From: a virus | Virus record (IMG/VR): IMGVR_UViG_3300035047_000236 | DNA: 62,853 bases | Reading direction: 5' to 3' (one strand) | Shown here: in pieces, positions 1 to 62,853 of the stretch | Position numbering within the stretch: the stretch's first letter is position 1 | How the letters are laid out: each line of letters starts with the position of its first letter | The notes under the pieces: model-generated | What the model was told of the DNA's origin: nothing | The model's database searches: none | The model's input: the letters and a program-made list of their open reading frames with translations, nothing else | Position numbers and translations under genes: made by a program

Positions 1-286
1 CTTTCATAAGATTATAAAATTTTATTATTATACCAGGTCTTCCTATAACTATATTACTACAAGTACCATTCTTTTTTATATGATGATTTATATCATTATC
101 TAATAAAACACTATGACATTGTTCTATTATAATAGCATTAGAATTAGTTACTACTATATTAGGAGCATAAACAAATTTGTTATTCTTTCTAATATTTTTA
201 CTTATTCCAATACTACCGTCAGAGTCAATTATTCCACCTAACCACCTTAAAACATTAATATTAAAGTTCCCTGCTTGATTGCCCAT
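1..286 (-). CDS. Intron-encoded LAGLIDADG homing endonuclease (runs off window start; not in ORF track)
   Basis: Manual translation from ATG 286 gives MGNQAGNFNINVLRWLGGIIDSDGSIGI..., open to base 1. WLGGIIDSDGSI is a LAGLIDADG motif. Confidence 0.85.
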   Translation of the reverse strand, partial: MGNQAGNFNINVLRWLGGIIDSDGSIGISKNIRKNNKFVYAPNIVVTNSNAIIIEQCHSVLLDNDINHHIKKNGTCSNIVIGRPGIIIKFYNLMK

Positions 287-378
287 TGTATCATCCTTTT
301 TATTATCACGTTATCAGTAAAAAAGGCTTTAGGGTGTTCCAGCAAATAGCAAGATTACGAGGCCTGTTGTTTTAGCCC
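1..378 (-). mobile_element. Group I intron in the major capsid gene (5' part)
   Basis: Capsid frame stops shortly after ...GIGEEV. Exon end GAGGUU can pair with GGCCUC (P1 with U-G). P-like TTGCTGGAACACCCTAAAGCC and Q-like GGGCAATCAAGCAGGGAA elements follow, then the LAGLIDADG ORF. Confidence 0.8.
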
Positions 379-660
379 AACCTCTTCCCCAATACCCTCA
401 ATAAAATTCTGTGCAACATATCCAAGTCCGGGAAGCACCCAAACTGGAATTTCGAAGTCTTCAGCTATTGGGTAGACTGCTTGAGCCCCAGGAGCCAAAT
501 TCTCAACTGTAAAAAGTTGTCTCATAATAGAGTCCAACTCAATTTTCTGTAAGATGGGTGTTGTTAAAGCGGCTGCAAACGCTCTGTAAGCAGCCAAACC
601 TTCAGGAGTATTAACTTCTGCGGTAGCCTTAAACAACTCCATCATTTCTTTTCTATCCAT
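379..660 (-). CDS. Major capsid protein, exon 1
   Basis: Follows portal, maturation, scaffold and decoration genes. GAGG RBS. Capsid-like N-terminus (PILQKIELDSIMRQLFTVENLAPGAQAVYP). Truncated by the intron. Confidence 0.7.
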
Positions 661-730
661 ATATTCCTCCTATATTAATATAAGTATAATTTTGGATGTG
701 TCAAATTAGACACTTTAATCCAATTAAAAT

Positions 731-1357
731 CTAAACTAACAACTTAATTCTTATTGGGTAGAGTGTAACGTTGTCAATATTTGCTTGACATTTTGCTACA
801 CTTGCACCTTTTAATACTCTAGCTACTTTTGTAGTAGAACATCTAGCGCCTGTTTCATGTGTTGCATCTGCGGCTACATCGTCAGAATTATTAGTAATTC
901 TAGCTTGATAACTTGCAGGATACAATGATTGGCCAGGAGCCATTTTAGAGTCTACAGCCCCATCAGTCATCTCACATGTATAATGAACAGTATCAAAAAT
1001 ACCTAAATGCGCTACACCAACAGGTACAGATTTATGTCCTGTTATTTCACCAGTAGCATTATATAAAGGTTGAGCAATAGCATCACTTGAACCCAAATCA
1101 CCAGGCATAACAAATCCTGTAGGGTGTACACTATGATATCCAACCTTAACTTTTTGCATAATGAAACCAAAAGGAGTTTCAGTAACTCCATGTTCCATTT
1201 TTTTCACCATTGCCTCTTCATTGGAAGCATCAGGATCTAAGTAAACAACTGAACCAGCATAAGCAACTACGCCGCCTACTCCGTCTGAGCCAAAAGAATC
1301 GCTTTCAGCATAACTACAAAACTGGTTTTCTACAACTGGATGTCTCGGAATAAACAT
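731..1357 (-). CDS. Probable head decoration/structural protein
   Basis: 208 aa, Gly/Val-rich, between scaffold and capsid genes. Confidence 0.5.
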   Translation of the reverse strand: MFIPRHPVVENQFCSYAESDSFGSDGVGGVVAYAGSVVYLDPDASNEEAMVKKMEHGVTETPFGFIMQKVKVGYHSVHPTGFVMPGDLGSSDAIAQPLYNATGEITGHKSVPVGVAHLGIFDTVHYTCEMTDGAVDSKMAPGQSLYPASYQARITNNSDDVAADATHETGARCSTTKVARVLKGASVAKCQANIDNVTLYPIRIKLLV

Positions 1358-1376
1358 ACCTTTCTTTCCTCCTTAT

Positions 1377-2090
1377 CTATTTATCTGCTCTTGATTTAAA
1401 ACTTTCTGCCATAGCCTTACCTAAAGCAGCGTACTTACTAGTAATATCAGTAGAAGAACTAGTTTCAAAATTCATAGCTGCGGAATCACCTGCGTTACCT
1501 TCAACATTAGGTGGAGGTGTATTGGTGCCTTCTTGACCGGAATCTTCACCATTATTTGTAGAAGTTTCTGCAGAAGCTGACGCTTCTAGTTCTTTTTCAA
1601 TAGCTTTTCTAAGGTCTACTCTATCTTTTTTGTAAGAAGCAAACTCTTCATCAGATAAATCTCTGATTTTTTCTTTTTGAGCTTCTACATCACTGGCAGA
1701 GGAAACCTTTGCTTCATCTAATTCTTTCATTCTGAGTTCTACAAGTCTGTCTTTTTCGATTTTTTCTAAAGATTCTTTTGTTGAAGAGAGCTCTTTTTCA
1801 AGGGCTTCTACTTTCTCCTGTGCTGCCTCAAGCTCAGTAGTAAGTTCTCCAATTTTAGAATCCTTTTCCTCAACCTCAGTTTTAGCGGCTTCAATTTTTT
1901 CTTCCGCTTCAGTTGATGCTTTTTCAGTTTCTGTCTTTGCTGTTTCTAAACTTGTGGTTAGATCCTCAATGACTTTTGCTGATTCATTCAAAGCATCCTG
2001 AGTTTTCTGCATCTGATCTGCCTTTTCTTTTTGTGAGAAGATTTCATCAACAACTTTTTTGATGTTATCAACTAATTTATTTTCATCCAT
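1377..2090 (-). CDS. Probable capsid scaffolding protein
   Basis: Acidic coiled coil, GGAGG RBS, head-module position. Confidence 0.6.
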   Translation of the reverse strand: MDENKLVDNIKKVVDEIFSQKEKADQMQKTQDALNESAKVIEDLTTSLETAKTETEKASTEAEEKIEAAKTEVEEKDSKIGELTTELEAAQEKVEALEKELSSTKESLEKIEKDRLVELRMKELDEAKVSSASDVEAQKEKIRDLSDEEFASYKKDRVDLRKAIEKELEASASAETSTNNGEDSGQEGTNTPPPNVEGNAGDSAAMNFETSSSTDITSKYAALGKAMAESFKSRADK

Positions 2091-2211
2091 ATAACTTATT
2101 TACCTCCTAATTTAGTAAATTAAAAATTAAAATTTGAATTAATACCAACCTGATTTATTCTTATTTTTTAAAACCTTTTAACCTTTTCCGTATGTACTTA
2201 ATTCATTAATA

Positions 2212-2637
2212 CTAAGGGTAACTCTGAGATGGAGCACCTGTGCCCCTTGTGTTAAATCTACTTACATCTATAGCGGCTCCTAACATAACCTGAACATTAA
2301 AAGTCACATCTCCAGAAACTGAAGATCCTACAACTAATTTAATGATATTATCATCTGTATCATATTCAAGCCAATATCTTCCGCCTGGGTCTGATTTAGG
2401 TGTAGCCACTACGTTAGCATAACTTGCTAAATCCATATCATAAAACTTCACACCACTAGCTAATGTAACTTCGTCTGTTCCACTAGCTACTACTGCCTGC
2501 GAAGCCCAAGTCCAAGGGATGTAGTGGTTATTACCCATACATTTGAATGCTGCTGAAGACTTATCAGAACCTGACAACTTAAGTTGTTTCGGTGTACTTC
2601 TAAGTTCACCAGTTTGAGCTTGTCCTAAGTCTGGCAT
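2212..2637 (-). CDS. Hypothetical virion structural protein
   Basis: 141 aa, beta-rich, in the head module. Confidence 0.45.
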   Translation of the reverse strand: MPDLGQAQTGELRSTPKQLKLSGSDKSSAAFKCMGNNHYIPWTWASQAVVASGTDEVTLASGVKFYDMDLASYANVVATPKSDPGGRYWLEYDTDDNIIKLVVGSSVSGDVTFNVQVMLGAAIDVSRFNTRGTGAPSQSYP

Positions 2638-2640
2638 AGA

Positions 2641-3780
2641 TTATTTCCTCCTTAAATTTTTATTTGATAAAGTTCTTGCTTTATCTAAAATTCTTATTAG
2701 ACGATCTGTTGCCTCATCTATATTTCTATCAGATCGTTCATAATTAAAAAGTTCGTTTATATATGAAGATGCGGTGGTTGTTATTTTATTTGTTAAGCAA
2801 TCATCATCTAAAGAGTTTTTATTTTCAGATGAACATTTTTCTCCATACTCTGTGCACCAATCTTCTTGTAACAAACTACCTTTTTCATCATTTAAATTTT
2901 TCATATATTTTGGGCAGACTTTAGCATCTGCTTCTGCTTCTGCTTCTGCTTCTGCTTCTGCTGTTATGTTTTCTTCATCCAAGTCTGAATTTTTTTCTTC
3001 CTCTACAGTATCTTCATTTTCTGAAGCTACCTCTATATATATATCGAGGTTAAATAAAACCTCTTCATTTTCATCATCTTTTTCATCAGCTGTTTCTAAA
3101 ACAACAGACGGTGGATTTGCTGGATTCTTAACTATACCGCAACCAGAAAAACAAATACCTCTAAGAACCCTAGCTACTTCTCCAGAAGCAACTTCTTTAC
3201 CATCTTTTATAATTTTTCCTAGTTTTCCATATATACTAACATCAGAAGTTTCTATACCTATTGCTTCTGCAGTAGTTCTTGGTATAATCATATCACCTAC
3301 TTTTATGTCAAAATCCTTGTAAAAACATTCCATAGAGACCTTCCATTCATCATCAGCTATTTCTTTAGAAAGTTCTGGAAATCTACTTTTATATACTATA
3401 CATCCAATTTGTATATGCATATCACTTGTATCTAGTACAGCTGTTTCAAGACCTGCTAATTCTTTAGAAGAAAGTTCGCTTCCTGAGTCATCTGTAAATG
3501 CACTAGAGAATATATGCCCTATTATGTCTTTTTCCTTGTGCTCTACATCAAGAGCCTTACTAACAACCGTATTCTCTGCTGCAACTAATTCTGAACCAAG
3601 GAAATATGCATGATTTAGATTTTCTCCGCTGGAAACAAAAATCGCACTAAAATAAGAAAGATCTGGTTGTTTTTCATCATCACTTGGTAAATCTATAACA
3701 GATGCGACCTCTTTTTTCAGAGAATCTGTTTCTTTCACTTTTGTCATATTTGCCTCTAAATAAAACTTATATTCTTCCAT
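2641..3780 (-). CDS. Probable prohead maturation protease / head morphogenesis protein
   Basis: N-x-N-x-x-x-F, DVEH...IIGH, VSMEC and FSGCGIVKNPANP motifs typical of large-phage head maturation proteins. ATG 3780 follows GGAGG. Confidence 0.6.
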   Translation of the reverse strand: MEEYKFYLEANMTKVKETDSLKKEVASVIDLPSDDEKQPDLSYFSAIFVSSGENLNHAYFLGSELVAAENTVVSKALDVEHKEKDIIGHIFSSAFTDDSGSELSSKELAGLETAVLDTSDMHIQIGCIVYKSRFPELSKEIADDEWKVSMECFYKDFDIKVGDMIIPRTTAEAIGIETSDVSIYGKLGKIIKDGKEVASGEVARVLRGICFSGCGIVKNPANPPSVVLETADEKDDENEEVLFNLDIYIEVASENEDTVEEEKNSDLDEENITAEAEAEAEAEADAKVCPKYMKNLNDEKGSLLQEDWCTEYGEKCSSENKNSLDDDCLTNKITTTASSYINELFNYERSDRNIDEATDRLIRILDKARTLSNKNLRRK

Positions 3781-3814
3781 TTTTTCCTCCAAGAATCTAC
3801 TTTTTTAATCATTA

Positions 3815-3961
3815 TTAAAGTCCTATTGTAACTGCTGTGCCGAAGGCTGAGTTTCCATCATCTCTGTAAGCAATAACTACTTTGTTGTTGGCTGAGTCGA
3901 AAGTTTCTGAGGCCAGGTATGTGTTTTCGCTTTCGAAAACCACCGGCTCCACGAACACCAT
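3815..3961 (-). CDS. 48-aa ORF, single copy of a phage tail-protein repeat (not in track)
   Basis: MVFVEPVVFESENTYLASETFDSANNKVVIAYRDDGNSAFGTAVTIGL. Confidence 0.45.
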   Translation of the reverse strand: MVFVEPVVFESENTYLASETFDSANNKVVIAYRDDGNSAFGTAVTIGL

Positions 3962-3984
3962 AAACTTCTTTCCAACCACTATAA

Positions 3985-5040
3985 TTAACACCTGTTGAAT
4001 AACACTTGTTTATAACTTACACTTTTTTTATTTTCACACAGCACACACACAAACTTCCTATGGTGTGGTCTAGTACCTTTTGCTACCATTCTCATAGCAC
4101 TATCATTCAACCTGTTTTCTCTACAAAACTCACTTAAGTTCTGAACAACCTCTGTGTGTCCATCAGGAAATGTTATTTCCCAAAACTTACTTTTCGCTTT
4201 TACAACTTTTGATACATGTTCTTTACTTTTCTTAATTCCTTTAAATCTTTTTGATGTCAATTTTTTAACATGTTCTGGGCAGGGAGTTCCTTTCTTTGAT
4301 TCAGATATTTTAAGTATTGATTTTTTAGTGTGCTTTCTACCTGGTGAACCTTCACCACCTAAAGTCATATTATATCCACCACTAATTGAATCAAACTGCT
4401 TTATATAATGAAACTCCATATCATCCATTTCATACTTACTCTCACACTGACATAGAATTTCCCACTCAAAATTTTCTAAACCGTATTTTCTTATTGCTTT
4501 ATGAAAGTGTGTTGTAGAATTATTGTTTGCCATACTTATATGATCAATTCTTCTACTTTCTAAACTTTGTATTGTTTGTCCTATATAAACCTTACTGTTT
4601 ATTGTGTTGGTTACTTTATAGATTATACCATCAACTTCAGTGTTTGAATTTCTTAATATTTTATATTTTCTCTTTAATCTACATTTTGGGCATCTAGTTC
4701 CCATTTTCCAACTATAGTAAGCAACACTATGAATATGACCATTTGGGCATTTATACTTCAATTTTGTATGTCTATTTATGTACTCATCTGATAGTAAAGT
4801 ATAACCTTCTTCTTCAAAAGAATTCTTTACTTCATCAAACGAAGGCTTTACATTACCAGCACATACTGGACATCTTCTACCTATAGGCCCCCATGTAAAC
4901 CAATTAGTTTCATACTCATGCCCATTAGGGCATGTACATCTAAATCTGTGCCTATTGTTAACATACACATCGTCTAACAATTTATAACCTTCACTATTCA
5001 AACTATCTCTAATAAAGCCAACAGTAAGTTTAGCTACCAA
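3985..5040 (-). CDS. Free-standing GIY-YIG homing endonuclease with N-terminal Zn-ribbon repeats and NUMOD3-like tail
   Basis: Two CPNGH...CP.C units, then GIIYKVTNTINSKVYIGQT and GYNMTLGGEG. Likely TTG start at 5040 after GGAGG. Confidence 0.85.
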   Translation of the reverse strand: MVAKLTVGFIRDSLNSEGYKLLDDVYVNNRHRFRCTCPNGHEYETNWFTWGPIGRRCPVCAGNVKPSFDEVKNSFEEEGYTLLSDEYINRHTKLKYKCPNGHIHSVAYYSWKMGTRCPKCRLKRKYKILRNSNTEVDGIIYKVTNTINSKVYIGQTIQSLESRRIDHISMANNNSTTHFHKAIRKYGLENFEWEILCQCESKYEMDDMEFHYIKQFDSISGGYNMTLGGEGSPGRKHTKKSILKISESKKGTPCPEHVKKLTSKRFKGIKKSKEHVSKVVKAKSKFWEITFPDGHTEVVQNLSEFCRENRLNDSAMRMVAKGTRPHHRKFVCVLCENKKSVSYKQVLFNRC

Positions 5041-6958
5041 GTCTAATAGCCTCCATTTCATCAAAGAAGGTATAAAACTCTTCTTTAGTAAGTGTTTCTC
5101 TTGCACCAGACAAAAATGCTAAATATTCTTTATCAGACAATTCTCCCACGTTTACAGATGCTGTCTTCTTAGGTTTTGTTGTTTTAGTTCCAGGTTGGTT
5201 TGCTGGATCTGTGTTTGTTTCCTTAGTTTTAGTTTGTCCTGAAGGTCTACCACTACTAGGTGTACCACTTGGAGCTTTTTGAGTTGGTTGAATTTCTTTA
5301 GATTTTTGAAATGGACTCCCAACTATACCAAATATTCCATCTGTAACCATAGGAAGCTCTGTCTGCATATTTTTAAGCTCGTTTTGATAATCAAAACCTA
5401 ATGCTTCTAATGCAGTTCTATAACTTAACATCCTTCTGTCAACAAGTGAAGCTAAAGTATTCATGTAAAGTATTGTATCTTTTAATACACCCTCATCCCA
5501 TCTAACTCTAGGAAATCTATCAAAACCTGCCGCTTCTGCTAATTGTCTATACTCATTATAAATCCATCTCTCTACTTGTCTTCTAGCATAATTTATTTCT
5601 TCAACAATACCTTTTGTTAATAGGGCTATTTCTGCTTGAGCAACATTTCCTCCTCCGTCTATAAGAGCTCTTGTCACTGACAGCCCAGCAGACATGTCTT
5701 CGTTAACCTGTTTATATTTCTCGTGCCCTAAAATAGCTTCTATTTCTGGAGAAACAATTTTCTCAATTTCTAATGTATGATTCCATACCACATCAAACGC
5801 TTTGCTTGGAGTATCAAAAAGTTTTGCAACTGTCTCAAGCTCTGATTGATTTACTACTGGATATTCGTCGTTTCCTACAGTTACTTTTAATATATAGTTA
5901 GAAATACCGTCAAGTGTACTTATATCTGCGTTCTTAAGTTGTTTCTTATAATTTATAGTCTCAAAAACTCTTGTGGATCTTGGTTTAGCATACCTTTCAT
6001 ATGGTTGCTTTCTATATGTAATCATACTAACAAGTCTGGAATCTAACTGAAAATCACCACCAGATTCTGCTGCCTTCTTTAATCCAGGTGGCAATGACTT
6101 AATAAGTAGTTTCTCTTCCTCAGTTAACCCTGATCCTGGTTTCTTTAATAACTCGCCAAGTTCCTGGGGTGGCTTCAGCTTAACAGAAACATTATCAAAC
6201 AATAAGTTGCCTGATATTTCTACAAGTTGGGGATTAAGAACTGTATAGGCAACTGGTAAATGACCTTTTGACCATATATTTTTCTTAGCTGCGTCTTCTT
6301 TATTAAATTCTTTTTCATATTCCTCGTGTAGTTTTTTGATTCTGGCAACTTCTTTTTTATATGATGCTGATTTTTTATTGGTTGGGGATTTTTGGCCTGG
6401 GGCGGGAGAAAGATGTGAAACTCTAGGTTCATATTTAGCAAGAACCTTATAAGTAGTTACATGCCCTATTTTAAAAAAGTCTAAGAATATCCACTCCAAT
6501 ACCTGATTAAAATCAACATCAAAAGCCCAAGAATCATAAAAGTTTTTTATATTATCATCGTCAATATCATTTTCAAAACCCTTCATAGCCAAAGAAGCAA
6601 GAACATTAGTAACAGATCCTAATAAAGGAACAGTATAATAATATTCATCAGCTTTTTTGAAAAGTTCTTTAGCTTCTTCCTCATAAGGAGATTTACCAGT
6701 AGAAAGATCTAAATTCTGCCTACTCATAAAGTCTCTACTTATAGTGGCAGCAGACTCAGAGTAAACCCTAGGCTTAATAGCCATTCCTGGTTTATCAAGT
6801 ATAGCTAGATTTCTTTTGTTTGGCTCTAACATAAAAGTAGATCTGCCGGTGTTTTCATCTATTTCTACTGATCTAATTCCAGCATTAGGATATTTTTCTT
6901 TTAGATCTGCTGCTAACTTATTTGTATCTAATATATTATTTTTATCTTTTTTTGGCAT
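5030..6958 (-). CDS. Portal protein
   Basis: 642 aa, between terminase and head maturation gene, helical portal-like layout. Confidence 0.7.
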   Translation of the reverse strand: MPKKDKNNILDTNKLAADLKEKYPNAGIRSVEIDENTGRSTFMLEPNKRNLAILDKPGMAIKPRVYSESAATISRDFMSRQNLDLSTGKSPYEEEAKELFKKADEYYYTVPLLGSVTNVLASLAMKGFENDIDDDNIKNFYDSWAFDVDFNQVLEWIFLDFFKIGHVTTYKVLAKYEPRVSHLSPAPGQKSPTNKKSASYKKEVARIKKLHEEYEKEFNKEDAAKKNIWSKGHLPVAYTVLNPQLVEISGNLLFDNVSVKLKPPQELGELLKKPGSGLTEEEKLLIKSLPPGLKKAAESGGDFQLDSRLVSMITYRKQPYERYAKPRSTRVFETINYKKQLKNADISTLDGISNYILKVTVGNDEYPVVNQSELETVAKLFDTPSKAFDVVWNHTLEIEKIVSPEIEAILGHEKYKQVNEDMSAGLSVTRALIDGGGNVAQAEIALLTKGIVEEINYARRQVERWIYNEYRQLAEAAGFDRFPRVRWDEGVLKDTILYMNTLASLVDRRMLSYRTALEALGFDYQNELKNMQTELPMVTDGIFGIVGSPFQKSKEIQPTQKAPSGTPSSGRPSGQTKTKETNTDPANQPGTKTTKPKKTASVNVGELSDKEYLAFLSGARETLTKEEFYTFFDEMEAIRLGS

Positions 6959-6968
6959 TTATATAAAC

Positions 6969-7163
6969 CTATCTTAAAACAGTTCCAGAAGTTCCAGACA
7001 CGGAAGTAGGATCGTCTGTTGTTAATGTATATTTACTAGTATCTTTTCTTCCTATCAAATCGTCCATTGATGAATAATTCAATTTACCAGATCTATGTTT
7101 AGTATAATCATCAGGACCTGTGTTCCACCACGGACCATTAATAAAATCAAGATTTTGAGACAT
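6969..7163 (-). CDS. Small hypothetical protein
   Basis: AGGAG RBS, 64 aa. Confidence 0.6.
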   Translation of the reverse strand: MSQNLDFINGPWWNTGPDDYTKHRSGKLNYSSMDDLIGRKDTSKYTLTTDDPTSVSGTSGTVLR

Positions 7164-7231
7164 AACTTTTCTCCTATTGTAACATTATTTTTAACACTAT
7201 TACACCTCTGTATAATAATGAGGTTAGTTTA

Positions 7232-10200
7232 TTACTTGGGTTTCTTTTTTAAAACAGCCGCCCCAAAATATGAGCTATTAAGGACCTTTTCGTTCATAAT
7301 CAATGATTTAGAACTAAAATTACTAAAATTATTACCACCATCCCTGTATCTAATTAAGCCGCCGTCTTGATAAAGTATATTATCATCCTCTTCCTCTAAC
7401 TCCCTTTCTATCTGTCTTGCTCCATGGGCAGCAAGTATTAACGCAGAATACAAGTCCTTATTCATATTTTTAGTAGGGGTGTCAAAGTGTAAAATACCTG
7501 TAGCAGTTTGTGTAACAATGATACTTAACATCTGTGATTTAAGTGTTCTTACATTATCATAACGTTTAGATAATAAATCATCTGCCCCTATATCTAGTTC
7601 AGGGAATTTTAATCTTTTATCTTCTAACATTGATTTAGTAGTAAAATTAGCATCTGATATCCACGCTGGGTTGAAATTAACCATCTCTAATATATGTCTT
7701 CCCTCAAGGTGCTTATTATCAGGATTAGTCCTATCTATAATAGGCTCTTCTCCATTGTAACCTTCTTCTAATAAATCCATTACTGCTTTACCTCCACCGC
7801 CTCTATCAACAAAAACACGTATAACGTTATAGTTGTTACATATCTCTTGAATTAACTTAGTTAGTTGTTGAGTTGTTTTACTTTTCGCTTCTATAATATT
7901 AATTATTTTATTTACAGCGCCTACTTCTATTATAACAACACCACAACTAGCCGAACCTCCCTGGTTTGGATCTACTCCTACTACATACCTTTTTGACGAC
8001 TCACCAGTAAAATTTAATGTAAATCCAGAACCGTTTGTACACTCTTCTAACAAAGATGCTTTAAAAAAACCTTCTGAGTCTGAAACCATCATAGCCTCAT
8101 ACTCCATACTAAACTCATGTTGATTCATAATACGTTTAGCTTCCGCAATATTCGCTTTATCAAGGAAACCTTCTGGTAGATCCCAGTAAGGTACCTGCCA
8201 AACTGAATAAGGACTTTTGTCGCCTATTTTTTCTGCATCATCAACCATTTTCCAATGGTCCTTCATTCTTCTCCACATATGATTGAACTTGTAATAACCA
8301 GAAGAAGTCATAACCATTTTATTTACTTTTTCTTCTAAGAAATCCTCTGCTGTTGCAAGCCCAGAATCAATAAGTCTCTTTTGCTCTTCTAATTTTCTAA
8401 CACGTTCCATAGGGGCCATTGATGTTGCCCCCATAGGACGGACGACCATATCTATTACTTGGTCTGGTATTTGTGCAAGTTCGTCCATGGCTATTAAATA
8501 GAAACGAGATCCACGTATTTTCGACCCATCTGAAAGCGGAAGTGCCTCAACATAAGACGGTGTTTTTCCAGCAACAGCTTTAAACTTTAAATAACATGTG
8601 TCTGAGCCTCTTGTAGGTTTTTTAGATGTTGCCTCTCTAAGTATAGATGACTGGTCATATAATTTCTCAACCTCGGAGAAAATCATTTTTGAATTATGAT
8701 TTATAAAACCATTAGCCCAATAACAATGCTCATTTTCAACTTCTATGTCTATAGTTTTAGCAAAAAACTTTTTTATGTTTTTTGGTTTTACAAAATAAAA
8801 ATCATTGTCTATCAGATATTTTAATTTATCAAAATCATCACATAATACACCTAATTGTTCTGCTATAAATAATAATTTTCTAATTCTACCAACACTATAA
8901 TTAGATCTTCTATGTTTCTTATGTTTATTTAAATACCAATCAATGCCATATATATTTTCAGTGTCTAACACTCTACATTTTTCTGCAAGACTCCACACAG
9001 ACTTAAAAGACATAGGTATACTATTATTAAAATCTTCCTTGGTTAAAGATTTTATATAAGACAGCAATAAATTGGATTTCCTATCTAATCCAAAGTTAAC
9101 CTCATCACTGAATAACATTATATTGTCTGTTCCAGTAACCCTTATTCTATAACACTCTTTACAATCATGAAACTTACCTGTGTTTTTAAAAAATGTTTTC
9201 TTTTCTTTTGATTTTATAGAAAAAGAAGACACTACTCCCAAATTAAGTAATATTGATTGTATTTCTTTACATAACCTTTTACTTATAGATACATATTCAA
9301 TAGTACATGATTTGCTCATCTTGCTTTGTGAAACATAACAAGAACCGTCAGTATCAAACACACCTCTTAGAAATGCTTTTATATTGTGCTCATTTGTACC
9401 TCTAATTATATAAGGAACTTTTTTATCTATAGCAGTAGTACTACTCATACCTAAGTTTTTGAAGAAGTTCCACAGGACTATACTATATATCTCTATTCTA
9501 TATAAATTTCCATCAAACTTTATATTTATTCTATCTTCATTTATTCCAAAACTATTAAATAATATTTTTTTATATTTATCTATTATTTGTTTATCATTAC
9601 TACAAAAACCAACTGACCAAAACCTATTTTTAGTTTCCTCAGATTCTAACCAACCGTCTCCAACCAATAAACCTAACATATAAGATAAGTCTTCGTCTAA
9701 AGTATTAGGTAATTTAATATCATTCATATACCTATCATAATTTTTTATTATACTATAGTTATCTATATTTACGTTATCACCAAACAGCCTAAATCCTTTT
9801 CTAATAGCTAAATAATCATCATTAGATATATCAGACAATTTTTTATAATCTAAAGTCATATCTTCTAATAAAGTTAAGACCCTATGATCTGTAGTTCCAG
9901 ACAAATGAAAACCTTTTTCTGTATCTATTAATACACATTCTCTTTCTTCGTTAATCCATTTATTTTTAATTGTGTTATAAGAACAAATAGATTGTATTTT
10001 TGTCTTTTCCTCTACTATAGAATTATAAAAGTTACTTGTTCCTACTTGTAATCCACTGTTTGTCCAGAAAGTATCATAAATACCAGAGCCCGTTGGAAAT
10101 ATTGTCAGGCATTGCCTAAAGACGGGGCCTATGAGCCCAACCCTATATCCAGGATACAACAAACAAGAAAGGGCCGATAAAACTCCCAATAAATAGGTCT

Positions 10201-10393
10201 TACCAAACCCTCTTGAACATACTGCTATAACATAATTCTTAAACCACATATCCCTAAAAACCATCCTTTGTATAGGTGCTAAATCCACACCTAACAATTC
10301 ATAAGCAGCTATACATGGATGCTGTCTATAAAACTCAATTAAATGAGTTCCATTGACCATTAGCTCATTTAAATTATGTCTTCTTCTAGACAC
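7232..10393 (-). CDS. terL: Terminase large subunit with intein
   Basis: Walker A SRGFGKT, Walker B LIAMDE, coupling motif MTSS, nuclease VGVDP...DLYSA. Confidence 0.92.
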   Translation of the reverse strand: MSRRRHNLNELMVNGTHLIEFYRQHPCIAAYELLGVDLAPIQRMVFRDMWFKNYVIAVCSRGFGKTYLLGVLSALSCLLYPGYRVGLIGPVFRQCLTIFPTGSGIYDTFWTNSGLQVGTSNFYNSIVEEKTKIQSICSYNTIKNKWINEERECVLIDTEKGFHLSGTTDHRVLTLLEDMTLDYKKLSDISNDDYLAIRKGFRLFGDNVNIDNYSIIKNYDRYMNDIKLPNTLDEDLSYMLGLLVGDGWLESEETKNRFWSVGFCSNDKQIIDKYKKILFNSFGINEDRINIKFDGNLYRIEIYSIVLWNFFKNLGMSSTTAIDKKVPYIIRGTNEHNIKAFLRGVFDTDGSCYVSQSKMSKSCTIEYVSISKRLCKEIQSILLNLGVVSSFSIKSKEKKTFFKNTGKFHDCKECYRIRVTGTDNIMLFSDEVNFGLDRKSNLLLSYIKSLTKEDFNNSIPMSFKSVWSLAEKCRVLDTENIYGIDWYLNKHKKHRRSNYSVGRIRKLLFIAEQLGVLCDDFDKLKYLIDNDFYFVKPKNIKKFFAKTIDIEVENEHCYWANGFINHNSKMIFSEVEKLYDQSSILREATSKKPTRGSDTCYLKFKAVAGKTPSYVEALPLSDGSKIRGSRFYLIAMDELAQIPDQVIDMVVRPMGATSMAPMERVRKLEEQKRLIDSGLATAEDFLEEKVNKMVMTSSGYYKFNHMWRRMKDHWKMVDDAEKIGDKSPYSVWQVPYWDLPEGFLDKANIAEAKRIMNQHEFSMEYEAMMVSDSEGFFKASLLEECTNGSGFTLNFTGESSKRYVVGVDPNQGGSASCGVVIIEVGAVNKIINIIEAKSKTTQQLTKLIQEICNNYNVIRVFVDRGGGGKAVMDLLEEGYNGEEPIIDRTNPDNKHLEGRHILEMVNFNPAWISDANFTTKSMLEDKRLKFPELDIGADDLLSKRYDNVRTLKSQMLSIIVTQTATGILHFDTPTKNMNKDLYSALILAAHGARQIERELEEEDDNILYQDGGLIRYRDGGNNFSNFSSKSLIMNEKVLNSSYFGAAVLKKKPK
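8693..10111 (-). mobile_element. Intein (473 aa) with LAGLIDADG endonuclease in terL
   Basis: Junctions FRQ|CLTI and GFINHN|SKM, block B TTDHRV, motifs LGLLVGDGW and FLRGVFDTDG. Confidence 0.92.
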
Positions 10394-10905
10394 TATTCTT
10401 TCTCCCTATCATATCGGTTTCCTTCATAGTCTTCTCTTTTCTTGGACAATTTAGCTTCTTCTTTTCTTAGACGTTCAATTCTCCTTGCATGTTTTTCTTG
10501 AACTTCTTGATCATAAGCTACTGCTAAATCTACTATTGAGAAGCCTTTCATGTCGTTTGGGTTTATTCTATCCCTTCTTCTTGTTGATAAAGATTCTTTT
10601 AATTTTTCATTTCTTTTGTCTAATTTTTCAAGCGCGGCTGCTACATCTAACTGTTTACCTATATTACCTTTACTATCCTTTAATAGCCTATAAGAAAGTA
10701 CTTTATTCATAGCAATATTCATTATATCATCCATATCACTAGAAGTTAGTTCATCTGGATCAAAATCACTTAAATAGACGTCCAAAAGCTCATCATACAT
10801 CTGAGCTTCTGTGTCATCAAAAATATCTTCTTTTGGTAGTAAGTCCTTTATTACCTTCTTTATAGTTACTTTTTTTGGACGACCTCTATTATTCTTCTTC
10901 GCCAT
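10393..10905 (-). CDS. Possible terminase small subunit
   Basis: Helical 170 aa directly upstream of terL. Confidence 0.4.
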   Translation of the reverse strand: MAKKNNRGRPKKVTIKKVIKDLLPKEDIFDDTEAQMYDELLDVYLSDFDPDELTSSDMDDIMNIAMNKVLSYRLLKDSKGNIGKQLDVAAALEKLDKRNEKLKESLSTRRRDRINPNDMKGFSIVDLAVAYDQEVQEKHARRIERLRKEEAKLSKKREDYEGNRYDREKE

Positions 10906-11296
10906 TTTCTAATTTCTCCTTAATCATAAGAAGTAATTCAGGTGTTATTGAGTGACTTAAAAGTTCCTCAATATTGTCACCACAAGATATCTCTATTCTT
11001 AATCTACTAAAAATCATTCTCTGAGTTAAAACATCGTGTATATCATCTATATCTTCTCTTACATCTTGAATCCACTCTGTTGCATCTAAATCTTCCATAT
11101 TGTTATAAGTTCTAAATAATTCTTTAGATAAAGGATATTTTTTTCTAAAATAAGTTTTCAGAGATCTCGCTATTTTATCTTTAGTGGACTCCTTATGACG
11201 TTGTCCTTTTTTTGACTCACTTATTGCTCGCTTGCTAGCCTCACTAAGTCTAAAACCTATTGGTCTTCCTTTACTGCCTTTTATTTTTTTATTCAT
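10889..11296 (-). CDS. NUMOD3-motif DNA-binding protein
   Basis: LSEASKRAISESKKGQRHKESTKDKIA. Confidence 0.6.
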   Translation of the reverse strand: MNKKIKGSKGRPIGFRLSEASKRAISESKKGQRHKESTKDKIARSLKTYFRKKYPLSKELFRTYNNMEDLDATEWIQDVREDIDDIHDVLTQRMIFSRLRIEISCGDNIEELLSHSITPELLLMIKEKLENGEEE

Positions 11297-11600
11297 AACA
11301 CCCCACTTCTGTAACAGTAGAAAATTTGTTACACTTTTTACATATTATACCAACAGTTATAGCTGTTACAGCTGTAACAGCACCACAGTTATCACACATC
11401 ACTAATGTATTTACAGATTTAGATTTTTTAGGTTTTTCAAACGTAAAAGGAAGGTTTTTATGATCATCAGCAAACTTACTTTCTTTGTGAATTCTTTTTC
11501 TTAATTTACTTATACCTTCTTCAGGTTCCCATCTTCTTGGCATAGCTCCTGGTCTTAACTCACCTATCCCAATATCACTAAAAGTATAATTTTTAGACAT
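11289..11600 (-). CDS. Zn-ribbon protein
   Basis: CDNC...CKKC. Confidence 0.6.
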   Translation of the reverse strand: MSKNYTFSDIGIGELRPGAMPRRWEPEEGISKLRKRIHKESKFADDHKNLPFTFEKPKKSKSVNTLVMCDNCGAVTAVTAITVGIICKKCNKFSTVTEVGCYE

Positions 11601-11601
11601 A

Positions 11602-12003
11602 TTATATTCTAAAATCCTCCCCTAATATTAATAGTATATCATTTATTTCATTTCTAAGTATCTCTTCCGCATCTACCAAGCCAAACTCAAATGTATTTCT
11701 CATATTGTATGGTTCTTTTATAAACCTACTAAAAACCATTCCAGTATTATCTTTCTTAGATACATTATTTAAATAAACATTTATATTAGCCTCATATTTC
11801 TTTTTCATAAACTCCATAGAAGCTTTCAATATAAAATCAATTCTGCCTTTTTTTACTTCATCATCTTCATAATACATACAAACACTTGCTACAAAAGCAA
11901 ATAGACCACAATAACTCTTTATTTCTTTTATTGTGTCTCTTATAACAGCAGCCCTATCATCAAGGTATGCGTCGTCTAAATGCTTAGTAGAAGATTTACT
12001 CAT
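11602..12003 (-). CDS. Hypothetical protein
   Basis: In-operon ORF. Confidence 0.55.
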   Translation of the reverse strand: MSKSSTKHLDDAYLDDRAAVIRDTIKEIKSYCGLFAFVASVCMYYEDDEVKKGRIDFILKASMEFMKKKYEANINVYLNNVSKKDNTGMVFSRFIKEPYNMRNTFEFGLVDAEEILRNEINDILLILGEDFRI

Positions 12004-12565
12004 ACTCTACATCCTTATACTGGACACTTAAAAATCTTTTTGAAGCTATGTAATCGCTTACATAAACACACAACTCTTCCAGTGAATAATCTGAAATTTC
12101 TTTTTTGTGTTCTTTAGTTGTCCAGGGACCATAATGATAAAAAACACTGTTTCTTATTATTTTAAATTCATGTTCTTCTAATAACTGAGTATCTTTTTGT
12201 ATATTTTCAACTAATTCTGCTGCTAACATGGGATGATTTTTTAGGGTCCATTGACCACCTTTCCATCCTTTTTTAACTAGGTCATGAATTAAACATCCAG
12301 CTAAAATCAAATCTCTACTTTCCTCTATATCTAATCCTCTACTTAAAGTATAAGCTATATTAAAAACTTTTTTAGTGTGTATAATGGTTCCATCCCATCC
12401 TATCTCATTCAATGGGTGGAATTTACCTGTAGTACTAGCAGGACAATCAGTAAAAAAATAATCAGGAGCATTCATAATACAAAGTTTTGTAAACTCCCTT
12501 ATTCTATCATCTCTTATTAACTCTAATTCATCTTTAAAAACACCTTCTTTATCTATTTCTCTCAT
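11996..12565 (-). CDS. HD-domain phosphohydrolase
   Basis: PASTTGKFHP...HT...LIHD...H...HYG...D. Confidence 0.85.
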   Translation of the reverse strand: MREIDKEGVFKDELELIRDDRIREFTKLCIMNAPDYFFTDCPASTTGKFHPLNEIGWDGTIIHTKKVFNIAYTLSRGLDIEESRDLILAGCLIHDLVKKGWKGGQWTLKNHPMLAAELVENIQKDTQLLEEHEFKIIRNSVFYHYGPWTTKEHKKEISDYSLEELCVYVSDYIASKRFLSVQYKDVEYE

Positions 12566-12589
12566 AAAAGTAATTCCTTTAATTCTTTA

Positions 12590-12835
12590 TTAATATGGTC
12601 TAAATGATGGTTCGTCTTTTATTAAATTAACTCTCTCTAATGTTGTTGAATTATGGTTTGGATTATAGCCAGGCGGTTTCCATCCTGATCCATCTTCACT
12701 ATTAGCCCTTCCTGCATAAACCCTTGCATTAGTAAGAGTTGCTGTATATTTCTCATTCTTATCATAAGATATTGGGTATCTCTCTTGGTATCTTATAAAT
12801 CTTGGTATTCTATACTCATCTTCAGAAATAGGCAT
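12590..12835 (-). CDS. Hypothetical protein
   Basis: GAGG RBS, 81 aa. Confidence 0.55.
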   Translation of the reverse strand: MPISEDEYRIPRFIRYQERYPISYDKNEKYTATLTNARVYAGRANSEDGSGWKPPGYNPNHNSTTLERVNLIKDEPSFRPY

Positions 12836-12847
12836 ATTATATTACCT

Positions 12848-13141
12848 CTACTTTTCTATTTTTTCTGCTGCTTCTTTAAATAACTGTGATGCTCTTTCTA
12901 AAAACTCTTTATCATCTTTTGTAGATGCTGTTTCTTTTCCTATCTTCTGCATAATATCCATAACCGTCATAGCAAATTCTGGAACATCTTTCCCTTTCCA
13001 TTCGTAATGGATATGCATATACTCATTATCTGAGACTTTAGAAGTAACTCCTGCATAATTGTATCCATCTTTATAACGGCTAATATTAGCACTACTTACT
13101 TTTTCTAAATCTAAATTAATATTGTAACTGTTTTTCGGCAT
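12848..13141 (-). CDS. Hypothetical protein
   Basis: In-operon ORF. Confidence 0.55.
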   Translation of the reverse strand: MPKNSYNINLDLEKVSSANISRYKDGYNYAGVTSKVSDNEYMHIHYEWKGKDVPEFAMTVMDIMQKIGKETASTKDDKEFLERASQLFKEAAEKIEK

Positions 13142-13697
13142 TTTCTATCTCCTTCTTTAAATATAAAGCTTTGTCTCTTAAATCTTCTAAACTACCATCA
13201 TTTATAACAGTATAATTTATATTTGTATACCCATCTAAAGAAGTTTCTGAAGCGTGATCCATTCCATGAACACTTTCTTTATCGGGTCTTTCTATTCTTA
13301 TGTGAAATCCACCTCTTTTTAGAGGCTCTTCTATTTCATTTGGAAATCTTCCATCTGTAATAATAACGTTATTTAATTTATTTCTATCAACTCTTTCAAA
13401 CAATTTTCTTACCCAAAAATTATTTTCTATTGTTCTATAGCCCTGTGTGCCGATATGCTGTAAAATTTCCCTAGGCGTCCAAAAAGTACCATCCTCTTTA
13501 GGATATCTATTATCTTCTACTTCTTTAAGACTTCCATTTAATTGTTCTGAAGACAGACCAAAGTCATCTTTGACTTTCATTTTTAATTCTGTGGCATAGC
13601 TCATAAGAAAATATTCTTCTTCAAAAACTTCTTGTAACATTTTAGCCAAAGTGTCTTTACCAGATCTAGCTCTACCACTTACTATAATTATAGCCAT
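13116..13697 (-). CDS. Deoxynucleoside monophosphate kinase (T4 gp1-like)
   Basis: SGRARSGKDT, TPREILQHIGT, ITDGRFPNE, HASE. Confidence 0.88.
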   Translation of the reverse strand: MAIIIVSGRARSGKDTLAKMLQEVFEEEYFLMSYATELKMKVKDDFGLSSEQLNGSLKEVEDNRYPKEDGTFWTPREILQHIGTQGYRTIENNFWVRKLFERVDRNKLNNVIITDGRFPNEIEEPLKRGGFHIRIERPDKESVHGMDHASETSLDGYTNINYTVINDGSLEDLRDKALYLKKEIENAEKQLQY

Positions 13698-13728
13698 AAT
13701 TCACTCCTATAAAATTTAATACATTAAT

Positions 13729-13983
13729 TTACTTTTCTTTATTATTGAACACAAATGAGTTAGACCTATAATTATTGGCATACTTTTTAAAACTTTTTAT
13801 TGTATTATTAAAAGCTATACATGGTTTATAGGTCATAGTCTTTCCAAAATTATATTCAAAAACATCATCGTATATAGTACAATTAACTATAACAGGCATA
13901 TCTCCTATTAATTTTAAAATAATTTTTGCGCGGGCATTATAAAAAAGTTTTTTAAATTTTTCTTTAACTATTAAATAATTCAC
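13729..13983 (-). CDS. Hypothetical protein
   Basis: In-operon ORF. Confidence 0.45.
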   Translation of the reverse strand: MNYLIVKEKFKKLFYNARAKIILKLIGDMPVIVNCTIYDDVFEYNFGKTMTYKPCIAFNNTIKSFKKYANNYRSNSFVFNNKEK

Positions 13984-13993
13984 TGTAATACCT

Positions 13994-14239
13994 TTATTTT
14001 AAATATTTACCAATATCTACTAAATGTTTAGTTAATTTTTCAACTTCAGTTATAACCTTATTACTGTTGTAATTGTTTTCTTCTTTTGTCCTATCTATTT
14101 CTATACAATCAACAACATACTCTTTACACTTTAATTTGCAATCTTTGTCTTTATCATTATAATTACAAAAACAAACCAAATTTCCAGCATCATCAAAATT
14201 AAGCCAAAGCTTGATCATCAATTGAAACACTCCAGTCAT
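13994..14239 (-). CDS. Cys-rich hypothetical protein
   Basis: In-operon ORF, start uncertain. Confidence 0.45.
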   Translation of the reverse strand: MTGVFQLMIKLWLNFDDAGNLVCFCNYNDKDKDCKLKCKEYVVDCIEIDRTKEENNYNSNKVITEVEKLTKHLVDIGKYLK

Positions 14240-14621
14240 TATAAGACACTATACTGTTTATAGAGTTAAACTCTTTTTTAAGATCTTCTCTTATAGATAA
14301 TATATTCATTATATTGTCATAGTCAATATCTTCTATTATTGAATCTATGAAATTAATTTTTTTCTGTAAATGTTTTTTTATAACTAATGCTACCGAAACA
14401 CTTACCTTCTCTTTTCCAACTTTTACATCTAACTCGCTATTTACTTTGTCGAGGAAAAAGTAGATGCTTTGTATCCTATCTATATTTGAAAAATATCTTT
14501 CTATTAATAAATCAAATTCGGATTGATCTAAATCATTAGCATTACTTTCTATAAAAGATTCTAATTTATCAGTATCTTCCCTTAATAAAACCAACTCATC
14601 TACTTTTTCCCTCAACAACAT
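14199..14621 (-). CDS. Hypothetical coiled-coil protein
   Basis: AGGAG RBS. Confidence 0.55.
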   Translation of the reverse strand: MLLREKVDELVLLREDTDKLESFIESNANDLDQSEFDLLIERYFSNIDRIQSIYFFLDKVNSELDVKVGKEKVSVSVALVIKKHLQKKINFIDSIIEDIDYDNIMNILSIREDLKKEFNSINSIVSYNDWSVSIDDQALA

Positions 14622-14640
14622 ATCTAATTCTCCTGATTTA

Positions 14641-14859
14641 TTATTCTACAGGTGTGACCTCTATCGCTTGTACACCCTTGTCTGTTTGCTTAAGTTTGTA
14701 CTCCACTTTCTGTCCTTGCTTTAGTGTTTTAAAACCATCCATATTTATAGCACTAAAATGAACAAAATACTCCTCCTCAGCATCAACATGGTCATGGATA
14801 AAACCAAAACCCCTAGAATCACTAAACCATTTTACAACTCCTACTTCAAATCCATTCAT
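14641..14859 (-). CDS. cspA: Cold-shock domain protein
   Basis: GVVKWF...GFGFI...FVHFSAI...GFKTL..GQKV. Confidence 0.93.
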   Translation of the reverse strand: MNGFEVGVVKWFSDSRGFGFIHDHVDAEEEYFVHFSAINMDGFKTLKQGQKVEYKLKQTDKGVQAIEVTPVE

Positions 14860-14925
14860 ATCTTCCTCCTAAAACTATTAAAAATTTGCCGCAAATACGG
14901 CATTTACTATCTACTTACATATAGG

Positions 14926-15927
14926 TTACATTAATGCAGCCAATAAACATCCGTTAGCTACACAAGTCATAGGATTATCTACTCTTCTGACTTCACCTAT
15001 TCTTAAAGGCATATTAACAGACTTTAAAGTGTTCTCCACTTTTTCTACAAAACCTTCAGCAAGAGTTAAACCACCAGAAAGGACTAAAGGTACATCCTCT
15101 CTAAATATAGGTAAATCTTTTCTCCTACGATTAAGTTCATAAGAAATATTTTCCAATGTGTATTTTATAACTGTTCCATAATAAACATTTATAGCATTCT
15201 GAATTTCGCCTGCAGGATTTAAAAGATTAACACCATATTCTTTTTCTTGCTGAACCAGACTTGGTGACATATCTAATGCTGTTCCAACGGATTGATCTAT
15301 ATAATCACCTGATTTTGTTAAACTGAACTCTATTAATGGGTCTCCTTGGTGAACAACACAAACATTTGCCATACCTGCTCCGTAAGAAATACAAACACCT
15401 GTTAACCCATCGTCTAAAAGTTCAGATAATGCTATAGCAAATGCTTCATTTAAAGGTGATGACTCATATCCAAGTGTTTTCAAATAAGAGCCTATTATCT
15501 CAGTATGGTATATAATATCAAAATCTGTATCAACTGGTTGTGCTGGAACAGAATATACAACTTTTGATCCTGGGGCTGATTCCCCTAATATCGTCTTTAT
15601 TAAAGTTTTAATTACAGGTAAAGACTTTTTATTCTTTGGTGATATAACACCTTTCTGTAAAGGTCTTTCTGCTTTATCGTGTCTTTCTATAGCTATTTCT
15701 AAAGCATCTTCACCTACTACTATAAACGTGTTGTCATCTATTATGTAATTAGCCCTTCTTTTGTCTAATGACATTTTAATACTGTTTTTATTTACTTCTG
15801 ACTTTGGAATTATTCTATAAAATGCATCTCTTTGCATTTTAAATTCAGAAGAGCCATTATCATCTAACGATGCTGCGACCAGCATATTGGTGCCTACGTC
15901 TAGGCCTTTCCTATTTACTTCTGTCAT
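14926..15927 (-). CDS. Actin-like ATPase (MreB/MamK/ParM superfamily)
   Basis: GLDVGT, GAGMAN, LSGGLT, ANGCL motifs. Confidence 0.85.
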   Translation of the reverse strand: MTEVNRKGLDVGTNMLVAASLDDNGSSEFKMQRDAFYRIIPKSEVNKNSIKMSLDKRRANYIIDDNTFIVVGEDALEIAIERHDKAERPLQKGVISPKNKKSLPVIKTLIKTILGESAPGSKVVYSVPAQPVDTDFDIIYHTEIIGSYLKTLGYESSPLNEAFAIALSELLDDGLTGVCISYGAGMANVCVVHQGDPLIEFSLTKSGDYIDQSVGTALDMSPSLVQQEKEYGVNLLNPAGEIQNAINVYYGTVIKYTLENISYELNRRRKDLPIFREDVPLVLSGGLTLAEGFVEKVENTLKSVNMPLRIGEVRRVDNPMTCVANGCLLAALM

Positions 15928-15965
15928 TTTTAATGTTTCTCCTCATTTATTTTTTAATAAAAAAA

Positions 15966-16586
15966 TTATTCAATCTCGTACTGTATTCCTTCTGTTAATG
16001 ACCCAGCAGATTCAGTTAATGATCCTTCGGAATCAGTTAATGATCCTTCGGAATCAGTTAATGTGGCGGGGGAGTAGGTTAATGAGCCAGCCGAGTCAGT
16101 TAATGAACTTTCTGCATAGGTAAAATTACCATAGGTGCCAGTTCCAGAACCATCGTTAGGAAGTTTGGCTATTAAGATGTCATAATCAGGTCCGTTGTCC
16201 CAATAACCTGTAACATAAATATTATCAGAACTGTCGGTGGTGATGGCTTGGCCATAATCATACCCATTACCTCCGGCCAAAGTTCTTTGCCACTGGATTG
16301 CTCCAGAACTGTTGTATTTGGCTATTAAGATGTCATTATAAGAGCCGTTGTCCCAATTACCTGTAACATAAATATTATCAGAACTGTCGGTGGTGATGGC
16401 TTGGCCATAATCATGCCCATTACCTCCATCCAAAGTTCTTATCCAATCACCTGCAGCACTTTCAATTTCAACAAAATCTTTATGACTCATAAAAAATTCA
16501 CTCAAGGTCGGTCTGACAAAGCCTTGAGCAGCTTTGCCTCGGATCTTTTTAAAATTCGCATCGTATAAATCTGATAAGTTTTTCAT
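15966..16586 (-). CDS. Conserved-leader protein 1: ~40-aa leader, two beta-propeller (SBBP-like) blades, 7-aa repeats
   Basis: LSDLYDANFKKIRGKAAQGFVRPTLSEFFMSHKDF, two copies of AITTDSSDNIYVTG, SLTDS(A/E)G repeats. Confidence 0.8.
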   Translation of the reverse strand: MKNLSDLYDANFKKIRGKAAQGFVRPTLSEFFMSHKDFVEIESAAGDWIRTLDGGNGHDYGQAITTDSSDNIYVTGNWDNGSYNDILIAKYNSSGAIQWQRTLAGGNGYDYGQAITTDSSDNIYVTGYWDNGPDYDILIAKLPNDGSGTGTYGNFTYAESSLTDSAGSLTYSPATLTDSEGSLTDSEGSLTESAGSLTEGIQYEIE

Positions 16587-16608
16587 TTTTTGGTTATTGT
16601 TCTCCTTT

Positions 16609-17097
16609 TTATTTTTTTCCTAACACACTTCTTAGTTTATCTACTGAACTCATAACATTTGGTTTTTCTGCTTTAATTTCTTTTACTTTTACATTTCCTT
16701 CGTAATCACGATCTTTTGATGGATCTATATAAACATTATCTATTCCTGGCCTTTGTTCTATCTCTTGTTCAGAAGAATTTTCCTCTGCGCGGGAGAATTT
16801 TATATTCCCTATATTCTTTGTTATTTCTACAATTGCTTTATCTTTTTGAGATATTATTTCATTCAATTTATCTATATCATCATATAACTCTTCAATCCTT
16901 TCTTCCTTTTCTTTTATCAACTTTTCTAAACTTTCTATCTTGTCCTTGTAACTATCTTCTAAACTTTTTAGAAAGCTACTGTCTATAGGAGGAGTAGATA
17001 CTTTGTTAGATAATTTAAGTTGCTTATCTCTAGGCCCGCCGGAGAAAAGTAATCTACCTCCTTTTTTTATTGGGCCTTCTTTATTGTATTCTACCAT
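16609..17097 (-). CDS. Coiled-coil protein, possible partner of the actin-like ATPase
   Basis: Heptad-rich centre, GGAGG RBS. Confidence 0.55.
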   Translation of the reverse strand: MVEYNKEGPIKKGGRLLFSGGPRDKQLKLSNKVSTPPIDSSFLKSLEDSYKDKIESLEKLIKEKEERIEELYDDIDKLNEIISQKDKAIVEITKNIGNIKFSRAEENSSEQEIEQRPGIDNVYIDPSKDRDYEGNVKVKEIKAEKPNVMSSVDKLRSVLGKK

Positions 17098-17111
17098 TAT
17101 TTTTCCTCCAT

Positions 17112-18116
17112 CTATTTTTTAAACCCATCCAAATATTCATTTCTATCAATCATATAAATTATTGACCCAGCATTAGCAACACTATAAATATCTCCTCTAG
17201 CCATTTTTTCCATAATCAATTTATGTTGCATAGGCCTTCTATGAAAAACTTCTCCTGTAGTTGTGTCTACATTCATAAAACCATTTCCTTCATGGCTTAC
17301 AAACTTAAAACCAAGAGTTTCCAAAGATCTTCCATCATTATGATCTGCATCCACTATAAAAACTATCTTATTTACATCAATAGTATTTTTTCCTATCTTT
17401 AATTTAGGATAGTTTAATAAAAAGTTCTTTAAAAGTTTACTTGCTCCGCCAATAACCTGGCAAAACAGTTTTGTTCCTACCCTAATTACCTCTACATCAT
17501 ACAAACCCTTACTGAAGAAAGGATGACCAAACGTATAAATCATAAGTAAGGTTCCTTTCTTAATTCCAAGTTTATCTTTTTTTAAGTAAAGACCTAAATT
17601 AGTGTTAGCGCTCCTATAACCATAGAAACAGTTCTCTTCTAAAAAAGGTCTTAACTCTTTATTATTTATTTTTCTAACTTCACAATCTCTGGCATAAAAT
17701 CTTCTATCAATATTACCAGTTCCTGTTTTAATATAGGATTTAAGAACATTCCACTTTCTTCTATAATTTCCTATTAAATTACCTTCTATAGTGACTATGT
17801 CTTTTGCTTCTTCTACTTCCCAATCTTTTATCCAAATAGTTCTAACACCTTTTTCTCTATTTGATTTAGTTATATCTATGAAATAATTATGTGGAATTCC
17901 TTTAATTCCAAATCTTTTTTCATAATCCATTTTATAATTTTCTGTGTCTACATAACGTAATTCTAATTTACCGTCGTTTAAATAAAAAATACGCTCATTG
18001 TTTTCATCAACTGAGTAAGGTATTTTAGCTTCAAATAAAAAGTTTTTTATTTCTAATAAATTTTTTAAATGGCGCGGATCAGAAATTTTTTTAAAACAAT
18101 TTTCCATAATATTCAT
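17112..18116 (-). CDS. Hef-like putative endonuclease
   Basis: YARDCEVR...FLEEN...GGASKLLK pattern seen in phage Hef-like proteins. Confidence 0.5.
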   Translation of the reverse strand: MNIMENCFKKISDPRHLKNLLEIKNFLFEAKIPYSVDENNERIFYLNDGKLELRYVDTENYKMDYEKRFGIKGIPHNYFIDITKSNREKGVRTIWIKDWEVEEAKDIVTIEGNLIGNYRRKWNVLKSYIKTGTGNIDRRFYARDCEVRKINNKELRPFLEENCFYGYRSANTNLGLYLKKDKLGIKKGTLLMIYTFGHPFFSKGLYDVEVIRVGTKLFCQVIGGASKLLKNFLLNYPKLKIGKNTIDVNKIVFIVDADHNDGRSLETLGFKFVSHEGNGFMNVDTTTGEVFHRRPMQHKLIMEKMARGDIYSVANAGSIIYMIDRNEYLDGFKK

Positions 18117-18144
18117 AGTTATAAATCCCTATTTACTAATCTAA

Positions 18145-18729
18145 TTATGATCTATTTTTCTGTACACCGTCAATCAAACCATACTCTATAGCTTCATCAG
18201 CTGTCATATAAAAATCTCTTTTCATATCTTCCTTAATCTTTTCTACATCTTGCCCAGTGAATTCCGAATATTGAATAGCCATTTTATCATATAATCTTTT
18301 ACTGTGATTAAAAGCTATTTGAATATCATTAAATTTTCCACCGTGCCCTGTAGATAATTCATGTATCATAATATCACAATTAGGTAGAGCAAACCTCTTA
18401 CCTTTTGCTCCAGCCGCAAGTATAAAAGAAGCCGCTGATGCTGCGCTACCATAAGCTAATGTACTTACATCTGGCTTTATATAATTCATAGTATCAAAAA
18501 TACTATACATAGATGAAATTCTACCACCAGGAGAATTAATATATAAATAAATATCTTTTTCATTATCTACTGATTCTAAAAACAATAACTGGGCTGTTAC
18601 TGTATCAGCCATCATTTCATCAAACTCGCCTCTAATAAAAATAACTCTATCCTTTAGCATTCTAGAATAAATATCATAAACTCTTTCCTGATTGTTCTCA
18701 CCTTTTTCGATTACGTATGGTACTGTCAT
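18145..18729 (-). CDS. clpP: Clp protease proteolytic subunit
   Basis: YDIYSRMLKDRVIF, YINSPGG, AASAAS (Ser), MIHE (His), RDFYM (Asp). Confidence 0.95.
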   Translation of the reverse strand: MTVPYVIEKGENNQERVYDIYSRMLKDRVIFIRGEFDEMMADTVTAQLLFLESVDNEKDIYLYINSPGGRISSMYSIFDTMNYIKPDVSTLAYGSAASAASFILAAGAKGKRFALPNCDIMIHELSTGHGGKFNDIQIAFNHSKRLYDKMAIQYSEFTGQDVEKIKEDMKRDFYMTADEAIEYGLIDGVQKNRS

Positions 18730-18783
18730 ATAAAACTCCTAAAATTAAAAATTAATAATATTTACAATGATAATAACACTTAA

Positions 18784-19017
18784 TCAATAATTGTCAAGAA
18801 AATTATCTATTAAATTTTGTATTATTTCTAAATCACCATCTTGAAAAACTGGATCAAACCACACATCCGCCACAGTTTTGTTTAAGTTATCATACACCAC
18901 AGTTATGTATTGATCTCTCCAGATCATAGACAAAAAACTTAAGAATAATGTAGTGTCATTTAATGTTAATGTTTTTTCAGCAATATACTCTGTTAGCGTT
19001 TCTTTATACTGAAGCAA
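18784..19017 (-). CDS. Hypothetical protein
   Basis: AAGGAG RBS, TTG start. Confidence 0.55.
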   Translation of the reverse strand: MLQYKETLTEYIAEKTLTLNDTTLFLSFLSMIWRDQYITVVYDNLNKTVADVWFDPVFQDGDLEIIQNLIDNFLDNY

Positions 19018-19125
19018 ATCTATCTCCTTTGATTAAGTTTTTTAAATAATTTAAAAATTTTTCTTAAACACTTATTAGGTTAATACTAAGTGTTAATAGT
19101 GTTTATTAATATAGTTCTATTATAT

Positions 19126-19185
19126 GTAGTAATTTTTACTACGGTATAGTAGTAATTTTTACTACAGTCTGTATTTTTCTACTGC
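19126..19185. repeat. Two palindromic 17-mers GTAGTAATTTTTACTAC (period 23) plus a degenerate third
   Basis: 19126-19142, 19149-19165, partial ~19171-19185. Confidence 0.75.
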
Positions 19186-19713
19186 TGTTTTAGTGGTTTT
19201 TATTGTGTTAATTTTTTCTATCATTTCTATCTCATTTTCTAAAATATCTGTTTCTTCTCCTATAAGTAAATCTAATGCTTTGTGTTTATACAAAAATTCA
19301 GCATAAAAATAGCGATTTCTTTCACTTATATACTTTATGGTATATGTACCCATAGCATAAACAATTTGTCCTCTTAAAACGGCGTTTTTGTGCTTCACAA
19401 TCCATCCAGCTTCTTCCATCATGTTTAGAAGCTTTTGTACTTTTTTATCAGACATATCACTCATAGAAGCTAATTTTCTTATTGATATACAGCAAACTAA
19501 AATTTTGTTATCGTAAAACATCTTTTTTAGAGGGTATCCTTTATGATCTTTCCAATTACTTCTTACTACCATACTGTGCATAATATCATATAAGTAATCT
19601 CCACCAGATTGTCGTATTTTTCTATTCAGTCTTGCTTCAGCATCATTGTCAAATTCTTTATTAGCATCTAATATATGTCTGTGATAGTTTTTTAAAAATG
19701 TAGTATTATTCAT
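19162..19713 (-). CDS. Winged-helix DNA-binding protein, paralog A
   Basis: SIRKLASMSDMSDKKVQKLLNMMEEAGWI. Confidence 0.7.
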   Translation of the reverse strand: MNNTTFLKNYHRHILDANKEFDNDAEARLNRKIRQSGGDYLYDIMHSMVVRSNWKDHKGYPLKKMFYDNKILVCCISIRKLASMSDMSDKKVQKLLNMMEEAGWIVKHKNAVLRGQIVYAMGTYTIKYISERNRYFYAEFLYKHKALDLLIGEETDILENEIEMIEKINTIKTTKTAVEKYRL

Positions 19714-19715
19714 AA

Positions 19716-20249
19716 TTAATTACCGCAGTTATGTAAAAAGTTAATAGTTTTTTGATTATTTATTTCTTCTCTTTTAAAATATAATTTTTCGTATTTAGAT
19801 AGATGCTCTTCTTCAACTTTTTTATTTACTATAGAATCTAAAACTTTATGTCTATATAAAGTTTCTATATAATTACCATTATCATAAATAAACTCACCAA
19901 GAACATATACTGTCTTAGACCTTTGTGCTAATTTTTTGTGCTTCACAATCCATCCAGCTTCTTCCATCATGTTTAGAAGCTTTTGTATTTTTTGATTAGC
20001 GATACCGCTAATATTGGATAATTTTCTTATTGATACACAACAACACAAAAGCTTTTTGTTATAGAAATTATTTTTAATTTCACTTGATTCTTCATCTATT
20101 AAATTATTTCTTATTAATTTACTATATAGTATATCATATAAGTAGTCTCCTCCTGTTCTTCTTATTTCTTTAATTATATCTGCTTTTTCTTCATTGTCAT
20201 ATTTTTTACTGTTATCTAATATATGTTTATTATAATTCTTTAAAAACAT
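19716..20249 (-). CDS. Winged-helix DNA-binding protein, paralog B
   Basis: SIRKLSNISGIANQKIQKLLNMMEEAGWI, clear paralog of the adjacent gene. Confidence 0.7.
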   Translation of the reverse strand: MFLKNYNKHILDNSKKYDNEEKADIIKEIRRTGGDYLYDILYSKLIRNNLIDEESSEIKNNFYNKKLLCCCVSIRKLSNISGIANQKIQKLLNMMEEAGWIVKHKKLAQRSKTVYVLGEFIYDNGNYIETLYRHKVLDSIVNKKVEEEHLSKYEKLYFKREEINNQKTINFLHNCGN

Positions 20250-20262
20250 CGTATACTAACTC

Positions 20263-20451
20263 CTAATTATTTGATTCTTGTTTATGTAAATTGTTAATAA
20301 TTTCTTGATATTTTCTTTCTTCTTCTTCAAAATATTTAGCTTCGTAACTTGATAATGGTACATCTATAGGTTCTATTTCTGGGTTGTCAAGATTTCCTGT
20401 TCTAAGTATAGCATTTTGTCTTGCCACAAAATCTATTATAGATTCACTCAT
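20263..20451 (-). CDS. Hypothetical protein
   Basis: GGAGG RBS. Confidence 0.55.
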   Translation of the reverse strand: MSESIIDFVARQNAILRTGNLDNPEIEPIDVPLSSYEAKYFEEEERKYQEIINNLHKQESNN

Positions 20452-20452
20452 T

Positions 20453-20731
20453 TCAATACCTCCATTCTCTTATTAAAGAAGTTTTACTTGTAGGTTCATA
20501 GTGACTACATTCATGTATTATCCCATCAAGATCTTCATCTGTTATTAAACATTTATGTTGTTCTATAAAGAATTCATAGTCATCTATATCATCTATATCA
20601 TCCATTCCAATTAATTCCATATAATATTCTTTATCTTCTTTAGTAATTAATTCAACAGTTCTAGTTAATTTGTGAACACAATGTAAACATTTTGATTTTT
20701 CTATTGCATCTGTTATATCTGATGGGTTCAT
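20453..20731 (-). CDS. Cys-containing hypothetical protein
   Basis: CLHC...C...CSHY. Confidence 0.55.
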   Translation of the reverse strand: MNPSDITDAIEKSKCLHCVHKLTRTVELITKEDKEYYMELIGMDDIDDIDDYEFFIEQHKCLITDEDLDGIIHECSHYEPTSKTSLIREWRY

Positions 20732-20764
20732 ATTTATAGCAACTTATACCTTTCTATTAATTTT

Positions 20765-20980
20765 TTAGTTATTATTTCTCTGCTCATAAGCTCTATTAAT
20801 AGCTGACTCTTCTTTTTCCTTTGTTATTTTTCCTTCTTGTTTGAGTCTCTTTATCTTATTATTTATTGATAATTGAGATCTTCCTGGAAGAAGATCCATT
20901 AATTCTGATATAGTGTGTGTACTATAATTATTTATTAATAGTTCTTCTTCATATGTTTTCCACTTACTTTTCCTTACCAT
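20765..20980 (-). CDS. Myb/SANT-like HTH protein
   Basis: WKTYEEELL...LPGRSQLSINNKIKRL. Confidence 0.65.
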   Translation of the reverse strand: MVRKSKWKTYEEELLINNYSTHTISELMDLLPGRSQLSINNKIKRLKQEGKITKEKEESAINRAYEQRNNN

Positions 20981-20992
20981 ATTTCCTCCTTA

Positions 20993-23569
20993 TCATCCTA
21001 TCGTTTTATCTTGTAAAAGATCCGCCACTTCTAATATAGTACTTCTATAAGAATTTTCAAGGTTTACATATGCAATTGATTCATGTGGTAAAACTCTAAG
21101 GAGTTTAAGAAGTCCAGACTCTGAAGGTTTAACCACATCATATGTTTGTGAAAGATCACCTAATAAAATCAATCTTCCAGATTCTGATGGTCTACTTAAT
21201 ATCATACTCATGTAACTAACATCTATAAGCTGTACTTCATCTACAATCAATGTGTCATTATCTAATAGAGATAATCCTTGGATTGAGTTCATAGGTAATG
21301 GCTCTAGTTTTTCTCTGAATAATATGTCTTTTACATAATCGTACCCTTCTCCATCTTTTTGCTGTCCTCTGGTATTAGAGTATAGATAATATAGAGCACT
21401 CATAAAACCAGCAAGCCAGTCCTGCATTTTATCTTCTTTAGTGTTATGGGTTACTATAAAGTCATCTGTTATATACAAACTTTTCTCACTATTTATTTTA
21501 ATACATTTAACAGCTTCTTTACCATTATATATTATATCTTTTATTTTAACATGCCTGTTTCTAGTTGGCATTTTCACTCTATTTGCTTTCCTAGATAAAT
21601 GAAAAACATTAATGTTATCTGATTTTGGTATACTAATTTCATAAGATATGTGTCTAGTAGTTATATCTCCCATATTTTCTGGTCTTTTAGTGGTTTTTCC
21701 AATTCTATTTCTAGTATAATAAGTAGCATTCATTCCTAAAGATCTTGATATCTCTATTATGTCGTCTGCTAGTTGTTTGCTTATAGTGGTTAATGATTGT
21801 TCACCAGTAGTATCTTTTATTGTACCATCTGTGTCCATTAGTCCTTGTAATATGGAAATTCTATCTTCTACTGAAGATCTTTTATAAATTTCCGGTATAA
21901 ACTTAGTATTAGATTTAGTATTTTCTAATCCTAATTCATATATACAGTTTTTAATATAATTTTGCCATCTCTTACTCTTACCAAATCTATAACTTTTACC
22001 GTCCACAGTAGATTCTTTTTTACATCTTCTCCGTAAAGTAGTTGTACTCACATTTATGATTTTACTGGCTTCTACAACTGAAGTAAATACTGCCTCGTTA
22101 TTGTTTTTTATATCAGTAATTATTACTGGTTTGGCAGGTTTATTTGAAGTGTAGTTTCCACTAATAGTGTAACAAATATTATGTCTAGTTAAATACATAG
22201 AATATTCTTTAATTTCACTCTCTACCCTATTTACGATCTCATGATCTGTAGAATAAAACGATATGCTGTTTGAAAAAGAACCATCTCCTAAAAGAACTCC
22301 CATAGTATAAGGTTTTATTGGTAGCTCATTATTACTGTCATATTGTACTATATTACACATCGGTAGTGTGTGATTATACTTATCTCCTGAATTTTCATTT
22401 ATTAGTGTGTTTTTTATTTCCAATGTAGATCTTAGTTTAAAATCATAATTATGTTTTAATTCATTATGTGTTTTAGTAGCCCACAAGTGGTCACCACAAG
22501 CTCTAGTTTTTCCACCATTGGTGGTTTCTATAGTATATACATCTTTAATACCTTTATCATATATCTCTAAAACCTCTGCTTTTTCTCCGTCCGAAGTTAT
22601 AACATAGTCGCCATTTTTTATCTTTCCCATAGTAGTCCATCCAGCAGGTGTTAGTATTTTAGCATCTAACGGTTGTGGTCCAGGAACAAAACCTATATTG
22701 TATTTAGAGTTCAAACCTATAGGTGCCCTAGAAACAAATATTTTTTTATCCTCATTTATTAGAGCTGCACTTAAAGATAACAAACTTTTTCCAGAACCCC
22801 ATTTTCCAGTAATTAAAACATGTTGAGATTCTTTTAAAGCATATATAGCACATGTTTGATAAATATCTCTAGCTTTAATAACTTTAGCTTTTTTATTTCT
22901 AATAACTCTATATTCAGGGTCATCATCTATTTTTTGAAAAATTCTTTTTATTGGATTATGTGCATATACTACATTGTTTTCATCATATGTTTCTATTATA
23001 ATGAAAAACCACGAATTCATTTTGAATTCTTTAGAAGCGGTTTTTGAAAATAATTCGAATACTTCTTCGTACTCACCGAATTCAAATAACCTATTGTACC
23101 CAAAGGTCCCTTCTTTATTGTTTTTAAATAAATCATCTTGTTTGATATAAACATAAGGATTAAAAATATTGTTTAAAACAACATCATAAAGTCTGGTATC
23201 TAGTTTTTGCGAGCTGGCAATTATGTCCATAGACATGTCTTTAGTAGCTATTATAGCATCATATCTTTTAGCACACTCTATTATTTTTAAATCATTGGTT
23301 GATCCATCTAAATCATTTAATTCTGTATCAAATATTATTTTGTCTGGATATTTATCTCTAAAATCTATTAATGCTCTTATAGCCTGTCTAGCACTAAAAG
23401 CTGTATCTTTTTTAAATTTATGTTTATCTAATTCTTTTAAAACTGCTATAGGTATTACTATTTGTTTATAATTATTTGTTAATTTGTATAATATTTTTGA
23501 ATCATCTAACAGTAGATTAGTATCTACAATAACTTTTTTATCAATAGCAATAACTGAGTTTTTTAGCAT
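20993..23569 (-). CDS. phoH: PIN-PhoH (PhoH2-like) protein with intein
   Basis: PIN motifs VDTN...LKELD...ND...TKD, Walker A GKWGSGKS, IGFVPG, IVDEVQ, LLGD..Q. Confidence 0.9.
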   Translation of the reverse strand: MLKNSVIAIDKKVIVDTNLLLDDSKILYKLTNNYKQIVIPIAVLKELDKHKFKKDTAFSARQAIRALIDFRDKYPDKIIFDTELNDLDGSTNDLKIIECAKRYDAIIATKDMSMDIIASSQKLDTRLYDVVLNNIFNPYVYIKQDDLFKNNKEGTFGYNRLFEFGEYEEVFELFSKTASKEFKMNSWFFIIIETYDENNVVYAHNPIKRIFQKIDDDPEYRVIRNKKAKVIKARDIYQTCAIYALKESQHVLITGKWGSGKSLLSLSAALINEDKKIFVSRAPIGLNSKYNIGFVPGPQPLDAKILTPAGWTTMGKIKNGDYVITSDGEKAEVLEIYDKGIKDVYTIETTNGGKTRACGDHLWATKTHNELKHNYDFKLRSTLEIKNTLINENSGDKYNHTLPMCNIVQYDSNNELPIKPYTMGVLLGDGSFSNSISFYSTDHEIVNRVESEIKEYSMYLTRHNICYTISGNYTSNKPAKPVIITDIKNNNEAVFTSVVEASKIINVSTTTLRRRCKKESTVDGKSYRFGKSKRWQNYIKNCIYELGLENTKSNTKFIPEIYKRSSVEDRISILQGLMDTDGTIKDTTGEQSLTTISKQLADDIIEISRSLGMNATYYTRNRIGKTTKRPENMGDITTRHISYEISIPKSDNINVFHLSRKANRVKMPTRNRHVKIKDIIYNGKEAVKCIKINSEKSLYITDDFIVTHNTKEDKMQDWLAGFMSALYYLYSNTRGQQKDGEGYDYVKDILFREKLEPLPMNSIQGLSLLDNDTLIVDEVQLIDVSYMSMILSRPSESGRLILLGDLSQTYDVVKPSESGLLKLLRVLPHESIAYVNLENSYRSTILEVADLLQDKTIG
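21443..22678 (-). mobile_element. Class 3 intein (412 aa) with LAGLIDADG endonuclease
   Basis: Begins PQPLDAKILTP (Pro1). WCT signature: GDHLW, VKCIKI, VTHN|T. Motifs MGVLLGDG and LQGLMDTDG. Confidence 0.88.
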
Positions 23570-23655
23570 AAAGTCTCCAATCTTTTATTATTTTAATATT
23601 GTTAGTGGGCAACAATTTCTACTTATTGTTTAAATATAATTGGAAACTATTTTTA

Positions 23656-23904
23656 TTATTCTAATGGTTCGGTAGGTTCTACATAACTTGGATTTGCTAC
23701 CCAGTCACCATTATACAAATATTTATGACCTGCCCAGTCGCCTGGGTCTGTAACCCCTTCAATTAGAGTTGTATTAGAAGAATTACAATCAGCTATAATA
23801 AATTTAATTGGGTCTCCTACTTCAATTACATCTTCTTTCATATTTACAACCTCACTGTCTTCAAACAAATAGATGCTTACTTCATTTTTTACTAATGTCT
23901 TCAC
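23656..23904 (-). CDS. Small phage tail-associated-type protein
   Basis: Likely GTG start at 23904 after GGAGG. MKTLVKNEVSIYLF...DWAGHKYLYNGDW. Confidence 0.5.
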   Translation of the reverse strand: MKTLVKNEVSIYLFEDSEVVNMKEDVIEVGDPIKFIIADCNSSNTTLIEGVTDPGDWAGHKYLYNGDWVANPSYVEPTEPLE

Positions 23905-24092
23905 AAAACTTTCCTCCATTTTTGTTATAAGTTTTTCCTTCACTATCGCTTCTTAAGAATATAGAACCTGTGCCTGCTTCAACACCTATAACAGATGGGT
24001 CTCCATTACCTGATAAAATCTGAGTTACTCTGTCTTCATGCAAAATTTCTATACCGTTTTTTTTTTGCTTTTAAATATTTAGTATTAGGCAT
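23882..24092 (-). pseudogene. Small ORF frameshifted at an A10 tract (24057-24066)
   Basis: Removing one A gives MPNTKYLKAKKNGIEILHEDRVTQILSGNGDPSVIGVEAGTGSIFLRSD... Confidence 0.5.
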
Positions 24093-24161
24093 AGTGTTTG
24101 TTCCTTATATTTTATTAGTTATAATCAATAATCCAACTAACTATTATTAGGTTAGTTTAAT

Positions 24162-24195
24162 AAAAAAATGCCCAGAACTTTTGGCTCTGAGCATT
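24162..24195 (-). terminator. Rho-independent terminator
   Basis: AATGCTCAGAGC-CAAAA-GTTCTGGGCATT followed by a T run. Confidence 0.7.
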
Positions 24196-24392
24196 CTTTT
24201 AGTTTTTTCTATTAATTTTCGGTTTTTGATTTTTTTATTATTTCTTCTTTTTCTTCATCACTTAATCTTTGAAATAACTGAAGACACATTGTAAAACAAT
24301 CTTCAGGTGTTAAATCTACTATAAGATTAATTTTTGCTCCTGGATAGTTTTCTTCTCCAGAAATTATATTGTTGCCCATAAAAACCTCTCTT

Positions 24393-24878
24393 TCATGCTC
24401 TAAAATACTTTTCTAAAACCATACATGCTTCATCAATAGAAGATGCCCAATAGTTTACTGCGCTTTTTACAAACGGATGATTACAGTATTTATCTTCCTC
24501 TCTATCTCCATCGAATATACCTATAACAGCTTTATGATTATTATCATGATACCATGCTAATTCGAACATAGTCCCAATCATTGGCTTATCTTTATCATAA
24601 TGAATTAGATTTGCTATAGCTATTGTTGATTTCATAACATACATTTTATCTTTGGGAACTAATAAACTGATACCGTTAGTCTTATATACTTTAGTTCTAT
24701 CTAAATCCGATCCATCTCCATACTCTTTAGCTACTGTTTCATTAAATTCGTTGTTGCAGGGGTCAATAAATTCAAATTGTCTATCATCAATGAAATGCAT
24801 TCTTACATCTTTTCTCCATTGATAAGTTTTTGGTTTATTAACACTTATTTGTCCTATTAAATAAATCTTGTCTCTCAT
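24393..24878 (-). CDS. Nucleoside 2-deoxyribosyltransferase-like protein
   Basis: KIYLIG...WR...IDP...D...GTMFELAW...HPFV. Confidence 0.7.
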   Translation of the reverse strand: MRDKIYLIGQISVNKPKTYQWRKDVRMHFIDDRQFEFIDPCNNEFNETVAKEYGDGSDLDRTKVYKTNGISLLVPKDKMYVMKSTIAIANLIHYDKDKPMIGTMFELAWYHDNNHKAVIGIFDGDREEDKYCNHPFVKSAVNYWASSIDEACMVLEKYFRA

Positions 24879-24896
24879 AAAACACCTCTTAATTCT

Positions 24897-25130
24897 TTAG
24901 TATATATCACCGTTGGTTTTAATTTTTTCATTTTCATAAGGAACAGCCGCTCTTCTATAAAATTCATTCTTCGCGCAATCAAATGCCCCAATAATATCAT
25001 TTATAGTTTGGTAATTTAATCCTTTATTTTCTAAATAAGATAAAGCAATCATGCTTATCATATAATTTAATTCACCCACACTATTGGGTGATGTAATATT
25101 AATTCTATCTTCTTTTTTTATATATGGCAT
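24897..25130 (-). CDS. Conserved small phage protein
   Basis: MPYIK...GELNY...EFYRR...PYE..KI..NGD motif common in phages. Confidence 0.7.
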   Translation of the reverse strand: MPYIKKEDRINITSPNSVGELNYMISMIALSYLENKGLNYQTINDIIGAFDCAKNEFYRRAAVPYENEKIKTNGDIY

Positions 25131-25138
25131 TTAAAACC

Positions 25139-25336
25139 TCACACACTGATAGTTGCTTCATTATTTTTTTCTAGCCAGCTGTTATATCTTTCCTCAACAA
25201 CTTCTTTATATTCCATATTATTTTTAAAACTATTCCTATTTCTTATTGATACATCAATAAGGAAACCAATCTCTTCATCAACAAATTTCTCATCTACGTT
25301 GTTTTCAGGAACAACATAAAAATCTTTTATTAACAT
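25139..25336 (-). CDS. Hypothetical protein
   Basis: GGAGG RBS. Confidence 0.55.
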   Translation of the reverse strand: MLIKDFYVVPENNVDEKFVDEEIGFLIDVSIRNRNSFKNNMEYKEVVEERYNSWLEKNNEATISV

Positions 25337-25349
25337 CTTTAATCCTCCA

Positions 25350-25673
25350 TCAATTTAATCTAGATCTTAACTCATCTATAACCATATTTTGTCTTGCTAA
25401 AGTTGAAAACAATAAAACCTCCACTATATTACTGGCTAAAGTTTTTTTACTTATTCCAACTTTTTCTGCCGCCTCATCCATTCCATCTCCTTCGAGTATA
25501 TCGTCATAAACCTCTCCCATATATTTCATATATTTTAGTATACTCTCAGTAAGATCATTAATATAATCATCGTCTTCTATTTCAGGGTCATCATGATATA
25601 ACCCTTTAAGAGCTGTTTTTATATTGTCTAATACTTCTTGTTGTTCTACAAAATCCTTTAATCTGTTTGTCAT
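25350..25673 (-). CDS. Hypothetical protein; native RBS displaced by the IscB insertion
   Basis: ATG at 25673 lies immediately outside the element end. Confidence 0.6.
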   Translation of the reverse strand: MTNRLKDFVEQQEVLDNIKTALKGLYHDDPEIEDDDYINDLTESILKYMKYMGEVYDDILEGDGMDEAAEKVGISKKTLASNIVEVLLFSTLARQNMVIDELRSRLN

Positions 25674-25677
25674 AAAA

Positions 25678-26931
25678 TTAGGCACAGGAAACCACGGTGA
25701 CTTGCCCCGTGGAGGAATGTGCCATCCTCCTTTCCGTTAATGTTGTTGACCTTGCTTTTAGTCTTATGCAATCTTTCTTTACATTTACTGACGGATTGAT
25801 TACCTTACCTTCTAAGTAAGATATGGCAAAAAAACCTGTACTTCTTTTACCCTTGACAAATCCAATACCCTTTGGGGTTTGGATGTAATCAAACTTCCTC
25901 AATCCAAACAGTTTACCAGTTGGTATTCTTTTTTCTGAACGACTACCATTCGTTTGTTGATAATCTCCCTTGGAAACATGTTTTTTAAAATAAACAGTCG
26001 AAGGTATATCAATAATTTCCCCTCCTTCGCAGCATATTGCTACAGCATCGTTATAGTGCGTCTTCGGTAATTTTAGTATTTGTTCCCTATTAAACTTGGT
26101 TTGGTAACCAAATGTTTCTTCAAAATCACCAAACTGCTTTTCCAATTGAGATTTTACAATACCAACCTCAGCAGCATGTTTCGTTTTACTTCTTATGCCT
26201 TTGATTTCAAACTCACCCTTGTGCAATTTATCATGGCAATCTGAACAAAGAACAATCAAATTTTCTGGAGAATCTGTTCCTCCATTGCTCCTAAATACAA
26301 CGTGATGAACGTGCATCTTGCCTTTCTTGGTTTTGCATTTATGACATTGATACATATCACGATGCAATACATATGCCTTTACATTATAGAAGTTTTTTTG
26401 ATTTCCATTCTGATAATCCCATCTTTTAACATCAGGATTGGATATTTTATGTATATCAAAACTTGCTGTTTCTACTTTCCAAAGTGTTACAGGCAATACG
26501 GATTCAACAAACCTCTTTTCCCTCAAATGGGAATCAACTTTTGATTTAATGCTTGGAGCAAGCCTTCCCTTTTTTCGCATAGAAGCTCTGTTTTGCCAAC
26601 GGGCTTTTCTGTATCGTGTTTTTCTGCCTCGTCTGTTTCTACGATACATTCTCCTTTGCTCCATCTTCTTCGATACATCCTGCCTAATTTGAACTTCTGA
26701 TTGATAAACTACTTTACCGTTTGCAATAACAGCACATCCAATCGTTTTACTGCCTGTATCCATACCAGCAACGACTTCTTGTTTATACTCAGTAGTATCT
26801 ACAAGAAGTTTAATAGTAAATGGAGTTCTCCTAATACATTTAGCCTTGCCTTCTTTAAGTAATAATCTTGCGATTACTGGTTTGCAAGGCATCAATGGTT
26901 TTCCCTCTTTGTTTAACACATAAACTTCCAT
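25678..26931 (-). CDS. iscB: RNA-guided endonuclease IscB
   Basis: PLMP domain, RuvC-I GMDTGS, Arg-rich bridge helix, HNH (HVHHV...GGTD..ENL..LC..CH), RuvC-III HYNDA. Confidence 0.95.
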   Translation of the reverse strand: MEVYVLNKEGKPLMPCKPVIARLLLKEGKAKCIRRTPFTIKLLVDTTEYKQEVVAGMDTGSKTIGCAVIANGKVVYQSEVQIRQDVSKKMEQRRMYRRNRRGRKTRYRKARWQNRASMRKKGRLAPSIKSKVDSHLREKRFVESVLPVTLWKVETASFDIHKISNPDVKRWDYQNGNQKNFYNVKAYVLHRDMYQCHKCKTKKGKMHVHHVVFRSNGGTDSPENLIVLCSDCHDKLHKGEFEIKGIRSKTKHAAEVGIVKSQLEKQFGDFEETFGYQTKFNREQILKLPKTHYNDAVAICCEGGEIIDIPSTVYFKKHVSKGDYQQTNGSRSEKRIPTGKLFGLRKFDYIQTPKGIGFVKGKRSTGFFAISYLEGKVINPSVNVKKDCIRLKARSTTLTERRMAHSSTGQVTVVSCA

Positions 26932-26939
26932 CAGTTAAA

Positions 26940-27218
26940 TCCTCCTATAAAAATAGGGTAATGCGTATTTCCAAGTTCGGAGTACTTGGAAAATCCGACA
27001 TCACCTCGACCAGATATGGAAAGGTTTAACGATACAGACACCGCTCCTACCATCACAGAGCTTTTAATCTGCACCCGAAGAGGAAAGTGCTGGTGCGATA
27101 CACTTTCGTTCCTAATTTCTTCCCTATCGTTTACTAACAATTTTTACCTCCTGTTAGTGGTCTGGTAACCTTGTGGCCTTCTTTCAAAAGCCACTGGGCT
27201 TGCCCAGTGGTAGGTTAC
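26940..27218 (-). ncRNA. omega-RNA scaffold of IscB
   Basis: Structured non-coding ~280 nt between the left-end hairpin and the iscB RBS. Confidence 0.75.
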
Positions 27219-27233
27219 AAAATCACTCCATTT

Positions 27234-27893
27234 TTAATAATATAATTCATTTTTTAAATCGAAATCTTCTATCCATAAAGATATATCTTTTGTTATTCTG
27301 AAATTTGATATCATTCCATGAAAATAACTATTATTTTGACCACCTATAACTAAATATCTATTTGTATTTAATAAAGCTTTATTAGAAAAAGTTTTATTAA
27401 TTACTTTTCCATTTCTTAACATGTATATATAATTACTACTTCTAACTATTGCCCAGTGTGTCCAAACCTCGTGCTCTAACTTGCAATTAAAATCGTTTTC
27501 TAACATTTCTGATAGGCTGGTATCATCAAACATACTAATCTTCTTAAAATCAGTGTTTTTTATGTTTATAGCACCATTATTAAATAATACTTGTTCTTCT
27601 TTTGAATCACTAAAGGTATATTCCCACCAATCAATAGTAAAATCTTCAGCCCCGAAATTTAATTTTCTTTTATGATCTTTTACTATTATTCTACTTTCAC
27701 TTCCATTTAAGTATATGTAAGAATTAGTTATAGCATTACTATTACTAATTATATCCTTATGATTATTTGTTATATCAACTATTTTACCATTATCATTGAT
27801 AAGAAATAAATCACCAAAAAAAGTATCCTCATCGAAAGAATGTCTGATATTTTTTCTCATAGATCTAATCTTGGCTGGAAGTTTTATTATCAT
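27234..27893 (-). CDS. LamG/concanavalin-like domain protein
   Basis: DFTIDWW...WTHWAIVR...FHGMISNFRITK. Confidence 0.75.
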   Translation of the reverse strand: MIIKLPAKIRSMRKNIRHSFDEDTFFGDLFLINDNGKIVDITNNHKDIISNSNAITNSYIYLNGSESRIIVKDHKRKLNFGAEDFTIDWWEYTFSDSKEEQVLFNNGAINIKNTDFKKISMFDDTSLSEMLENDFNCKLEHEVWTHWAIVRSSNYIYMLRNGKVINKTFSNKALLNTNRYLVIGGQNNSYFHGMISNFRITKDISLWIEDFDLKNELYY

Positions 27894-28120
27894 ATTAAAC
27901 CATACCTTTCCAATTCTATTTTTGTTGCTGGTCTACATCTAACAATAATACTTTTTTTACATTCTTTATTGCCTTCATTTATTAAACCACAATCAATATT
28001 ACATATTTCATCTGTAGAACAACCATCAACTGGGTGAGGTCTTCCGTGATAGCATCCTGATAAACAATGTCTCTCTAAACTTTTTTCTTTATCTGGTCTG
28101 TTACAAATGTAGTATATCAT
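27890..28120 (-). CDS. Cys-rich small protein
   Basis: GAGG RBS, multiple Cys/His. Confidence 0.55.
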   Translation of the reverse strand: MIYYICNRPDKEKSLERHCLSGCYHGRPHPVDGCSTDEICNIDCGLINEGNKECKKSIIVRCRPATKIELERYGLI

Positions 28121-28212
28121 GTTATACCTCGTATATGTTTATTCAGTCAATGATAACTTAATAACTTTTTAATATATGTCAAATAAAAAAACATTAAATA
28201 ATTTATTATTTC

Positions 28213-31200
28213 TTAAGAGTAAGGTGCTACTGTTTTATATGGGTGCCCGTCCGGAAGGTTTGTCTCAAGACCCCATTTCCAGGCCAGGTAGCCTTCTATT
28301 TTTTCCCGGTTATTTGTACTAATTACCCCTGCCACGATGATGAATTCTGCAAGTTCTCCTGAAAGACCATAGCTGTAGTTGGGTGCCCCTCCTACGTGGG
28401 CAGTGTTAGTTGGATCGCCCACACCGACACTCCCCGCAGATATCATCGTGTCGGCATAAATAGTGCCATCGCATCTTATAACAAGCCGGTCAGCACTTGC
28501 CGCATCAAGATCAAGCCCATACATCACGACGCCCCATGTGTTGCCTGTTAGCGAATTATTTGCATACCCGCTCACAGTTGCTGGAGATATTTGTCCGCTC
28601 ACATAAGCAAAAAGCGCCCTATCCCGCCCTAATCCGCCCCTGTCATCGAAAGAAAACACTGCTCCTTTTTGTGATACTGTTTGATCACAAGTGCTAAAAT
28701 AAGGCATATACGCATCGGGGTCTGTGCTTGTTCCAGCCTTCAAAACAGCAAAAATAGTGTATTCTGTAGTATTATTATGCAAATACGCCCAGTTAGATGC
28801 TGCTTGATCACATACTAATTTCTCTGATCCACCAAATGCTACCGTGTTTTTAAGATTTTGCGTCCCCTGGGTTGGTCGTGCGGCTAAAGCAGGTTGACTG
28901 AAAGAGTACGCATTCCCGCTTTTATCGTCCCACTGCTCTACGTTATTACTACCATCAAGCGTGATTGTGCCGCTATCAGCCGCATCCAGCCACAACGCTG
29001 TGGTTATTTCTGTCGGGGTCCAAAGAGACCCACTAATATATTCTATTGGAGGTTGAAAATCACTTAAATACATACTATCAATATAAAACGTATTATCTAA
29101 ATCATCATTAAGTATATTAAAAGCTATTTTTCTTATATAAAATAAACTTGTGTCAAATAAAGAGCTTAAATCTATACACTCTTTTTGCCACACGTTTAGA
29201 TCATTGTGGTGTATATTTTTTGATATTGGCGTATTTATTAATGTACTTGAGTTAATATCTTCTATTTCTCCTGCGGTTAAAAGGGTATTGGTTTGGGCAT
29301 GATAATCGGCTTTTATCCAATCAGCAGACAGGTCTGTTATTAATATTGAAAAAAGAGCAGCTTGACCTTGAAACCAACGGCTTGGAACTGTTGAAAAACC
29401 TATGCGCGAATCAGTAGGAGTATCTCCAGTGTATGTTTCCCCTGAACTACTATCAAGAGCCAAAACCCCATCAACATATAATTTCACTGACGTTCCATTT
29501 CTTGAACAAGCAACATAATGATAATTACCGTCTGTTATATCAACAGGAGCTGTTATGGCACCACCACTTGGGGGGTATTCGTCAATGTATAAAAATCCAG
29601 AACCATCTATAGCAAAATTATGATTAATATGAGATGATGAAATATTCCATTGAGCAAAAAAATGTTGTTGATCACCATTTTTAGTTGTTTTTATTAAAGC
29701 GACCTGAGTATACTGATAAGTCTGCTCTGGAATGAGCAAACCGGAAAAATTGATATAATCATTTACCCCATCAAAATCTATTGCCTTACCAATTTCACCA
29801 TTAACTAAATTGGCACTTGTCATACTACCATTTGGTGTACCATGGTTTGCATTCCCTGTTGAATCAATAATACAATTTGCACCACCTGAAGGATCTTGGG
29901 CCATCGTATATACAGCAGCAAAATCATTATTCCAAACATTCTGCGCGGCTGTGTCGCCGGACTCACCTATATAATCTGTATTATTTTCTTGATTGGTGTC
30001 ATAATACAGATAAAGGGTGGTGTCTGCTGTGCTGGAAATTATCCAATCTGCCCGGGATGCCCAAAGAGTGATTTTATCATTCACCGTATCCCATTGTTCA
30101 ATTTCACAATATAACTGAGAGTTATCGATGAGAGTTACTGCTATTTTTTTGTCATTACTTCCAACTTCTGTAATAATATCTTCGGCATCTGTTCCAGATA
30201 GTGTTATTGGTACTGGAAAATGGGTTAGATCAGCATCAATTTTTGTGTGGTCTATTGTAAATGGTATTCTATAAGCCCAATCACCTAACCAATCAGATGG
30301 ACCTTCAACCGACATAGAAAACTCAACATTTTCTCCAACCCTATTTGATTTTGTATCAAAACATAAACTATTATAATCTCTTAATGCTATATCTTGAGTA
30401 AATTCTTTTTCAAAACCATATGTTTTCGAGCCAGAAATAACTGCTTCTGCACGTAGGGAAAAATTTCCGTATGTTGGTGAAGAGTTGTCTGTGTATACTT
30501 CTATTACATCTGAATAAGCCTGTATTTCTTGTGTAGGAGCAGCGCTTTCATATGGGTGCCATGAAGGCAGAGTTGCCTCAAGCCCCCATTTCCAAGCAAG
30601 ATACCCTTCAATTTTTTGGCGGGTGTCAGTATCTACCAGTCCGCTAACGATAATAATTTCAGCAACCTTGCCTGTCATAGGTAACACATTGTTTCCAAAC
30701 GCACCAATTTGTAATGTGTGTGTTGGGTTGGCTGTTGATAGCGTGGCTGACCATTCGTTGTTACCAAGCAAATTACCGCCATTGACAGACGTCTTTCCTC
30801 TCGCTGCCGGAGTAGCATTGCCTGGGTCCGTCAACCAGCCAACAACATTGAACTGCCCTGCGGGGATCAGATTGTTAAATTCTGTTGCGATCGGGTTGTC
30901 TGTGCCACCAAAGTTCCATACAACACGGCCATATAATTGAGCACTGCCGTTCCCAACCTGAATCATAGAGGCGTCATTCGCCCCTGTGACCACGGGTCTG
31001 TCTTCATAACCAACTGCATAGCCAGCGTTTCCTGAGGTGCCGGCACTTGTGCCCATCAAAGGATATACCGCTTCCGGGTTTGCAATATCACCAAACTGCG
31101 CCACCGCGAATACTGAGCTTTTTGTAGCGTCATGCAAGAACTTCCAAACACTTGGGGTATCATCGCTGGTCAAACAGTTTGCAGCGAAATCAAGAACATT

Positions 31201-33690
31201 AAGGCCATTCTTTGTAGATACGCCCGTGGTCGGCTGCATGGATGTTGTTGCCTGTGAAAAATTCCTACTGTTACCGGACTTATCAGAAAATGCCGATACC
31301 GCACCACCGCTCTCCGTGATAGTGCTGCTATCTGCTGCATCCAGCCATAAAGCAGTAGAAATTTCCTCCGGCGTCCAAGGAATTTCCTTTTCTACCACAG
31401 GAGCCCAATTATTCCTTAATATACCATCTGTAGGATATTCAAAAGAATCTATCCAATAAATATCAGGCATACCAAAAGACATACTATCAATATATATTGT
31501 ATTGTCTGCATCATCATTTAATATCTTAAACTCTATTTTGTTGTATGTACCACTGTTTGTTGTTACATTTATTAATTCCTTTTGCCAAGTGTTTAAATAG
31601 CTGTGATTTATGGTTTTTGTTATGCTTGATAATACACTACCAGCCCCTGAGTAATCTTGGACCATCCCAGAAGTTAAAAGGGTATTGGTTTGGGTGTGGT
31701 AATCTGCTTTAATCCAAGCATCAGATGGGAGGGTATTAATAATACAAACATGCTGCATGGCTCCTTCAAATTCATAGTCTGTCACACCCCCACTATCTGG
31801 CCGATGTCTCGCACCCCATGCCATGCCATTACTAACACCAAGGGTGGGGGTTTGTTGGTTCTCATAAGCAATACTTTTGGAAATACCGTCGAACCAAACA
31901 ACAATTTCGTCATCTGCTTGATTAAAATATACTAAAAGTCGATGGAACTCCCCGTCTGTAAGCGCACTTCCTATGCTTGCCACACCCTCAAGAGTTTTAT
32001 CGGTACCATCTCTAAGCATAGGGGAAATTTCCCCCGCATTAAGTGTATTATGTCTTATCTGCACCCGTGGAGTACCGTCACGCCAGCCGTGATACGCCGC
32101 ACCAACAGCTGTCGAAGCATACGTGTAAATAAAGCTTAGTTCGTTTGGGTAAGACGTAAAATTGGTAACGATGCAATCGTCAGAACCATCAAACTTAATA
32201 GCCTTGCCAATCGCCCCGTCAATTAGATCTTCAGAAGTCATTGATCCTTGTGAAGTACCGTGATTCTCGTTTACCGTCGAATCAATAATACAACCAGCAC
32301 CCCCTGAAGGGTCCTGTGCCATCGTATATACAGCCGAAAAATCACTATTCCAAACATTTTGGGCTGCTATATCACCAGCATAACCAACGTAAGTTGTATT
32401 GTCGTCCTGTACCCCATCATAATACAGGTACAAAGTGGTATCTTCTGTGCTGGAAATTATCCAATCTGCCCTGGATGTCCAAAGGGTGATTTTATTATTT
32501 ACCACATCCCATTGTTCAATTTCACAATATAACTGAGATTGATCAGGTAGTCCAATGGCTATTTTTTTATTATCGGTCGGTAAATATAACTCTATTATTT
32601 GTTCATCTTCTACATCAGAGGCGACATGTTGATCAAACTGACCGTTAAATATCAATTCTGAATTGGAGATTACCGCATTATAGGTTGTGTTTGTTATTGT
32701 GTCTGAAGATATGGTTATTTTTACATTCTTTGAACCTCTTGTTAATTCACCACCATAATAATGATGATTATTGATTTTGATTTTATCAAAATCAATAGCA
32801 GAATCAAAGACACAAATTAACCTAATATTTGTCGTGGAACTGCTAAGGAAACCTTGATTCCAGTAGTCCCCAGTTTTTAACGTAGAGGTATTAAAGGCTT
32901 TATCTGGTGGACCCCCGGAGTAATAAAAAGATGCATAAGCAGTAAATCCGGAAGTTACAGTTATTTTTACACCACTCAAATAAAAATCTACTTGTCTAAT
33001 TCCTGTATAACCACTGTCTCCCCAGTTATCCTCAATATCAAATATAACTGATTTAGCTGTAACTGCTCCCCCACTTAGCTCTACCATAATAGCTTCAGCA
33101 TCGGTTCCAGAAATTGTTATTGGTACTGGAAAATGTGTTAGATCAGCATCAATCTTAGTATGATCTATTGTAAATGGTATTCTGTAAGCCCAATCATCTA
33201 ACCAATAACTTTCTTCCCCTTCATATAACAGAGAAAATTCTAAATTTTTCCCTATTCTTGAAGCTTTTGTATCAAACTTTAATACATTATGTCTAGTACA
33301 GTTTATTGGTTCGTCAAATGTTCTACTTACTGTGTGATTTATTGAGCCGGATATTAATGCGTCTATTCTCATTGAATAGTTCCCGTAAGTTGTTCCCGAT
33401 GTACTTGTATCTGAATGGATCGTTAATGGAACAGTACCACTAGATGTAACCCATTTACTTCTTAAATATTCATCAGTATCATACTCAAACGGGTCTATCC
33501 ATTCTATATTAGGTAATTCTTGAAATGTTTTAAATCTTCTATCAATTATTTGCCAACCATCATTTCTACCAATAACCCACCTTTTTAGTGTTTTATCATA
33601 AAAAATAACTCCCTCATAATCTGGAGACCATGTTGGGGTAGCCTCCATAGCAAACATCTTTTTTATATAACTAAGTACGTTTTGGTCCAT
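28213..33690 (-). CDS. Large modular virion/receptor-binding protein (two DUF2341-LamG units, two WLDAAD lectin-like modules)
   Basis: Duplicated WAYRIPFTIDHTKIDADLTHFPV and WTP..I.TALWLDAAD...KIEGYLAWKWGL blocks. Confidence 0.8.
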   Translation of the reverse strand: MDQNVLSYIKKMFAMEATPTWSPDYEGVIFYDKTLKRWVIGRNDGWQIIDRRFKTFQELPNIEWIDPFEYDTDEYLRSKWVTSSGTVPLTIHSDTSTSGTTYGNYSMRIDALISGSINHTVSRTFDEPINCTRHNVLKFDTKASRIGKNLEFSLLYEGEESYWLDDWAYRIPFTIDHTKIDADLTHFPVPITISGTDAEAIMVELSGGAVTAKSVIFDIEDNWGDSGYTGIRQVDFYLSGVKITVTSGFTAYASFYYSGGPPDKAFNTSTLKTGDYWNQGFLSSSTTNIRLICVFDSAIDFDKIKINNHHYYGGELTRGSKNVKITISSDTITNTTYNAVISNSELIFNGQFDQHVASDVEDEQIIELYLPTDNKKIAIGLPDQSQLYCEIEQWDVVNNKITLWTSRADWIISSTEDTTLYLYYDGVQDDNTTYVGYAGDIAAQNVWNSDFSAVYTMAQDPSGGAGCIIDSTVNENHGTSQGSMTSEDLIDGAIGKAIKFDGSDDCIVTNFTSYPNELSFIYTYASTAVGAAYHGWRDGTPRVQIRHNTLNAGEISPMLRDGTDKTLEGVASIGSALTDGEFHRLLVYFNQADDEIVVWFDGISKSIAYENQQTPTLGVSNGMAWGARHRPDSGGVTDYEFEGAMQHVCIINTLPSDAWIKADYHTQTNTLLTSGMVQDYSGAGSVLSSITKTINHSYLNTWQKELINVTTNSGTYNKIEFKILNDDADNTIYIDSMSFGMPDIYWIDSFEYPTDGILRNNWAPVVEKEIPWTPEEISTALWLDAADSSTITESGGAVSAFSDKSGNSRNFSQATTSMQPTTGVSTKNGLNVLDFAANCLTSDDTPSVWKFLHDATKSSVFAVAQFGDIANPEAVYPLMGTSAGTSGNAGYAVGYEDRPVVTGANDASMIQVGNGSAQLYGRVVWNFGGTDNPIATEFNNLIPAGQFNVVGWLTDPGNATPAARGKTSVNGGNLLGNNEWSATLSTANPTHTLQIGAFGNNVLPMTGKVAEIIIVSGLVDTDTRQKIEGYLAWKWGLEATLPSWHPYESAAPTQEIQAYSDVIEVYTDNSSPTYGNFSLRAEAVISGSKTYGFEKEFTQDIALRDYNSLCFDTKSNRVGENVEFSMSVEGPSDWLGDWAYRIPFTIDHTKIDADLTHFPVPITLSGTDAEDIITEVGSNDKKIAVTLIDNSQLYCEIEQWDTVNDKITLWASRADWIISSTADTTLYLYYDTNQENNTDYIGESGDTAAQNVWNNDFAAVYTMAQDPSGGANCIIDSTGNANHGTPNGSMTSANLVNGEIGKAIDFDGVNDYINFSGLLIPEQTYQYTQVALIKTTKNGDQQHFFAQWNISSSHINHNFAIDGSGFLYIDEYPPSGGAITAPVDITDGNYHYVACSRNGTSVKLYVDGVLALDSSSGETYTGDTPTDSRIGFSTVPSRWFQGQAALFSILITDLSADWIKADYHAQTNTLLTAGEIEDINSSTLINTPISKNIHHNDLNVWQKECIDLSSLFDTSLFYIRKIAFNILNDDLDNTFYIDSMYLSDFQPPIEYISGSLWTPTEITTALWLDAADSGTITLDGSNNVEQWDDKSGNAYSFSQPALAARPTQGTQNLKNTVAFGGSEKLVCDQAASNWAYLHNNTTEYTIFAVLKAGTSTDPDAYMPYFSTCDQTVSQKGAVFSFDDRGGLGRDRALFAYVSGQISPATVSGYANNSLTGNTWGVVMYGLDLDAASADRLVIRCDGTIYADTMISAGSVGVGDPTNTAHVGGAPNYSYGLSGELAEFIIVAGVISTNNREKIEGYLAWKWGLETNLPDGHPYKTVAPYS

Positions 33691-33697
33691 AATTTTC

Positions 33698-33865
33698 CTA
33701 TAAATTGAATAGATCTTTTATTTCTACCCAACCATCTTTATCACCAGTTATAAAAGTTTGGGTTGATTTTACGAAGAAAAATGTTCCTATGTATTCTTCA
33801 GACCATTCAGGTTTGTTTTCTATTGAGAAACTTCTTTTTATATAATCTTGTAATCCTTTTTCCAT
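33698..33865 (-). CDS. 55-aa stand-alone paralog of the N-terminal domain of the 1825-aa protein (not in track)
   Basis: MEKGLQDYIKRSFSIENKPEWSEEYIGTFFFVKSTQTFITGDKDGWVEIKDLFNL vs MDQNVLSYIKKMFAMEATPTWSPDYEGVIFYDKTLKRWVIGRNDGWQII. Confidence 0.7.
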   Translation of the reverse strand: MEKGLQDYIKRSFSIENKPEWSEEYIGTFFFVKSTQTFITGDKDGWVEIKDLFNL

Positions 33866-34065
33866 TATTTTCCGATGTGTTTATTTTTTGGTTTATGATT
33901 TTCTGCGGCGAGAAAATTTTCTATTGCTTTAATGAAGTAATCTTCTATAGACATATTTTCTTTTAATGCTTCTTCTTCTAGAAATTGGTATAAAACCGGG
34001 TCTATATCTAATGAAACATCTAAGGTTCCATCTTCATTTTCTTTTAAATCTAATATTTCTAACAT
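33865..34065 (-). CDS. Small protein, possible ribbon-helix-helix
   Basis: SLDIDPVLYQFLEEEALKENMSIEDYFIKAI. Confidence 0.55.
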   Translation of the reverse strand: MLEILDLKENEDGTLDVSLDIDPVLYQFLEEEALKENMSIEDYFIKAIENFLAAENHKPKNKHIGK

Positions 34066-34129
34066 AATAATATTCCTTTCTAATAATGACGTAAATAATT
34101 ATTTACATCTCTAGAAATATTAAGGTTAG

Positions 34130-36172
34130 TTAATAGGTTATTCCTGGGGTAATTTTTCCAAATATTAGATCGTTGTATTCACCATAAGGTAAATCGTGGC
34201 ATGTAATATAATGTGTTCCTGTATATGTAGTGGTTATGAAAAAACTACCACTTATAGATGTTGTTGTATTCATTAATTCCCCAGTATCGTATCTATAAAG
34301 TCTTATGTTTCTTTCTACATATTGGCTTATACCATCTATTACTGTACCCTCGAAGTAATAAGTAGGTATTTTATCAATGTATGTGGTGGGTAACGCACTT
34401 TTATATGGGTGTCCTGAAGGCAGAGTTGCCTCAAGTCCCCATCTCCAGGCAAGATAACCTTCAATAAGCTGACGGTCTGTTTCTGATGGGATACCCTCAA
34501 GTATCAAAATCTCATATATGTCACCTACTGCGTAATTATTGTATAATTCAAAGTGTGAAAACAGCCTAACGCTACCACCAATAGACAGTTGAGTATATGC
34601 ACCGGTTCCAATTTGCGTCCCGTTTCTTAAAAGAGTGGCAGACGCAGTTAATTGATAATTCAATATTTGGCCGCCAGTTGTGGCCAACGCCATAAAACTC
34701 CAGTCACCATCAAAAAAGCCGACCTTGTTTCTCGGGTTAGAATTATCTACTAACTGGGCTAAAGTTATTCGATTAGTGCCACTTGCGTCGAGAAAATATG
34801 CCAGGGTATTATCTAATGTAGAAACAGATGGATTGCAGGCAATGAATATTGAAAAATCATTCGTAGTAAGAGAAATATCCAAATCCATAAAATCTGAATT
34901 TAAATTAATAATGTCCAAACCATTTTTAGCCTCTACAATCAGTGCTGGGCGGTAGCTGGAATTTGTTTGACTGGCATTTCTTCCGTTACCACTTTTATCA
35001 TCCCATTGCTCCACATTACCGCTTCCATCTAATGTAATAGTGCTGCTATCATCAGCGTCCAACCACAATGATGATGTTATATACTCTGGAGTCCATTCCA
35101 CTTCTTCCACAGTTTCTGGTATGTCTATGGTTTCTGTTTCCCCTTTAGTACTTAATGTATCTGTGAGTGAGGCGTTTGTGGCTTTGATCCATGCGGCTGA
35201 TCGAGATGTGTTTGATATTCTTAGCTCAGCAACAAGCATTTTTGTATTAGCTGAAGCATATAATGGATCGCCAGAAATTCTAAAATCTCCTGGATCGGAT
35301 AATATGGCACCATTTAATGTTGCTGGCGAGCAAGACAACAAACCATCGGTAAATATTTTTACATCCACCCCATCATGTGTACCGGTCAACAAATGATAAG
35401 TATTGTCATAAATGTATGCGGTTGAAATCGCTTCCACGTAAGAAGATCCCCATATGCGAAATGATGGATATGACGTGGTTGAATGCCTGGATTGAAGCGT
35501 ATATGACGAATCGCGACCAAGCACTACTACCTTATCCCAACCGTCAGGGGTGGAGGGCAATTTTAACAGGGTTTCGACAGTGATATTTTCCGGATTTAAT
35601 GGCCCGTTGGCGTCACTACTTACATTGATACAGTCATCCACCCCATCAAAATCAATCGCCTTGCCATAATCCGCGTCAACCAGATCCCCACTGGTCATGC
35701 CGCCGGAAGGCGTGCCGTCATTACTGTTGCTGGTCGAATCAAGAATACACCCCGTCCCGCCAGATGGATCTTGATTCATGTGATACACAGCGGCGAAATT
35801 AGAATCCCACACGTTCTGTGCTACAGTATCACCAGCATAACCAACATAATCATCATTATCTAATTGTTTCTTATCATAACAAAAATATATAGTCGTATCT
35901 GTGACACTAGAAATAACCCAATCGCTTCTAGATACATGATATACATATGATACCCCACTCTCATCATAAGTTTGTTCTATTTCACAATATAAATGATTAT
36001 CATTCTCATCTTTAAATGCTATGCTCTTGTTTGCAGATCCAATCTCTGAATGAATTCCAGACGCTGTAGTTCCAGAAACAACAACTTTAAGAGGAAAATG
36101 TGTTAAATCTTCATCTATTTTGGTATGATCAATAGTTATTGGAATTCTATATTTATAGTAGTTTGATATCAT
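34130..36172 (-). CDS. DUF2341-LamG-WLDAD virion protein, paralogous to the 1825-aa protein
   Basis: YRIPITIDHTKIDEDLTHFP, LWLDADD...IEGYLAWRWGL. Confidence 0.8.
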   Translation of the reverse strand: MISNYYKYRIPITIDHTKIDEDLTHFPLKVVVSGTTASGIHSEIGSANKSIAFKDENDNHLYCEIEQTYDESGVSYVYHVSRSDWVISSVTDTTIYFCYDKKQLDNDDYVGYAGDTVAQNVWDSNFAAVYHMNQDPSGGTGCILDSTSNSNDGTPSGGMTSGDLVDADYGKAIDFDGVDDCINVSSDANGPLNPENITVETLLKLPSTPDGWDKVVVLGRDSSYTLQSRHSTTSYPSFRIWGSSYVEAISTAYIYDNTYHLLTGTHDGVDVKIFTDGLLSCSPATLNGAILSDPGDFRISGDPLYASANTKMLVAELRISNTSRSAAWIKATNASLTDTLSTKGETETIDIPETVEEVEWTPEYITSSLWLDADDSSTITLDGSGNVEQWDDKSGNGRNASQTNSSYRPALIVEAKNGLDIINLNSDFMDLDISLTTNDFSIFIACNPSVSTLDNTLAYFLDASGTNRITLAQLVDNSNPRNKVGFFDGDWSFMALATTGGQILNYQLTASATLLRNGTQIGTGAYTQLSIGGSVRLFSHFELYNNYAVGDIYEILILEGIPSETDRQLIEGYLAWRWGLEATLPSGHPYKSALPTTYIDKIPTYYFEGTVIDGISQYVERNIRLYRYDTGELMNTTTSISGSFFITTTYTGTHYITCHDLPYGEYNDLIFGKITPGITY

Positions 36173-36178
36173 TTTTTA

Positions 36179-36792
36179 TTAATTATCCCTTAAGTAATTA
36201 TAATCTTCTGGTCTTTCGTAAGTAAAACCCGGCCCGAAATGTATTAGGTTGCTGAAGACCCATGTAACTCAACACCAGCTTTGAGTTTTATACCATCATT
36301 ACCACCAACCCAGTCATACGTTAGAGCAAAAGCATTATTCACATAAACATCCACAGTTTTATTATCTATATCTAATCTATAACCTACTATATCATCGTTT
36401 CTTACTATATAGTTAGTGGTTTTATAATTAAGATAATTATAGCCCCAAACTTCTACAAGTACTGAATTATTTGTTGTATCTAATATTAGTAGTTGTATAG
36501 ATATCTTATCAGTTATATTCAAAGCATTATGTTCAATATAATACTTTCCTGTTGTAAGTGTGTTTACACTTGTTCTCCATATACCCTCTCCTTGGGCATC
36601 AACTGTTCTACCTGTTTCATCCAAAAATCCTTCAGATTCAGGATTTAATATAGGAGATGTTTCTGTCTCAATCTCAGTAAAATCCTTATTACTCATAAAA
36701 AATTCACTCAAGGTTGGTCTGATAAACCCTTCAGAAGCTTTTCCACGGTTTTTCTTAAAAGTAGCATCATATAAATTTGATAAATATTTCAT
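36179..36792 (-). CDS. Conserved-leader protein 2: leader plus SPRY-like domain, probable frameshift near 36246
   Basis: LSNLYDATFKKNRGKASEGFIRPTLSEFFMSNKDF, TGKYYIE...DIVGYRLDIDN. The -1 frame continues LIHFGPGFTYERPEDY to stop 36179. Confidence 0.7.
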
Positions 36793-36811
36793 TTTTTTTA
36801 AATTTTCCCCT

Positions 36812-37801
36812 TTATGATAATGTGTTTAATACAAATAACCCCGAATTCCCATCAGTTTCTGAATTGTTTCCAGCGTTATTTGTATAGTCCAAATCATTAT
36901 TATTAGGAACTTCCCCGCCATAAGCATTTAACCTTGTAGTTTCACCGTTACTGACTAGGGAACCATTTACAAAACCAGATCCTCCACCTCCTGAAGATCC
37001 TAATGTGTTGTTTGTAGAACCAGCACCGCCTCCATAATAACCAGAACCACCCCCACCACCAGAGTAGGTTTGGGTTATATTACTTCTAGCATTTCCCCCA
37101 TATAATTTTCCGCCAGGGTATGATATGGTGTTGTGGTATGAAAAAGTTCCAGCGGCGCCTCCAGCATATTGAGTTCCGCCCTGTCCAACTGGTTTATTAA
37201 CTAATGCTCCAGACCCTCCAGTAAGACCACCACCATTACCCCCGGTCCAGCCCTGGCCACTTCCACCGCCCGCACCGGCAATCAACACACTATTATTGTG
37301 ATCTACTGTATTTAAAAACAAACCAGTAAGTCCTCCACCAGATCCAACATATGATGTAGATAGATTAGTTTTGCCACATAAACCTCCTCCACCAAATCCA
37401 CCATAAACACCAGAAACATTACTATTACAAATTAGCCCAGGACCACCTACCCATATTTTATATATTGTATCCTTAAGTAAAAGAATTTCTCCATAAGTAT
37501 AACCACCTACACCACCATTTCTTCCTCCACCAGCACCCCAAAGTTTACAACTTACTGCAGTATCTTTGTCTACAGTAAGAATATATTCTCCTGGCTCCGT
37601 TAATTGTTGTCTTCCACTCCCAAATCTAATATTACTGCCATCAGGTTTAATTATATTTATATAACTAGCCGTTATTACGTAACTAAAATCTTTATGAGTC
37701 ATAAAATACTGACCCAAAGTTGGTCTAATAAAACCTTGAGCAGCTTTGCCCCGCAGTTTTTTAAAATTAGCATCATATAAATCTGATAATTTTTGTACCA
37801 T
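36812..37801 (-). CDS. Conserved-leader protein 3: leader plus glycine-rich domain
   Basis: LSDLYDANFKKLRGKAAQGFIRPTLGQYFMTHKDF, KLWGAGGG...IAGAGGG...GGGSGYYGGGAG. Confidence 0.8.
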   Translation of the reverse strand: MVQKLSDLYDANFKKLRGKAAQGFIRPTLGQYFMTHKDFSYVITASYINIIKPDGSNIRFGSGRQQLTEPGEYILTVDKDTAVSCKLWGAGGGRNGGVGGYTYGEILLLKDTIYKIWVGGPGLICNSNVSGVYGGFGGGGLCGKTNLSTSYVGSGGGLTGLFLNTVDHNNSVLIAGAGGGSGQGWTGGNGGGLTGGSGALVNKPVGQGGTQYAGGAAGTFSYHNTISYPGGKLYGGNARSNITQTYSGGGGGSGYYGGGAGSTNNTLGSSGGGGSGFVNGSLVSNGETTRLNAYGGEVPNNNDLDYTNNAGNNSETDGNSGLFVLNTLS

Positions 37802-37814
37802 TATTATTCTCCTT

Positions 37815-38336
37815 TTAATATATGCCTATTTCTACTCTATTTGATGATGTGTTATAATGAGTGATAACTTCGTATAGTAGTCCATGCATTTCATATGTTT
37901 TACTGTGCCAATAGTATGATCTAAATCCACAATAATGCTCACCTAAATATGCACCTTTTGATGATTTTGATTTTGATACTGACTGTGTGTTACTCCAAAC
38001 GGTAGGTGCTGTAGATTTGTGGTTACCGCAGACATCACCTCCCCAAGAACTTATACTATATCTCTGCCAATTATCAGCTTGTGTCCATCCTTCTGGAACT
38101 GATGATAATGGAACTCTTCCAATAGTTCCATTACCTGTATCAAAAACTTCCCCTCCTAAAGCCAACACTTCGTCTTCTGTATGGGTACTTCCAGGCCAAG
38201 TAAGATATTTGGGTATTTCAATAAAATCTTTATGTGTCATTAAGAATTCACATAATGTAGGCCTAATAAAATTCTGTTTGGCTTTACCTCTAATTTTCTT
38301 AAAAGTAGCATTATATAATTCTGACAAATATCTCAT
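37815..38336 (-). CDS. Conserved-leader protein 4: leader plus unknown Trp/Ser-rich domain
   Basis: LSELYNATFKKIRGKAKQNFIRPTLCEFLMTHKDF. Confidence 0.8.
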   Translation of the reverse strand: MRYLSELYNATFKKIRGKAKQNFIRPTLCEFLMTHKDFIEIPKYLTWPGSTHTEDEVLALGGEVFDTGNGTIGRVPLSSVPEGWTQADNWQRYSISSWGGDVCGNHKSTAPTVWSNTQSVSKSKSSKGAYLGEHYCGFRSYYWHSKTYEMHGLLYEVITHYNTSSNRVEIGIY

Positions 38337-38351
38337 AAGCTTCTCCTTTAT

Positions 38352-39215
38352 TTATTTTAAAAACCTTTTATTAAAAAACTCTTCAACACACTCAAGTTGT
38401 GGGTTCTGGGTGAACTTATATCTATCTAATATTTTATTCATTTCTGTGACTAATTTACCATAGGTTATACTGTAGTTGTATTTCTGCAATACGTGACCTA
38501 ATGTATAGGTCATAGCCCCTTGGTATCTATTACTCAACCAAGCATCCGCACTTGTCTGATTTTCTTGGCAGCCGGATATTAGTATAGCATCTCCTTGATC
38601 TGCTGTATTGATTAGAAAATTATGCTTCGTAGCCCTACAATCATTTTTTGGGTCTGGAAAATCGAAAGAAAGGTCGTTATTTATTATAATAGAGTGGTTC
38701 TTTAGGATATTTGATACAGGTGGAGAGATAAACCTATTCACATAGTCATTTTCAGTTTTTTCTCCAAACGCAGAAAAACCGTTGCGGAGGCCGGTTCCGC
38801 TATGGCAACAATCTAATATTACTAATGTTGTACAATCTTTGGGAACTCTTTTAAAATATGCCCCAATTTCATGATCTCTTAAAGGACTACTCCATGACAT
38901 ATTAATCGGTACTAAAATTTCATCTCTACCATCGACCTCTTCTGAGGCAGTCCAATCATCTACCATAACCTGGCTACCATGACCAGAATAATGAAAAACT
39001 ATATTATCTTCAGAACTAACTCCCTGAGTCAACCATTTCAAACCCATAACTATATTTTCTTTTGTCGCATCATAATCTTCTAATATTTTTATATTTTCTT
39101 GTTTAAATCCAAACTTAGATGTAAGTATTTTAAAAACCATCACACAATCGTTAACACAGCCTCTAAGAGGTGAATTACTATATTTATTTATTCCTACTAG
39201 AAGTGCTTTTTTCAT
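38352..39215 (-). CDS. Metacaspase (peptidase C14)
   Basis: KKALLVGINKY...LRGCVND, HYSGHG, LDCCHSG, QTSAD, GAMT, QNPQL. Confidence 0.93.
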   Translation of the reverse strand: MKKALLVGINKYSNSPLRGCVNDCVMVFKILTSKFGFKQENIKILEDYDATKENIVMGLKWLTQGVSSEDNIVFHYSGHGSQVMVDDWTASEEVDGRDEILVPINMSWSSPLRDHEIGAYFKRVPKDCTTLVILDCCHSGTGLRNGFSAFGEKTENDYVNRFISPPVSNILKNHSIIINNDLSFDFPDPKNDCRATKHNFLINTADQGDAILISGCQENQTSADAWLSNRYQGAMTYTLGHVLQKYNYSITYGKLVTEMNKILDRYKFTQNPQLECVEEFFNKRFLK

Positions 39216-39240
39216 TTTATTTTCTCCTTTTATTTATATT

Positions 39241-39738
39241 TTAAATAACATCACGAACTACACGGAAGCATGCGCCGCCATCTGTATAATAAAAGAAACC
39301 GTCAGATGGTCTCATCATCCACGATTCACCATCTATAATTGGTCCTCCAATTTCCCAATAATTAAGTTCTATAATATCCTTGTTTGCATACATAACACTT
39401 AATTCAGATTTTGTTGGTAATCTCCAATCGTCTTTTTCTAACCAATTTAAATTTTCTACATAATTAGATATTTGATTAAACTGTCTTGACAAAGTGTTAC
39501 CATAATAAGCCCCAGCACTATTATTTGCTCTAGTGTAATATACGGAGCCAATTTGTATTACATCATTAGTCCCAGAAGGACCATAAAGTTCATACCAAGA
39601 CTTGATAATAGGGATCTTTTGAAAATCCTTATTACTAATAAAAAATTCACTCAAGGTTGGTCTGATAAAACCTTCACTTGCTTTTCCACGGATTTTCTTA
39701 AAAGTTGCATTGTATAATTCTGATAGAATTTTTGTCAT
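39241..39738 (-). CDS. Conserved-leader protein 5: leader plus DUF1566/Lcl-like C-type-lectin-fold domain
   Basis: LSELYNATFKKIRGKASEGFIRPTLSEFFISNKDF, DDWRLPTKSEL...YW...FRVVR. Confidence 0.8.
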   Translation of the reverse strand: MTKILSELYNATFKKIRGKASEGFIRPTLSEFFISNKDFQKIPIIKSWYELYGPSGTNDVIQIGSVYYTRANNSAGAYYGNTLSRQFNQISNYVENLNWLEKDDWRLPTKSELSVMYANKDIIELNYWEIGGPIIDGESWMMRPSDGFFYYTDGGACFRVVRDVI

Positions 39739-39744
39739 TTAACA

Positions 39745-40572
39745 TTACTTCTCCTTTGTTTTTTTACAGCTTAATTCATAATAATTACACTTAGGTAATT
39801 TATGTACCATTTTATGGCATGATTTACAAAGTGTAATTACATTATAAATATCATTACCAATCAATGGGTTTTGTGCATAACCTTCTATATGGTGACAATG
39901 TAATTGTGCTTCATTCTGAGTTTTACCACAAATTTGACACTCCCAATTGTCTCGTTCAAAACACATCTGTCTAACTAAAGGATTGACTTCACGTGATGAA
40001 GCTTTTTTAAATCCTTTTGGATATTTTATTTTTCTATAAATTGGGCAAGCATCTTTACACCCATCCGAACAGTAAATAAAACAATCACCCTCACAATTAC
40101 CATTCAATGAGCCTATTCTATTTATAACTTTCATTGTGGTTGGTATAAAACACTTACCGCAGTATTTACACACAACCTCTAGTGATATACCGTCTTTAGC
40201 AAGCCTTGGCAACTCATCTATGGTTAGTTTGTCTACATATAAATGATATTTAGCATTTGAATTTAAATATGCTACTCTCACATCTTTATTGTTGGCTCTG
40301 TATTCCTTTTCCTGTTTATATATTCTATTTTTATTAATAATAAGATACTGTTTTCTTTTATCTGGATTATTTTTCCTATACTCCCGAACATATTCTAATT
40401 TTTTCTTTCTATTAATAGTATACCATTTTTTATCATATGTATGTTTTACTTCTTTATCATTTTTTTTTCTACATAATTTACAGATAGTATGTAGCCCATC
40501 TTTCTTATATTTATCTTTGTGGAATTCATCTCTGTCTTTATCTTCTTTACATTTATTACATATTTTTTTCAT
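39745..40572 (-). CDS. HNH homing endonuclease
   Basis: N-terminal CxxC pairs, RDNWECQICG...HCHHI...NVITLCKSCH. Confidence 0.85.
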   Translation of the reverse strand: MKKICNKCKEDKDRDEFHKDKYKKDGLHTICKLCRKKNDKEVKHTYDKKWYTINRKKKLEYVREYRKNNPDKRKQYLIINKNRIYKQEKEYRANNKDVRVAYLNSNAKYHLYVDKLTIDELPRLAKDGISLEVVCKYCGKCFIPTTMKVINRIGSLNGNCEGDCFIYCSDGCKDACPIYRKIKYPKGFKKASSREVNPLVRQMCFERDNWECQICGKTQNEAQLHCHHIEGYAQNPLIGNDIYNVITLCKSCHKMVHKLPKCNYYELSCKKTKEK

Positions 40573-40580
40573 AATTATTT

Positions 40581-41226
40581 TCAGATACTTATTTTTCTTC
40601 TTCTTGTTATTAACAATAATCCTAAACCAGATCCAAAAAGCAATATAGTAGTAGGTTCTGGAACTGGGTTTACCTTATCAAGTCTAACTAATAAATTTTG
40701 TGCTTCTACACCATCTTTGTAAGATGTTATAGCATAAATATAATCTAAACTTGAAAACATTATACTGTCATTATCTCTTTCAGATAAGTAATATAGATAT
40801 TTATCTTCAATTATTCCTTTTGTTCTATTTTCAAACAGATCTCCATAAACTGCATCCCATATGGCAATTTGCAGCCCAGCAGAATTTTTTTTTGTGGGCA
40901 GAAGCATCATCTCCCCAACTATCCATTAACCATGCTGCATATAAGTAATTTCCACTATTAACATCTATAATATTTAAATCAACATCGTAAGTTTTTTCAA
41001 GCATATCATTATGTATATCAACACAATAACCAAATGTTGAAAAATACTTTGAATCATCATAATTTAAGGTTATACCGAATTCTGTAGCATACCATGTTTT
41101 ATTTACATTATCATATTTATATTTTATATCAGATAAACCGTTGTATTTTACTTCCATTTTAGCAGCTAAACAAACACTACAAAATATAAATGAGAGTAAA
41201 AGTGTTAATAAAAATAATTTTTTCAT
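40581..41226 (-). pseudogene. Signal-peptide, PEP-CTERM surface protein split by a frameshift at an A9 tract (40885-40893)
   Basis: MKKLFLLTLLL signal and GYCVD...AAWLM. Other frame gives AGLQIAIW...VPEPTTILLFGSGLGLLLITRRRK. A8 would fuse them. Confidence 0.85.
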
Positions 41227-41305
41227 TCTATTTCTCCTTTATTTACTTTTTTAAACCAATTTATATTTAATAGTAGGTTATATTATTATTTTATAGTTCA
41301 TATAT

Positions 41306-41596
41306 TTAATAAAAACTCTTCATTGGTATTTTTAATGTTTTATTTTCAGCCACACCAAAACAATAATCATAACCATAAAAAAGTATTCCATCCTCTTCCA
41401 CTTCCCAATACTCTGGGCAAGAAAAGTTAATGTTGTTTATATCAATATATCTTTCAAAAACATCCAATATATGTTTCTCGTGTTTTTCTTTTAGAACCAT
41501 TATTGTGTGTAATTCATTTTCAATCATTTTATCTTTCTGGGGGCTTTCTAAAACTCCACTCATTAAATCCATGTTTCTCTTTCCTTTCTCTATCAC
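41306..41596 (-). CDS. Hypothetical protein
   Basis: In-operon ORF, start uncertain. Confidence 0.45.
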   Translation of the reverse strand: MIEKGKRNMDLMSGVLESPQKDKMIENELHTIMVLKEKHEKHILDVFERYIDINNINFSCPEYWEVEEDGILFYGYDYCFGVAENKTLKIPMKSFY

Positions 41597-42227
41597 TTAG
41601 TTCAACTATTTTATTTTCTGTTCCACCTAAAATACCTCCTAAAAACATACTTATATCTTGATATGTTGTATAAGCATCCTTAACCCTATAAAATTTATGT
41701 TTTTTTAAGTTAGGATTAATTATAAACCTGCTATAATCACCATCATACATTAGAATTGGAGATTTATACTTGTGATGAAGGTCTATAAGTGTATTTTCTG
41801 GTATATTTATATTAAATAAATTTTCCGCCCGCCTGCGAGTAATATTTCTGTTGAAATAAAATCTTTTCTTATTTAACCACTCTTTTTTAATTTCTTTATT
41901 ACCATATCTCATAATATCCCTATGTAAAGTAACTATATCATAGTAATAAAAATACTTATTCTTATACCTAAAAATAATAAGAGGATAAATCTCACCACAA
42001 AAGAAAATCACACAATAATAACTAAGCGTAAAAACCTTCTCATCATAGTAACGTGGCAATATTCTAAGATCGTCATTGCAATAATTACGTAGAGTCCCAA
42101 ACACCTCTTTATACTCAATAGTGTCATCCTCAAATGTAATTTCTTTTCTTTTATATATACAAGTTAAATCCATTCCATAGGTTGATACTGTATCATAATA
42201 GTCATGGAACTTACTTATAATTCTCAT
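41529..42227 (-). CDS. Conserved phage hypothetical protein
   Basis: MRIISKFHDYYD...NPNLK..KFYRV.D....YQDISMF...KHGF...SFR. Confidence 0.7.
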   Translation of the reverse strand: MRIISKFHDYYDTVSTYGMDLTCIYKRKEITFEDDTIEYKEVFGTLRNYCNDDLRILPRYYDEKVFTLSYYCVIFFCGEIYPLIIFRYKNKYFYYYDIVTLHRDIMRYGNKEIKKEWLNKKRFYFNRNITRRRAENLFNINIPENTLIDLHHKYKSPILMYDGDYSRFIINPNLKKHKFYRVKDAYTTYQDISMFLGGILGGTENKIVELSDRERKEKHGFNEWSFRKPPER

Positions 42228-42238
42228 ATCTTAATACC

Positions 42239-42718
42239 TCATAAATCTATTATTAAATCAAAGCCCTCACTATAAGAAGGATAGTTAAATACGTCTAAAT
42301 TTCTCCTATAAACAGTTCTCCATTTTTCTTCACTTGTGTTACCATGGTTGTTACTTAACCTTCTTCTAACGTGCTCATATTCACCACAGTCCTTAAACAC
42401 AATAGCCTCAACTTTGTAATCATACTTCTTTGCTAGTTGTATAAATGGTTTCCTATCCATTACCCTCATGTTTGTTTCATCTATAATGATAGTATTTATA
42501 CATAGCCTTAGACACGCTTCACACGTACTTACTGATATATCATTTATAATTGGTTCAATACTATCGTCATAGATATAACTTTCACCTATTCCTGATGCTA
42601 TAAAGGATCTAATTTGATCTTTTGATAATACTGTTTTATTTCCTTTGATGCTTTTTATATAAGTTGTTTTACCACTTCCTATATTACCAATCAATATTTT
42701 TATTGTTCTCATATACAC
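42239..42718 (-). CDS. P-loop kinase (AAA_33 / polynucleotide kinase-like)
   Basis: GNIGSGKTT, SKDQIR, IIDETN, P...EGFD. Confidence 0.8.
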   Translation of the reverse strand: MYMRTIKILIGNIGSGKTTYIKSIKGNKTVLSKDQIRSFIASGIGESYIYDDSIEPIINDISVSTCEACLRLCINTIIIDETNMRVMDRKPFIQLAKKYDYKVEAIVFKDCGEYEHVRRRLSNNHGNTSEEKWRTVYRRNLDVFNYPSYSEGFDLIIDL

Positions 42719-42761
42719 CTACACATAATAGTTAATTAAAAAATTTTCCACCTGCAAAATT

Positions 42762-43049
42762 TCATTTGGTTTTTCTTTCTTGGTATGTGTCAGGAGGAAA
42801 CTCATTAATATCAATTCTCCATAGATGCCTCTGGTTTTGCCCATCAAACAGATCACATTGCCTAGGATATATCTCAACAGCAGAAGCATCACCTCCAAAA
42901 GCAATACATTTTAACAACTGCATCTCATAAAAAGTGGGTTGAACATCATCATCCACATTAATATTTCTAATTACCGCATGTCGTTCACTTTCTAGATCAA
43001 TTAAATAATTACCAAACTGTCGTTCATGATCTTCTATTTTCATTGCCAT
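42762..43049 (-). CDS. Conserved small phage protein
   Basis: PTFYEMQLLK...AVEIYP...RHLW. Confidence 0.65.
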   Translation of the reverse strand: MAMKIEDHERQFGNYLIDLESERHAVIRNINVDDDVQPTFYEMQLLKCIAFGGDASAVEIYPRQCDLFDGQNQRHLWRIDINEFPPDTYQERKTK

Positions 43050-43131
43050 TTTTTTATACCCTTTATTTATATATTAGTTAGTTAAATGCCCTGGACTTAG
43101 TTTTAATAGGGCCGCAGGCCCGTCCGCAGTT

Positions 43132-44010
43132 TTAGGTTCTATTACACACAGTATTAACACTATTCTTCCTTAGTTCTGCCAGTGTACAACCTTCTAGTTG
43201 ATGACAGACCTCATAATGACAATATTTACATAATCCCCAAAGATTGTCTTTGTCTAGTTGTAAATGGGGATGTGTTGCTACTGGTTTCTCGTGATGTACT
43301 TCTTCACTTGGGTGTTCACCACACATTTCACACATGCCATCATTTCTAGAAAGTATTTCATCACGAAGTTCTTGTGGTATGGGCTCTCTTAATGTTGGAT
43401 TATTAGGAACTAAAGCGTATGTCTTAAACACAGGACATACCACTTTGCATTCTTCTGAACAATATAAATTGTTTTCTGCATTACCAGCTCGTCCGTCTAA
43501 CGCAACCATTCTGTGCCAAACCTGTGAATTGGTAGGCTTAAAGTACTTTCTACAATATTTGCACTTAACTTCTAAACTAATACCGTCTTTAGATAGCATA
43601 GCACCTTCGTCTATGGTTAATCTATCACTATAAGTTTTAAATCTAGCGAGCCTTTTGCCACGTTTTTTATCATTCTCTCTGTAGATTTCTATATTATCTT
43701 TACGATATTGTCTGTTCCAGGCTAATCTTTTTTCTCTGTTTTTCCAATACCTTTTTCTATCAGCACTTTTCACTGCTTCGAGATTTTCTTTTCTATATAT
43801 TCTTGCCTTTTCTATTATTATTTCTCTATTTTTACACCTATACTCTCTTTGATTCTTTTTATAATATTCTTGGTTATTTTGGTAATACTTTTTACATCTT
43901 TTTTTATTACATTCTCTGCAATCACCTCTTAGAGAAAACGTACTGTGTTTATTTTTAGGAAAATCCCATAACGCTTTATGCTTACCGCACTTTGTACATA
44001 TTTTCCACAT
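43132..44010 (-). CDS. HNH homing endonuclease, paralog of 39745..40572
   Basis: Shared LTIDE...KDGISLEV.CKYC.K.F.PT...YCS..CK..CP, EVHHEKP...NLWGLCKYCH. Confidence 0.85.
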   Translation of the reverse strand: MWKICTKCGKHKALWDFPKNKHSTFSLRGDCRECNKKRCKKYYQNNQEYYKKNQREYRCKNREIIIEKARIYRKENLEAVKSADRKRYWKNREKRLAWNRQYRKDNIEIYRENDKKRGKRLARFKTYSDRLTIDEGAMLSKDGISLEVKCKYCRKYFKPTNSQVWHRMVALDGRAGNAENNLYCSEECKVVCPVFKTYALVPNNPTLREPIPQELRDEILSRNDGMCEMCGEHPSEEVHHEKPVATHPHLQLDKDNLWGLCKYCHYEVCHQLEGCTLAELRKNSVNTVCNRT

Positions 44011-44057
44011 AAAAAATACTCCTTATTTTAAATAATACTAATATAATACAGTATTTA

Positions 44058-45302
44058 CTATTGTAAAGACACTTTATTAAAATCTAAATATGACTTACAC
44101 ACCATGTATAGGTCACACTCAGAATAATGCCCTAAACCTGCATTAACTGCCCATATAACAACCCTACAGTTATCAGGAGTATACCCCTTACTAACATCAA
44201 CTCTGTCTATAGAAGGACCGTATGGGTTTCTTGGTTTGAATGCATCGTAGTCATACTCAATTCCTGTTAGCTCACATTTATTTTCCTTCATTTTTTCATA
44301 TAACCACTCTTTAGTTATATTATGCTCTAAGTTCTTTTGTTTAGATCTAACTCTTGAATAGTATAATAATCTTCTTATTTTGAATTCTTTTGGGTTTTTT
44401 GTTTTAAGTTTTTTTAAGTTCTTTTTGTTTTGTTTAATTATATAGTCTTTTCTTTTTGATGGTTCAATAGGCATCTTATATATTCTATATGTACCTTTAA
44501 TTTTTCTCATATACTCGTTAGTTTTATCTATTTTTCCAAGTTTTTTAAAATATTTTTGTTTTTCTATTATTTCAGGAATTAATAATAATTCTATATCTGT
44601 TATTTCTATTTGTTTACTTAGTTTCCATTCTTTCTTTATTTTAGTTAGTTTATTTTTAAATTTTATTGCGTGTTCATTACAACAATAAAAAGTTGTACTA
44701 TGTTTTTTAGAGTTAGTACCATTAATAAAAGATCTTATTTTTCTAACTTGATTAAAATTAGGTTCAAACCACTCATTACAATAAACACATCTAACATTAA
44801 GTATATCTTTATCATAACTTGCTTGACATATATCGTAGTATATACCTAAATCAACATATCGGTTGTACAATACATGCATCTTTCCTTTTTCCATTATTTT
44901 CCAATAACGGTCTGTTTTATGTTTTTTATTAAGTTTTTTAATGTATATATCTTTTTTATGTTTGGCAATTATAGCTGCAGATTTAAGTTTTTGTGATTTG
45001 GTTTTCTTTTCGTTATTCCAGTCTTTATGTTTGTTTTTACACTTATTAGAGCAATAACACTTCTTTATGCTTATACGATGTAGTACTTCCTCATTACACC
45101 ATTCGCATTTGTTTTCTTCATAATAACCTTTTATTTCAAAATATTTATTACTAGGTATGCCAGTTTTAAAGTGAGGAACTCCTTTGTATAAAGCAAGTCC
45201 TTTAGAGGTAGGTTTTAATATATGTTGTTCTAACTCTTCATAACACAGTTTAATGGTTTTAGGTACTATTTGTTTCATTTTACCTCCTATTGCGTTTTTC
45301 AT
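44058..45302 (-). CDS. Putative His-Me finger endonuclease
   Basis: C-terminal CELTG...PSIDRVDVSKGYTPDNC...N. Confidence 0.7.
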   Translation of the reverse strand: MKNAIGGKMKQIVPKTIKLCYEELEQHILKPTSKGLALYKGVPHFKTGIPSNKYFEIKGYYEENKCEWCNEEVLHRISIKKCYCSNKCKNKHKDWNNEKKTKSQKLKSAAIIAKHKKDIYIKKLNKKHKTDRYWKIMEKGKMHVLYNRYVDLGIYYDICQASYDKDILNVRCVYCNEWFEPNFNQVRKIRSFINGTNSKKHSTTFYCCNEHAIKFKNKLTKIKKEWKLSKQIEITDIELLLIPEIIEKQKYFKKLGKIDKTNEYMRKIKGTYRIYKMPIEPSKRKDYIIKQNKKNLKKLKTKNPKEFKIRRLLYYSRVRSKQKNLEHNITKEWLYEKMKENKCELTGIEYDYDAFKPRNPYGPSIDRVDVSKGYTPDNCRVVIWAVNAGLGHYSECDLYMVCKSYLDFNKVSLQ

Positions 45303-45624
45303 ATTCTTTTACATACTTATTTGCCCAGTACTCAAATACTTTTATATCGTGGTCTGCTTTAGCAATATTAAACATGTGGCATACCATCCAGCAATTATCG
45401 TATGTATAACCTTTACTGTTATCAATTCTATCAATTGTGGGGTATAGTGGGTTTAAATATGGTTTTAAATTTAAATTGAATTTTAGACCTGTTGCTTCGC
45501 ATCTCCCTTTTCTTAATTTTTTAATTACCCACTCTTGATCTAATTCAAATTGTATATTCTTTTGTTTGGATCTTTTCTTCAGTCTATTAATTTTTAGATT
45601 TAGACTACTAAATATAGAACTCAT
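45280..45624 (-). CDS. Putative His-Me finger endonuclease domain
   Basis: CEATG...PTIDRIDNSKGYTYDNCWMVC..FN.AK. Confidence 0.7.
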   Translation of the reverse strand: MSSIFSSLNLKINRLKKRSKQKNIQFELDQEWVIKKLRKGRCEATGLKFNLNLKPYLNPLYPTIDRIDNSKGYTYDNCWMVCHMFNIAKADHDIKVFEYWANKYVKEYEKRNRR

Positions 45625-46053
45625 AGTTATTTTCCTTTTCTGATTGTTTTACTATAGTTATTGGTACTGTTTGTAGTAAAGACTTATTATGATAGTAATA
45701 TGGTTAATGTTATGATTATTAATACTACTTATCTAATAATATCATAGTCAGTTAAATATTTAACATTCTATTTAAATAGAGTTTGGGTACCATTCTATGA
45801 TGGTCATCTATATTTAAAATTCACCAAATTTTGGGACCCAGGGTAACAGGGTTATGAGATGTATATTTTACATATACATTTTGGTTATAGCCCCCTTAAC
45901 TGATTGGCAGTTGACTGGGACTATGAGTGATCAACTGGACTCAATCATAAGCATTTGATTGAACCACCTGGTTGGTTGCTTTATTTTTTCAGGGGACCCC
46001 CCCTGGGTCTAACTGCCAGGATACTTGGTAGCAACCCTCTTACAAGGAGGTGC

Positions 46054-46278
46054 ATCTCGCCAACTCGTAAGATACTTATCCAGAAGGGTCGGGACTCCGT
46101 GGTGACACGGAAGGTCAATGATACCTGGACTGTTATAGTTCAGTTTCCTACTCGGACCCTTACCCATAAAGTTCCTGCTGACAGGGGCTATGGCTGGGAT
46201 GAGAATACTGCAGCAAGACTTGCGAACCAGGTCTATGCTGTTGGTAAACTTGACCCTGCCCTCTGGGTAGAGGTTTAG
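46054..46278 (+). CDS. Hypothetical protein with strong RBS but no canonical start
   Basis: AAGGAGG ends at 46050, followed by TGC ATC TCG CCA. Confidence 0.4.
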   Translation: MSPTRKILIQKGRDSVVTRKVNDTWTVIVQFPTRTLTHKVPADRGYGWDENTAARLANQVYAVGKLDPALWVEV

Positions 46279-46404
46279 TCGCCTTCTGGTATCGCAATTC
46301 CTTACTCAGGAGTAAGTGACACTTCCGTTGCGATGTAAAATAAACCCACTACCATCTTGGGGAGGACAAGATGGTATTTTAACACTTAATTTGGGAAATT
46401 CTAT

Positions 46405-46572
46405 ATGAATCCGAAGATTAAGTGGAGTATATATGCAGCACTGCTGGTTCTCTTCGTTGAGGTGAACTGGATATGTGCTGATTTGTCAATGAGCTACAGG
46501 GAGTTCCTCAAAGTTTTCTGTTGGGAACTCCCTGTAGAATTAGTTAAGGCTTGGATTCCAGGTCTTAGCTAA
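46405..46572 (+). CDS. Small membrane protein (55 aa, not in track)
   Basis: MNPKIKWSIYAALLVLFVEVNWIC... Confidence 0.4.
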   Translation: MNPKIKWSIYAALLVLFVEVNWICADLSMSYREFLKVFCWELPVELVKAWIPGLS

Positions 46573-46634
46573 TCTATCGTGACATCCCTAACTGCCAGGG
46601 GTCTTGGCAGCAACCACACACATAGGAGGTCTAT

Positions 46635-46820
46635 ATGACTCAACAATGTGATTACCTCGAAGCCCATTATGACCATCATGGCGAAGCTTATGAAGTACTT
46701 TGCCTTAAAGGTCAGGACTGCTGTGACGGATGTCATCATTATTCCGTCACAGTAAGTGGTGACATTGGAACTTCTGCACTGGCAAGCACATATGTCAGTG
46801 ACTCAAAAATTCCTTTCTAA
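46635..46820 (+). CDS. Cys/His-rich small protein
   Basis: AGGAGG RBS. Confidence 0.65.
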   Translation: MTQQCDYLEAHYDHHGEAYEVLCLKGQDCCDGCHHYSVTVSGDIGTSALASTYVSDSKIPF

Positions 46821-47043
46821 CCATTGAGGTTTTGGAGAGAAATCCTGCACCCCGCCAGAGGTGTATCACTCAATCTGGTAGCCCGCGTACAAGCGACCGC
46901 CAAGTGGTGTGGGTGGAAACAGCAGCATTAACAGTGCTGGCTGACAGACGCTTGTGTAACTTCCATGTTAATAACCGTTGTGCTCCGCTTTGAGGAGATT
47001 GCCTACCATAGTGCGTAGGTCAACATTAACATGGAGGCTTATA

Positions 47044-47465
47044 TGATAATCCGTTGGTTAGGGGCTTTTCGTAAGTCCAATAGTAACGGGTTATTGGATA
47101 GTCTCGTGTGGGAGACTTCCCAGAATGACCGTACAGCTCTTGCAGCTGAGCGGTTGGTTAAGGGAAAGTCTCGTATCCACGGGTCTAAGATAGGCTTGCT
47201 GGTAAAGAATCGGTCACTTCTTCGGAAGTTTTCCGGTGATGTCTGGTCAGAGTATGACCCAGACACTGGTAAGCTTATCAAGACTCGGCATGAACACTCT
47301 GCATATTCAAGTCACACAGAGTGCTTCGTGCGCCCTGACTACTGTGGTATTGTGGTCAAACGTGGCGCACGGGAACGTGCTACCGAGACTGCAAGGGCAT
47401 TCGCACAGTCCCACGGATTGCCTTTGTTAAGACTTACCAGGGACGGAAGGTTGGTGAGTTTTTAA
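47044..47465 (+). CDS. Hypothetical protein
   Basis: GGAGG RBS shortly upstream; start near MIIRW (approximate). Confidence 0.6.
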
Positions 47466-47466
47466 C

Positions 47467-47845
47467 TAAGTTCAAGTGCCCCGATTCTTGAAACAGATAG
47501 GGGAAGGGTAAGCGGCTTGACCGCCGTTGTCCTGAACACCGGAGTATCCTCGGTGAGTATAAAAATAAGGATACAGGCTTGCCAGGGCGCCTAATAAAAC
47601 GCTGAGGACCTGGAGCGGCTTCCCCGCCAGCCGGAAGACATCTGCGGGCACAACCTGGATGCTTCGTAGCATATGAAGGGATTGTGTAAACATTAAGGAC
47701 TCTTGACACCACAGAGTATAAACAAAAGGTGACGGTGAGCCACATTGGTTCCTGTGTAATTCAGGATTAAATCACCGTGGCGGTAATCAAACCGTCGATA
47801 TTAAACCACTCCGGTCAAGGGGAACGCTGAACCGGAGTTTTATTT
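47467..47845 (+). ncRNA. Candidate large structured non-coding RNA
   Basis: No plus-strand ORF with RBS, dense hairpins and at least three H-type pseudoknots. Confidence 0.55.
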
Positions 47846-48151
47846 TAGCAAAGCCCACTGCATATGAAAGGAGTCTATAATAACTACAATCAACTTTTCC
47901 ACCAACGGCACAATTTGTTTCCCCGTTTCCGCCTCTACCGCCAATAGGATTAATAATGAGGTACGGCGTGCATGCCTTTGTCTGGAGGCAGAGGTGAACA
48001 TAGCCAGCCCCACAATCACACCGTCCACCTACAACCCAACAACTAACACACAACCAACCTATTCATATGCACAGTCCAGTAACTAACCTCCACCCAGTTC
48101 CGTGGTCGTTTTATTATTACACTAGACTGTGATTATGAAACATACTAGTGA

Positions 48152-48207
48152 ACTCGTCATGGCGAGTATAAATAGACCTTAAGCCATGAGCGTCCTTATG
48201 GGGTGGT
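48152..48207 (+). ncRNA. Pistol self-cleaving ribozyme
   Basis: P1 ACUCG/CGAGU, loop UCAUGG pairs with CCAUGA, AUAAAUAG, P2 ACC/GGU, UUAAG...AGCG, P3 UCC/GGG, GU cleavage site at 48203/48204. Confidence 0.9.
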
Positions 48208-48246
48208 AATTACAATAATCAATAACTGTATAATAGGAGGCGATGA

Positions 48247-48426
48247 ATGGACAAAAAGGCAAGGGTTATAGTCCTCTACGAAGATAACACCATCTTCGAC
48301 ATCTATGAGTTTGATTTGAGGACTAGAAAGGATGGTTTGTCTAAACCTCTCTGTGATATGCTTTGGATTGCAGAGCAGATCAGACCTGATGGTGGAAAAA
48401 TTCAGGTTGATTTTATCAAAGATTAA
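48247..48426 (+). CDS. 59-aa hypothetical protein downstream of the ribozyme (not in track)
   Basis: GGAGG RBS, MDKKARVIVLYEDNTIFDIYEFDL... Confidence 0.65.
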   Translation: MDKKARVIVLYEDNTIFDIYEFDLRTRKDGLSKPLCDMLWIAEQIRPDGGKIQVDFIKD

Positions 48427-48754
48427 ATTTTCATGTAGTAATAATTAATAACTGAAAGGAGATTATCATGGATTTTAAATGTGTACTGCTACTTGGAGGA
48501 GCTTCCGCAGTTGTGTTGTTTTGGATTATGCTTCTTCTCAGTAATATAATGATATAAGAAACAACACATGGTCAAGTGGAACTCTGAACCATGATACTAA
48601 TATACCTAGCGGCACACCAATATAAACAGCCATGGCACAGGGCTTACAATACTGTGCCCTTCCATATAAACTATTAAGCTACAGTTTGATGGTGTATATG
48701 GGAGTAGTAGCCCACTGCGGGCAGAAGCAGTAACCTTGGATAGGAGGTGTTCCT

Positions 48755-48949
48755 ATGGCACGGCAGTCTCGGCGTCATGGTAACAACACTGTCCGTGTAG
48801 CTAAGAGAATGGTCGATTACATCTGCTGGCGTATCGACCGTGAATCTGAAGCCATGCGCGACAGAGGTGAACCTTCAAGAAGAACAGACAGGTCCGCACT
48901 GAACGATTATCGAATCGACAGTGACGGCTCCCGCGTCTGGTCATTCTAG
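48755..48949 (+). CDS. Arg-rich small protein
   Basis: AGGAGG RBS. Confidence 0.65.
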   Translation: MARQSRRHGNNTVRVAKRMVDYICWRIDRESEAMRDRGEPSRRTDRSALNDYRIDSDGSRVWSF

Positions 48950-49068
48950 ACTAGGTCACCAAACGGAAGCTGAATAGATGTACCCGACTATTCGGTTAAA
49001 GGTAGGGTTCTTGCCAGGCATACCAAGTAAGTCCTGGCTTATTACCTTGTTAATTAAAGAGGTGTTTT

Positions 49069-49230
49069 ATGCCGTATGTAAATTGTGTACAATGTGGAAG
49101 ATTGTTCGAAGATGTTTCGGATGACGGGTTAGAATCTTTTTGCCCTTCCTGCCGAGAATTGCAAAACGATGTTATTGCCCAGAGAGAAGCTGAACTTGAT
49201 GACAAATGGGGAATTTACGAGAAAATTTAA
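49069..49230 (+). CDS. Zn-ribbon small protein (not in track)
   Basis: MPYVNCVQCGRLF...FCPSCR, GAGG RBS. Confidence 0.6.
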   Translation: MPYVNCVQCGRLFEDVSDDGLESFCPSCRELQNDVIAQREAELDDKWGIYEKI

Positions 49231-49242
49231 CAGGAGGTAGAA

Positions 49243-49596
49243 ATGAAAGCATTATTAGGTGTATTGTTTGTAATGTCTGTTGTTTTAGCTGGCAGTGAAG
49301 GCCCTTGGTTTCCGTGGATTAATTGTTTGGGGCTTGTTGGTATGGTTGCATTTGTTATACTGTGCAACAAGTATTTACCCAATGAGGAAGACCCTATATT
49401 ATCATTATCATTAGAAGATGGTGATGATGTAATCAATCAGCTCGCAGAGTTGTTTGAAATGGGTTGGGAGATGAGCGAACAGCTGAAGTTCGAAAGAACG
49501 ATGACTTATTGGAAACTGGGTAGCATTGCTCAGCAGACAAGAGAGCTGAACCAGGTCAGTATTGAAATGGCTGAACTGGAAGGTAAGTTTAATTAG
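49243..49596 (+). CDS. Membrane protein
   Basis: Two N-terminal hydrophobic segments, AGGAGG RBS. Confidence 0.7.
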   Translation: MKALLGVLFVMSVVLAGSEGPWFPWINCLGLVGMVAFVILCNKYLPNEEDPILSLSLEDGDDVINQLAELFEMGWEMSEQLKFERTMTYWKLGSIAQQTRELNQVSIEMAELEGKFN

Positions 49597-49711
49597 TTTT
49601 GAGCTTACTAATCGTTTTAGTACTAGTGGTTAATGTATGAGCCACCTCATGTATCAGAATATGTGGTATATGGGGTGGCTAGTAAGTTAATTACTAAACA
49701 AAGGAGGTATT

Positions 49712-50116
49712 ATGGCAAGAGTGTATGTAGATTGTGATGGGTGCCTATTAGGAGGTGCCTTGGATGCGGAATACGAGAAGGTAAAAGAAGAGTATGGTGA
49801 CGAAGTTGCAAATGAGCGGTATTCAGGTAAGTATGTTGATGACTTGCCTCTGAATAAAACTCTTTGGATGAGGCTTCTGGAATTACATACTCAAGGTCAT
49901 GAGTTGGTTCTGTGGACTAACAGGAACCACGACAAAAGCGAGATGACATTCAATAACCTCGCTAAGCATGACATACTTAAATACTTCCAGATGTTCATAT
50001 TTGCAGCTGGGATAAAGGCTGAAATTGGTAAGTGCCACGACGGTGTGGTATTCGATAATGACTTCAGGAATGAAGTTGATTGCCTGGAGTTTAACTACAT
50101 CCATACGTTTATGTAA
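49712..50116 (+). CDS. HAD-superfamily hydrolase
   Basis: VYVDCDGCL, LWTNR, VFDND. Confidence 0.75.
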   Translation: MARVYVDCDGCLLGGALDAEYEKVKEEYGDEVANERYSGKYVDDLPLNKTLWMRLLELHTQGHELVLWTNRNHDKSEMTFNNLAKHDILKYFQMFIFAAGIKAEIGKCHDGVVFDNDFRNEVDCLEFNYIHTFM

Positions 50117-50317
50117 GGAGGTGATAAGTTTTGAGTAACTCAGACCTAATGTTCTGTATAGTTTTCTCACTATACATTTTATTCTGTTGTTTTTAGAAAA
50201 GGAGGCCTAATGAAACCGTTTGATGTTTTCTTGTATTTTATTTCTGCTGCAGCTGCTGTGTTTTTATTTGTATGTGCAACTGTGGTTTATAACCATTGCT
50301 AATAGAAGGAGTAAACA

Positions 50318-50800
50318 ATGACAAAAGAGATTAAACTAACAGAGAGACCTGACTCAGATACACTGACTATTGGGGAACTCTGGGAAGAACTGGCTTTGTT
50401 CTGCAATAGAAGGGCCAATGACAACAAGAGGTATGATGGCAACTATCCGATTGATACTAGAGAGATGCAGATGCCTGCCCTTCACTCTCTGGTTTCAGCA
50501 ATTGAGAAGTTCCACCGTATCCATAGACAGAAACCTGTAATTGTCGCTCCCAGACTTAAGAGGCCTGAACCTTTCAGAGTCTATAAAGTTGTTACCAACA
50601 GCCCAAGTAAAGATGGCTCAAGGCTGGTTAAGTCATATGGATGTAATGGTAAGGAACACTACATTACGTATGATAGAATCTGGTACAATGACAAAGGGAT
50701 TGCCTCAGATGGGGTCCCTAATGTTAAGCCCCCCAAGTTTATTGGAAAATGTAAACACGGTACCGACTGTAAGAACTACGGGTTCTTCACCGACATTTAG
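50318..50800 (+). CDS. Hypothetical protein
   Basis: AAGGAG RBS. Confidence 0.7.
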   Translation: MTKEIKLTERPDSDTLTIGELWEELALFCNRRANDNKRYDGNYPIDTREMQMPALHSLVSAIEKFHRIHRQKPVIVAPRLKRPEPFRVYKVVTNSPSKDGSRLVKSYGCNGKEHYITYDRIWYNDKGIASDGVPNVKPPKFIGKCKHGTDCKNYGFFTDI

Positions 50801-50803
50801 TAA

Positions 50804-50841
50804 TACTTCCGAAGCTGCTGTGGTGAAGTAAAACTAGCAGC
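50804..50841 (+). ncRNA. Repeated H-type pseudoknot motif, copy 1
   Basis: TACTTC-cgaa-GCTGCTG-tggt-GAAGTA-aaac-TAGCAGC. Confidence 0.6.
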
Positions 50842-50878
50842 AATCTAACTATTAATTTTTTATTTAGGAGAAAGTGTT

Positions 50879-51235
50879 ATGAAAAAAGCATTGTTTATTT
50901 TTGTTGTAGTATCAATCGTTTTGGTTAGTACTCAGGCTATGGCCGACAGTACAGTTGATTCACTTTTCAGAGCAACAGCGACACACGACATTACCGATGA
51001 AATTGGAATTGGTTCAAACGGTGAAATGTCTGGAGTTACTGAATTGACCATCAGTCAGTTTATGATAATGACCACGCTCTATATTTTCTCCAGAGAACAC
51101 TGGGAAGTTGCAGATAAATGGAGTGAGGTGCATGATACATATTGTTTGATTTTCTGGGCTGAAACAAAGCAATATGGCGTTTGTGTGTCAGAGAAGGGCG
51201 GCAGAAGGTTTGTTGCCATTGATAGAGTACTTTAG
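50879..51235 (+). CDS. Secreted/periplasmic protein
   Basis: Signal peptide ending AMA. Confidence 0.7.
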   Translation: MKKALFIFVVVSIVLVSTQAMADSTVDSLFRATATHDITDEIGIGSNGEMSGVTELTISQFMIMTTLYIFSREHWEVADKWSEVHDTYCLIFWAETKQYGVCVSEKGGRRFVAIDRVL

Positions 51236-51416
51236 TTGCATATTATGACACACTCAATTATTAACCAACCAATAAACACAATTCACTTAGTAAATAAAAC
51301 CAACCGTATCTATAAGCGCTATGCGATGACGAACTAACACCCAGTTCAACAATCGTTTTCAGAATGGTTCTGATTGCGTATTTATAGATACATCTGAAAT
51401 TAAAAGGAGAAGTAAA

Positions 51417-52025
51417 ATGAGAACTAACACTAACAAAAACCATGATCCTAACACAATTATGCTAAACTATGAGTTCTGTAATATCCAGGAACTCAAATGC
51501 ATGCTCCTTAAAGGAACAGATTTGGTGTTTGAAAAGATTAAACTTTATGATGAAGCTCCTGCTACCAAAACACCATTTATGGAAGAAGATTTGTTCGGAA
51601 ACGATTTCCATTTGTTTTTACATTCAAGATACAGGGGTGGAATTGGTATTGAAATTAACTTTGATGCCACTCTCAACCGGCTCAGGAAGATTAATCAAGA
51701 TTTAATTTGCCAGGGAATACGGTGTAAATGGAGAGTCGAATACATGAATCTTCGGAACCAGTCCTCTGGAGTTGTTTATAATTTCAGAACAGAGATGGAA
51801 GGTAAAGTCTGTTGTATGTATCTGGAAAATGTAAACGGCAAACACTACACCTCTTTGTCTAAAGAAGAATTTAAAGAGTGTATAGTAGATCTTGCAGATA
51901 TAACCTATACACCATGTTACAAGAAAAATGGTAAAAGAGAACCTGCAGAGAAATGCAGTGCTAGATTTCAAACAGACGAACAGTTAAAAGATATGGACAG
52001 CAGTATAAGAAATGTATGGAATTAA
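51417..52025 (+). CDS. Hypothetical protein
   Basis: AAGGAG RBS. Confidence 0.7.
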   Translation: MRTNTNKNHDPNTIMLNYEFCNIQELKCMLLKGTDLVFEKIKLYDEAPATKTPFMEEDLFGNDFHLFLHSRYRGGIGIEINFDATLNRLRKINQDLICQGIRCKWRVEYMNLRNQSSGVVYNFRTEMEGKVCCMYLENVNGKHYTSLSKEEFKECIVDLADITYTPCYKKNGKREPAEKCSARFQTDEQLKDMDSSIRNVWN

Positions 52026-52035
52026 AGGAGGACTA

Positions 52036-52506
52036 ATGCCGACTAACACAGTCTATGGTGATTTAATCACCCTTGCAGAAAACGGTCATTTCGATGTCAT
52101 AGTGCATGGATGTAACTGTTTCTGTACTATGGGTGCTGGAATTGCCAAACAGATTAAAATGAGGTATCCTGAAGCCTATGAGGCTGATTTGAGAACCTTG
52201 AGAGGTGACATGAGGAAACTTGGTACATACTCTTGTGCTAATGTAAAGTGCGAGAGAACTGGTATCAATTTCACCATTGTCAATGCATATACTCAGTTCA
52301 GGTACGGTAAGGGTAATCATGCCGACGAACTGGCTATAGATGCTGTATTCAAAGCAATTGCTAATGACTTCCATCCCCACAGTAGGATAGCTTACCCCAA
52401 AATTGGGGCTGGTTTGGCTGGAGGCAATTGGGAAAGAATCAGCAGGATAATTAATTATGCACTGGCGGGCAGAATTCACACGCTAGTGGTTTTTGAAAGG
52501 AGGTAA
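52036..52506 (+). CDS. Macrodomain (ADP-ribose hydrolase) protein
   Basis: GDLI...IVHGCNCFCTMGAGIAKQI...NAYTQ...YPKIGAGLAGGNW. ATG 52036 after GGAGG. Confidence 0.9.
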   Translation: MPTNTVYGDLITLAENGHFDVIVHGCNCFCTMGAGIAKQIKMRYPEAYEADLRTLRGDMRKLGTYSCANVKCERTGINFTIVNAYTQFRYGKGNHADELAIDAVFKAIANDFHPHSRIAYPKIGAGLAGGNWERISRIINYALAGRIHTLVVFERR

Positions 52507-52507
52507 A

Positions 52508-52951
52508 GTGAGAATTATTACTATTAACGATGGAATAGACCACATCAACATCTATTCCAAGGGTAGAACTGAGCTGGGAAGATTTCTTTCCAACTTTGCC
52601 CATACCCCTATCAACACGGAGGACGGTCAGTTCGCTTCCATAGAAGGGTATTGGTACTGGCTTGGGTCAGGACATGACGTACTCAGGGAGCTGTACGGGT
52701 TTAAAGCTAAGTCCATGGGTAAGTCTCTTGTAAAGACGAGACACATCCATGAGCAGGAGTTTAAGAGGAAAATATATGCTGCCTGCTGGCAAAAAATATA
52801 CAGCAGGCCGGATATGTTCTCTGAATTTGCCGATTCCAACCTTCCATTTACACATTACTATGCCTATGGCAACAAAATTGTGAATGCTGGGCACACGTGG
52901 GTAGTGGATATGTGGACAAATTTTCGTTCTTATATCAAAAACACCAACTAA
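52508..52951 (+). CDS. NADAR-like (T4 gp30.3-like) protein
   Basis: INIYSK...LSNFAHTP...FASIEGYWYWL. GTG start after GGAGG. Confidence 0.65.
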   Translation: MRIITINDGIDHINIYSKGRTELGRFLSNFAHTPINTEDGQFASIEGYWYWLGSGHDVLRELYGFKAKSMGKSLVKTRHIHEQEFKRKIYAACWQKIYSRPDMFSEFADSNLPFTHYYAYGNKIVNAGHTWVVDMWTNFRSYIKNTN

Positions 52952-52961
52952 GGAGAAACAA

Positions 52962-53147
52962 ATGAAAGACACACTGAACAGTAAAAGAGTAGCTTTTATT
53001 CTGAACATGATGGCTGATGAGGCTGTCAAAAACAACCCGAAAATGAAGAATGAGTCGGTACTTATTAAATCGTCAAACCCATCCATTCCTGCCATTACCA
53101 TCGGGGACATTCGCCTCGCCAAGCATGAGGCGGATAAAAATGGATAG
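52962..53147 (+). CDS. Small hypothetical protein
   Basis: AAGGAG RBS. Confidence 0.65.
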   Translation: MKDTLNSKRVAFILNMMADEAVKNNPKMKNESVLIKSSNPSIPAITIGDIRLAKHEADKNG

Positions 53148-53293
53148 CAAACCTCTTTCACGCGACACAGTTTTAGTCTGGCTACGCCATCCGCTTATTA
53201 ACATCCACTCTGTTAAGACATGCCAGGATGTTGATAACTAGCACCCAGACCAAGTGTCGTTTTTGTTTGAGGCTTGACTGCGTGTTGTATTTA

Positions 53294-53330
53294 TACTTCC
53301 GAAGCTGCTGGGCGAAGTAAAACTATCAGC
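53294..53330 (+). ncRNA. Repeated H-type pseudoknot motif, copy 2
   Basis: TACTTC-cgaa-GCTGCTGG-gc-GAAGTA-aaa-CTATCAGC. Confidence 0.6.
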
Positions 53331-53360
53331 ACTTTAACCACTTAATAAAGGAGAATTACA

Positions 53361-53834
53361 ATGACAACAGAAAACAAAGCCAAAACCTTCGAAGAAAGAA
53401 TCAATGACATCATCAAGGCAGCAGCCGAGCATAATTATTACCCCAACACCAACCAGAATGGATACACCATGGCAACGTGCTATGACTGCCAGCAACGACT
53501 CATAAAAAAGTACGGAGCCGGTAAATGGAGGGCTGCTACCAAAGATAAGAAAACTCCGAACACAGCCTTGGTTCTTACCAACAAGTCTACCGGAGCAAAA
53601 GTTCTGGCATGCCCCTGTGGCTTCAGAAAATCCATTGATCCTGGTGTTAATGTCCGAAAGAATCCTGTTAACAAGACATTTACACCAAAAAAACCTGTGA
53701 GAAAATGTCACACCAAGGGTTGTAACGTAATCCTGCCTGCAGAGAGGAAGATGTTCTGCTACAAGTGCCGACCTGCCGCCAAAAACGTTCCTGCCAAAAA
53801 GGAGGCGCAGCCAGAAGAGAAAGTTATCTATTAG
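53361..53834 (+). CDS. Basic multi-Zn-finger protein
   Basis: CYDC, CPCG, CHTKGC...CYKC. Confidence 0.7.
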   Translation: MTTENKAKTFEERINDIIKAAAEHNYYPNTNQNGYTMATCYDCQQRLIKKYGAGKWRAATKDKKTPNTALVLTNKSTGAKVLACPCGFRKSIDPGVNVRKNPVNKTFTPKKPVRKCHTKGCNVILPAERKMFCYKCRPAAKNVPAKKEAQPEEKVIY

Positions 53835-54006
53835 CTTTACTCATTCCATTAATGACCTCATCTATCTTCTGGTAGATGGGGTCTCTTATGTATATTGTCT
53901 TGACAGGGCCTTACACAATACTTTCATGAAGACCTTGAAGTATAAACCTGGTAAGGCCCTTAATTTCATAAAATCCCGCTGTATATGGTGGGAAAAGGAG
54001 GAAGGA

Positions 54007-54224
54007 TGATTATGAGCAAAAGAAACTCACAGAGAACAGTTGTTGACTATATCAATGATTCTGATGCTTCTAAGCTTTGTACCTGTGTTTCTGATGGGAC
54101 ACCGATGATTACTGGAGAAATGGAACTCTACGGACATACTGGAGATGAAGTGTCCCTTATTTGGGATGAATGGGGTGATTACTACGATGAGAGTTCAGTA
54201 GAATGGCTGGAAGCCAATACATAA
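54007..54224 (+). CDS. Small acidic protein
   Basis: AAGGAGG RBS, start within track ORF 53985..54224. Confidence 0.6.
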
Positions 54225-54245
54225 CCATTCTGAATGTAACAAATA

Positions 54246-54371
54246 AGGCAGATATGCAGTCTTCGAAGCCCATAATTTACTTAGCACTTTAAGTTTATTG
54301 TGGGCTTTTTAGAATGTGTACTTGTGTATCATTCTGTAAAAACCCAATATTTACTTAAAGGAGAAGCTAAC
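54246..54371 (+). repeat. Structured 5' leader, copy 1 (long hairpin plus RBS)
   Basis: AAGCCCATAA...TTGTGGGCTT stem, near-duplicate of 55338-55462. Confidence 0.75.
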
Positions 54372-55301
54372 ATGAGAAAAACCATCAAAGAAACAGTTCG
54401 TGAGGCATTGGAAGTTTTCGGAAGTAATGACTCTACCATTAATGTGGAAGAAATTATGAAAATCACGGGACTTACAAGGAGGCAGGTGTGGGGTGCAATC
54501 CAGAAACTCGATGATAGTAATATGGTGAAAAAAATCGGGAATATTGGAAATCGTAGGTACCAATACATTGGGCATAGTGTGGAAAACATAAGTGTACTGG
54601 AGACTAATCAGGAAGGAGTTTTTCTTCCTTTAATCAAAATTGCACTGAGCACTATGAAGATAAACACAGCTGTACACATCGGATGGAAAACACATGACGG
54701 AGAGGTATTCTGCCTTTGTGGTTCGAACGAGGTTGCAAGAAAAAGAGCCAAAGAAGACAACTTTGATCCGGCCAACTGGCACGAAGTGTCCCCAGAAAAG
54801 TATAAAAATGTGACCTGCAAAAAGTGCATTGCAGCCTGGTATGCAAATAAAACCAGGACAGGAGATGTACATTCAGCCCAGGACTATGTACGGGAAAAGA
54901 TCCGCAGAGACCATATCGAAAGAACGAACAGGAGTGATACCTCATCGTCAACTCCTTCTGATCCCATCCCGTTGGATGATAACATGAAGGATGAACCCAT
55001 TAAAGCGCCCAACTCTTCTAAGTTGTTTAAAGAGGCGGCAGAAAAAGTGGACATTGTCGAGGAAAAGTCTATCAAAGATGGGTTTGAAGATGGTGACATT
55101 TTCAATGTACAAGTGAAACTGGTAAAAATGGGGCAGACGCCGGCAGGCACACATCCTGCATCATACAAATGTAAGTTCTGTTGTTTCAACGGGCATCGTC
55201 CATGTCCTAGAGCCAGTCTTGACCTTGGTGAGGATAGATTCCTTTGCTATGAGGCCGGTCTTGAGTACTACTTCATTGAAGTACTTAGTAAGCAGGGATA
55301 G
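54372..55301 (+). CDS. Winged-HTH plus Zn-binding domain protein
   Basis: VEEIMKITGLTRRQVWGAIQKL, H...LCG...TCKKC, CKFCCF. ATG 54372 after AAGGAG. Confidence 0.7.
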   Translation: MRKTIKETVREALEVFGSNDSTINVEEIMKITGLTRRQVWGAIQKLDDSNMVKKIGNIGNRRYQYIGHSVENISVLETNQEGVFLPLIKIALSTMKINTAVHIGWKTHDGEVFCLCGSNEVARKRAKEDNFDPANWHEVSPEKYKNVTCKKCIAAWYANKTRTGDVHSAQDYVREKIRRDHIERTNRSDTSSSTPSDPIPLDDNMKDEPIKAPNSSKLFKEAAEKVDIVEEKSIKDGFEDGDIFNVQVKLVKMGQTPAGTHPASYKCKFCCFNGHRPCPRASLDLGEDRFLCYEAGLEYYFIEVLSKQG

Positions 55302-55337
55302 TTTGATTGCACATTACATATTTAACCTGTAGTGTGA

Positions 55338-55462
55338 AGGCAAATATATGTCCTCTTAAGCCCATAATTTACTCAGCATATCAAGTTTATTATGGGCTTT
55401 TGAGAATGTGTACTTGTGTACCGTTCTGTAAAAACTAATTATTTATTTAAAGGAGAAGCAAA
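55338..55462 (+). repeat. Structured 5' leader, copy 2
   Basis: AAGCCCATAA...TTATGGGCTT...AGAATGTGTACTTGTGTA...AAAGGAGAAGC. Confidence 0.75.
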
Positions 55463-55903
55463 ATGTTTACTATCACTTTTAGAAGCACAGAAAAAATTGC
55501 CAGGAATAATCCTCATGCCATCTCATTGGCCGATTTGGAAATGTTGGATGTCGTTGAACCAACAGTAGGTGTAAAACAGATTCTGACTTTCTCAAACGGG
55601 AAGGGCGGAAATAGACGTTGTTTTACTAAATACACAACGGTAAAACCAATGTTTGAATACGACCCTTGGAAATTCAAGGTGCGTGTATTTATCCACGGAA
55701 ACAACGGAAGAGTAGAAGATATTTATGAGTATGATAAATGTTTTCCGTTTGGTAGCATGACTGCAATTAACACCGATTTTCTGTGGAAGAAGCTATTCAT
55801 TCCATTTTCCTTCATCAACGGAGAGTTTGTTTTGGATAAAAAGAAACTTAAAAGTAAGAAAACCAGAAAAGTTCCTATTGCCGAATGGTCCACTACACTG
55901 TAG
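55463..55903 (+). CDS. Hypothetical protein
   Basis: AAGGAG RBS. Confidence 0.7.
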   Translation: MFTITFRSTEKIARNNPHAISLADLEMLDVVEPTVGVKQILTFSNGKGGNRRCFTKYTTVKPMFEYDPWKFKVRVFIHGNNGRVEDIYEYDKCFPFGSMTAINTDFLWKKLFIPFSFINGEFVLDKKKLKSKKTRKVPIAEWSTTL

Positions 55904-55997
55904 TGATTCGATTATACAGTAATTAGTGTCCGCTAAATTGTTAATGGGTACTGTAGAGACCTTGAAGTTCATAATATCATAGAGAGGAGGTAAAACT

Positions 55998-56822
55998 ATG
56001 TATTACACAGGAGTTGGTAGTCGAAAAGTCCCTCAGGACATTGCCAGACTGATGACCAGAATAGCTATTAAGCTGGACCTTATGGGTATGACTTTGAGGT
56101 CAGGTGGTGCTGATGGTTCAGATAAGGCATTTGAGAAGGGTGCTGGGGCAAAAGAAATATTCTATGCTAAGGATGCTACTACAGAAGCGATGGAAATTGC
56201 TGCTGATTTCCATCCAGCATGGAATCGTTGCAGTGACTATGCAAAACGTCTACACGGAAGGAATGCATTCCAGGTTATGGGAAGGGAACTTAATCGGCCC
56301 AGCCTTTTTCTGGTGTGTTGGACACCTGACGGGTGTGAAAATCATGTGGAAAGAACCATAAAAACTGGTGGCACTGGTACTGCAATCAGTATAGCAAACT
56401 GGCTTAATGTGCTTGTTATTAACTTAGCCAGAAGAGAAAGTAGAGAACCTTTGGAGGCTTTCGTATGCAGAGAAGATGCTAAACTTCGCACTATTTACAC
56501 CGGGCACTACAGGTATGCTGGCCCTGACAGAACTGATATAACTGTTAAGGGACAGGACCCTATGGGTAAGTTATTTGCTCCAAGCTGGGATATGGTTATG
56601 GGAGTAAAGAAAGGTACTATGACTGAGAAGATGTATATATCTGAGTACCTTAAAATTCTCCGAAATGTGCCCTTTTATGCATGGGAGTGGCTTTGCTCAG
56701 TTGAGGAAAGAACATTCGTTTGTTTCTGCCCAGAACAGGCATTTTGTCATCGGAACATTCTTGCCAACTACATGCTCTCAACCCCCAACAAAAGGATTAA
56801 ATACGGGGGCTGGAGAATCTGA
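55998..56822 (+). CDS. SLOG/DprA-like domain fused to a DUF488-like domain
   Basis: YTGVGSR...LRSGGADGSD.AFE...GGTGTAI, C-terminal APSW...VCFC...FCHR. Confidence 0.75.
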   Translation: MYYTGVGSRKVPQDIARLMTRIAIKLDLMGMTLRSGGADGSDKAFEKGAGAKEIFYAKDATTEAMEIAADFHPAWNRCSDYAKRLHGRNAFQVMGRELNRPSLFLVCWTPDGCENHVERTIKTGGTGTAISIANWLNVLVINLARRESREPLEAFVCREDAKLRTIYTGHYRYAGPDRTDITVKGQDPMGKLFAPSWDMVMGVKKGTMTEKMYISEYLKILRNVPFYAWEWLCSVEERTFVCFCPEQAFCHRNILANYMLSTPNKRIKYGGWRI

Positions 56823-57153
56823 TGGCATATCAAACAACTGATACCCTGTCTAATACCATCACTTGGTTAATAAACACCACCGACTGTTATGAACTGTAGT
56901 AGTTCTTATGCCCCACCCACTTCAGCAGTCGTTTTACATATATCGTTGAACTGCAATAATGCAAAAGGCTAGTGCTCAGGACCATAGAGCACTAGCCTCA
57001 TTGATCTCGTGGATTGCGCCACCCAGTGCCCGTCCGCTGGCTAACCTCTTGGTTCACTTACCTTTATTCTTCCCGCATTACCTCTCTGGTCAAACCCTTG
57101 TTCTCGTCTTACAGAAATTTGAGATATACCTCATGGAGTGGAGTTTTGGAGAG

Positions 57154-57261
57154 GGAGTGTTCTCGGAGACAGTGCTATGAGGGGAGAGCACTGAGTAAGA
57201 GTGTGGAAGAGGGAGAGGGAGAGGGAGATGAGTGGAGTGTTCTCGGAGACAGTGCTATGAG
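57154..57261 (+). repeat. Two exact 28-bp direct repeats GGAGTGTTCTCGGAGACAGTGCTATGAG
   Basis: 57154-57181 and 57234-57261. The 13-bp core recurs at 59874 and 59985. Confidence 0.85.
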
Positions 57262-57362
57262 CAGAAGAACGCTCAGAAGTATGATACTACATTGGTATCA
57301 AAAAGGATCTAGTGGAGGTTCTTTAGATATATATACAATTAATACTACCTAAGGAGGTAATC

Positions 57363-57707
57363 ATGGCAAAAGTCGTCGGTTTTAATGGCAAGGTTGCGAG
57401 AAATCAAAAAACCCTGGTCACTACCGAAGATGGGAAGGTAAAAGCAACTTCCCTCTTTCATTCCAATGAGTGGTATAAAGACCACGGAACCGCATTCGTC
57501 AACTCGGTCATTGAGTATGTCCGTGAGTGCGGAACTGAAGAACAGAAGAAAGAGATTGTACTCCGTGAAAAAATGGGCACTCTTCACCTGTTCCGTAACA
57601 GTGAGCTGTTCAGCAAACGGCAGGCTTCCAAGTTTCTCAGAGGGAGAGGCGTCGTTTATGATTATCTGATGAATAACATCAACAAAACCAACAGAGCTCA
57701 GGCATAA
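57363..57707 (+). CDS. Hypothetical protein
   Basis: AAGGAGG RBS. Confidence 0.75.
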   Translation: MAKVVGFNGKVARNQKTLVTTEDGKVKATSLFHSNEWYKDHGTAFVNSVIEYVRECGTEEQKKEIVLREKMGTLHLFRNSELFSKRQASKFLRGRGVVYDYLMNNINKTNRAQA

Positions 57708-57737
57708 GCCGAGTTAACTACAACAAAGGAGCAGACT

Positions 57738-59612
57738 ATGACAACTCAAAATCAGCAGGCAGAGGTTCGGATCGAAGAAGCATCGTCAATCATTGTGCAC
57801 CAAAACGTGTTTGGTCCGATTGCAGTCATTAACCCTGAGATGGTAACGCCCAAAACCATTTCAATCATGGATGAAGCACTGAAAATGGGTGATGCCAACA
57901 TGGTAGGCCACGGCCTGTATTCCATCGTTTTCAGAATGGATGGAATGCCTTGGGGCAATTTGACTGAAAACGGTACACATGAATTCAATACCTGGAGGTT
58001 CTATTGGGGTTCTAAAACAGCGGTGTGCAATCTTCAGCACTGCATCAGAATTGCCATTAAGACTTCCCAGGATGAGATCCGCCCGGAAGACGGGGATGAA
58101 ATCATGTGTATGAGTGTACACATGCTTACCTGGAAAAACATCCTTCAGGGCTTCCTGCATGAGTGCAGACACGCACAAAGGTTTGCAATGGATACTGATG
58201 GCGAATTGATTGATGCTCTTGACTCCAACGATGCGGATGCATTGGCAATCGAGGAAGAAGACGCAAACAAATATGCAAGAGAATCACTCTTCAAGCTGGC
58301 ACAACAGTTTGAAATCGAGCCTGAATTCTCTCAGGAAATGGTTGCTGCAATCAATAAAGAGCTCGAAGAAGAGTTCGAATCCATTGAAACAGATCCGGAG
58401 CCAAACCCTGATATGGTAAAATGGGCAGAAGCACAGACATTCATGATTGAACGTGGAGGCGTATTCTATGCCCCAGGCGATCCGTCAAAGGCAGAAGAAG
58501 ACATTCATATGATGACATTCAAAGAATTCCTTCATATGTGTTCTGGCGCACCAGAAAGCGATTCTGCCTGGAATATGGAGCCAAAGAGCGTGGTTCTTGA
58601 ACTTCGCCAGAAGCCCTGGAATGCCACAGCAGCAGACCCGGCAGAACAGAACAAAACTGGTGGCAGTGATAACACACATGCCAATTACAATGCTGAAGCA
58701 GATTACGATCCTGAGTTCGATGAGGATTTTGAATACCCCAACGGATTTCAAGGGGTAGGCCAATTTCAGGCAGCCCCTCAGCAACCGGCCCAGCAGCAGT
58801 ATCAGCAGCCTGCTCCGGCCCAGCCACAGTATCCTCAGTATCCTCAGTATCAGCAGCCGGTTCAGCAACAGGCTCCAGCTCAACAGCAGTACCCTCAGTA
58901 CCAGCAGCCGGTTCAGCAACAGTATCAGCAGTATGCTCAGTACCAGCAACCGGTTCAGCAACCCGTCCAACAACAATACCCTCAGTACCAGCAGCCTGTT
59001 CAGCAGCAGTATCAGCAGCCGGCTCAGCAGCAGTATCAGCAGCCGGCCCAGCCTACGGCAAACGACCAGGCAGCAGTTGTAGGGGGTATGGCATATCCAC
59101 CGCTTCAGATTGATAATGCAGCAGTGAAGTCAATTGTGTATGGTCTCTTCAAAAAGCTCAATGCACACATCTTTGCTGGTTGTAATTTCAACCCCTCCAA
59201 CCACTCACTTCCTTTTGAGGCTGCAAGCAATATCACGATGCCGCTGCCCCTTACCAAGGAAGAAATGATGTTCGTTAAAGAAATGACCATCAGAGAAGGG
59301 GATACAAAAAAGGCCGGTATCAAATGCGAAGGCAACATTATTGGAACCTTCATAGATAAAGCCAAAAAGCTGCCGGGCTATGAGTTCGTAATTCAAAGTC
59401 CTGAGGGTCACCAGCTTGTTCGTAAGCTTATTCCGCAGAATCCGAACAAACCGAACAAAGATGGAAGCGGACTTAGCGTTACTGCTCAGGAAGCACGTAA
59501 CGGTAATCACATCCTGTGGCTACTTGATGTCATGAGTGGCAAGTTCATTGGCCGTATGTATAATGGACAGGTACAAAGGATGGAAGCTGGTAAATGGATT
59601 TCTGCTGAGTAA
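57738..59612 (+). CDS. HExxH metallopeptidase-like protein with a Q/P/Y-rich repeat linker
   Basis: FLHECRHA...EEDANKYA (ImmA/IrrE-like spacing), QQYPQYQQPV repeats. Confidence 0.7.
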   Translation: MTTQNQQAEVRIEEASSIIVHQNVFGPIAVINPEMVTPKTISIMDEALKMGDANMVGHGLYSIVFRMDGMPWGNLTENGTHEFNTWRFYWGSKTAVCNLQHCIRIAIKTSQDEIRPEDGDEIMCMSVHMLTWKNILQGFLHECRHAQRFAMDTDGELIDALDSNDADALAIEEEDANKYARESLFKLAQQFEIEPEFSQEMVAAINKELEEEFESIETDPEPNPDMVKWAEAQTFMIERGGVFYAPGDPSKAEEDIHMMTFKEFLHMCSGAPESDSAWNMEPKSVVLELRQKPWNATAADPAEQNKTGGSDNTHANYNAEADYDPEFDEDFEYPNGFQGVGQFQAAPQQPAQQQYQQPAPAQPQYPQYPQYQQPVQQQAPAQQQYPQYQQPVQQQYQQYAQYQQPVQQPVQQQYPQYQQPVQQQYQQPAQQQYQQPAQPTANDQAAVVGGMAYPPLQIDNAAVKSIVYGLFKKLNAHIFAGCNFNPSNHSLPFEAASNITMPLPLTKEEMMFVKEMTIREGDTKKAGIKCEGNIIGTFIDKAKKLPGYEFVIQSPEGHQLVRKLIPQNPNKPNKDGSGLSVTAQEARNGNHILWLLDVMSGKFIGRMYNGQVQRMEAGKWISAE

Positions 59613-59613
59613 T

Positions 59614-60051
59614 ATGGCGGTATCTAGAACCGAGAATGGCGTTGTGATTTCTGTTCGCAGGGATCACATCGTCATTAAAATGAAACGTGGCAATAAAACT
59701 AAGTTCTTCACCGACACCAAAGGTTTTGGGCTAGGTGATAAGTGCTTAGTGGCTTTCAGTCTAACAACTGGTCACATAGTAGATGTCTATCAATCTGGAC
59801 ATAAATTTGACCATAAAACAGATATAGAGGAGGTGATAATAGCAACAAAAGAAGAGATGGAGGTATTTGAGATGGAGTGTTCTCGGGTACAGGATTTTGA
59901 TGGGGTGAGTGTGGGAGATGGAGAGATCACACAACCCCAAGAGAGTTATTCTGAGAGCGATCTTTGTCCTGATGTTTTGGAGGAGGAGTGTTCTCGGATA
60001 CAGGGTTTTGAGGGCTTGAGTATGGAGCCCATAGTAGCACACCGGGCATAG
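59614..60051 (+). CDS. Hypothetical protein (OB-like N-terminus, acidic tail)
   Basis: Likely start MAVSRTENG right after the upstream stop. Confidence 0.5.
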   Translation: MAVSRTENGVVISVRRDHIVIKMKRGNKTKFFTDTKGFGLGDKCLVAFSLTTGHIVDVYQSGHKFDHKTDIEEVIIATKEEMEVFEMECSRVQDFDGVSVGDGEITQPQESYSESDLCPDVLEEECSRIQGFEGLSMEPIVAHRA

Positions 60052-60102
60052 TGCCCAAAAGTTATTTTATTTTTTATATTTTTTTAAGAAGGAGAAGTAA
60101 AC

Positions 60103-61005
60103 ATGGCCATTACAACAATTTTGAACTGCAGAGTAGCTGGTGCACCGAACTATTATCCCGCATACATTCCCCAGAACGGAAACAAACCGGTCCGTCAGAG
60201 ATGTGAAGTTGCCGTATATGAAAACGATGGTGACAAGACCAATACGTTCAGGGTTACAGCGTTCGGTAAAATGGCTGATATCGTGGCACGTTCCTGCGGT
60301 ACCGGCAAACAGCTGGGATTGACTTTGAAAACCCATACCTTTGATGGAAAAGTCGCACTTCCTGGTGGCCAGCCCGGCACTCCGCCCAATTTCGTTATCG
60401 GTCAAGATGGTCAGCCGATTACCATCAAAAAGACCGGTCATATTATCATGGATATTTCCTTCGGGGCCGATTCCGAAAAACAGGAAGTATCAGAAATCAA
60501 AGGAGGATTCAGACCTGCCATGTGGAATGTGAAGGGTCATCCCGACCATCAGACATGGAAAAATATCTGTGCCCAGAGAAATTCGATTGAATACCAGCCC
60601 GGCATGACATCATTCGGTTATGCAAACGTGTTGAAACCGAACGGGCAGGTTATCTCTTCACAACAGCTGCAGGGTATGAATCAGCAATATGCCGGCAATC
60701 CCCAGGCCGTAGGAAACGGGTTTGCAGGTATGAACCAGCAGAACGGATACGGTCCAGCACAGCAGCCGGCTCAGCAGACGCCGCCTCAGCAGAATTCATG
60801 GGGCCAGCAGCCGTCAGCAAATCCCGTATTCCTTCATGGACAAAATGTCGGTTTTGCTCCGAACAATGTAGCACCTGCAAATCAGCAGGGTGGTTACAAT
60901 CCGGGGCCGGCACCGGCACAAAGCCCCCAGCAGGGTGGGTATAATCAGACCATGGGTTATGCCCCTAATACCCAGGGTGGCGCAGGTACAGCAGTAACCA
61001 TGTAG
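60103..61005 (+). CDS. Single-stranded DNA-binding protein-like
   Basis: OB-fold pattern FRVTAFGKMADIVARSCGTGKQL, Q/P/G/N-rich tail. Confidence 0.7.
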   Translation: MAITTILNCRVAGAPNYYPAYIPQNGNKPVRQRCEVAVYENDGDKTNTFRVTAFGKMADIVARSCGTGKQLGLTLKTHTFDGKVALPGGQPGTPPNFVIGQDGQPITIKKTGHIIMDISFGADSEKQEVSEIKGGFRPAMWNVKGHPDHQTWKNICAQRNSIEYQPGMTSFGYANVLKPNGQVISSQQLQGMNQQYAGNPQAVGNGFAGMNQQNGYGPAQQPAQQTPPQQNSWGQQPSANPVFLHGQNVGFAPNNVAPANQQGGYNPGPAPAQSPQQGGYNQTMGYAPNTQGGAGTAVTM

Positions 61006-61030
61006 TATTTTTGATTTAATCTCCTTTGTT

Positions 61031-61071
61031 CCGGTAGAGCCTCAGTAATGGGGTTCTACCGGGTTTTTTTT
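61031..61071 (+). terminator. Rho-independent terminator
   Basis: CCGGTAGAGCCTCA-GTAA-TGGGGTTCTACCGG followed by T8. Confidence 0.9.
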
Positions 61072-61374
61072 CTTAATTACAGAAAGTTTTTTCTTATGAA
61101 CAGTCTTTATTTTCTAGAGATAGAGTTTGGAGTGGGAAGACAGAATCATTTTTCTATTGAACAGAGTTTATTTGCTTACACACAGAGTCAGTTTGGAGAT
61201 GGGGGTGGTTGTTGTCTAGGAACTGGCGATCGATTTATACCCACGACTTTTAAAAAACTTTACTAATCAAAAGTGATAATGTGAGAGATTCTGGAGAGGG
61301 AGGGAGAGCATTAAATTAAATAAAATATTTTAATAATATAAAAAGTATTAATATATAAGACAGGGGGTAGTAAA

Positions 61375-61731
61375 ATGTCAAAAACGTCAACGTGGATAGA
61401 CACATCGTTGTATAACGAAACACATAGAAAACGTCCTACAATTAGTTTTAGATATGAAGGAAGAAAATACAGAGAAAGAAGTAATGGCAATCTTAGATTC
61501 ATGAAAGGAAATATTTCAATAGAAAATGTAATTGCATTTTATGAAGGATTTACAGGTAAGAAGCTAGATCATAACTATGATTTAGGAGATTTTAATCTTT
61601 TACATGACATAATAAAACTTAGTGAAAATAGAGAAGAACTAAAAGTAAAACTTGGTCATATATTGGCCGAACTTGATATGCGGAAAAAATATAAAGTAGA
61701 AACTGAACCAAAAATCAAAAGTATATGGTAG
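61375..61731 (+). CDS. Hypothetical protein, paralog A
   Basis: FMKGNIS...IAFYEGF...EELKVKL..IL...KSIW. Confidence 0.65.
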   Translation: MSKTSTWIDTSLYNETHRKRPTISFRYEGRKYRERSNGNLRFMKGNISIENVIAFYEGFTGKKLDHNYDLGDFNLLHDIIKLSENREELKVKLGHILAELDMRKKYKVETEPKIKSIW

Positions 61732-61739
61732 GAGGAAAT

Positions 61740-62084
61740 ATGAAATTTAGTGATAAATTAGGGGCAAACGCAAGGAAGTTAAGTATGCTAATTCATAGCG
61801 GTCTTGAGTTTAGGAAAGGAAATGTTTCAACCGCAGAAACTATGATTTTCAAAAATAGGATAGAAGTTAATGAAATGTTAGCATTTCTTATAGGATACTC
61901 TAAACCAAGTAATGGAACTATCGATAGTGATGAATTTAATAGAATTATGTCACTTCCTAGTAACAGTGCGGAACTTAGAACTAAGGTTGAAGAAATTCTT
62001 GTTAGTGGTAATATCGGCACCAAACCTAAAGAAAATAATTTTAAGCCGCTGCAAGAAGAAAGCACCTTCAACAGTGTTTGGTGA
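61740..62084 (+). CDS. Hypothetical protein, paralog B
   Basis: FRKGNVS...LAFLIGY...AELRTKV..IL...NSVW. ATG 61740 after GGAGG. Confidence 0.65.
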   Translation: MKFSDKLGANARKLSMLIHSGLEFRKGNVSTAETMIFKNRIEVNEMLAFLIGYSKPSNGTIDSDEFNRIMSLPSNSAELRTKVEEILVSGNIGTKPKENNFKPLQEESTFNSVW

Positions 62085-62486
62085 TTAAGCATTATATTGA
62101 TTACTTAAAAAGAACAAACCACCAATACCAACTAGATCATCAATAGCCTTAGAAAAAGAACAGTCTTTATTTTCCATATAGTAATTAATCATATCAACAG
62201 TGTCACTACTTAAAGTAATACTCTTTTGTATAGTTTTACCCCCATGGTAGCTGTTCTCTATAGCAGCCATTTCTTTACGTCTGATACTATTGAGTTCATT
62301 AGTATCGTTGCTCTCAGAAATGATTTTGATGGAGAAATTATCTATTCCAATATCAGTTATATCTTTCTTAATTTGTTTGTTATGGTGACAAGCTTTATCA
62401 ATTATATCCAGTTTGTTTGAGCTGCTTGAAATTCCTACCAACTGATTATTGGACACTTTATTGGTTAATAAATATACTACTGGCAT
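62085..62486 (-). CDS. Degenerate GIY-YIG-like domain plus C-terminal ribbon-helix-helix
   Basis: VVYLLTNKVSNNQLVG, KSITLSSDTVDMINYYMENKDCSFSKAIDDLV. Confidence 0.6.
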   Translation of the reverse strand: MPVVYLLTNKVSNNQLVGISSSSNKLDIIDKACHHNKQIKKDITDIGIDNFSIKIISESNDTNELNSIRRKEMAAIENSYHGGKTIQKSITLSSDTVDMINYYMENKDCSFSKAIDDLVGIGGLFFLSNQYNA

Positions 62487-62521
62487 ATTATACTCCTTTG
62501 TTTATATTATATTATAATACT

Positions 62522-62549
62522 ATAATAAACACTAAGTATGAGTTGTCAA
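62522..62549 (-). promoter_or_regulatory. Possible sigma70 promoter
   Basis: TTGACA-N16-TATTAT upstream of the 62486 gene. Confidence 0.45.
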
Positions 62550-62567
62550 CAGTATAAAGTAAACATT

Positions 62568-62853
62568 TTGACATTATATTATAATCTACTTGATTATATT
62601 ATAATCTACTTGATTATATTATAATCTACTTTGACATTATATTATAATCTACTTTGACATTATATTATAATCTACCTTGATTATATTATAATCTACTTTG
62701 ACATTATATTATAATCTACTTTGACATTATATTATAATCTACCTTGATTATATTATAATCTACTTTGACATTATATTATAATCTACTTTGACATTATATT
62801 ATAATCTACCTTGATTATATTATAATCTACTTTGACATTATATTATAATCTAC
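62568..62853. repeat. AT-rich tandem array, 13 copies of core ATTATATTATAATCTAC
   Basis: Periods 20,20,23,23,21,23,23,21,23,23,21,23. Runs off the window end. Confidence 0.95.

Follow-up and report, generated by a model that had tools for sequence, protein, structure and literature searches.

A module of ~45 residues shared by unrelated binding-type proteins of an uncultured large siphophage and its relatives

We analyzed a 62,853-nucleotide stretch of viral DNA (the window) and found that five of its minus-strand ORFs open with a common N-terminal module of ~45 aa, with 20 residues invariant in their alignment, before continuing into unrelated payloads; this count of five covers the 63-kb window of a 187-kb genome. 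The best explanation is that the five ORFs are members of an undescribed accessory binding-protein family found in large, uncultured siphophages of one clade. For the module itself, display or attachment is the most plausible role. Our preferred reading, which is tentative, makes it a docking or junction peptide by which exchangeable binding modules may be mounted on one shared virion partner, and also the breakpoint at which payloads may be swapped.

The shared module in the window

The genes on which the analysis centers are as follows.

15966..16586, minus strand: module-first protein 1, 206 aa, module at 16452-16586, SBBP beta-propeller repeats (Pfam, 1.9e-11)
27234..27893, minus strand: stand-alone LamG protein P0102, 219 aa, homologue of the fused LamG domain in relatives
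27893..28138, minus strand: small Cys-rich backbone protein, 81 aa, in relatives directly after the metacaspase or one gene later
28213..36172, minus strand: two giant DUF2341/LamG fiber-like proteins, 1825 and 680 aa, separated by two small ORFs
36244..36792, minus strand: module-first protein 2, 182 aa, module at 36658-36792, SPRY/galectin-like jelly-roll payload
36812..37801, minus strand: module-first protein 3, 329 aa, module at 37664-37801, ALK_LTK glycine-rich payload (5e-19)
37815..38336, minus strand: module-first protein 4, 173 aa, module at 38202-38336, payload without known family
38352..39215, minus strand: metacaspase (Peptidase_C14), 287 aa, motifs HYSGHG and DCCHSG, conserved backbone gene
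39241..39738, minus strand: module-first protein 5, 165 aa, module at 39601-39738, weak Lcl_C/DUF1566-like payload

A first-pass annotation of this DNA had listed the same five ORFs with a common leader; all five are present where it placed them, and the leader pattern that it wrote agrees with the 20 invariant alignment columns. The first ~45 residues align without internal gaps, similarity beyond them is at background level, and the five modules are 64-73% identical to one another. When a leader HMM was run over all six frames of the window, it returned exactly five matches (E 3e-32 to 6e-30), with the runner-up at E 0.11. The module consensus reads xLSxLYxxxxKxxLRGKAxEGFIRPTIxQFFTSxDFEEI, with R16, G17, A19, G22, R25, P26, and T27 near-invariant, and each of the five genes has its own AGGAG-type ribosome-binding site upstream. 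The payload assignments made at first pass stand for the propeller, the SPRY-like, the glycine-rich (which also matches phrog_1589), and the unknown domain, and the fifth is reduced to a weak match of protein 5 to Lcl_C/DUF1566 (2e-4, 22 bits) below the cut-off of 34.9. Both giant fiber-like proteins of the window lack the module; they occupy a variable block bounded by the metacaspase and the backbone pair (27234..28138).

The leader had been described as basic and without a hydrophobic core. It indeed has no hydrophobic run, but as read from the sequence only its N-terminal half is basic, the C-terminal half being acidic and the net charge near +1. Because it has no such run, the module is not a Sec-type signal; the leader lacks what Sec, Tat, or lipoprotein signal peptides should show, a hydrophobic core at least ~8 residues long with a signal-peptidase site after it. 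Module copies inside proteins and at C-termini also speak against a signal peptide. Two other candidates were set aside: the resemblance of QxLSxLY to a beta-clamp-binding motif was judged coincidental, given the payload types, and a split-intein C-fragment was ruled out because the internal copies are only ~45 aa long and carry no intein domain.

AlphaFold2 gives the module low confidence in both protein contexts modeled. In the AlphaFold2 monomer of the 182-aa protein (36244-36792), the module is mostly coil (pLDDT 54-68) and the payload is predicted to fold as an SPRY/galectin-type jelly roll; in P0045, where the module lies between LamG and SPRY, its pLDDT is 44-52, and the domains flanking the module reach 80-96. 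A predicted homotrimer of the 182-aa protein, computed with its own alignment and run without controls, scored 0.00, which counts neither for nor against self-association.

Distribution, selection, and payload exchange

The first-pass annotation did not recognize the leader, and our searches bear this out, as no described family covers it. Module residues 1-45 gave no match covering the segment in Pfam, PHROGs, or NCBIfam, the module profile reached no better than E = 1 against PDB sequences, and an ESM Atlas feature search returned no usable match. Likewise, tblastn against 50,697 GenBank phage records found nothing at E ≤ 1, a pattern scan across GTDB, with each species represented by one genome, yielded no confirmed relative, and in the literature on phage metacaspases and phage volactin-like actins we found nothing bearing on a module system. 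The module is carried by ~100 metagenomic proteins, in a single copy per protein. Among 101 relatives it is N-terminal in 64, internal in 33, and C-terminal in 4, the C-terminal copies ending at genuine stop codons; the term "N-terminal leader" is thus true of the five window ORFs and fails for about a third of the relatives. The binding domains next to it in relatives are non-enzymatic and fall into at least 12 kinds, led in the Pfam tally by Laminin_G_3 (20), F5_F8_type_C (17), SPRY (12), Gly_rich_2 (6), Lcl_C (5), and FG-GAP_2 (4), with Kelch, SBBP, and fn3 as further types; no enzyme domain was found among the Pfam domains of module proteins. On this point the first-pass annotation is supported, the module being an undescribed portable unit joined to many unrelated binding domains.

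The module is under purifying selection (pN/pS 0.17-0.45), with pS at 0.26-0.86, close to saturation, against a pN of 0.10-0.20. Since the shared leader DNA is only ~73% identical, with short identical runs, and synonymous change is near-saturated, it is the peptide and not the DNA that selection has kept. This bears on whether the segment is a mere recombination linker for swaps of payload cassettes, devoid of peptide function. Near-identical modules do sit on unrelated payloads: proteins whose modules are 80-93% identical have unrelated payloads, and P0006 carries the leader of window protein 3 on another payload. Module genes also occupy differing slots in otherwise syntenic relatives, and homing endonucleases are abundant in the phage genome. 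The pattern of substitutions, the low DNA identity, and the retention of the peptide among relatives with just 40-60% module identity nevertheless make a pure linker a very remote prospect. The proposal that the leader acts as a recombination handle therefore survives for the swapping of payloads at the module boundary and falls for the shared DNA as the conserved thing; as the single constant segment, the module would be the point of payload exchange.

The metacaspase beside the module genes

The first-pass annotation had also pointed to a metacaspase with intact His and Cys amid four of the module ORFs, and this holds. The product of 38352-39215 matches Pfam PF00656 at 1.3e-34 (120 bits, cut-off 21.4), and among PDB sequences it matches AtMC4 (1.2e-32) and metacaspase-1 entries including 4f6o (2e-28). 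Both catalytic motifs are kept in alignment with Arabidopsis metacaspase-4 and yeast Yca1, and H79, C137, and D135 are invariant among 29 homologues. In characterized metacaspases, the Asp of DxCHSG goes with specificity for Arg/Lys; judging from this conserved Asp alone, the phage enzyme would likewise cleave after Arg or Lys.

Could the module then be a recognition or cleavage site of the metacaspase, cut for example after R16 or K18 of LRGKA, so that binding domains are matured, released, or separated and the proteins with internal copies are polyproteins? The enzyme is a true metacaspase with the Asp kept, and the module, modeled at low confidence, contains Arg residues that hardly vary. 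Gene order also fits: module genes flank C14 on both sides in the window and in L060, in L059 a module gene sits immediately upstream of C14, and the distance is ~0.6-3 kb in L001 and L045 and ~5 kb in L048, with C14 and module on one contig confirmed on DNA in these five relatives. In nine cases, including 2.6 and 7.6 kb, the longest contigs of C14 homologues and module proteins are of equal size. Against this, (i) 79 of 80 C14-centered IMG/VR loci, as well as all three metagenome contexts picked via C14 alone, are free of module genes within 8-10 kb; (ii) G009, a 273-kb record rated 97% complete, has a 52%-identical C14 and no module; (iii) forty conserved residues go well beyond what a cleavage site needs; (iv) K18 is substituted in several members, and Pro follows the other conserved Arg; and (v) by our estimate, a genome carrying at least five scattered module genes would have one <10 kb from any given gene in about one-third of cases. 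We therefore consider a cleavage site unlikely. A link between metacaspase and module as a general rule is not supported in these samples, and an obligate association is rejected on the C14-centered samples and G009.

C14 is conserved as part of the gene backbone in a much wider group of phages, and the metacaspase probably stands as a backbone gene next to a hot spot of module genes rather than as an obligate processing enzyme. With flanking that recurs in a subset of relatives (L001, L045, L059, and L060), a functional link between the two may exist, though it is weakly indicated. A more elaborate idea, which strikes us as highly improbable, is that a metacaspase-driven attachment system uses the module as its handle and thereby acts as a phage "sortase" for adhesins that can be interchanged. 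In it, C14 would recognize and cut an exposed LRGKA...GFIRPT and, like clan-CD transpeptidases such as legumain-type ligases and the PorU sortase of type IX secretion, join the binding domain covalently to an acceptor on the virion or cell surface.

Attachment to the virion and comparison with known systems

Several observations hint at the virion. PHROGs matched by module-adjacent domains are labeled tail fiber, baseplate wedge, tail protein, and virion structural protein, these function labels being inherited annotations. A 1392-aa protein of the relative L006 has a full tail-fiber PHROG (1.5e-69) at 841-1157 and the module just after it at 1178-1226, near the distal end of this tail-fiber-like giant, and the payload that follows shares 42% identity with P0027, a module-first protein that stands alone. 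From its occurrence at the start, in the middle, or at the end of similar proteins, it follows that the module is most likely an attachment plug for binding modules. Fiber-like giants with the module have an N-terminus of their own that is conserved (24 residues, 79% identical between the two giants of L006), so that in them the module cannot be the sole attachment element, a point against the docking reading.

In the docking reading, the peptide would gain order on binding a conserved virion partner, most likely on or near the fiber apparatus, and any binding module bearing the peptide would be mounted there, either as a separate small gene, as in the window, or fused to another module or to a distal tail-fiber-like end, as in relatives. 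The split and fused forms of LamG may be counted in its favor: the 219-aa window protein is a homologue of the LamG domain found N-terminal to the module in LamG-module-payload relatives. So may the purifying selection, the low-confidence monomer models, and the exchange of payloads described above, as well as the lack of a signal peptide in proteins whose domain types are usually extracellular. Counting against docking are module copies at the C-terminus or between domains, unlike known N-terminal docking peptides, and module genes in non-structural slots, found near ClpP and actin-like genes in the window (where the gene for protein 1 has a separate slot, flanked by genes for a coiled-coil and an actin-like protein) and after a UDG gene in L004 and L055.

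The module could instead be a self-association element, with copies pairing or trimerizing between polypeptides to form multivalent lectins or to join proteins that end in a module to proteins that start with one. The occurrence of the module once per chain, at either end or mid-protein, would fit, as would its position at the distal end of fiber-like giants with their own conserved N-terminus and its low-confidence monomer model, which is frequent for obligate oligomer segments. Yet the module is rich in Gly, Pro, and Arg and shows no heptad or collagen-like periodicity, and five paralogues with modules this similar would cross-assemble indiscriminately in one phage, so we regard self-association as improbable.

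A further alternative places the module inside the cell, as an adaptor box that docks variable substrate-binding domains onto a phage protease (the metacaspase, or ClpP with an ATPase) so that selected host proteins are destroyed. F-box, SOCS-box, and the ClpX-binding tail of SspB are likewise constant elements of at most ~40 residues, at either end, by which interchangeable recognition domains (Kelch, SPRY, propellers) are docked onto a single machine, and the module is joined to SPRY, Kelch, or propeller domains. The phage encodes a full ClpP (1e-69) and the metacaspase, its relatives encode Clp-type AAA+ ATPases, and module proteins have no signal peptide. The likeness to these intracellular systems is, however, one of working only, with no relationship in sequence or fold. 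F5/8 type C, Lcl_C, FG-GAP, SBBP, fn3, and glycine-rich fiber domains are typically extracellular, and so are most payload types of the module; fusion to tail-fiber-like modules also points outward. We consider an adaptor box very unlikely.

For the docking peptide that we prefer, a precedent comes from Klebsiella phage KP32, in which a 29-aa conserved N-terminal peptide (gp38) docks the second receptor-binding protein onto the first; it is not needed for payload folding but is needed for virion incorporation, and it can carry foreign payloads (PMC13352976). Such conserved peptides occur on secondary receptor-binding proteins of the podophages KP32, K11, and KP34, and the KP32-type peptide, always N-terminal, brings trimeric depolymerases to RBP1 by docking on the T4gp10-like branching domain of that protein (PMC13352976). 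As in that system, the five paralogues of our phage place a short constant N-terminal peptide before unrelated payloads within one phage, a likeness of description; the module is longer, is also internal or C-terminal, and carries small lectin-like or propeller payloads.

Two T-even systems share other aspects. The T4 capsid-targeting sequence of IPI, IPII, IPIII, and Alt is a strictly N-terminal tag of ~10-20 aa that is removed by the prohead protease, and the T4 internal proteins are diverse injected payloads encoded in plastic loci. Like the module, it is a short constant tag on diverse payloads, and it has a phage protease acting beside it; the module is not confined to the N-terminus (33 internal and 4 C-terminal copies among 101), and its payloads resemble surface binding modules. 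In T-even distal tail-fiber genes, conserved motifs mediate adhesin swapping, largely via DNA homology within one gene. There, too, constant segments beside variable binding segments mark points of specificity exchange, whereas in the module it is the peptide that is conserved while synonymous sites have diverged, and the copies belong to many separate genes.

Phages swap receptor-binding modules behind conserved attachment segments, which to our knowledge are either long anchor domains at the N-terminus or, on enzymatic tailspikes, short peptides confined to the N-terminus. Here, a single, unrelated 45-residue peptide recurs across an uncultured large-phage clade in many metagenomes. The small binding domains that it tags, from either end of a protein or between domains, are non-enzymatic and of at least 12 kinds. 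Describing the module as a family would bring annotation to some viral dark matter. As a docking plug, if it is one, it would constitute a natural plug-and-display system, provide a one-line sequence rule for finding the host-recognition or adhesion repertoire of phages without a cultured member, and readily suggest itself as a candidate tag with which to fix foreign binding domains to particles.

The shared module and its family

Five ORFs of the window open with the same ~45-residue module, which the first-pass annotation had described as a ~40-aa leader.

Module-first ORFs of the window, with the basis of each payload assignment
15966-16586, minus strand: protein 1, SBBP propeller repeats (family search)
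36244-36792, minus strand: protein 2 (182 aa), SPRY/galectin-type jelly-roll, no family match (predicted fold)
36812-37801, minus strand: protein 3, ALK_LTK glycine-rich domain (family search)
37815-38336, minus strand: protein 4, payload without a family (family search)
39241-39738, minus strand: protein 5, weak, sub-threshold Lcl_C match (family search)

The first ~45 residues align with no internal gaps and with 20 invariant columns, the products are unrelated past about residue 45, and a leader HMM run over all six frames of the window found exactly these five (E values of 3e-32 to 6e-30), the next best match having an E value of 0.11. All five genes come with an AGGAG-type ribosome-binding site of their own. 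Except for the DUF1566/Lcl_C fold, the payloads proposed earlier (propeller, glycine-rich, SPRY-like as a predicted fold, and one without a family) held up.

The leader HMM search and payload tabulation proposed in the first-pass annotation uncovered a family with varied, non-enzymatic binding payloads. A profile of the five leaders retrieved 71 proteins of 82-2000 aa from a 5.8-billion-protein collection, and searching all of 1.84 billion representatives with the 182-aa protein brought in about 30 more. The module is not a strictly N-terminal leader, as had been supposed: among 101 proteins it is N-terminal in 64, internal in 33 (typically at residues 160-400, with a conserved (Y)(I/V)RPDN just before it) and C-terminal in 4, and IMG/VR and JGI metagenome loci supply further C-terminal cases. 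The C-terminal copies are followed by true stop codons, beyond which come unrelated genes. Every protein carries a single copy; in a set of 67 diverse copies, R16, R25, and T27 never vary and Y8, G17, A19, G22, and P26 hardly do. The domains that flank it, before or after, are without exception non-enzymatic binding modules: Laminin_G_3 (20 proteins), F5/8 type C (17), SPRY (12), Gly_rich_2 (6), Lcl_C (5), and FG-GAP_2 (4), together with Kelch, SBBP, and fn3.

Neither a described anchor domain nor any other match was found for the module among Pfam, PHROG, and NCBIfam models or PDB sequences; it is absent from 50,697 GenBank phage records, and one genome per GTDB species gave no confirmed relative. 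The family is new and unannotated, and so far confined to uncultured phages. More divergent N-termini in L059 (2826-3047 and 2073-2768) and L060 (13579-14277), which read MRKLSEMYRVKWKLRSV...LPRPSLRDFY and MPFLTDIYGVSN..., look like a degenerate module, and the HMM may be missing some of the family.

Payload exchange and genomic setting

Payloads change at the module: protein pairs whose modules are 80-93% identical carry unrelated payloads, and P0006, a related protein, has the opening 39 residues of the protein 3 leader in front of a different payload. The first-pass annotation had suggested that the shared DNA could serve as a recombination handle. However, the five window copies are only about 73% identical in DNA and show pN of 0.10-0.20 against pS of 0.26-0.86 (ratios of 0.17-0.45), so selection acts at the level of the peptide, and a handle by itself is insufficient; we give very little credence to a pure recombination linker.

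Module genes occupy different slots in syntenic relatives, after the portal gene in L007 and before ClpP in L013; in the window, one lies between a coiled-coil protein gene and an actin-like gene. Orthologues of protein 1 (L007, 5961-6319; L011, 6342-6661), broken into two overlapping ORFs, lie after the portal gene and ahead of the next head-module gene, a slot that in the window holds a homing endonuclease. It seems that a given intergenic slot can hold either a module gene or an endonuclease.

The window's first 45 kb, part of a 187-kb parent contig, form the AT-rich minus-strand arm of an uncultured large phage, encoding terminase, portal, many HNH and GIY-YIG endonucleases, full ClpP, PhoH, and the actin-like gene. 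No cultured relative was found, the best portal match in GenBank phages being only 24% identical. The actin-fold protein (14926-15927, minus strand) matches Pfam Volactin over its full length (1.6e-64) and is kept in relatives (74% identity in L013), downstream of full-length ClpP and a ~190-220-aa protein. Our literature search found no description of a phage-encoded actin of this haloarchaeal type, which thus appears undescribed. ClpP (18145-18729, minus strand; PF00574, 1.1e-69) lies amid non-structural genes and, since L004, L006, and L055 also encode Clp-type AAA+ ATPases, the phage may, judging from these genes, bring its own Clp protease machine. The terminase (7232-10393, minus strand; 1053 aa) is far longer than its relatives, and PhoH (20993-23569, minus strand) has 858 aa versus ~445 aa in L001, L056, and L057; the PHROG matches of both are split into separate blocks, pointing to inteins or endonuclease insertions. 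Immediately upstream of the module cluster is a gene for a PEP-CTERM protein (40581-41226, minus strand), and another lies between two giant module-bearing LamG proteins in L006 (13155-13826); this recurrent neighbor hints at a host with exosortase.

The metacaspase neighborhood

The gene at 38352-39215 encodes a true metacaspase, with intact His/Cys as first read (PF00656, 1.3e-34; AtMC4, 1.2e-32; HYSGHG and DCCHSG retained). Large phage contigs often carry homologues with 45-88% identity, in a conserved order: C14, sometimes a nuclease, a Cys-rich protein (72-80 aa), a LamG protein (~250 aa), a ~110-aa protein, DUF6899, and PhoH. Because the window retains the Cys-rich (27893-28138) and LamG (27234-27893) genes, three module genes and two giant DUF2341/LamG genes form a variable block between C14 and this pair. 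The Cys-rich protein (minus strand) is ~42% identical to the 72-80-aa proteins of L001, L056, and L057, and downstream of the metacaspase its gene comes ahead of the backbone LamG gene in every case. Metacaspase homologues were confirmed in 147 IMG/VR stretches, and those with 28-33% identity are found both on giant-virus MAG contigs and on many phage contigs.

IMG/VR loci of these 28-33% identical metacaspase homologues
L097, L114, L123, L126, L128, L129
L131, L132, L135, L136, L138, L140

The proposed co-occurrence of module and protease held in part. Some relatives have module genes in the same slot: two of the five in L060 directly flank C14, L059 has a module gene immediately upstream of it, L001 and L045 one within about 0.6-3 kb, and L048 one about 5 kb away, as a metacaspase site would suggest. 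However, among loci chosen through C14 alone, none of 3 large metagenome contigs (within 8 kb) and only 1 of 80 IMG/VR loci (within 10 kb) had a module gene, and a 273-kb record with a rated completeness of 97%, whose C14 is 52% identical, has the module nowhere. Together with the slot-moving module genes, these samples argue that the protease is a backbone gene beside a hot-spot. That the module is a metacaspase site is unlikely; its processing in this sub-clade is possible, being allowed and not required by the data.

Fibers, virions, and a proposed docking role

In fused relatives, the LamG domain ahead of the module is a homologue of the separate 219-aa LamG protein of the window (27234-27893). 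L006 encodes two giants, a 1042-aa LamG protein ending in the module and a neighboring 1392-aa protein in which a full tail-fiber PHROG (1.5e-69; residues 841-1157) is followed by the module (1178-1226) and a terminal domain 42% identical to the stand-alone module-first protein P0027. Other flanking domains match PHROGs labeled, through inherited annotations, baseplate wedge, tail protein, or virion structural protein. Module proteins contain no signal peptide, though their domain types are usually extracellular; cytoplasmic assembly onto particles would be their ordinary route to ligands.

In AlphaFold2 models built with family alignments, the module is mostly low-confidence coil, both N-terminally in the 182-aa protein (pLDDT 54-68) and in the fused relative P0045, where LamG and SPRY enclose it (44-52). 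Confidence is high for the LamG domain and, in the 182-aa protein, for the jelly-roll payload (80-96), but patchy for the SPRY payload of P0045 (40-82). Such predicted coil would be expected either from an exposed linker or from a stretch that becomes ordered only when it binds something.

The best-supported reading, which we infer tentatively, is a docking or junction peptide: the module would dock on a conserved virion partner, on which the binding modules carrying it would be mounted interchangeably. A self-association element is improbable, and a protease adaptor box decidedly more so. The closest experimentally shown analogue of a docking peptide is the conserved 29-aa peptide of KP32 RBP2 (PMC13352976); unlike it, the module has no detectable relative in family libraries or GenBank phage records, works at any chain position, and bears small lectin-like payloads. 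The original observation is thus confirmed and extended, and the module family represents a fresh variant of a known design principle.

What the first reader, a model, noticed from the sequence alone, without database searches (positions are those of the whole stretch)
47467..47845. ~380-nt non-coding RNA built from a chain of pseudoknots and hairpins
Seen: PK1 TTCAAG(47471)/CTTGAA with loop CCCC pairing to GGGG(47500). PK2 CACCG(47537)/CGGTG with loop GTATCCT pairing to AGGATAC(47568) across an AGTATAAAAAT linker. PK3 ACTCT(47699)/AGAGT with loop CACC pairing to GGTG(47728) across ATAAACAAAA. Also GCACAA(47648)/TTGTGT(47682) and stems CCAGG/CCTGG, CGGCT/AGCCG, ACGGTGA/TCACCGT, ACTCCGGT/ACCGGAGT. 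I cannot assign a known class. Known: type III toxin-antitoxin antitoxins (ToxI, CptI, antiQ) are H-type pseudoknots with A-rich flanks, and phage phiTE evades ToxIN with pseudo-ToxI RNA. Inference: a multi-decoy anti-defence RNA or a new large phage ncRNA.
Basis: partly seen in the sequence, partly recalled or inferred. Interest (0 to 1): 0.8.

Follow-up and report, generated by a model that had tools for sequence, protein, structure and literature searches.

The report
Phage pseudoknot-chain RNA beside ADP-ribosyltransferase gene
The flagged stretch is a real, conserved and previously undescribed phage RNA made of a hairpin and at least three consecutive pseudoknots. It always sits directly behind a tiny predicted ADP-ribosyltransferase gene, so the two probably work together.

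Summary
Window 47475-47846 (+) is a non-coding RNA that follows the stop codon of a 140-aa gene (47043-47465) and ends in an intrinsic terminator.

**Family evidence.** Homologues of that gene in about 45 metagenomic phage contigs are mostly followed by the same RNA. It consists of a hairpin with a conserved internal loop (E1), then H-type pseudoknots PK-A, PK-B and PK-C, plus PK-D in the core clade.
- Covariance models built without the window find it (E 8e-4). A later model finds 17 members, all directly 3' of the gene.
- 94.8% of cells are paired, against 33-45% in slid controls. 22 of 25 pairs show compensatory changes, including the pseudoknot helices that the model did not contain.
- Rfam 15 has no match.

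PK2 and the CCAGG/CCTGG and CGGCT/AGCCG stems are confirmed. The two stems are parts of PK-B and PK-C. PK1 is not a pseudoknot. PK3 is untested.

**Upstream protein.** It is basic (pI about 10) and folds like ADP-ribosyltransferases (CteC Z 9.1; Tpt1, DarT).

**Interpretation.** The type III antitoxin decoy idea is not supported: there are no repeats, no ToxN-like gene, and the stems drift freely. I infer that the RNA is the dedicated partner of the transferase, as inhibitor, pseudo-substrate or scaffold. This is unproven.

The scan had not found this RNA before on other DNA.

The parts
47043..47465 (+). 140-aa basic protein gene (GGAGG RBS at 47034-47038), a predicted minimal ADP-ribosyltransferase. 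The RNA starts right after its stop codon.
   Evidence: 36 homologues. AF2 model pLDDT 88. VIA Z 9.1 to CteC, 5.1 to Tpt1, 4.7 to DarT. Foldseek prob 0.98 to CteC. Invariant R4, S69, H91, E93. pI 10.3. No Pfam, PHROG or PADLOC family.
47478..47503 (+). E1 hairpin. Outer stem CCCC 47479-82 / GGGG 47500-03. Conserved internal loop GAU(UC)...(GA)UA. Inner stem UCU 47486-88 / AGA 47495-97.
   Evidence: The motif GAWUC...GAUAG lies within 0-18 nt of the stop codon in 14 loci (16 rows matched; two lack the motif or lie at 75 nt), with outer stems of different sequence. The TTCAAG arm is not kept in L002.
47512..47524 (+). E2, a small lineage-specific hairpin (GCGG/CCGC) inserted between E1 and PK-A.
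   Evidence: Seen in the window and L002. An analogous hairpin CTGGCC/GGCCAG sits at the same place in L004. It is absent from the core clade.
47537..47574 (+). Stem 1 is CACCG 47537-41 / CGGTG 47551-55. Loop GTATCCT 47544-50 pairs with AGGATAC 47568-74 across the A-rich linker 47556-67.
   Evidence: Helices 1 and 2: 4/5 and 5/5 pairs with compensatory changes, 99% and 91% of cells paired. Helix 2 was not part of the covariance model.
47575..47613 (+). PK-B. Stem 1 is AGGCTT 47575-80 / GCGCCT 47587-92. Loop CCAGG 47582-86 pairs with CCTGG 47609-13 across the conserved linker AAUAAAACGCUGAGGA 47593-608.
   Evidence: Helices 3 and 4: 6/6 and 4/5 pairs compensatory, 97% and 99% paired. Linker positions CAAU, AAACG, AG.GA are invariant or nearly so.
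47616..47648 (+). PK-C. Stem 1 is CGGCT 47616-20 / AGCCG 47629-33. Loop CCCGC 47623-27 pairs with GCGGG 47644-48 across the purine-rich linker 47634-43.
   Evidence: A hairpin whose loop pairs downstream is found at the same position in 13 of 14 family members, convincingly in 12, with different sequences. Stem 1 is helix 5.
47648..47687 (+). Stem GCACAA 47648-53 / TTGTGT 47682-87 enclosing hairpin ATGCT 47659-63 / AGCAT 47668-72. It occupies the place of PK-D of the core clade.
   Evidence: L002 has ATACT/AGTAT, a compensatory change, and keeps the outer stem through wobble pairs. PK-D itself is shown in 9 of 10 core sequences but is not recognisable in the window.
47699..47731 (+). ACTCT 47699-703 / AGAGT 47713-17. 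Loop CACC 47707-10 pairs with GGTG 47728-31 across AUAAACAAAA.
   Evidence: Present. Identical in L002, so there is no covariation test. It has the same topology and a GAGUAUAAA tail like PK-A (D5).
47732..47796 (+). Lineage-specific 3' domain. Stem ACGGTGA 47732-38 / TCACCGT 47772-78 encloses two hairpins (47737-51, 47751-65). Hairpin 47779-96 follows.
   Evidence: Only loop and hairpin-tip changes are seen between the window and L002.
47808..47846 (+). Intrinsic terminator. ACTCCGGT 47808-15 / ACCGGAGT 47831-38, then TTTTATTTT. The loop carries a second copy of AACGCTGA, the motif of the PK-B linker.
   Evidence: The stem covaries in L002 (ACCTAGGT/ACCTGGGT) while the 15-nt loop is identical. 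The 8-mer repeat is D17.
48152..48208 (+). Pistol ribozyme. It is a neighbour in the same gene-free gap and not part of the RNA.
   Evidence: Rfam RF02679, 59.7 bits. Also present in L002 and L003.

Best explanation
Window 47475-47846 encodes a member of a previously undescribed family of phage RNAs.

**Shown**
- The RNA consists of a hairpin with a fixed internal loop (E1) followed by a string of classical H-type pseudoknots. PK-A, PK-B and PK-C occur in all members. PK-D occurs in the core clade. The window has an extra lineage-specific 3' domain and a terminator.
- The RNA begins 0-15 nt after the stop codon of a 140-aa early gene.
- No conserved promoter motif was seen in the last 75 nt of that gene.

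**Inferred**
- The RNA is therefore made as the 3' extension of that gene's early transcript.
- The gene product is a minimal, strongly basic ADP-ribosyltransferase. This rests on a fold prediction and a candidate R-S-E triad (R4, S69, E93).
- The RNA works as the dedicated RNA partner of this enzyme. The pseudoknots form compact, nuclease-resistant beads. These display invariant single-stranded purine-rich linkers (PK-A AAAAUAUA; PK-B CAAU..AAACG..AGAGA) and the E1 loop. The basic transferase binds these.
- The RNA thereby acts as a pseudo-substrate inhibitor (a type III-toxin-antitoxin-like logic with a transferase instead of a nuclease) or as a scaffold that directs the enzyme.
For: **RNA reality and family**
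- Model R1 was built from 9 other loci using hairpin stems only. It finds the window (E 8e-4), L002, L001, L015 and L039.
- Model R2 finds 17 members, including L049 and L004, which were not in its seed. All lie on the gene's strand directly 3' of the gene. There is a single hit in the 62.8-kb window.
- 94.8% of cells are paired against 33-45% when partners are slid. 22 of 25 pairs show changes on both sides, and 0 of 500 shuffles reach the observed values (similar).
- PK-C and PK-D recur at fixed positions with different sequences.
- Against L002 the RNA core is 97.2% identical. The gene is 82.1% identical, its third codon positions 66.7%, and the upstream gap 60.7%.

**Linkage to the gene**
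- Gaps of 200-700 nt follow the gene in L001, L002, L004, L007, L008 and L010.
- The downstream gene varies: Csx16, unknown genes, or none before a terminator.

**Protein**
- AF2 pLDDT 88.
- CteC Z 9.1 over 130 of 140 residues. Tpt1 5.1, DarT 4.7/4.7/4.5, SopF-type 4.1, scabin 3.4.
- Foldseek probability 0.98.
- Invariant R4, S69, H91 and E93.
- Median pI 10.2 across 20 members.
Against: - No binding, transcription or enzymatic data exist. All members are uncultivated.
- Some homologues of the gene lack the RNA (L050, L060), so the enzyme does not strictly need it.
- In most relatives no terminator follows the RNA and the next gene's RBS comes 10-25 nt later. This fits an intercistronic cis element as well.
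- The catalytic triad is read from an alignment and a predicted model, not from a superposition.
- The RNA was searched independently of the gene only in the fetched loci and by one exact pattern in viral contigs. RNA copies without the gene are therefore not excluded.
Confidence: 0.45

Rival explanations
1. A purely cis-acting mRNA element. A string of mechanically stable, triplex-type pseudoknots placed after the stop codon blocks 3'-to-5' (or RNase J-type 5'-to-3') decay. Alternatively it marks a processing site, setting the level of the transferase message or insulating it from the next cistron.
For: It starts 0-15 nt after the stop codon. In most relatives it is intercistronic with no terminator of its own. 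A-rich third loops opposite 5-6 bp stems are the classic geometry of stable H-type pseudoknots.
Against: It does not explain why the element follows this one gene family across very divergent phages while the downstream gene varies. It also does not explain why an 16-18-nt linker (PK-B) and the E1 loop are conserved at the base level, beyond what a stem-crossing loop needs. Nor does it explain why the linker motif AACGCUGA is repeated in the terminator loop of the window.
Confidence: 0.25
2. The RNA is the substrate of the transferase. Either it is ADP-ribosylated at a defined site (as Tpt1, RhsP2 and CmdT modify RNA), or it is attached to host proteins in an RNAylation reaction like that of T4 ModB.
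For: After CteC, most of the next-ranked structural matches of the protein are nucleic-acid-targeting transferases (Tpt1, DarT, scabin, pierisin). The protein is very basic. ModB attaches NAD-capped RNA to rS1 and rL2 (PMC10468400). RhsP2 modifies 2'-OH of structured RNA (abstracts). The same early block encodes a macrodomain.
Against: RNAylation needs a 5' NAD cap, hence an own promoter with +1A. None is conserved in the last 75 nt of the gene. ModB prefers unstructured 5' ends. No conserved candidate acceptor site could be singled out.
Confidence: 0.15
3. An autonomous ligand-sensing or catalytic RNA, that is, tandem riboswitch-like aptamers or a new ribozyme. On this reading its position behind the transferase gene is incidental or regulatory for downstream genes.
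For: H-type pseudoknots with conserved linkers are typical of small aptamers (preQ1-I, SAM-II, fluoride, guanidine-III; general knowledge). A pistol ribozyme lies 300 nt downstream. PK-A and PK3 share the tail GAGUAUAAA with pistol P1 (D5 and D9).
Against: No Rfam family matches at E up to 10 in the window or up to 5 in seven homologous loci. The downstream gene is not conserved. The RBS is not sequestered. In the window a terminator with a constitutive-looking stem follows. Pistol itself is present only in the window, L002 and L003.
Confidence: 0.1
4. One reading: a multi-decoy of type III antitoxins (pseudo-ToxI, CptI, antiQ) that neutralises host abortive-infection nucleases.
For: The units are H-type pseudoknots with A-rich flanks. 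The location is an early, anti-defence-rich block: Csx16 follows the RNA in relatives and a macrodomain lies nearby.
Against: There are no repeats. Each unit is different and individually conserved over phages of very different composition. The stems covary freely, so their sequence is not constrained to mimic a host RNA. The RNA is strictly linked to a phage transferase gene. No Rfam antitoxin family is hit.
Confidence: 0.03

Closest known systems
Type III toxin-antitoxin RNAs (ToxI, CptI, TenpI, antiQ) and phage pseudo-ToxI
   Same: A protein-RNA gene pair on one transcript. The RNA units are H-type pseudoknots flanked by A-rich single strands. The proposed logic is an RNA that holds a potentially toxic enzyme.
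   Different: Those are tandem repeats of one 34-45-nt unit placed upstream of an endoribonuclease, which cuts them into monomers. Here there are four different non-repeated pseudoknots downstream of an ADP-ribosyltransferase-fold protein, in phages rather than in host defence islands.
Pseudoknot strings of tmRNA (PK2-PK4) and of tobamovirus 3' UTRs (upstream pseudoknot domain)
   Same: Three or four consecutive H-type pseudoknots arranged head to tail in one RNA. In tobamoviruses they lie directly after a stop codon.
   Different: There is no tRNA-like domain and no tag ORF. ARAGORN and all Rfam tmRNA models are negative. The linker sequences are conserved here, whereas tmRNA pseudoknots are largely replaceable.
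Small triplex-forming pseudoknot aptamers (preQ1-I, SAM-II/V, fluoride, guanidine-III)
   Same: Each has a 5-6 bp stem 1, a short loop 1, helix 2 formed by the hairpin loop, and a purine-rich loop 3 of 10-18 nt with conserved bases.
   Different: No covariance-model match. The RNA is not upstream of a regulated gene. Four units are in series.
Pistol ribozyme (RF02679)
   Same: It has a hairpin whose loop forms a pseudoknot, followed by the tail GAGUAUAAA. A true pistol lies in the same gap.
   Different: In PK-A the pseudoknot partner follows the linker directly. There is no P2/P3 and no G-U cleavage site. The Rfam model matches only 48152-48208.
Phage ADP-ribosyltransferases that deal with RNA (T4 ModB RNAylation; bacterial RhsP2, CmdT, Tpt1/KptA)
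   Same: An ART-fold enzyme in an early phage block with a functional tie to RNA.
   Different: None of these has a dedicated structured RNA gene next to it. The protein here is about half their size and matches no named family.
Large orphan phage-associated RNAs (GOLLD, ROOL)
   Same: Conserved, ornate, function-unknown RNAs carried by phages and known mainly from metagenomes.
   Different: No Rfam match. It is much smaller (150-380 nt), built from serial pseudoknots, and linked to a protein gene rather than to tRNA clusters.

Membership tests
Type III antitoxin RNA (ToxI/CptI/TenpI/antiQ) | Tandem direct repeats of one 34-45-nt unit | tested here: not met
   TRF finds nothing at score 30 or more. 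The repeat finder gives only 8-23-nt imperfect pairs.
Type III antitoxin RNA (ToxI/CptI/TenpI/antiQ) | Adjacent downstream endoribonuclease toxin (ToxN/AbiQ/CptN/TenpN) | tested here: not met
   The linked gene is upstream and has an ADP-ribosyltransferase fold. It has no PADLOC or Pfam toxin family. The downstream genes are unrelated and variable.
Type III antitoxin RNA (ToxI/CptI/TenpI/antiQ) | Pseudoknotted unit with A-rich single-stranded flanks | tested here: met
   PK-A, PK-B and PK-C with covariation.
Pistol ribozyme (for PK-A / PK3) | Match to RF02679 with P1, pseudoknot, P2, P3 and the G-U site | tested here: not met
   The only hit is 48152-48208. Nothing is found at 47537-47731 at E up to 10.
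tmRNA | tRNA-like domain plus tag reading frame | tested here: not met
   ARAGORN finds 0 genes. No Rfam tmRNA hit in the region.
Known riboswitch or other Rfam 15 family | Covariance-model match | tested here: not met
   No hit in window 47300-48400 at E up to 10. No hit on the RNA in seven homologous loci at E up to 5.
New family: transferase-linked pseudoknot-chain RNA | E1 hairpin with GAWUC...GAUA loop, then PK-A, PK-B with the CAAU..AAACG..AGRGA linker, then PK-C | tested here: met
   The window scores 19.5 bits (E 8e-4) with a model built without it, and 72.3 bits with R2. The elements are mapped.
New family: transferase-linked pseudoknot-chain RNA | Position directly 3' of a homologue of the 140-aa gene, on the same strand | tested here: met
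   All 17 significant R2 hits are so placed.
New family: transferase-linked pseudoknot-chain RNA | Fourth pseudoknot PK-D | tested here: not met
   Present in 9 of 10 core sequences. The window has a different stem-loop there. It is treated as a clade feature, not as defining.
ADP-ribosyltransferase superfamily (upstream protein) | ART fold | tested here: met
   Z 9.1, rmsd 3.1 A, 130 of 140 residues against CteC 8ux2. Most of the next-ranked matches are also transferases. Foldseek probability 0.93-0.98. This rests on a predicted model.
ADP-ribosyltransferase superfamily (upstream protein) | Catalytic triad of the R-S-E clade on strands 1, 2 and 5 | tested here: inconclusive
   R4, S69 and E93 are invariant and lie on strands. 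No residue-level superposition was available. The S-to-E spacing is unusually short.
ADP-ribosyltransferase superfamily (upstream protein) | NAD-dependent transfer activity | not testable with these tools
   Needs biochemistry.

The most novel reading that the evidence does not exclude
The gene and the RNA form a new kind of ribonucleoprotein module. A minimal phage ADP-ribosyltransferase would have its activity held in check or aimed at its target by its own co-transcribed multi-pseudoknot RNA. This would be a type III-like protein-RNA pair with a transferase instead of a nuclease, or the first RNA-guided or RNA-scaffolded ADP-ribosylation.
Probability: 0.3. Interest if true: 0.9.

Novelty: categorically new. 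Interest (0 to 1): 0.8.

Why it matters
If the reading holds, there are three consequences.
- It adds a new class to the short list of natural RNAs built from serial pseudoknots.
- It defines an unannotated family of very small ADP-ribosyltransferases in uncultivated phages.
- It links the two genetically.

ADP-ribosylation is a central weapon on both sides of phage-host conflict: T4 Alt/ModA/ModB, DarTG, CmdTAC. No transferase is known to have a dedicated structured RNA partner.

The pair is compact, about 0.8 kb. It can be synthesised and tested directly in laboratory strains, so the open question of what controls or targets small phage transferases becomes experimentally approachable.

Even if the RNA proves to be only a cis stabiliser, a conserved chain of four triplex-type pseudoknots would be a useful natural model for RNA mechanical and nuclease resistance.

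Tried and rejected
- **Known RNA families.** Rfam at gathering and at permissive thresholds, on the window and on seven homologous loci, returned only pistol. ARAGORN found nothing.
- **Cultured phages.** INPHARED phage genomes gave no match by DNA or by protein.
- **The window's own genome.** No whole genome is held.
- **Exact RNA patterns in viral contigs.** The results were 0 and 1 hits. This is too strict to map the family.
- **Pistol in the related contig G001.** None was found, and the controls did not ring either, so the result is uninformative.
- **The protein.** Pfam, PHROGs, PADLOC and the PDB sequence profile gave no family. The ESM Atlas gave only weak leads: DUF2971 at TM 0.49 and HvnC at 0.55.
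- **Minus-strand ORFs as genes.** Rejected. Their sequences are compositionally odd and there are no conserved homologues at the equivalent position. Long stop-free runs on the minus strand are a by-product of the purine-rich plus strand.
- **A recurrent WAAACR motif as a recognition site.** It is only 1.7-fold enriched, so the idea was dropped.
- **A simple pseudoknot counter on the window alone.** It found 2 against 0.08 expected. However, 7 of 165 other tiles reach 2, so single-sequence evidence is weak and the case rests on comparison.
- **Stop-codon readthrough.** Considered and rejected. The distance from the stop codon to PK-A varies from 21 to 72 nt, and the frames close early in relatives.
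- **Literature.** Searches found no description of such an RNA or of an RNA-partnered transferase.

Full report
**1. What is at the site**

The window looks like a phage contig. Structural genes lie on the minus strand up to about 45.6 kb, and a GC-richer block of small plus-strand genes starts at about 45.9 kb.

Between the gene ending at 47465 and the next credible gene at 48247 lie 781 bases without a convincing ORF. The minus-strand ORFs give arginine- and cysteine-rich nonsense. They have no conserved counterparts at the equivalent place in related loci.

Rfam finds one known element in the whole window, a pistol ribozyme at 48152-48208 (59.7 bits). It finds nothing else in 47300-48400 even at E up to 10. 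There are no tRNA or tmRNA genes and no tandem repeats.

The last stem (47808-47838) is followed by TTTTATTTT. The flagged 380 nt is therefore a unit bounded by a stop codon and an intrinsic terminator.

**2. Relatives**

The stretch has no match in cultured phage genomes by DNA or by protein.

The upstream gene has its true start at 47043, behind a GGAGG, and encodes 140 aa. It has 36 homologues in the large protein collection. Further homologues occur in metagenome, viral and MAG contigs.

Fetching their surroundings showed that the gene is usually followed by a GC-rich gap of 200-700 nt. The closest relative is L002, with 86% protein identity. It carries an almost identical RNA, then an inserted 68-aa gene, then the same pistol ribozyme.

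**3. A conserved chain of pseudoknots**

Reading the gaps side by side shows the same order of elements in very different sequences.
- **E1.** A hairpin that starts 0-15 nt after the stop codon. It carries the fixed loop GAWUC...GAUA between a variable outer stem and a variable inner stem.
- **PK-A.** A 5-bp hairpin whose loop pairs with 5-7 nt that follow an A-rich linker (consensus AAAAUAUA).
- **PK-B.** A 6-bp hairpin whose loop pairs with 5 nt after a 16-18-nt linker. The linker has near-invariant CAAU, AAACG and AGAGA.
- **PK-C.** A 4-6-bp hairpin whose loop pairs after a purine-rich linker. It is found at the same place in 13 of 14 sequences, convincingly in 12, with nine different helix-2 sequences.
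- **PK-D.** Present in 9 of 10 core sequences.

In the window these elements are:
- E1 at 47478-47503
- an extra small hairpin at 47512-47524
- PK-A at 47537-47574
- PK-B at 47575-47613
- PK-C at 47616-47648

**4. Statistics**

Model R1 was built from nine other loci with only the nested hairpin stems. It recovers the window (E 8e-4), L002, L001, L015 and L039.

Model R2 finds 17 members at E 0.011 or lower, including L049 and L004, which were not in its seed. Every one lies on the gene's strand directly behind the gene. The 62.8-kb window has exactly one hit.

On the resulting alignment:
- 94.8% of cells form standard pairs, against 33-45% when the 3' partners are slid by 1-3 columns.
- 22 of 25 pairs show changes on both sides.
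- None of 500 shuffles reaches any observed measure (one search is similar).
- The two pseudoknot helices were not in the model and so were not fitted. They are 91% and 98.6% paired, with 5/5 and 4/5 covarying pairs.

Between the window and L002, identities are as follows:

| Region | Identity |
|---|---|
| RNA core | 97.2% |
| Adjacent gene | 82.1% |
| Third codon positions of the gene | 66.7% |
| Gap upstream of the gene | 60.7% |

The RNA is thus under much stronger nucleotide-level constraint than its surroundings.

**5.

- PK2 is PK-A.
- CCAGG/CCTGG is helix 2 of PK-B.
- CGGCT/AGCCG is stem 1 of PK-C. Its second helix (CCCGC/GCGGG) was missed.
- PK1 fails. Its 5' arm is replaced by an unpairable sequence in L002, and CCCC/GGGG is simply the outer stem of E1.
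- In the 3' half (47650-47846, shared only with L002), three elements receive support. Hairpin ATGCT/AGCAT has a compensatory change. Stem GCACAA/TTGTGT is kept through wobble changes. The terminator stem changes from ACTCCGGT/ACCGGAGT to ACCTAGGT/ACCTGGGT while its loop is unchanged.
- PK3 and ACGGTGA/TCACCGT are invariant and remain untested.
- The terminator loop repeats the 8-mer AACGCTGA of the PK-B linker.

**6. The linked protein**

The family has no Pfam, PHROG or PADLOC assignment.

An AlphaFold model from 20 aligned members is confident (pLDDT 88, pTM 0.84). Its structural matches are:
- Foldseek's best PDB matches are the mono-ADP-ribosyltransferase CteC (probability 0.93-0.98) and Tpt1.
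- An exhaustive structural alignment gives CteC at Z 9.1 over 130 of 140 residues.
- Next come Tpt1 (5.1), three DarT entries (4.7-4.5), a SopF-type effector, DarT1, scabin, TreX and pierisin.

Invariant R4, S69 and E93 sit on strands, in the order expected for the R-S-E clade. This reading is plausible but was not checked by superposition.

All 20 members are strongly basic, with median pI 10.2. The published classification of viral transferases (PMC9503650) mentions neither pseudoknots nor non-coding RNA.

**7. How it most likely works**

*Shown:* this is a conserved structured RNA. It is physically and evolutionarily tied to this gene. No conserved promoter motif was seen in the last 75 nt of the gene.

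*Inferred:*
- The RNA is transcribed as the 3' extension of the early transferase message.
- It folds into compact pseudoknot beads that expose fixed purine-rich linkers.
- The basic transferase binds these linkers.
- The RNA thereby restrains the enzyme as a pseudo-substrate, or directs it.

I put this at about 0.45.

Rivals:
- A cis stabiliser or processing element (0.25). This is favoured by the intercistronic position in most relatives, but it leaves the gene-specific linkage and the conserved linkers unexplained.
- The RNA as substrate or RNAylation donor (0.15). ModB-type RNAylation needs an NAD-capped 5' end (PMC10468400), for which no promoter is seen.
- An autonomous aptamer or ribozyme (0.1).
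- The type III antitoxin decoy (0.03). This is contradicted by the absence of repeats, the free drift of stem sequences and the linkage to a phage gene.

**8. Novelty**

No Rfam 15 family matches. No phage record matches. Full-text searches found no paper describing such an RNA or a transferase with an RNA partner.

The nearest analogies are type III antitoxins, the pseudoknot strings of tmRNA and tobamoviral 3' UTRs, and triplex-type aptamers. Each fails on defining features (see the membership table).

I therefore class it as a new RNA family and a new gene-RNA association. Its function is still inferred. All members are uncultivated, so transcription and activity remain to be shown.

Noticed in passing
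window 47847-48246; L002 2536-2868: The pistol ribozyme (48152-48208) is preceded by about 300 nt of C/A-rich, gene-free sequence. This sequence is homologous in L002 (74% identity over the last 160 nt, against 98% for the pistol). It contains a long imperfect inverted repeat (48062-48080 / 48121-48139). The predicted cleavage would trim the leader of the next gene. It may be a second structured leader.
   Followed up: partly
L001 4662-4955; also L021, L022, L036, L037 directly after the RNA: In five relatives the gene after the RNA is a Csx16 / Cas_VVA1548 homologue (PF09652, E 1e-14; PADLOC Csx16). This is a type III CRISPR accessory family. The transferase-RNA pair therefore sits in an anti-defence-type neighbourhood.
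   Followed up: partly
window 52012-52506: A macro domain protein (PF01661, E 1.5e-8) lies in the same early block. An ADP-ribose-removing enzyme is thus encoded 4.5 kb from the predicted transferase.
   Followed up: partly
L008/L024 about 3620-3650; L027 about 960-985; L033 about 2520-2545: More distant homologues of the transferase gene lack the R1/R2-type RNA. They still have long gaps that share a different hairpin, GGGG-AUAAAC(G/A)AAAA-CCCC. This may be a second RNA class linked to the same gene family.
   Followed up: no
window 47598-47605 and 47823-47830: The exact 8-mer AACGCTGA occurs twice in single-stranded contexts: in the PK-B linker and in the terminator loop. The loop is unchanged in L002 although its stem has changed.
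   Followed up: partly
It is only 60.7% identical to L002 with many indels, so it is far less constrained than the downstream RNA.
   Followed up: partly
L004 712-1839 (also L005, L006): A TnpB / Cas12f1-like gene (PF07282) lies on the opposite strand about 1.2 kb upstream of the transferase gene in one relative.
   Followed up: no
window 43132-45302 (-): Two adjacent HNH / endonuclease VII-like genes (292 and 414 aa) sit at the end of the minus-strand block, just before the divergent AT-rich region 45625-45950.
   Followed up: no

Follow-up and report, generated by a model that had tools for sequence, protein, structure and literature searches.

The DNA analysed here (62,853 nt, hereafter the window) is part of a large phage and encodes a terminase, a portal, virion proteins and many HNH endonucleases. 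Over the first 45.6 kb the genes lie on the minus strand at about 30% GC, and from about 45.8 kb onwards they are on the plus strand (40–49% GC), small, and mostly with no assigned function. Within this plus-strand block a 57-nt match to the Rfam family of pistol self-cleaving ribozymes (RF02679, 48152–48208) has the orientation of its flanking genes. It is followed by a 59-aa gene of unassigned function (48247–48426, +), and the nearest upstream gene supported by a homologue, a 144-aa gene (47031–47465, +; 53%-identical homologue in contig L036), ends 686 nt before the ribozyme match. A 72-codon open frame upstream of the ribozyme has neither a start codon nor a homologue. Farther downstream, the plus-strand genes include a macro-domain gene and genes for a PHROG-652 protein and a DprA/SLOG-like protein. 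Consensus scans of 47846–48152 gave no promoter on the plus strand, a search for extended -10 elements near the ribozyme returned noise only, and blastn of 46500–50000 against INPHARED phages gave no match.

Several other features of the window are worth recording. The terminase large subunit is oversized (1053 aa, 7232–10393, minus strand), an N-terminal or internal part of it being endonuclease-like, and a PhoH-like protein of 858 aa (20993–23569, minus strand) has an inserted segment matching terminase/DnaC/primase PHROGs; both proteins may contain inteins or fused homing elements. CAG/CCG-rich coding repeats (Gln/Pro/Tyr-rich) occur at 58600–59060 within a 624-aa ORF (57738–59612), and again at 60760–60815 within 60103–61005. 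At least 12 tandem copies of TTTGACATTATATTATAATCTACTT, with a period of 20–23 nt, occupy 62567–62853 up to the right end of the window; they could be iterons, an array of promoters or a repeat of the contig end. A leader motif able to form a hairpin, CTAACTGCCAGG...CTTGG.AGCAACC, occurs twice (46009–46036 and 46588–46615; 86% identity), each copy being followed by AGGAGGT and the second preceding a 61-aa ORF (46635–46820). Another candidate for a recurrent leader motif, AATAATNAATAACTG, has two copies only, which is not above chance, and was discarded. A small ORF with a DxDxx motif (49712–50116, 1.5 kb downstream of the ribozyme) is HAD-superfamily phosphatase-like, with weak matches to polynucleotide kinase/phosphatase and GmhB-like PHROG families, and is followed by the macro-domain and PHROG-652 proteins (52012–52951). 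We considered this ORF as an RNA-end-healing enzyme and set the idea aside, the PHROG matches being weak and no PDB match informative. No pistol cores were found in relatives of the PHROG-652 gene (L038–L059).

When the whole window was compared with 4,227 Rfam families (cmscan, Rfam 15), the sole match above gathering score was the pistol at 48152–48208 on the plus strand, with 59.7 bits against a gathering score of 34.5 and an E-value of 2.3e-8. The match spans the full model (positions 1–68 of 68) with no non-canonical pairs flagged, and all upper-case consensus positions of RF02679 are matched. The initial annotation had read a pistol ribozyme at 48152–48207 directly from the letters and named comparison with the Rfam pistol model as a check; that comparison bears the reading out, leaving the start in place and moving the end one base downstream, to 48208.

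All of the pistol elements originally listed (P1, 6-bp pseudoknot, linker, P2, UUAAG, AGCG, P3 and GU) are recovered both by reading the sequence and in the covariance model alignment. In the latter, P1 is a hairpin of ACUC with GAGU (48152–48155/48164–48167) closing an 8-nt loop, GUCAUGGC, and the pseudoknot pairs UCAUGG (48157–48162) with CCAUGA (48184–48189), Watson-Crick at 6/6 positions. An A-rich linker, AUAAAUAG (48168–48175), in which every conserved consensus position is matched, is followed by the 3-bp P2 (ACC/GGU, 48176–48178/48205–48207), with the linker G left unpaired. The core (48179–48192) is made up of UUAAG (48179–48183) and GCG (48190–48192), and P3 (UCC/GGG, 48193–48195/48200–48202) has 3 bp (U-G, C-G, C-G) and a UUAU loop. 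Exactly two nucleotides, GU, join P3 to P2, and the predicted scissile junction is G48203–U48204 (model positions 63–64; site assignment according to Harris 2015, PMC4604425). In pistols this junction is 2 nt long, usually GU, strictly conserved in length, and bears the scissile bond (PMC4604425). The catalytic residues of the class are purine-32, the pair G33-C41, the general base G40, and G42 (PMC6154101; env25 structure 5K7C). With env25 residue numbering, in which the Rfam column equals the env25 number minus 1, all of them are found in the window sequence, as A48182, G48183 paired with C48191, G48190 and G48192, respectively.

For comparison, a generic core pattern was used to retrieve 35 IMG/VR contigs, in which pistols were then confirmed with Rfam. 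Hundreds of pistol ribozymes are known (for the class, see Weinberg et al. 2015). The window copy is not among the 35 contigs carrying the generic core, these contigs have nothing in common with the window except the ribozyme core, and the signature pattern of the window copy gave no matches in metagenome contigs. P1 and the pseudoknot can pair in 30/30 unique viral pistol 5' domains, and pseudoknot positions 3–5 covary. The strand pair of the window pseudoknot is absent from the 29 others; relative to the pair seen most often, UCUGAG/CUCAGA, three of its positions have changed in a compensatory way. The linker contains AUAAAUA in 29/30 of the compared pistols, while the unpaired G in AUAAAUAG and the 3-bp P2 are common to most of them. 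The E-value, together with a pseudoknot that is fully complementary and specific to this lineage, excludes a chance match, and the element is almost certainly a member of the pistol class. Judged from its sequence, it is a textbook-quality but ordinary pistol in the usual setting of the class, phage intergenic DNA.

Among viral pistols the position relative to genes follows a recurrent pattern. The Rfam end coordinates are unreliable for pistols with long P3 inserts, and an energy-driven re-parse overshot at several loci; distances were counted from ribozyme starts and from clear GU-junction cases only. By this count, 19 of 31 other unique viral pistols begin -1 to +21 nt from a same-strand stop codon, unlike the window copy, which is not at the stop codon of a supported upstream gene. 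A Shine-Dalgarno sequence (SD) and ATG follow 28–48 nt past the cut in 12 other viral pistols, including all six of contig L016. These six lie within 4 kb (306–4313), each 1–35 nt after a stop and with SD and ATG about 33 nt past the cut; L006 has an array of three (359–2041), and L014 (2993–5135) carries two pistols and two type-P5 twisters on the same strand. The window, by comparison, has a single copy: no further ribozyme reaches the gathering score anywhere in it or E≤1 within 40–56 kb, no Rfam match to a pistol is found at E≤10 in 47440–48150, and a regular-expression search gave no canonical or permuted pistol cores elsewhere in the window. As a separate observation, three viral contigs have a pistol 310–360 nt 5' of an Rfam GOLLD match on the same, minus strand (pistol/GOLLD at 837–912/94–475 in L003, 2550–2616/1867–2241 in L021 and 11396–11471/10630–11034 in L026). 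In these phages the 5' end of GOLLD RNA may be defined by cleavage of the pistol, a link that we did not find in the literature searched.

A closer view of the locus is offered by 13 metagenomic contigs (L060–L072) that encode variants of the 59-aa protein at ≥90% identity. Their homology to the window ends at 47877 (or at about 46010) and restarts exactly at 48215, downstream of which they are 94–97% identical to it. Another contig, L073, matches the window at 100% identity. Because homology breaks at these two points, we regard 47878–48214 as a lineage-specific cassette of 337 nt on the plus strand, in which the ribozyme is preceded by 274 nt of non-coding, C/A-rich DNA and followed by 6 nt. 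In L060–L069, homology of about 83% runs up to 47877 and the slot is then taken by a 176-aa STIV_B116-like gene, which starts with an ATG directly behind the GAAAGGAGUCUA RBS and stops 28 nt short of the 59-aa gene; in L070–L072 a deletion extends from about 46.0 kb to the last ~40 nt of the 176-aa gene. None of the 13 relatives has a pistol core, and Rfam at E≤1 gives no pistol in L060, L062, L070 and L072.

The window retains GAAAGGAGUCUA at 47866–47877 (+; RBS at 47866–47873, identical in L060) as a vestigial RBS without a start codon after it: what follows is CC-ATG of the 176-aa gene in L060 and UAAUAACU in the window. This orphaned RBS at the left edge, along with the remnant of the 176-aa gene in L070, suggests that the gene-bearing slot is the older state and the ribozyme cassette the derived one. 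The cassette has an open frame without a homologue and no similar DNA among the sequences compared. We rejected this frame (47880–48083) as a gene; apart from having no homologue, it has an estimated chance of ~0.1 of staying open in such a G-poor composition. The cassette was also rejected as a remnant of the replaced 176-aa gene, to which it has no similarity. Close relatives have the same 59-aa gene without the ribozyme, which is thus dispensable for it; by this comparison, the ribozyme is accessory and exchangeable, and not required for the downstream gene. In two of the sister phages we noted a sub-threshold twister-P1-like match (L060 2364–2422 and L062 972–1030; 25.5 bits, gathering score 67.2, E 0.15), which keeps GGUCCCAAG and the GAGGG core, is one hairpin short, lies upstream of a 140-aa gene and has no counterpart in the window. 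Possibly this is a minimal form of twister that occupies another slot within the block of genes.

Upstream of the cassette, about 47477–47846 (+), lies a conserved structured non-coding RNA that matches no Rfam family at E≤10. It contains units composed of a hairpin, an A-rich linker and a loop-complementary segment (e.g. 47537–47575 and 47699–47732), and the relatives have one extra 43-nt unit in this run of hairpin/pseudoknot-like units. The 9-mer GAGUAUAAA has 5 matches in the window against 1.1 expected; we considered the GAGUAUAAA units at 47555 and 47714 as decayed pistols and rejected them, as the 711-nt stretch has no Rfam match at E≤10. Alignment of 47466–47877 with L060 and L068 reveals strong conservation (~95% over the first 230 nt). 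The RNA is closed by a terminator-like hairpin with a U-tract (47808–47846, +; -15.6 kcal/mol), in which two compensatory double changes distinguish ACUCCGGU/ACCGGAGU of the window from ACCCAGGU/ACCUGGGU of L060/L068, with the U-tract kept.

This arrangement bears on how transcripts reach the ribozyme, and on what its cleavage could achieve. The initial annotation had supposed that the ribozyme releases the upstream structured RNA block. That idea is not supported, because the same RNA, with its own covarying 3' hairpin and U-tract ending about 300 nt before the ribozyme, is conserved in L060 and L068, which have no pistol. With a terminator-like hairpin at this distance, transcription may reach the ribozyme only by read-through. 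Between the U-tract and the RBS of the 176-aa gene the relatives have no more than about 20 nt, so that read-through would be the simplest source of transcripts across the slot, and an internal, intercistronic position of the ribozyme is therefore the most likely one.

On the downstream side, the predicted cut at 48203/48204 had been placed about 43 nt before a gene with a GGAGG RBS, and the coordinates agree: AGGAGG lies at 48235–48240 and the ATG at 48247. The leader of the 3' cleavage product (48204–48246, +; predicted 5'-OH) folds weakly on its own (-1.9 kcal/mol, z +0.9), and from 48215 onward it is conserved in all relatives. The 59-aa protein has no Pfam or PHROG family, has a 58%-identical homologue in L037 and is also encoded on a 187-kb contig; no pistol precedes its homologues in L037 or L060–L072. 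Neither L036 nor L037, the contigs with the homologues of the 144-aa gene (53%) and the 59-aa gene (58%), has a pistol in the vicinity or the gene order of the window. Just past the 59-aa gene there is a hydrophobic mini-ORF of 29 codons (48468–48557, MDFKCVLLLGGASAVVLFWIMLLLSNIMI) with a good RBS, which is called as a 29-aa gene in the sister contigs L060, L061, L063 and L064.

To our knowledge, a processing role of ribozymes between phage genes has been proposed and never proven. According to the proposal of Perreault et al. 2011, long transcripts are cut into messages of gene length by ribozymes that flank prophage genes, and in haloviruses the cut site of a hammerhead coincides with a mapped mRNA 5' end (PMC3088659); pistols, too, are frequent near phage genes (PMC4604425). 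We lean towards a reading in which the element is a genuine pistol, lies on a plus-strand mRNA that continues into the 59-aa gene at 48247, and uncouples the downstream messages. P1 and the 6-bp pseudoknot would form first, during transcription, and P3 and P2 would then dock G48203–U48204 beside G48190. As expected for the family, in which self-cleavage is Mg2+-dependent, the 2'-OH of G48203 would attack its own phosphate. The upstream RNA would keep the ribozyme body, which would form its compact 3' end and carry a 2',3'-cyclic phosphate, and the 3' product would begin with a 5'-OH and a weakly structured 43-nt leader, with AGGAGG left free before the 59-aa gene. Overall, messages of the downstream small genes would be uncoupled from the long structured RNA upstream. 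The layout fits processing, in that the ribozyme is co-oriented with its neighbours and has its ATG 43 nt past the cut, within the range in the other viral pistols, whereas it counts against processing that the window has a single ribozyme and that the idea was built on arrays. On balance, we consider the case for a transcript-processing role to be evenly poised. Where the host has RNase J1, a 5'-OH end can make an mRNA less stable, as glmS in Bacillus illustrates, and the sign of the effect on the 59-aa message would thus depend on host RNases.

One reason to doubt the activity of the ribozyme is its unusually short P3. At 3 bp it is the shortest of 32 unique pistols, in which 6–28 pairs are usual; the covariance model alignment deletes 5 consensus pairs in P3, and the P3 hairpin alone is worth -1.6 kcal/mol. 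By nearest-neighbour estimates, an alternative fold with a competing hairpin, CCAUGAG/CUUAUGG (-7.4 kcal/mol), reaches -16.6 kcal/mol and so equals or exceeds the stability of the native fold, which comes to roughly -15 kcal/mol (nested helices -5.2, pseudoknot duplex -9.8), and the active fold is therefore not clearly favoured at equilibrium. These features could be taken to mean that the short P3 and the competing hairpin have crippled the ribozyme, leaving an inactive or very slow relic. However, a targeted search yielded Rfam-positive pistols with intact cores and a 2-bp P3 capped by GAAA (L074, 55.2 bits) or a 4-bp P3 (L081, a Bacilli MAG, 53.4 bits), and a short P3 is evidently tolerated in nature, as these two predicted ribozymes show. 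Moreover, both strands of the pseudoknot are made ahead of the 3' strand of the competing hairpin, an order that would favour the native fold kinetically, and the catalytic residues of the window copy are complete. We therefore consider a relic decidedly unlikely and expect that the pistol at 48152–48208 probably cleaves at a useful rate.

An active ribozyme need not be a useful one. It might be intact, and might even cut, and yet have come in with the swapped-in cassette without conferring any benefit, persisting as something recent or harmless. Its presence or absence among sister phages that are 94–97% identical just downstream is in line with such a passenger, as are the rest of the cassette being non-coding and without relatives, the useless RBS remaining at its left edge, and the absence of pistols near the distant homologues of either neighbouring gene (L036 and L037). 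The jump in identity to the relatives across the slot, from ~83% on the left to 94–97% on the right, further suggests a recombination junction. Against this stands the integrity of all conserved positions and all six pseudoknot pairs, as seen in one sequence (L073 being 100% identical), and we hold this explanation to be rather unlikely. Since sister phages do without the ribozyme, any benefit it brings should be small or conditional. Highly improbable, in our view, is that the ribozyme serves as a 3'-end maker for the upstream RNA or as a switch in which its GAGCGUCCUUAU masks the Shine-Dalgarno until cleavage. Pistols can border large non-coding RNAs, as they do 5' of GOLLD in L003, L021 and L026, but here the upstream RNA already has a covarying hairpin and U-tract of its own, unchanged in pistol-free relatives. 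As for the switch, an ensemble computed without pseudoknots has the SD paired nearly completely in the uncut RNA and 0.67–0.98 unpaired once the RNA is cleaved, and the duplex with GAGCGUCCUUAU reaches -12.8 kcal/mol, equalled by 2% of shuffled leaders. However, the leaders of ribozyme-free relatives pair equally well (-13.0 kcal/mol), which gives no sign of co-adaptation, and the native ribozyme fold would hold GAGCGUCCUUAU anyway. We thus discarded masking of the SD by the ribozyme as an effect that is weak (shuffle p about 0.02) and not lineage-specific.

Set against known systems, the pistol of the window shares with its class (RF02679; Harris et al. 2015, PMC4604425) the phage setting and all elements from P1, the 6-bp pseudoknot and the AUAAAUAG linker to P2, the UUAAG/GCG core and the 2-nt GU junction. 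It departs from the class in its P3, where 3 bp and a UUAU loop remain, a rare form but not a unique one (L074, L081). Like the ribozymes of Perreault et al. 2011 (PMC3088659) and the arrays in L016, L006 and L014, it is intergenic, on the same strand as the genes, and has its predicted cut a few tens of nucleotides before the SD and ATG of the next gene; the role proposed for the Perreault type, the cutting of a long transcript into shorter messages, is also alike. In those arrays, however, several ribozymes flank the genes, whereas the window has a single copy, which does not abut a real upstream stop and is preceded by 274 nt of orphan non-coding DNA. The HHphage hammerhead of haloviruses HF1/HF2 (PMC3088659) is likewise a single ribozyme shortly upstream of a start codon, there that of the gene which opens a transcript unit, and its cut lies no more than 3 nt from a mapped mRNA 5' end. 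It belongs to another ribozyme class and an archaeal virus.

The window copy adds one pistol to a known class, in a place where it is expected, and its polymorphism and minimal P3 are handles rather than surprises. The value of the locus lies in its natural comparators, which are 94–97% identical downstream and in which the slot of the cassette holds a protein gene or has been deleted; with these sister phages at hand, a naturally minimal pistol of 57 nt with a 3-bp P3 makes simple tests possible. It is conceivable, though we think it unlikely, that the gene-less, RNA-only cassette of 337 nt, which took over the place of a protein gene exactly between a conserved RBS and a conserved leader, reflects an exchange of ribozyme and spacer among phages as a stand-alone 'punctuation' module, in the way that genes are exchanged. 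If that were true, the sister phages, with a ribozyme, a gene or a deletion in one and the same slot, would constitute a natural experiment on how a phage ribozyme affects the message downstream of it.
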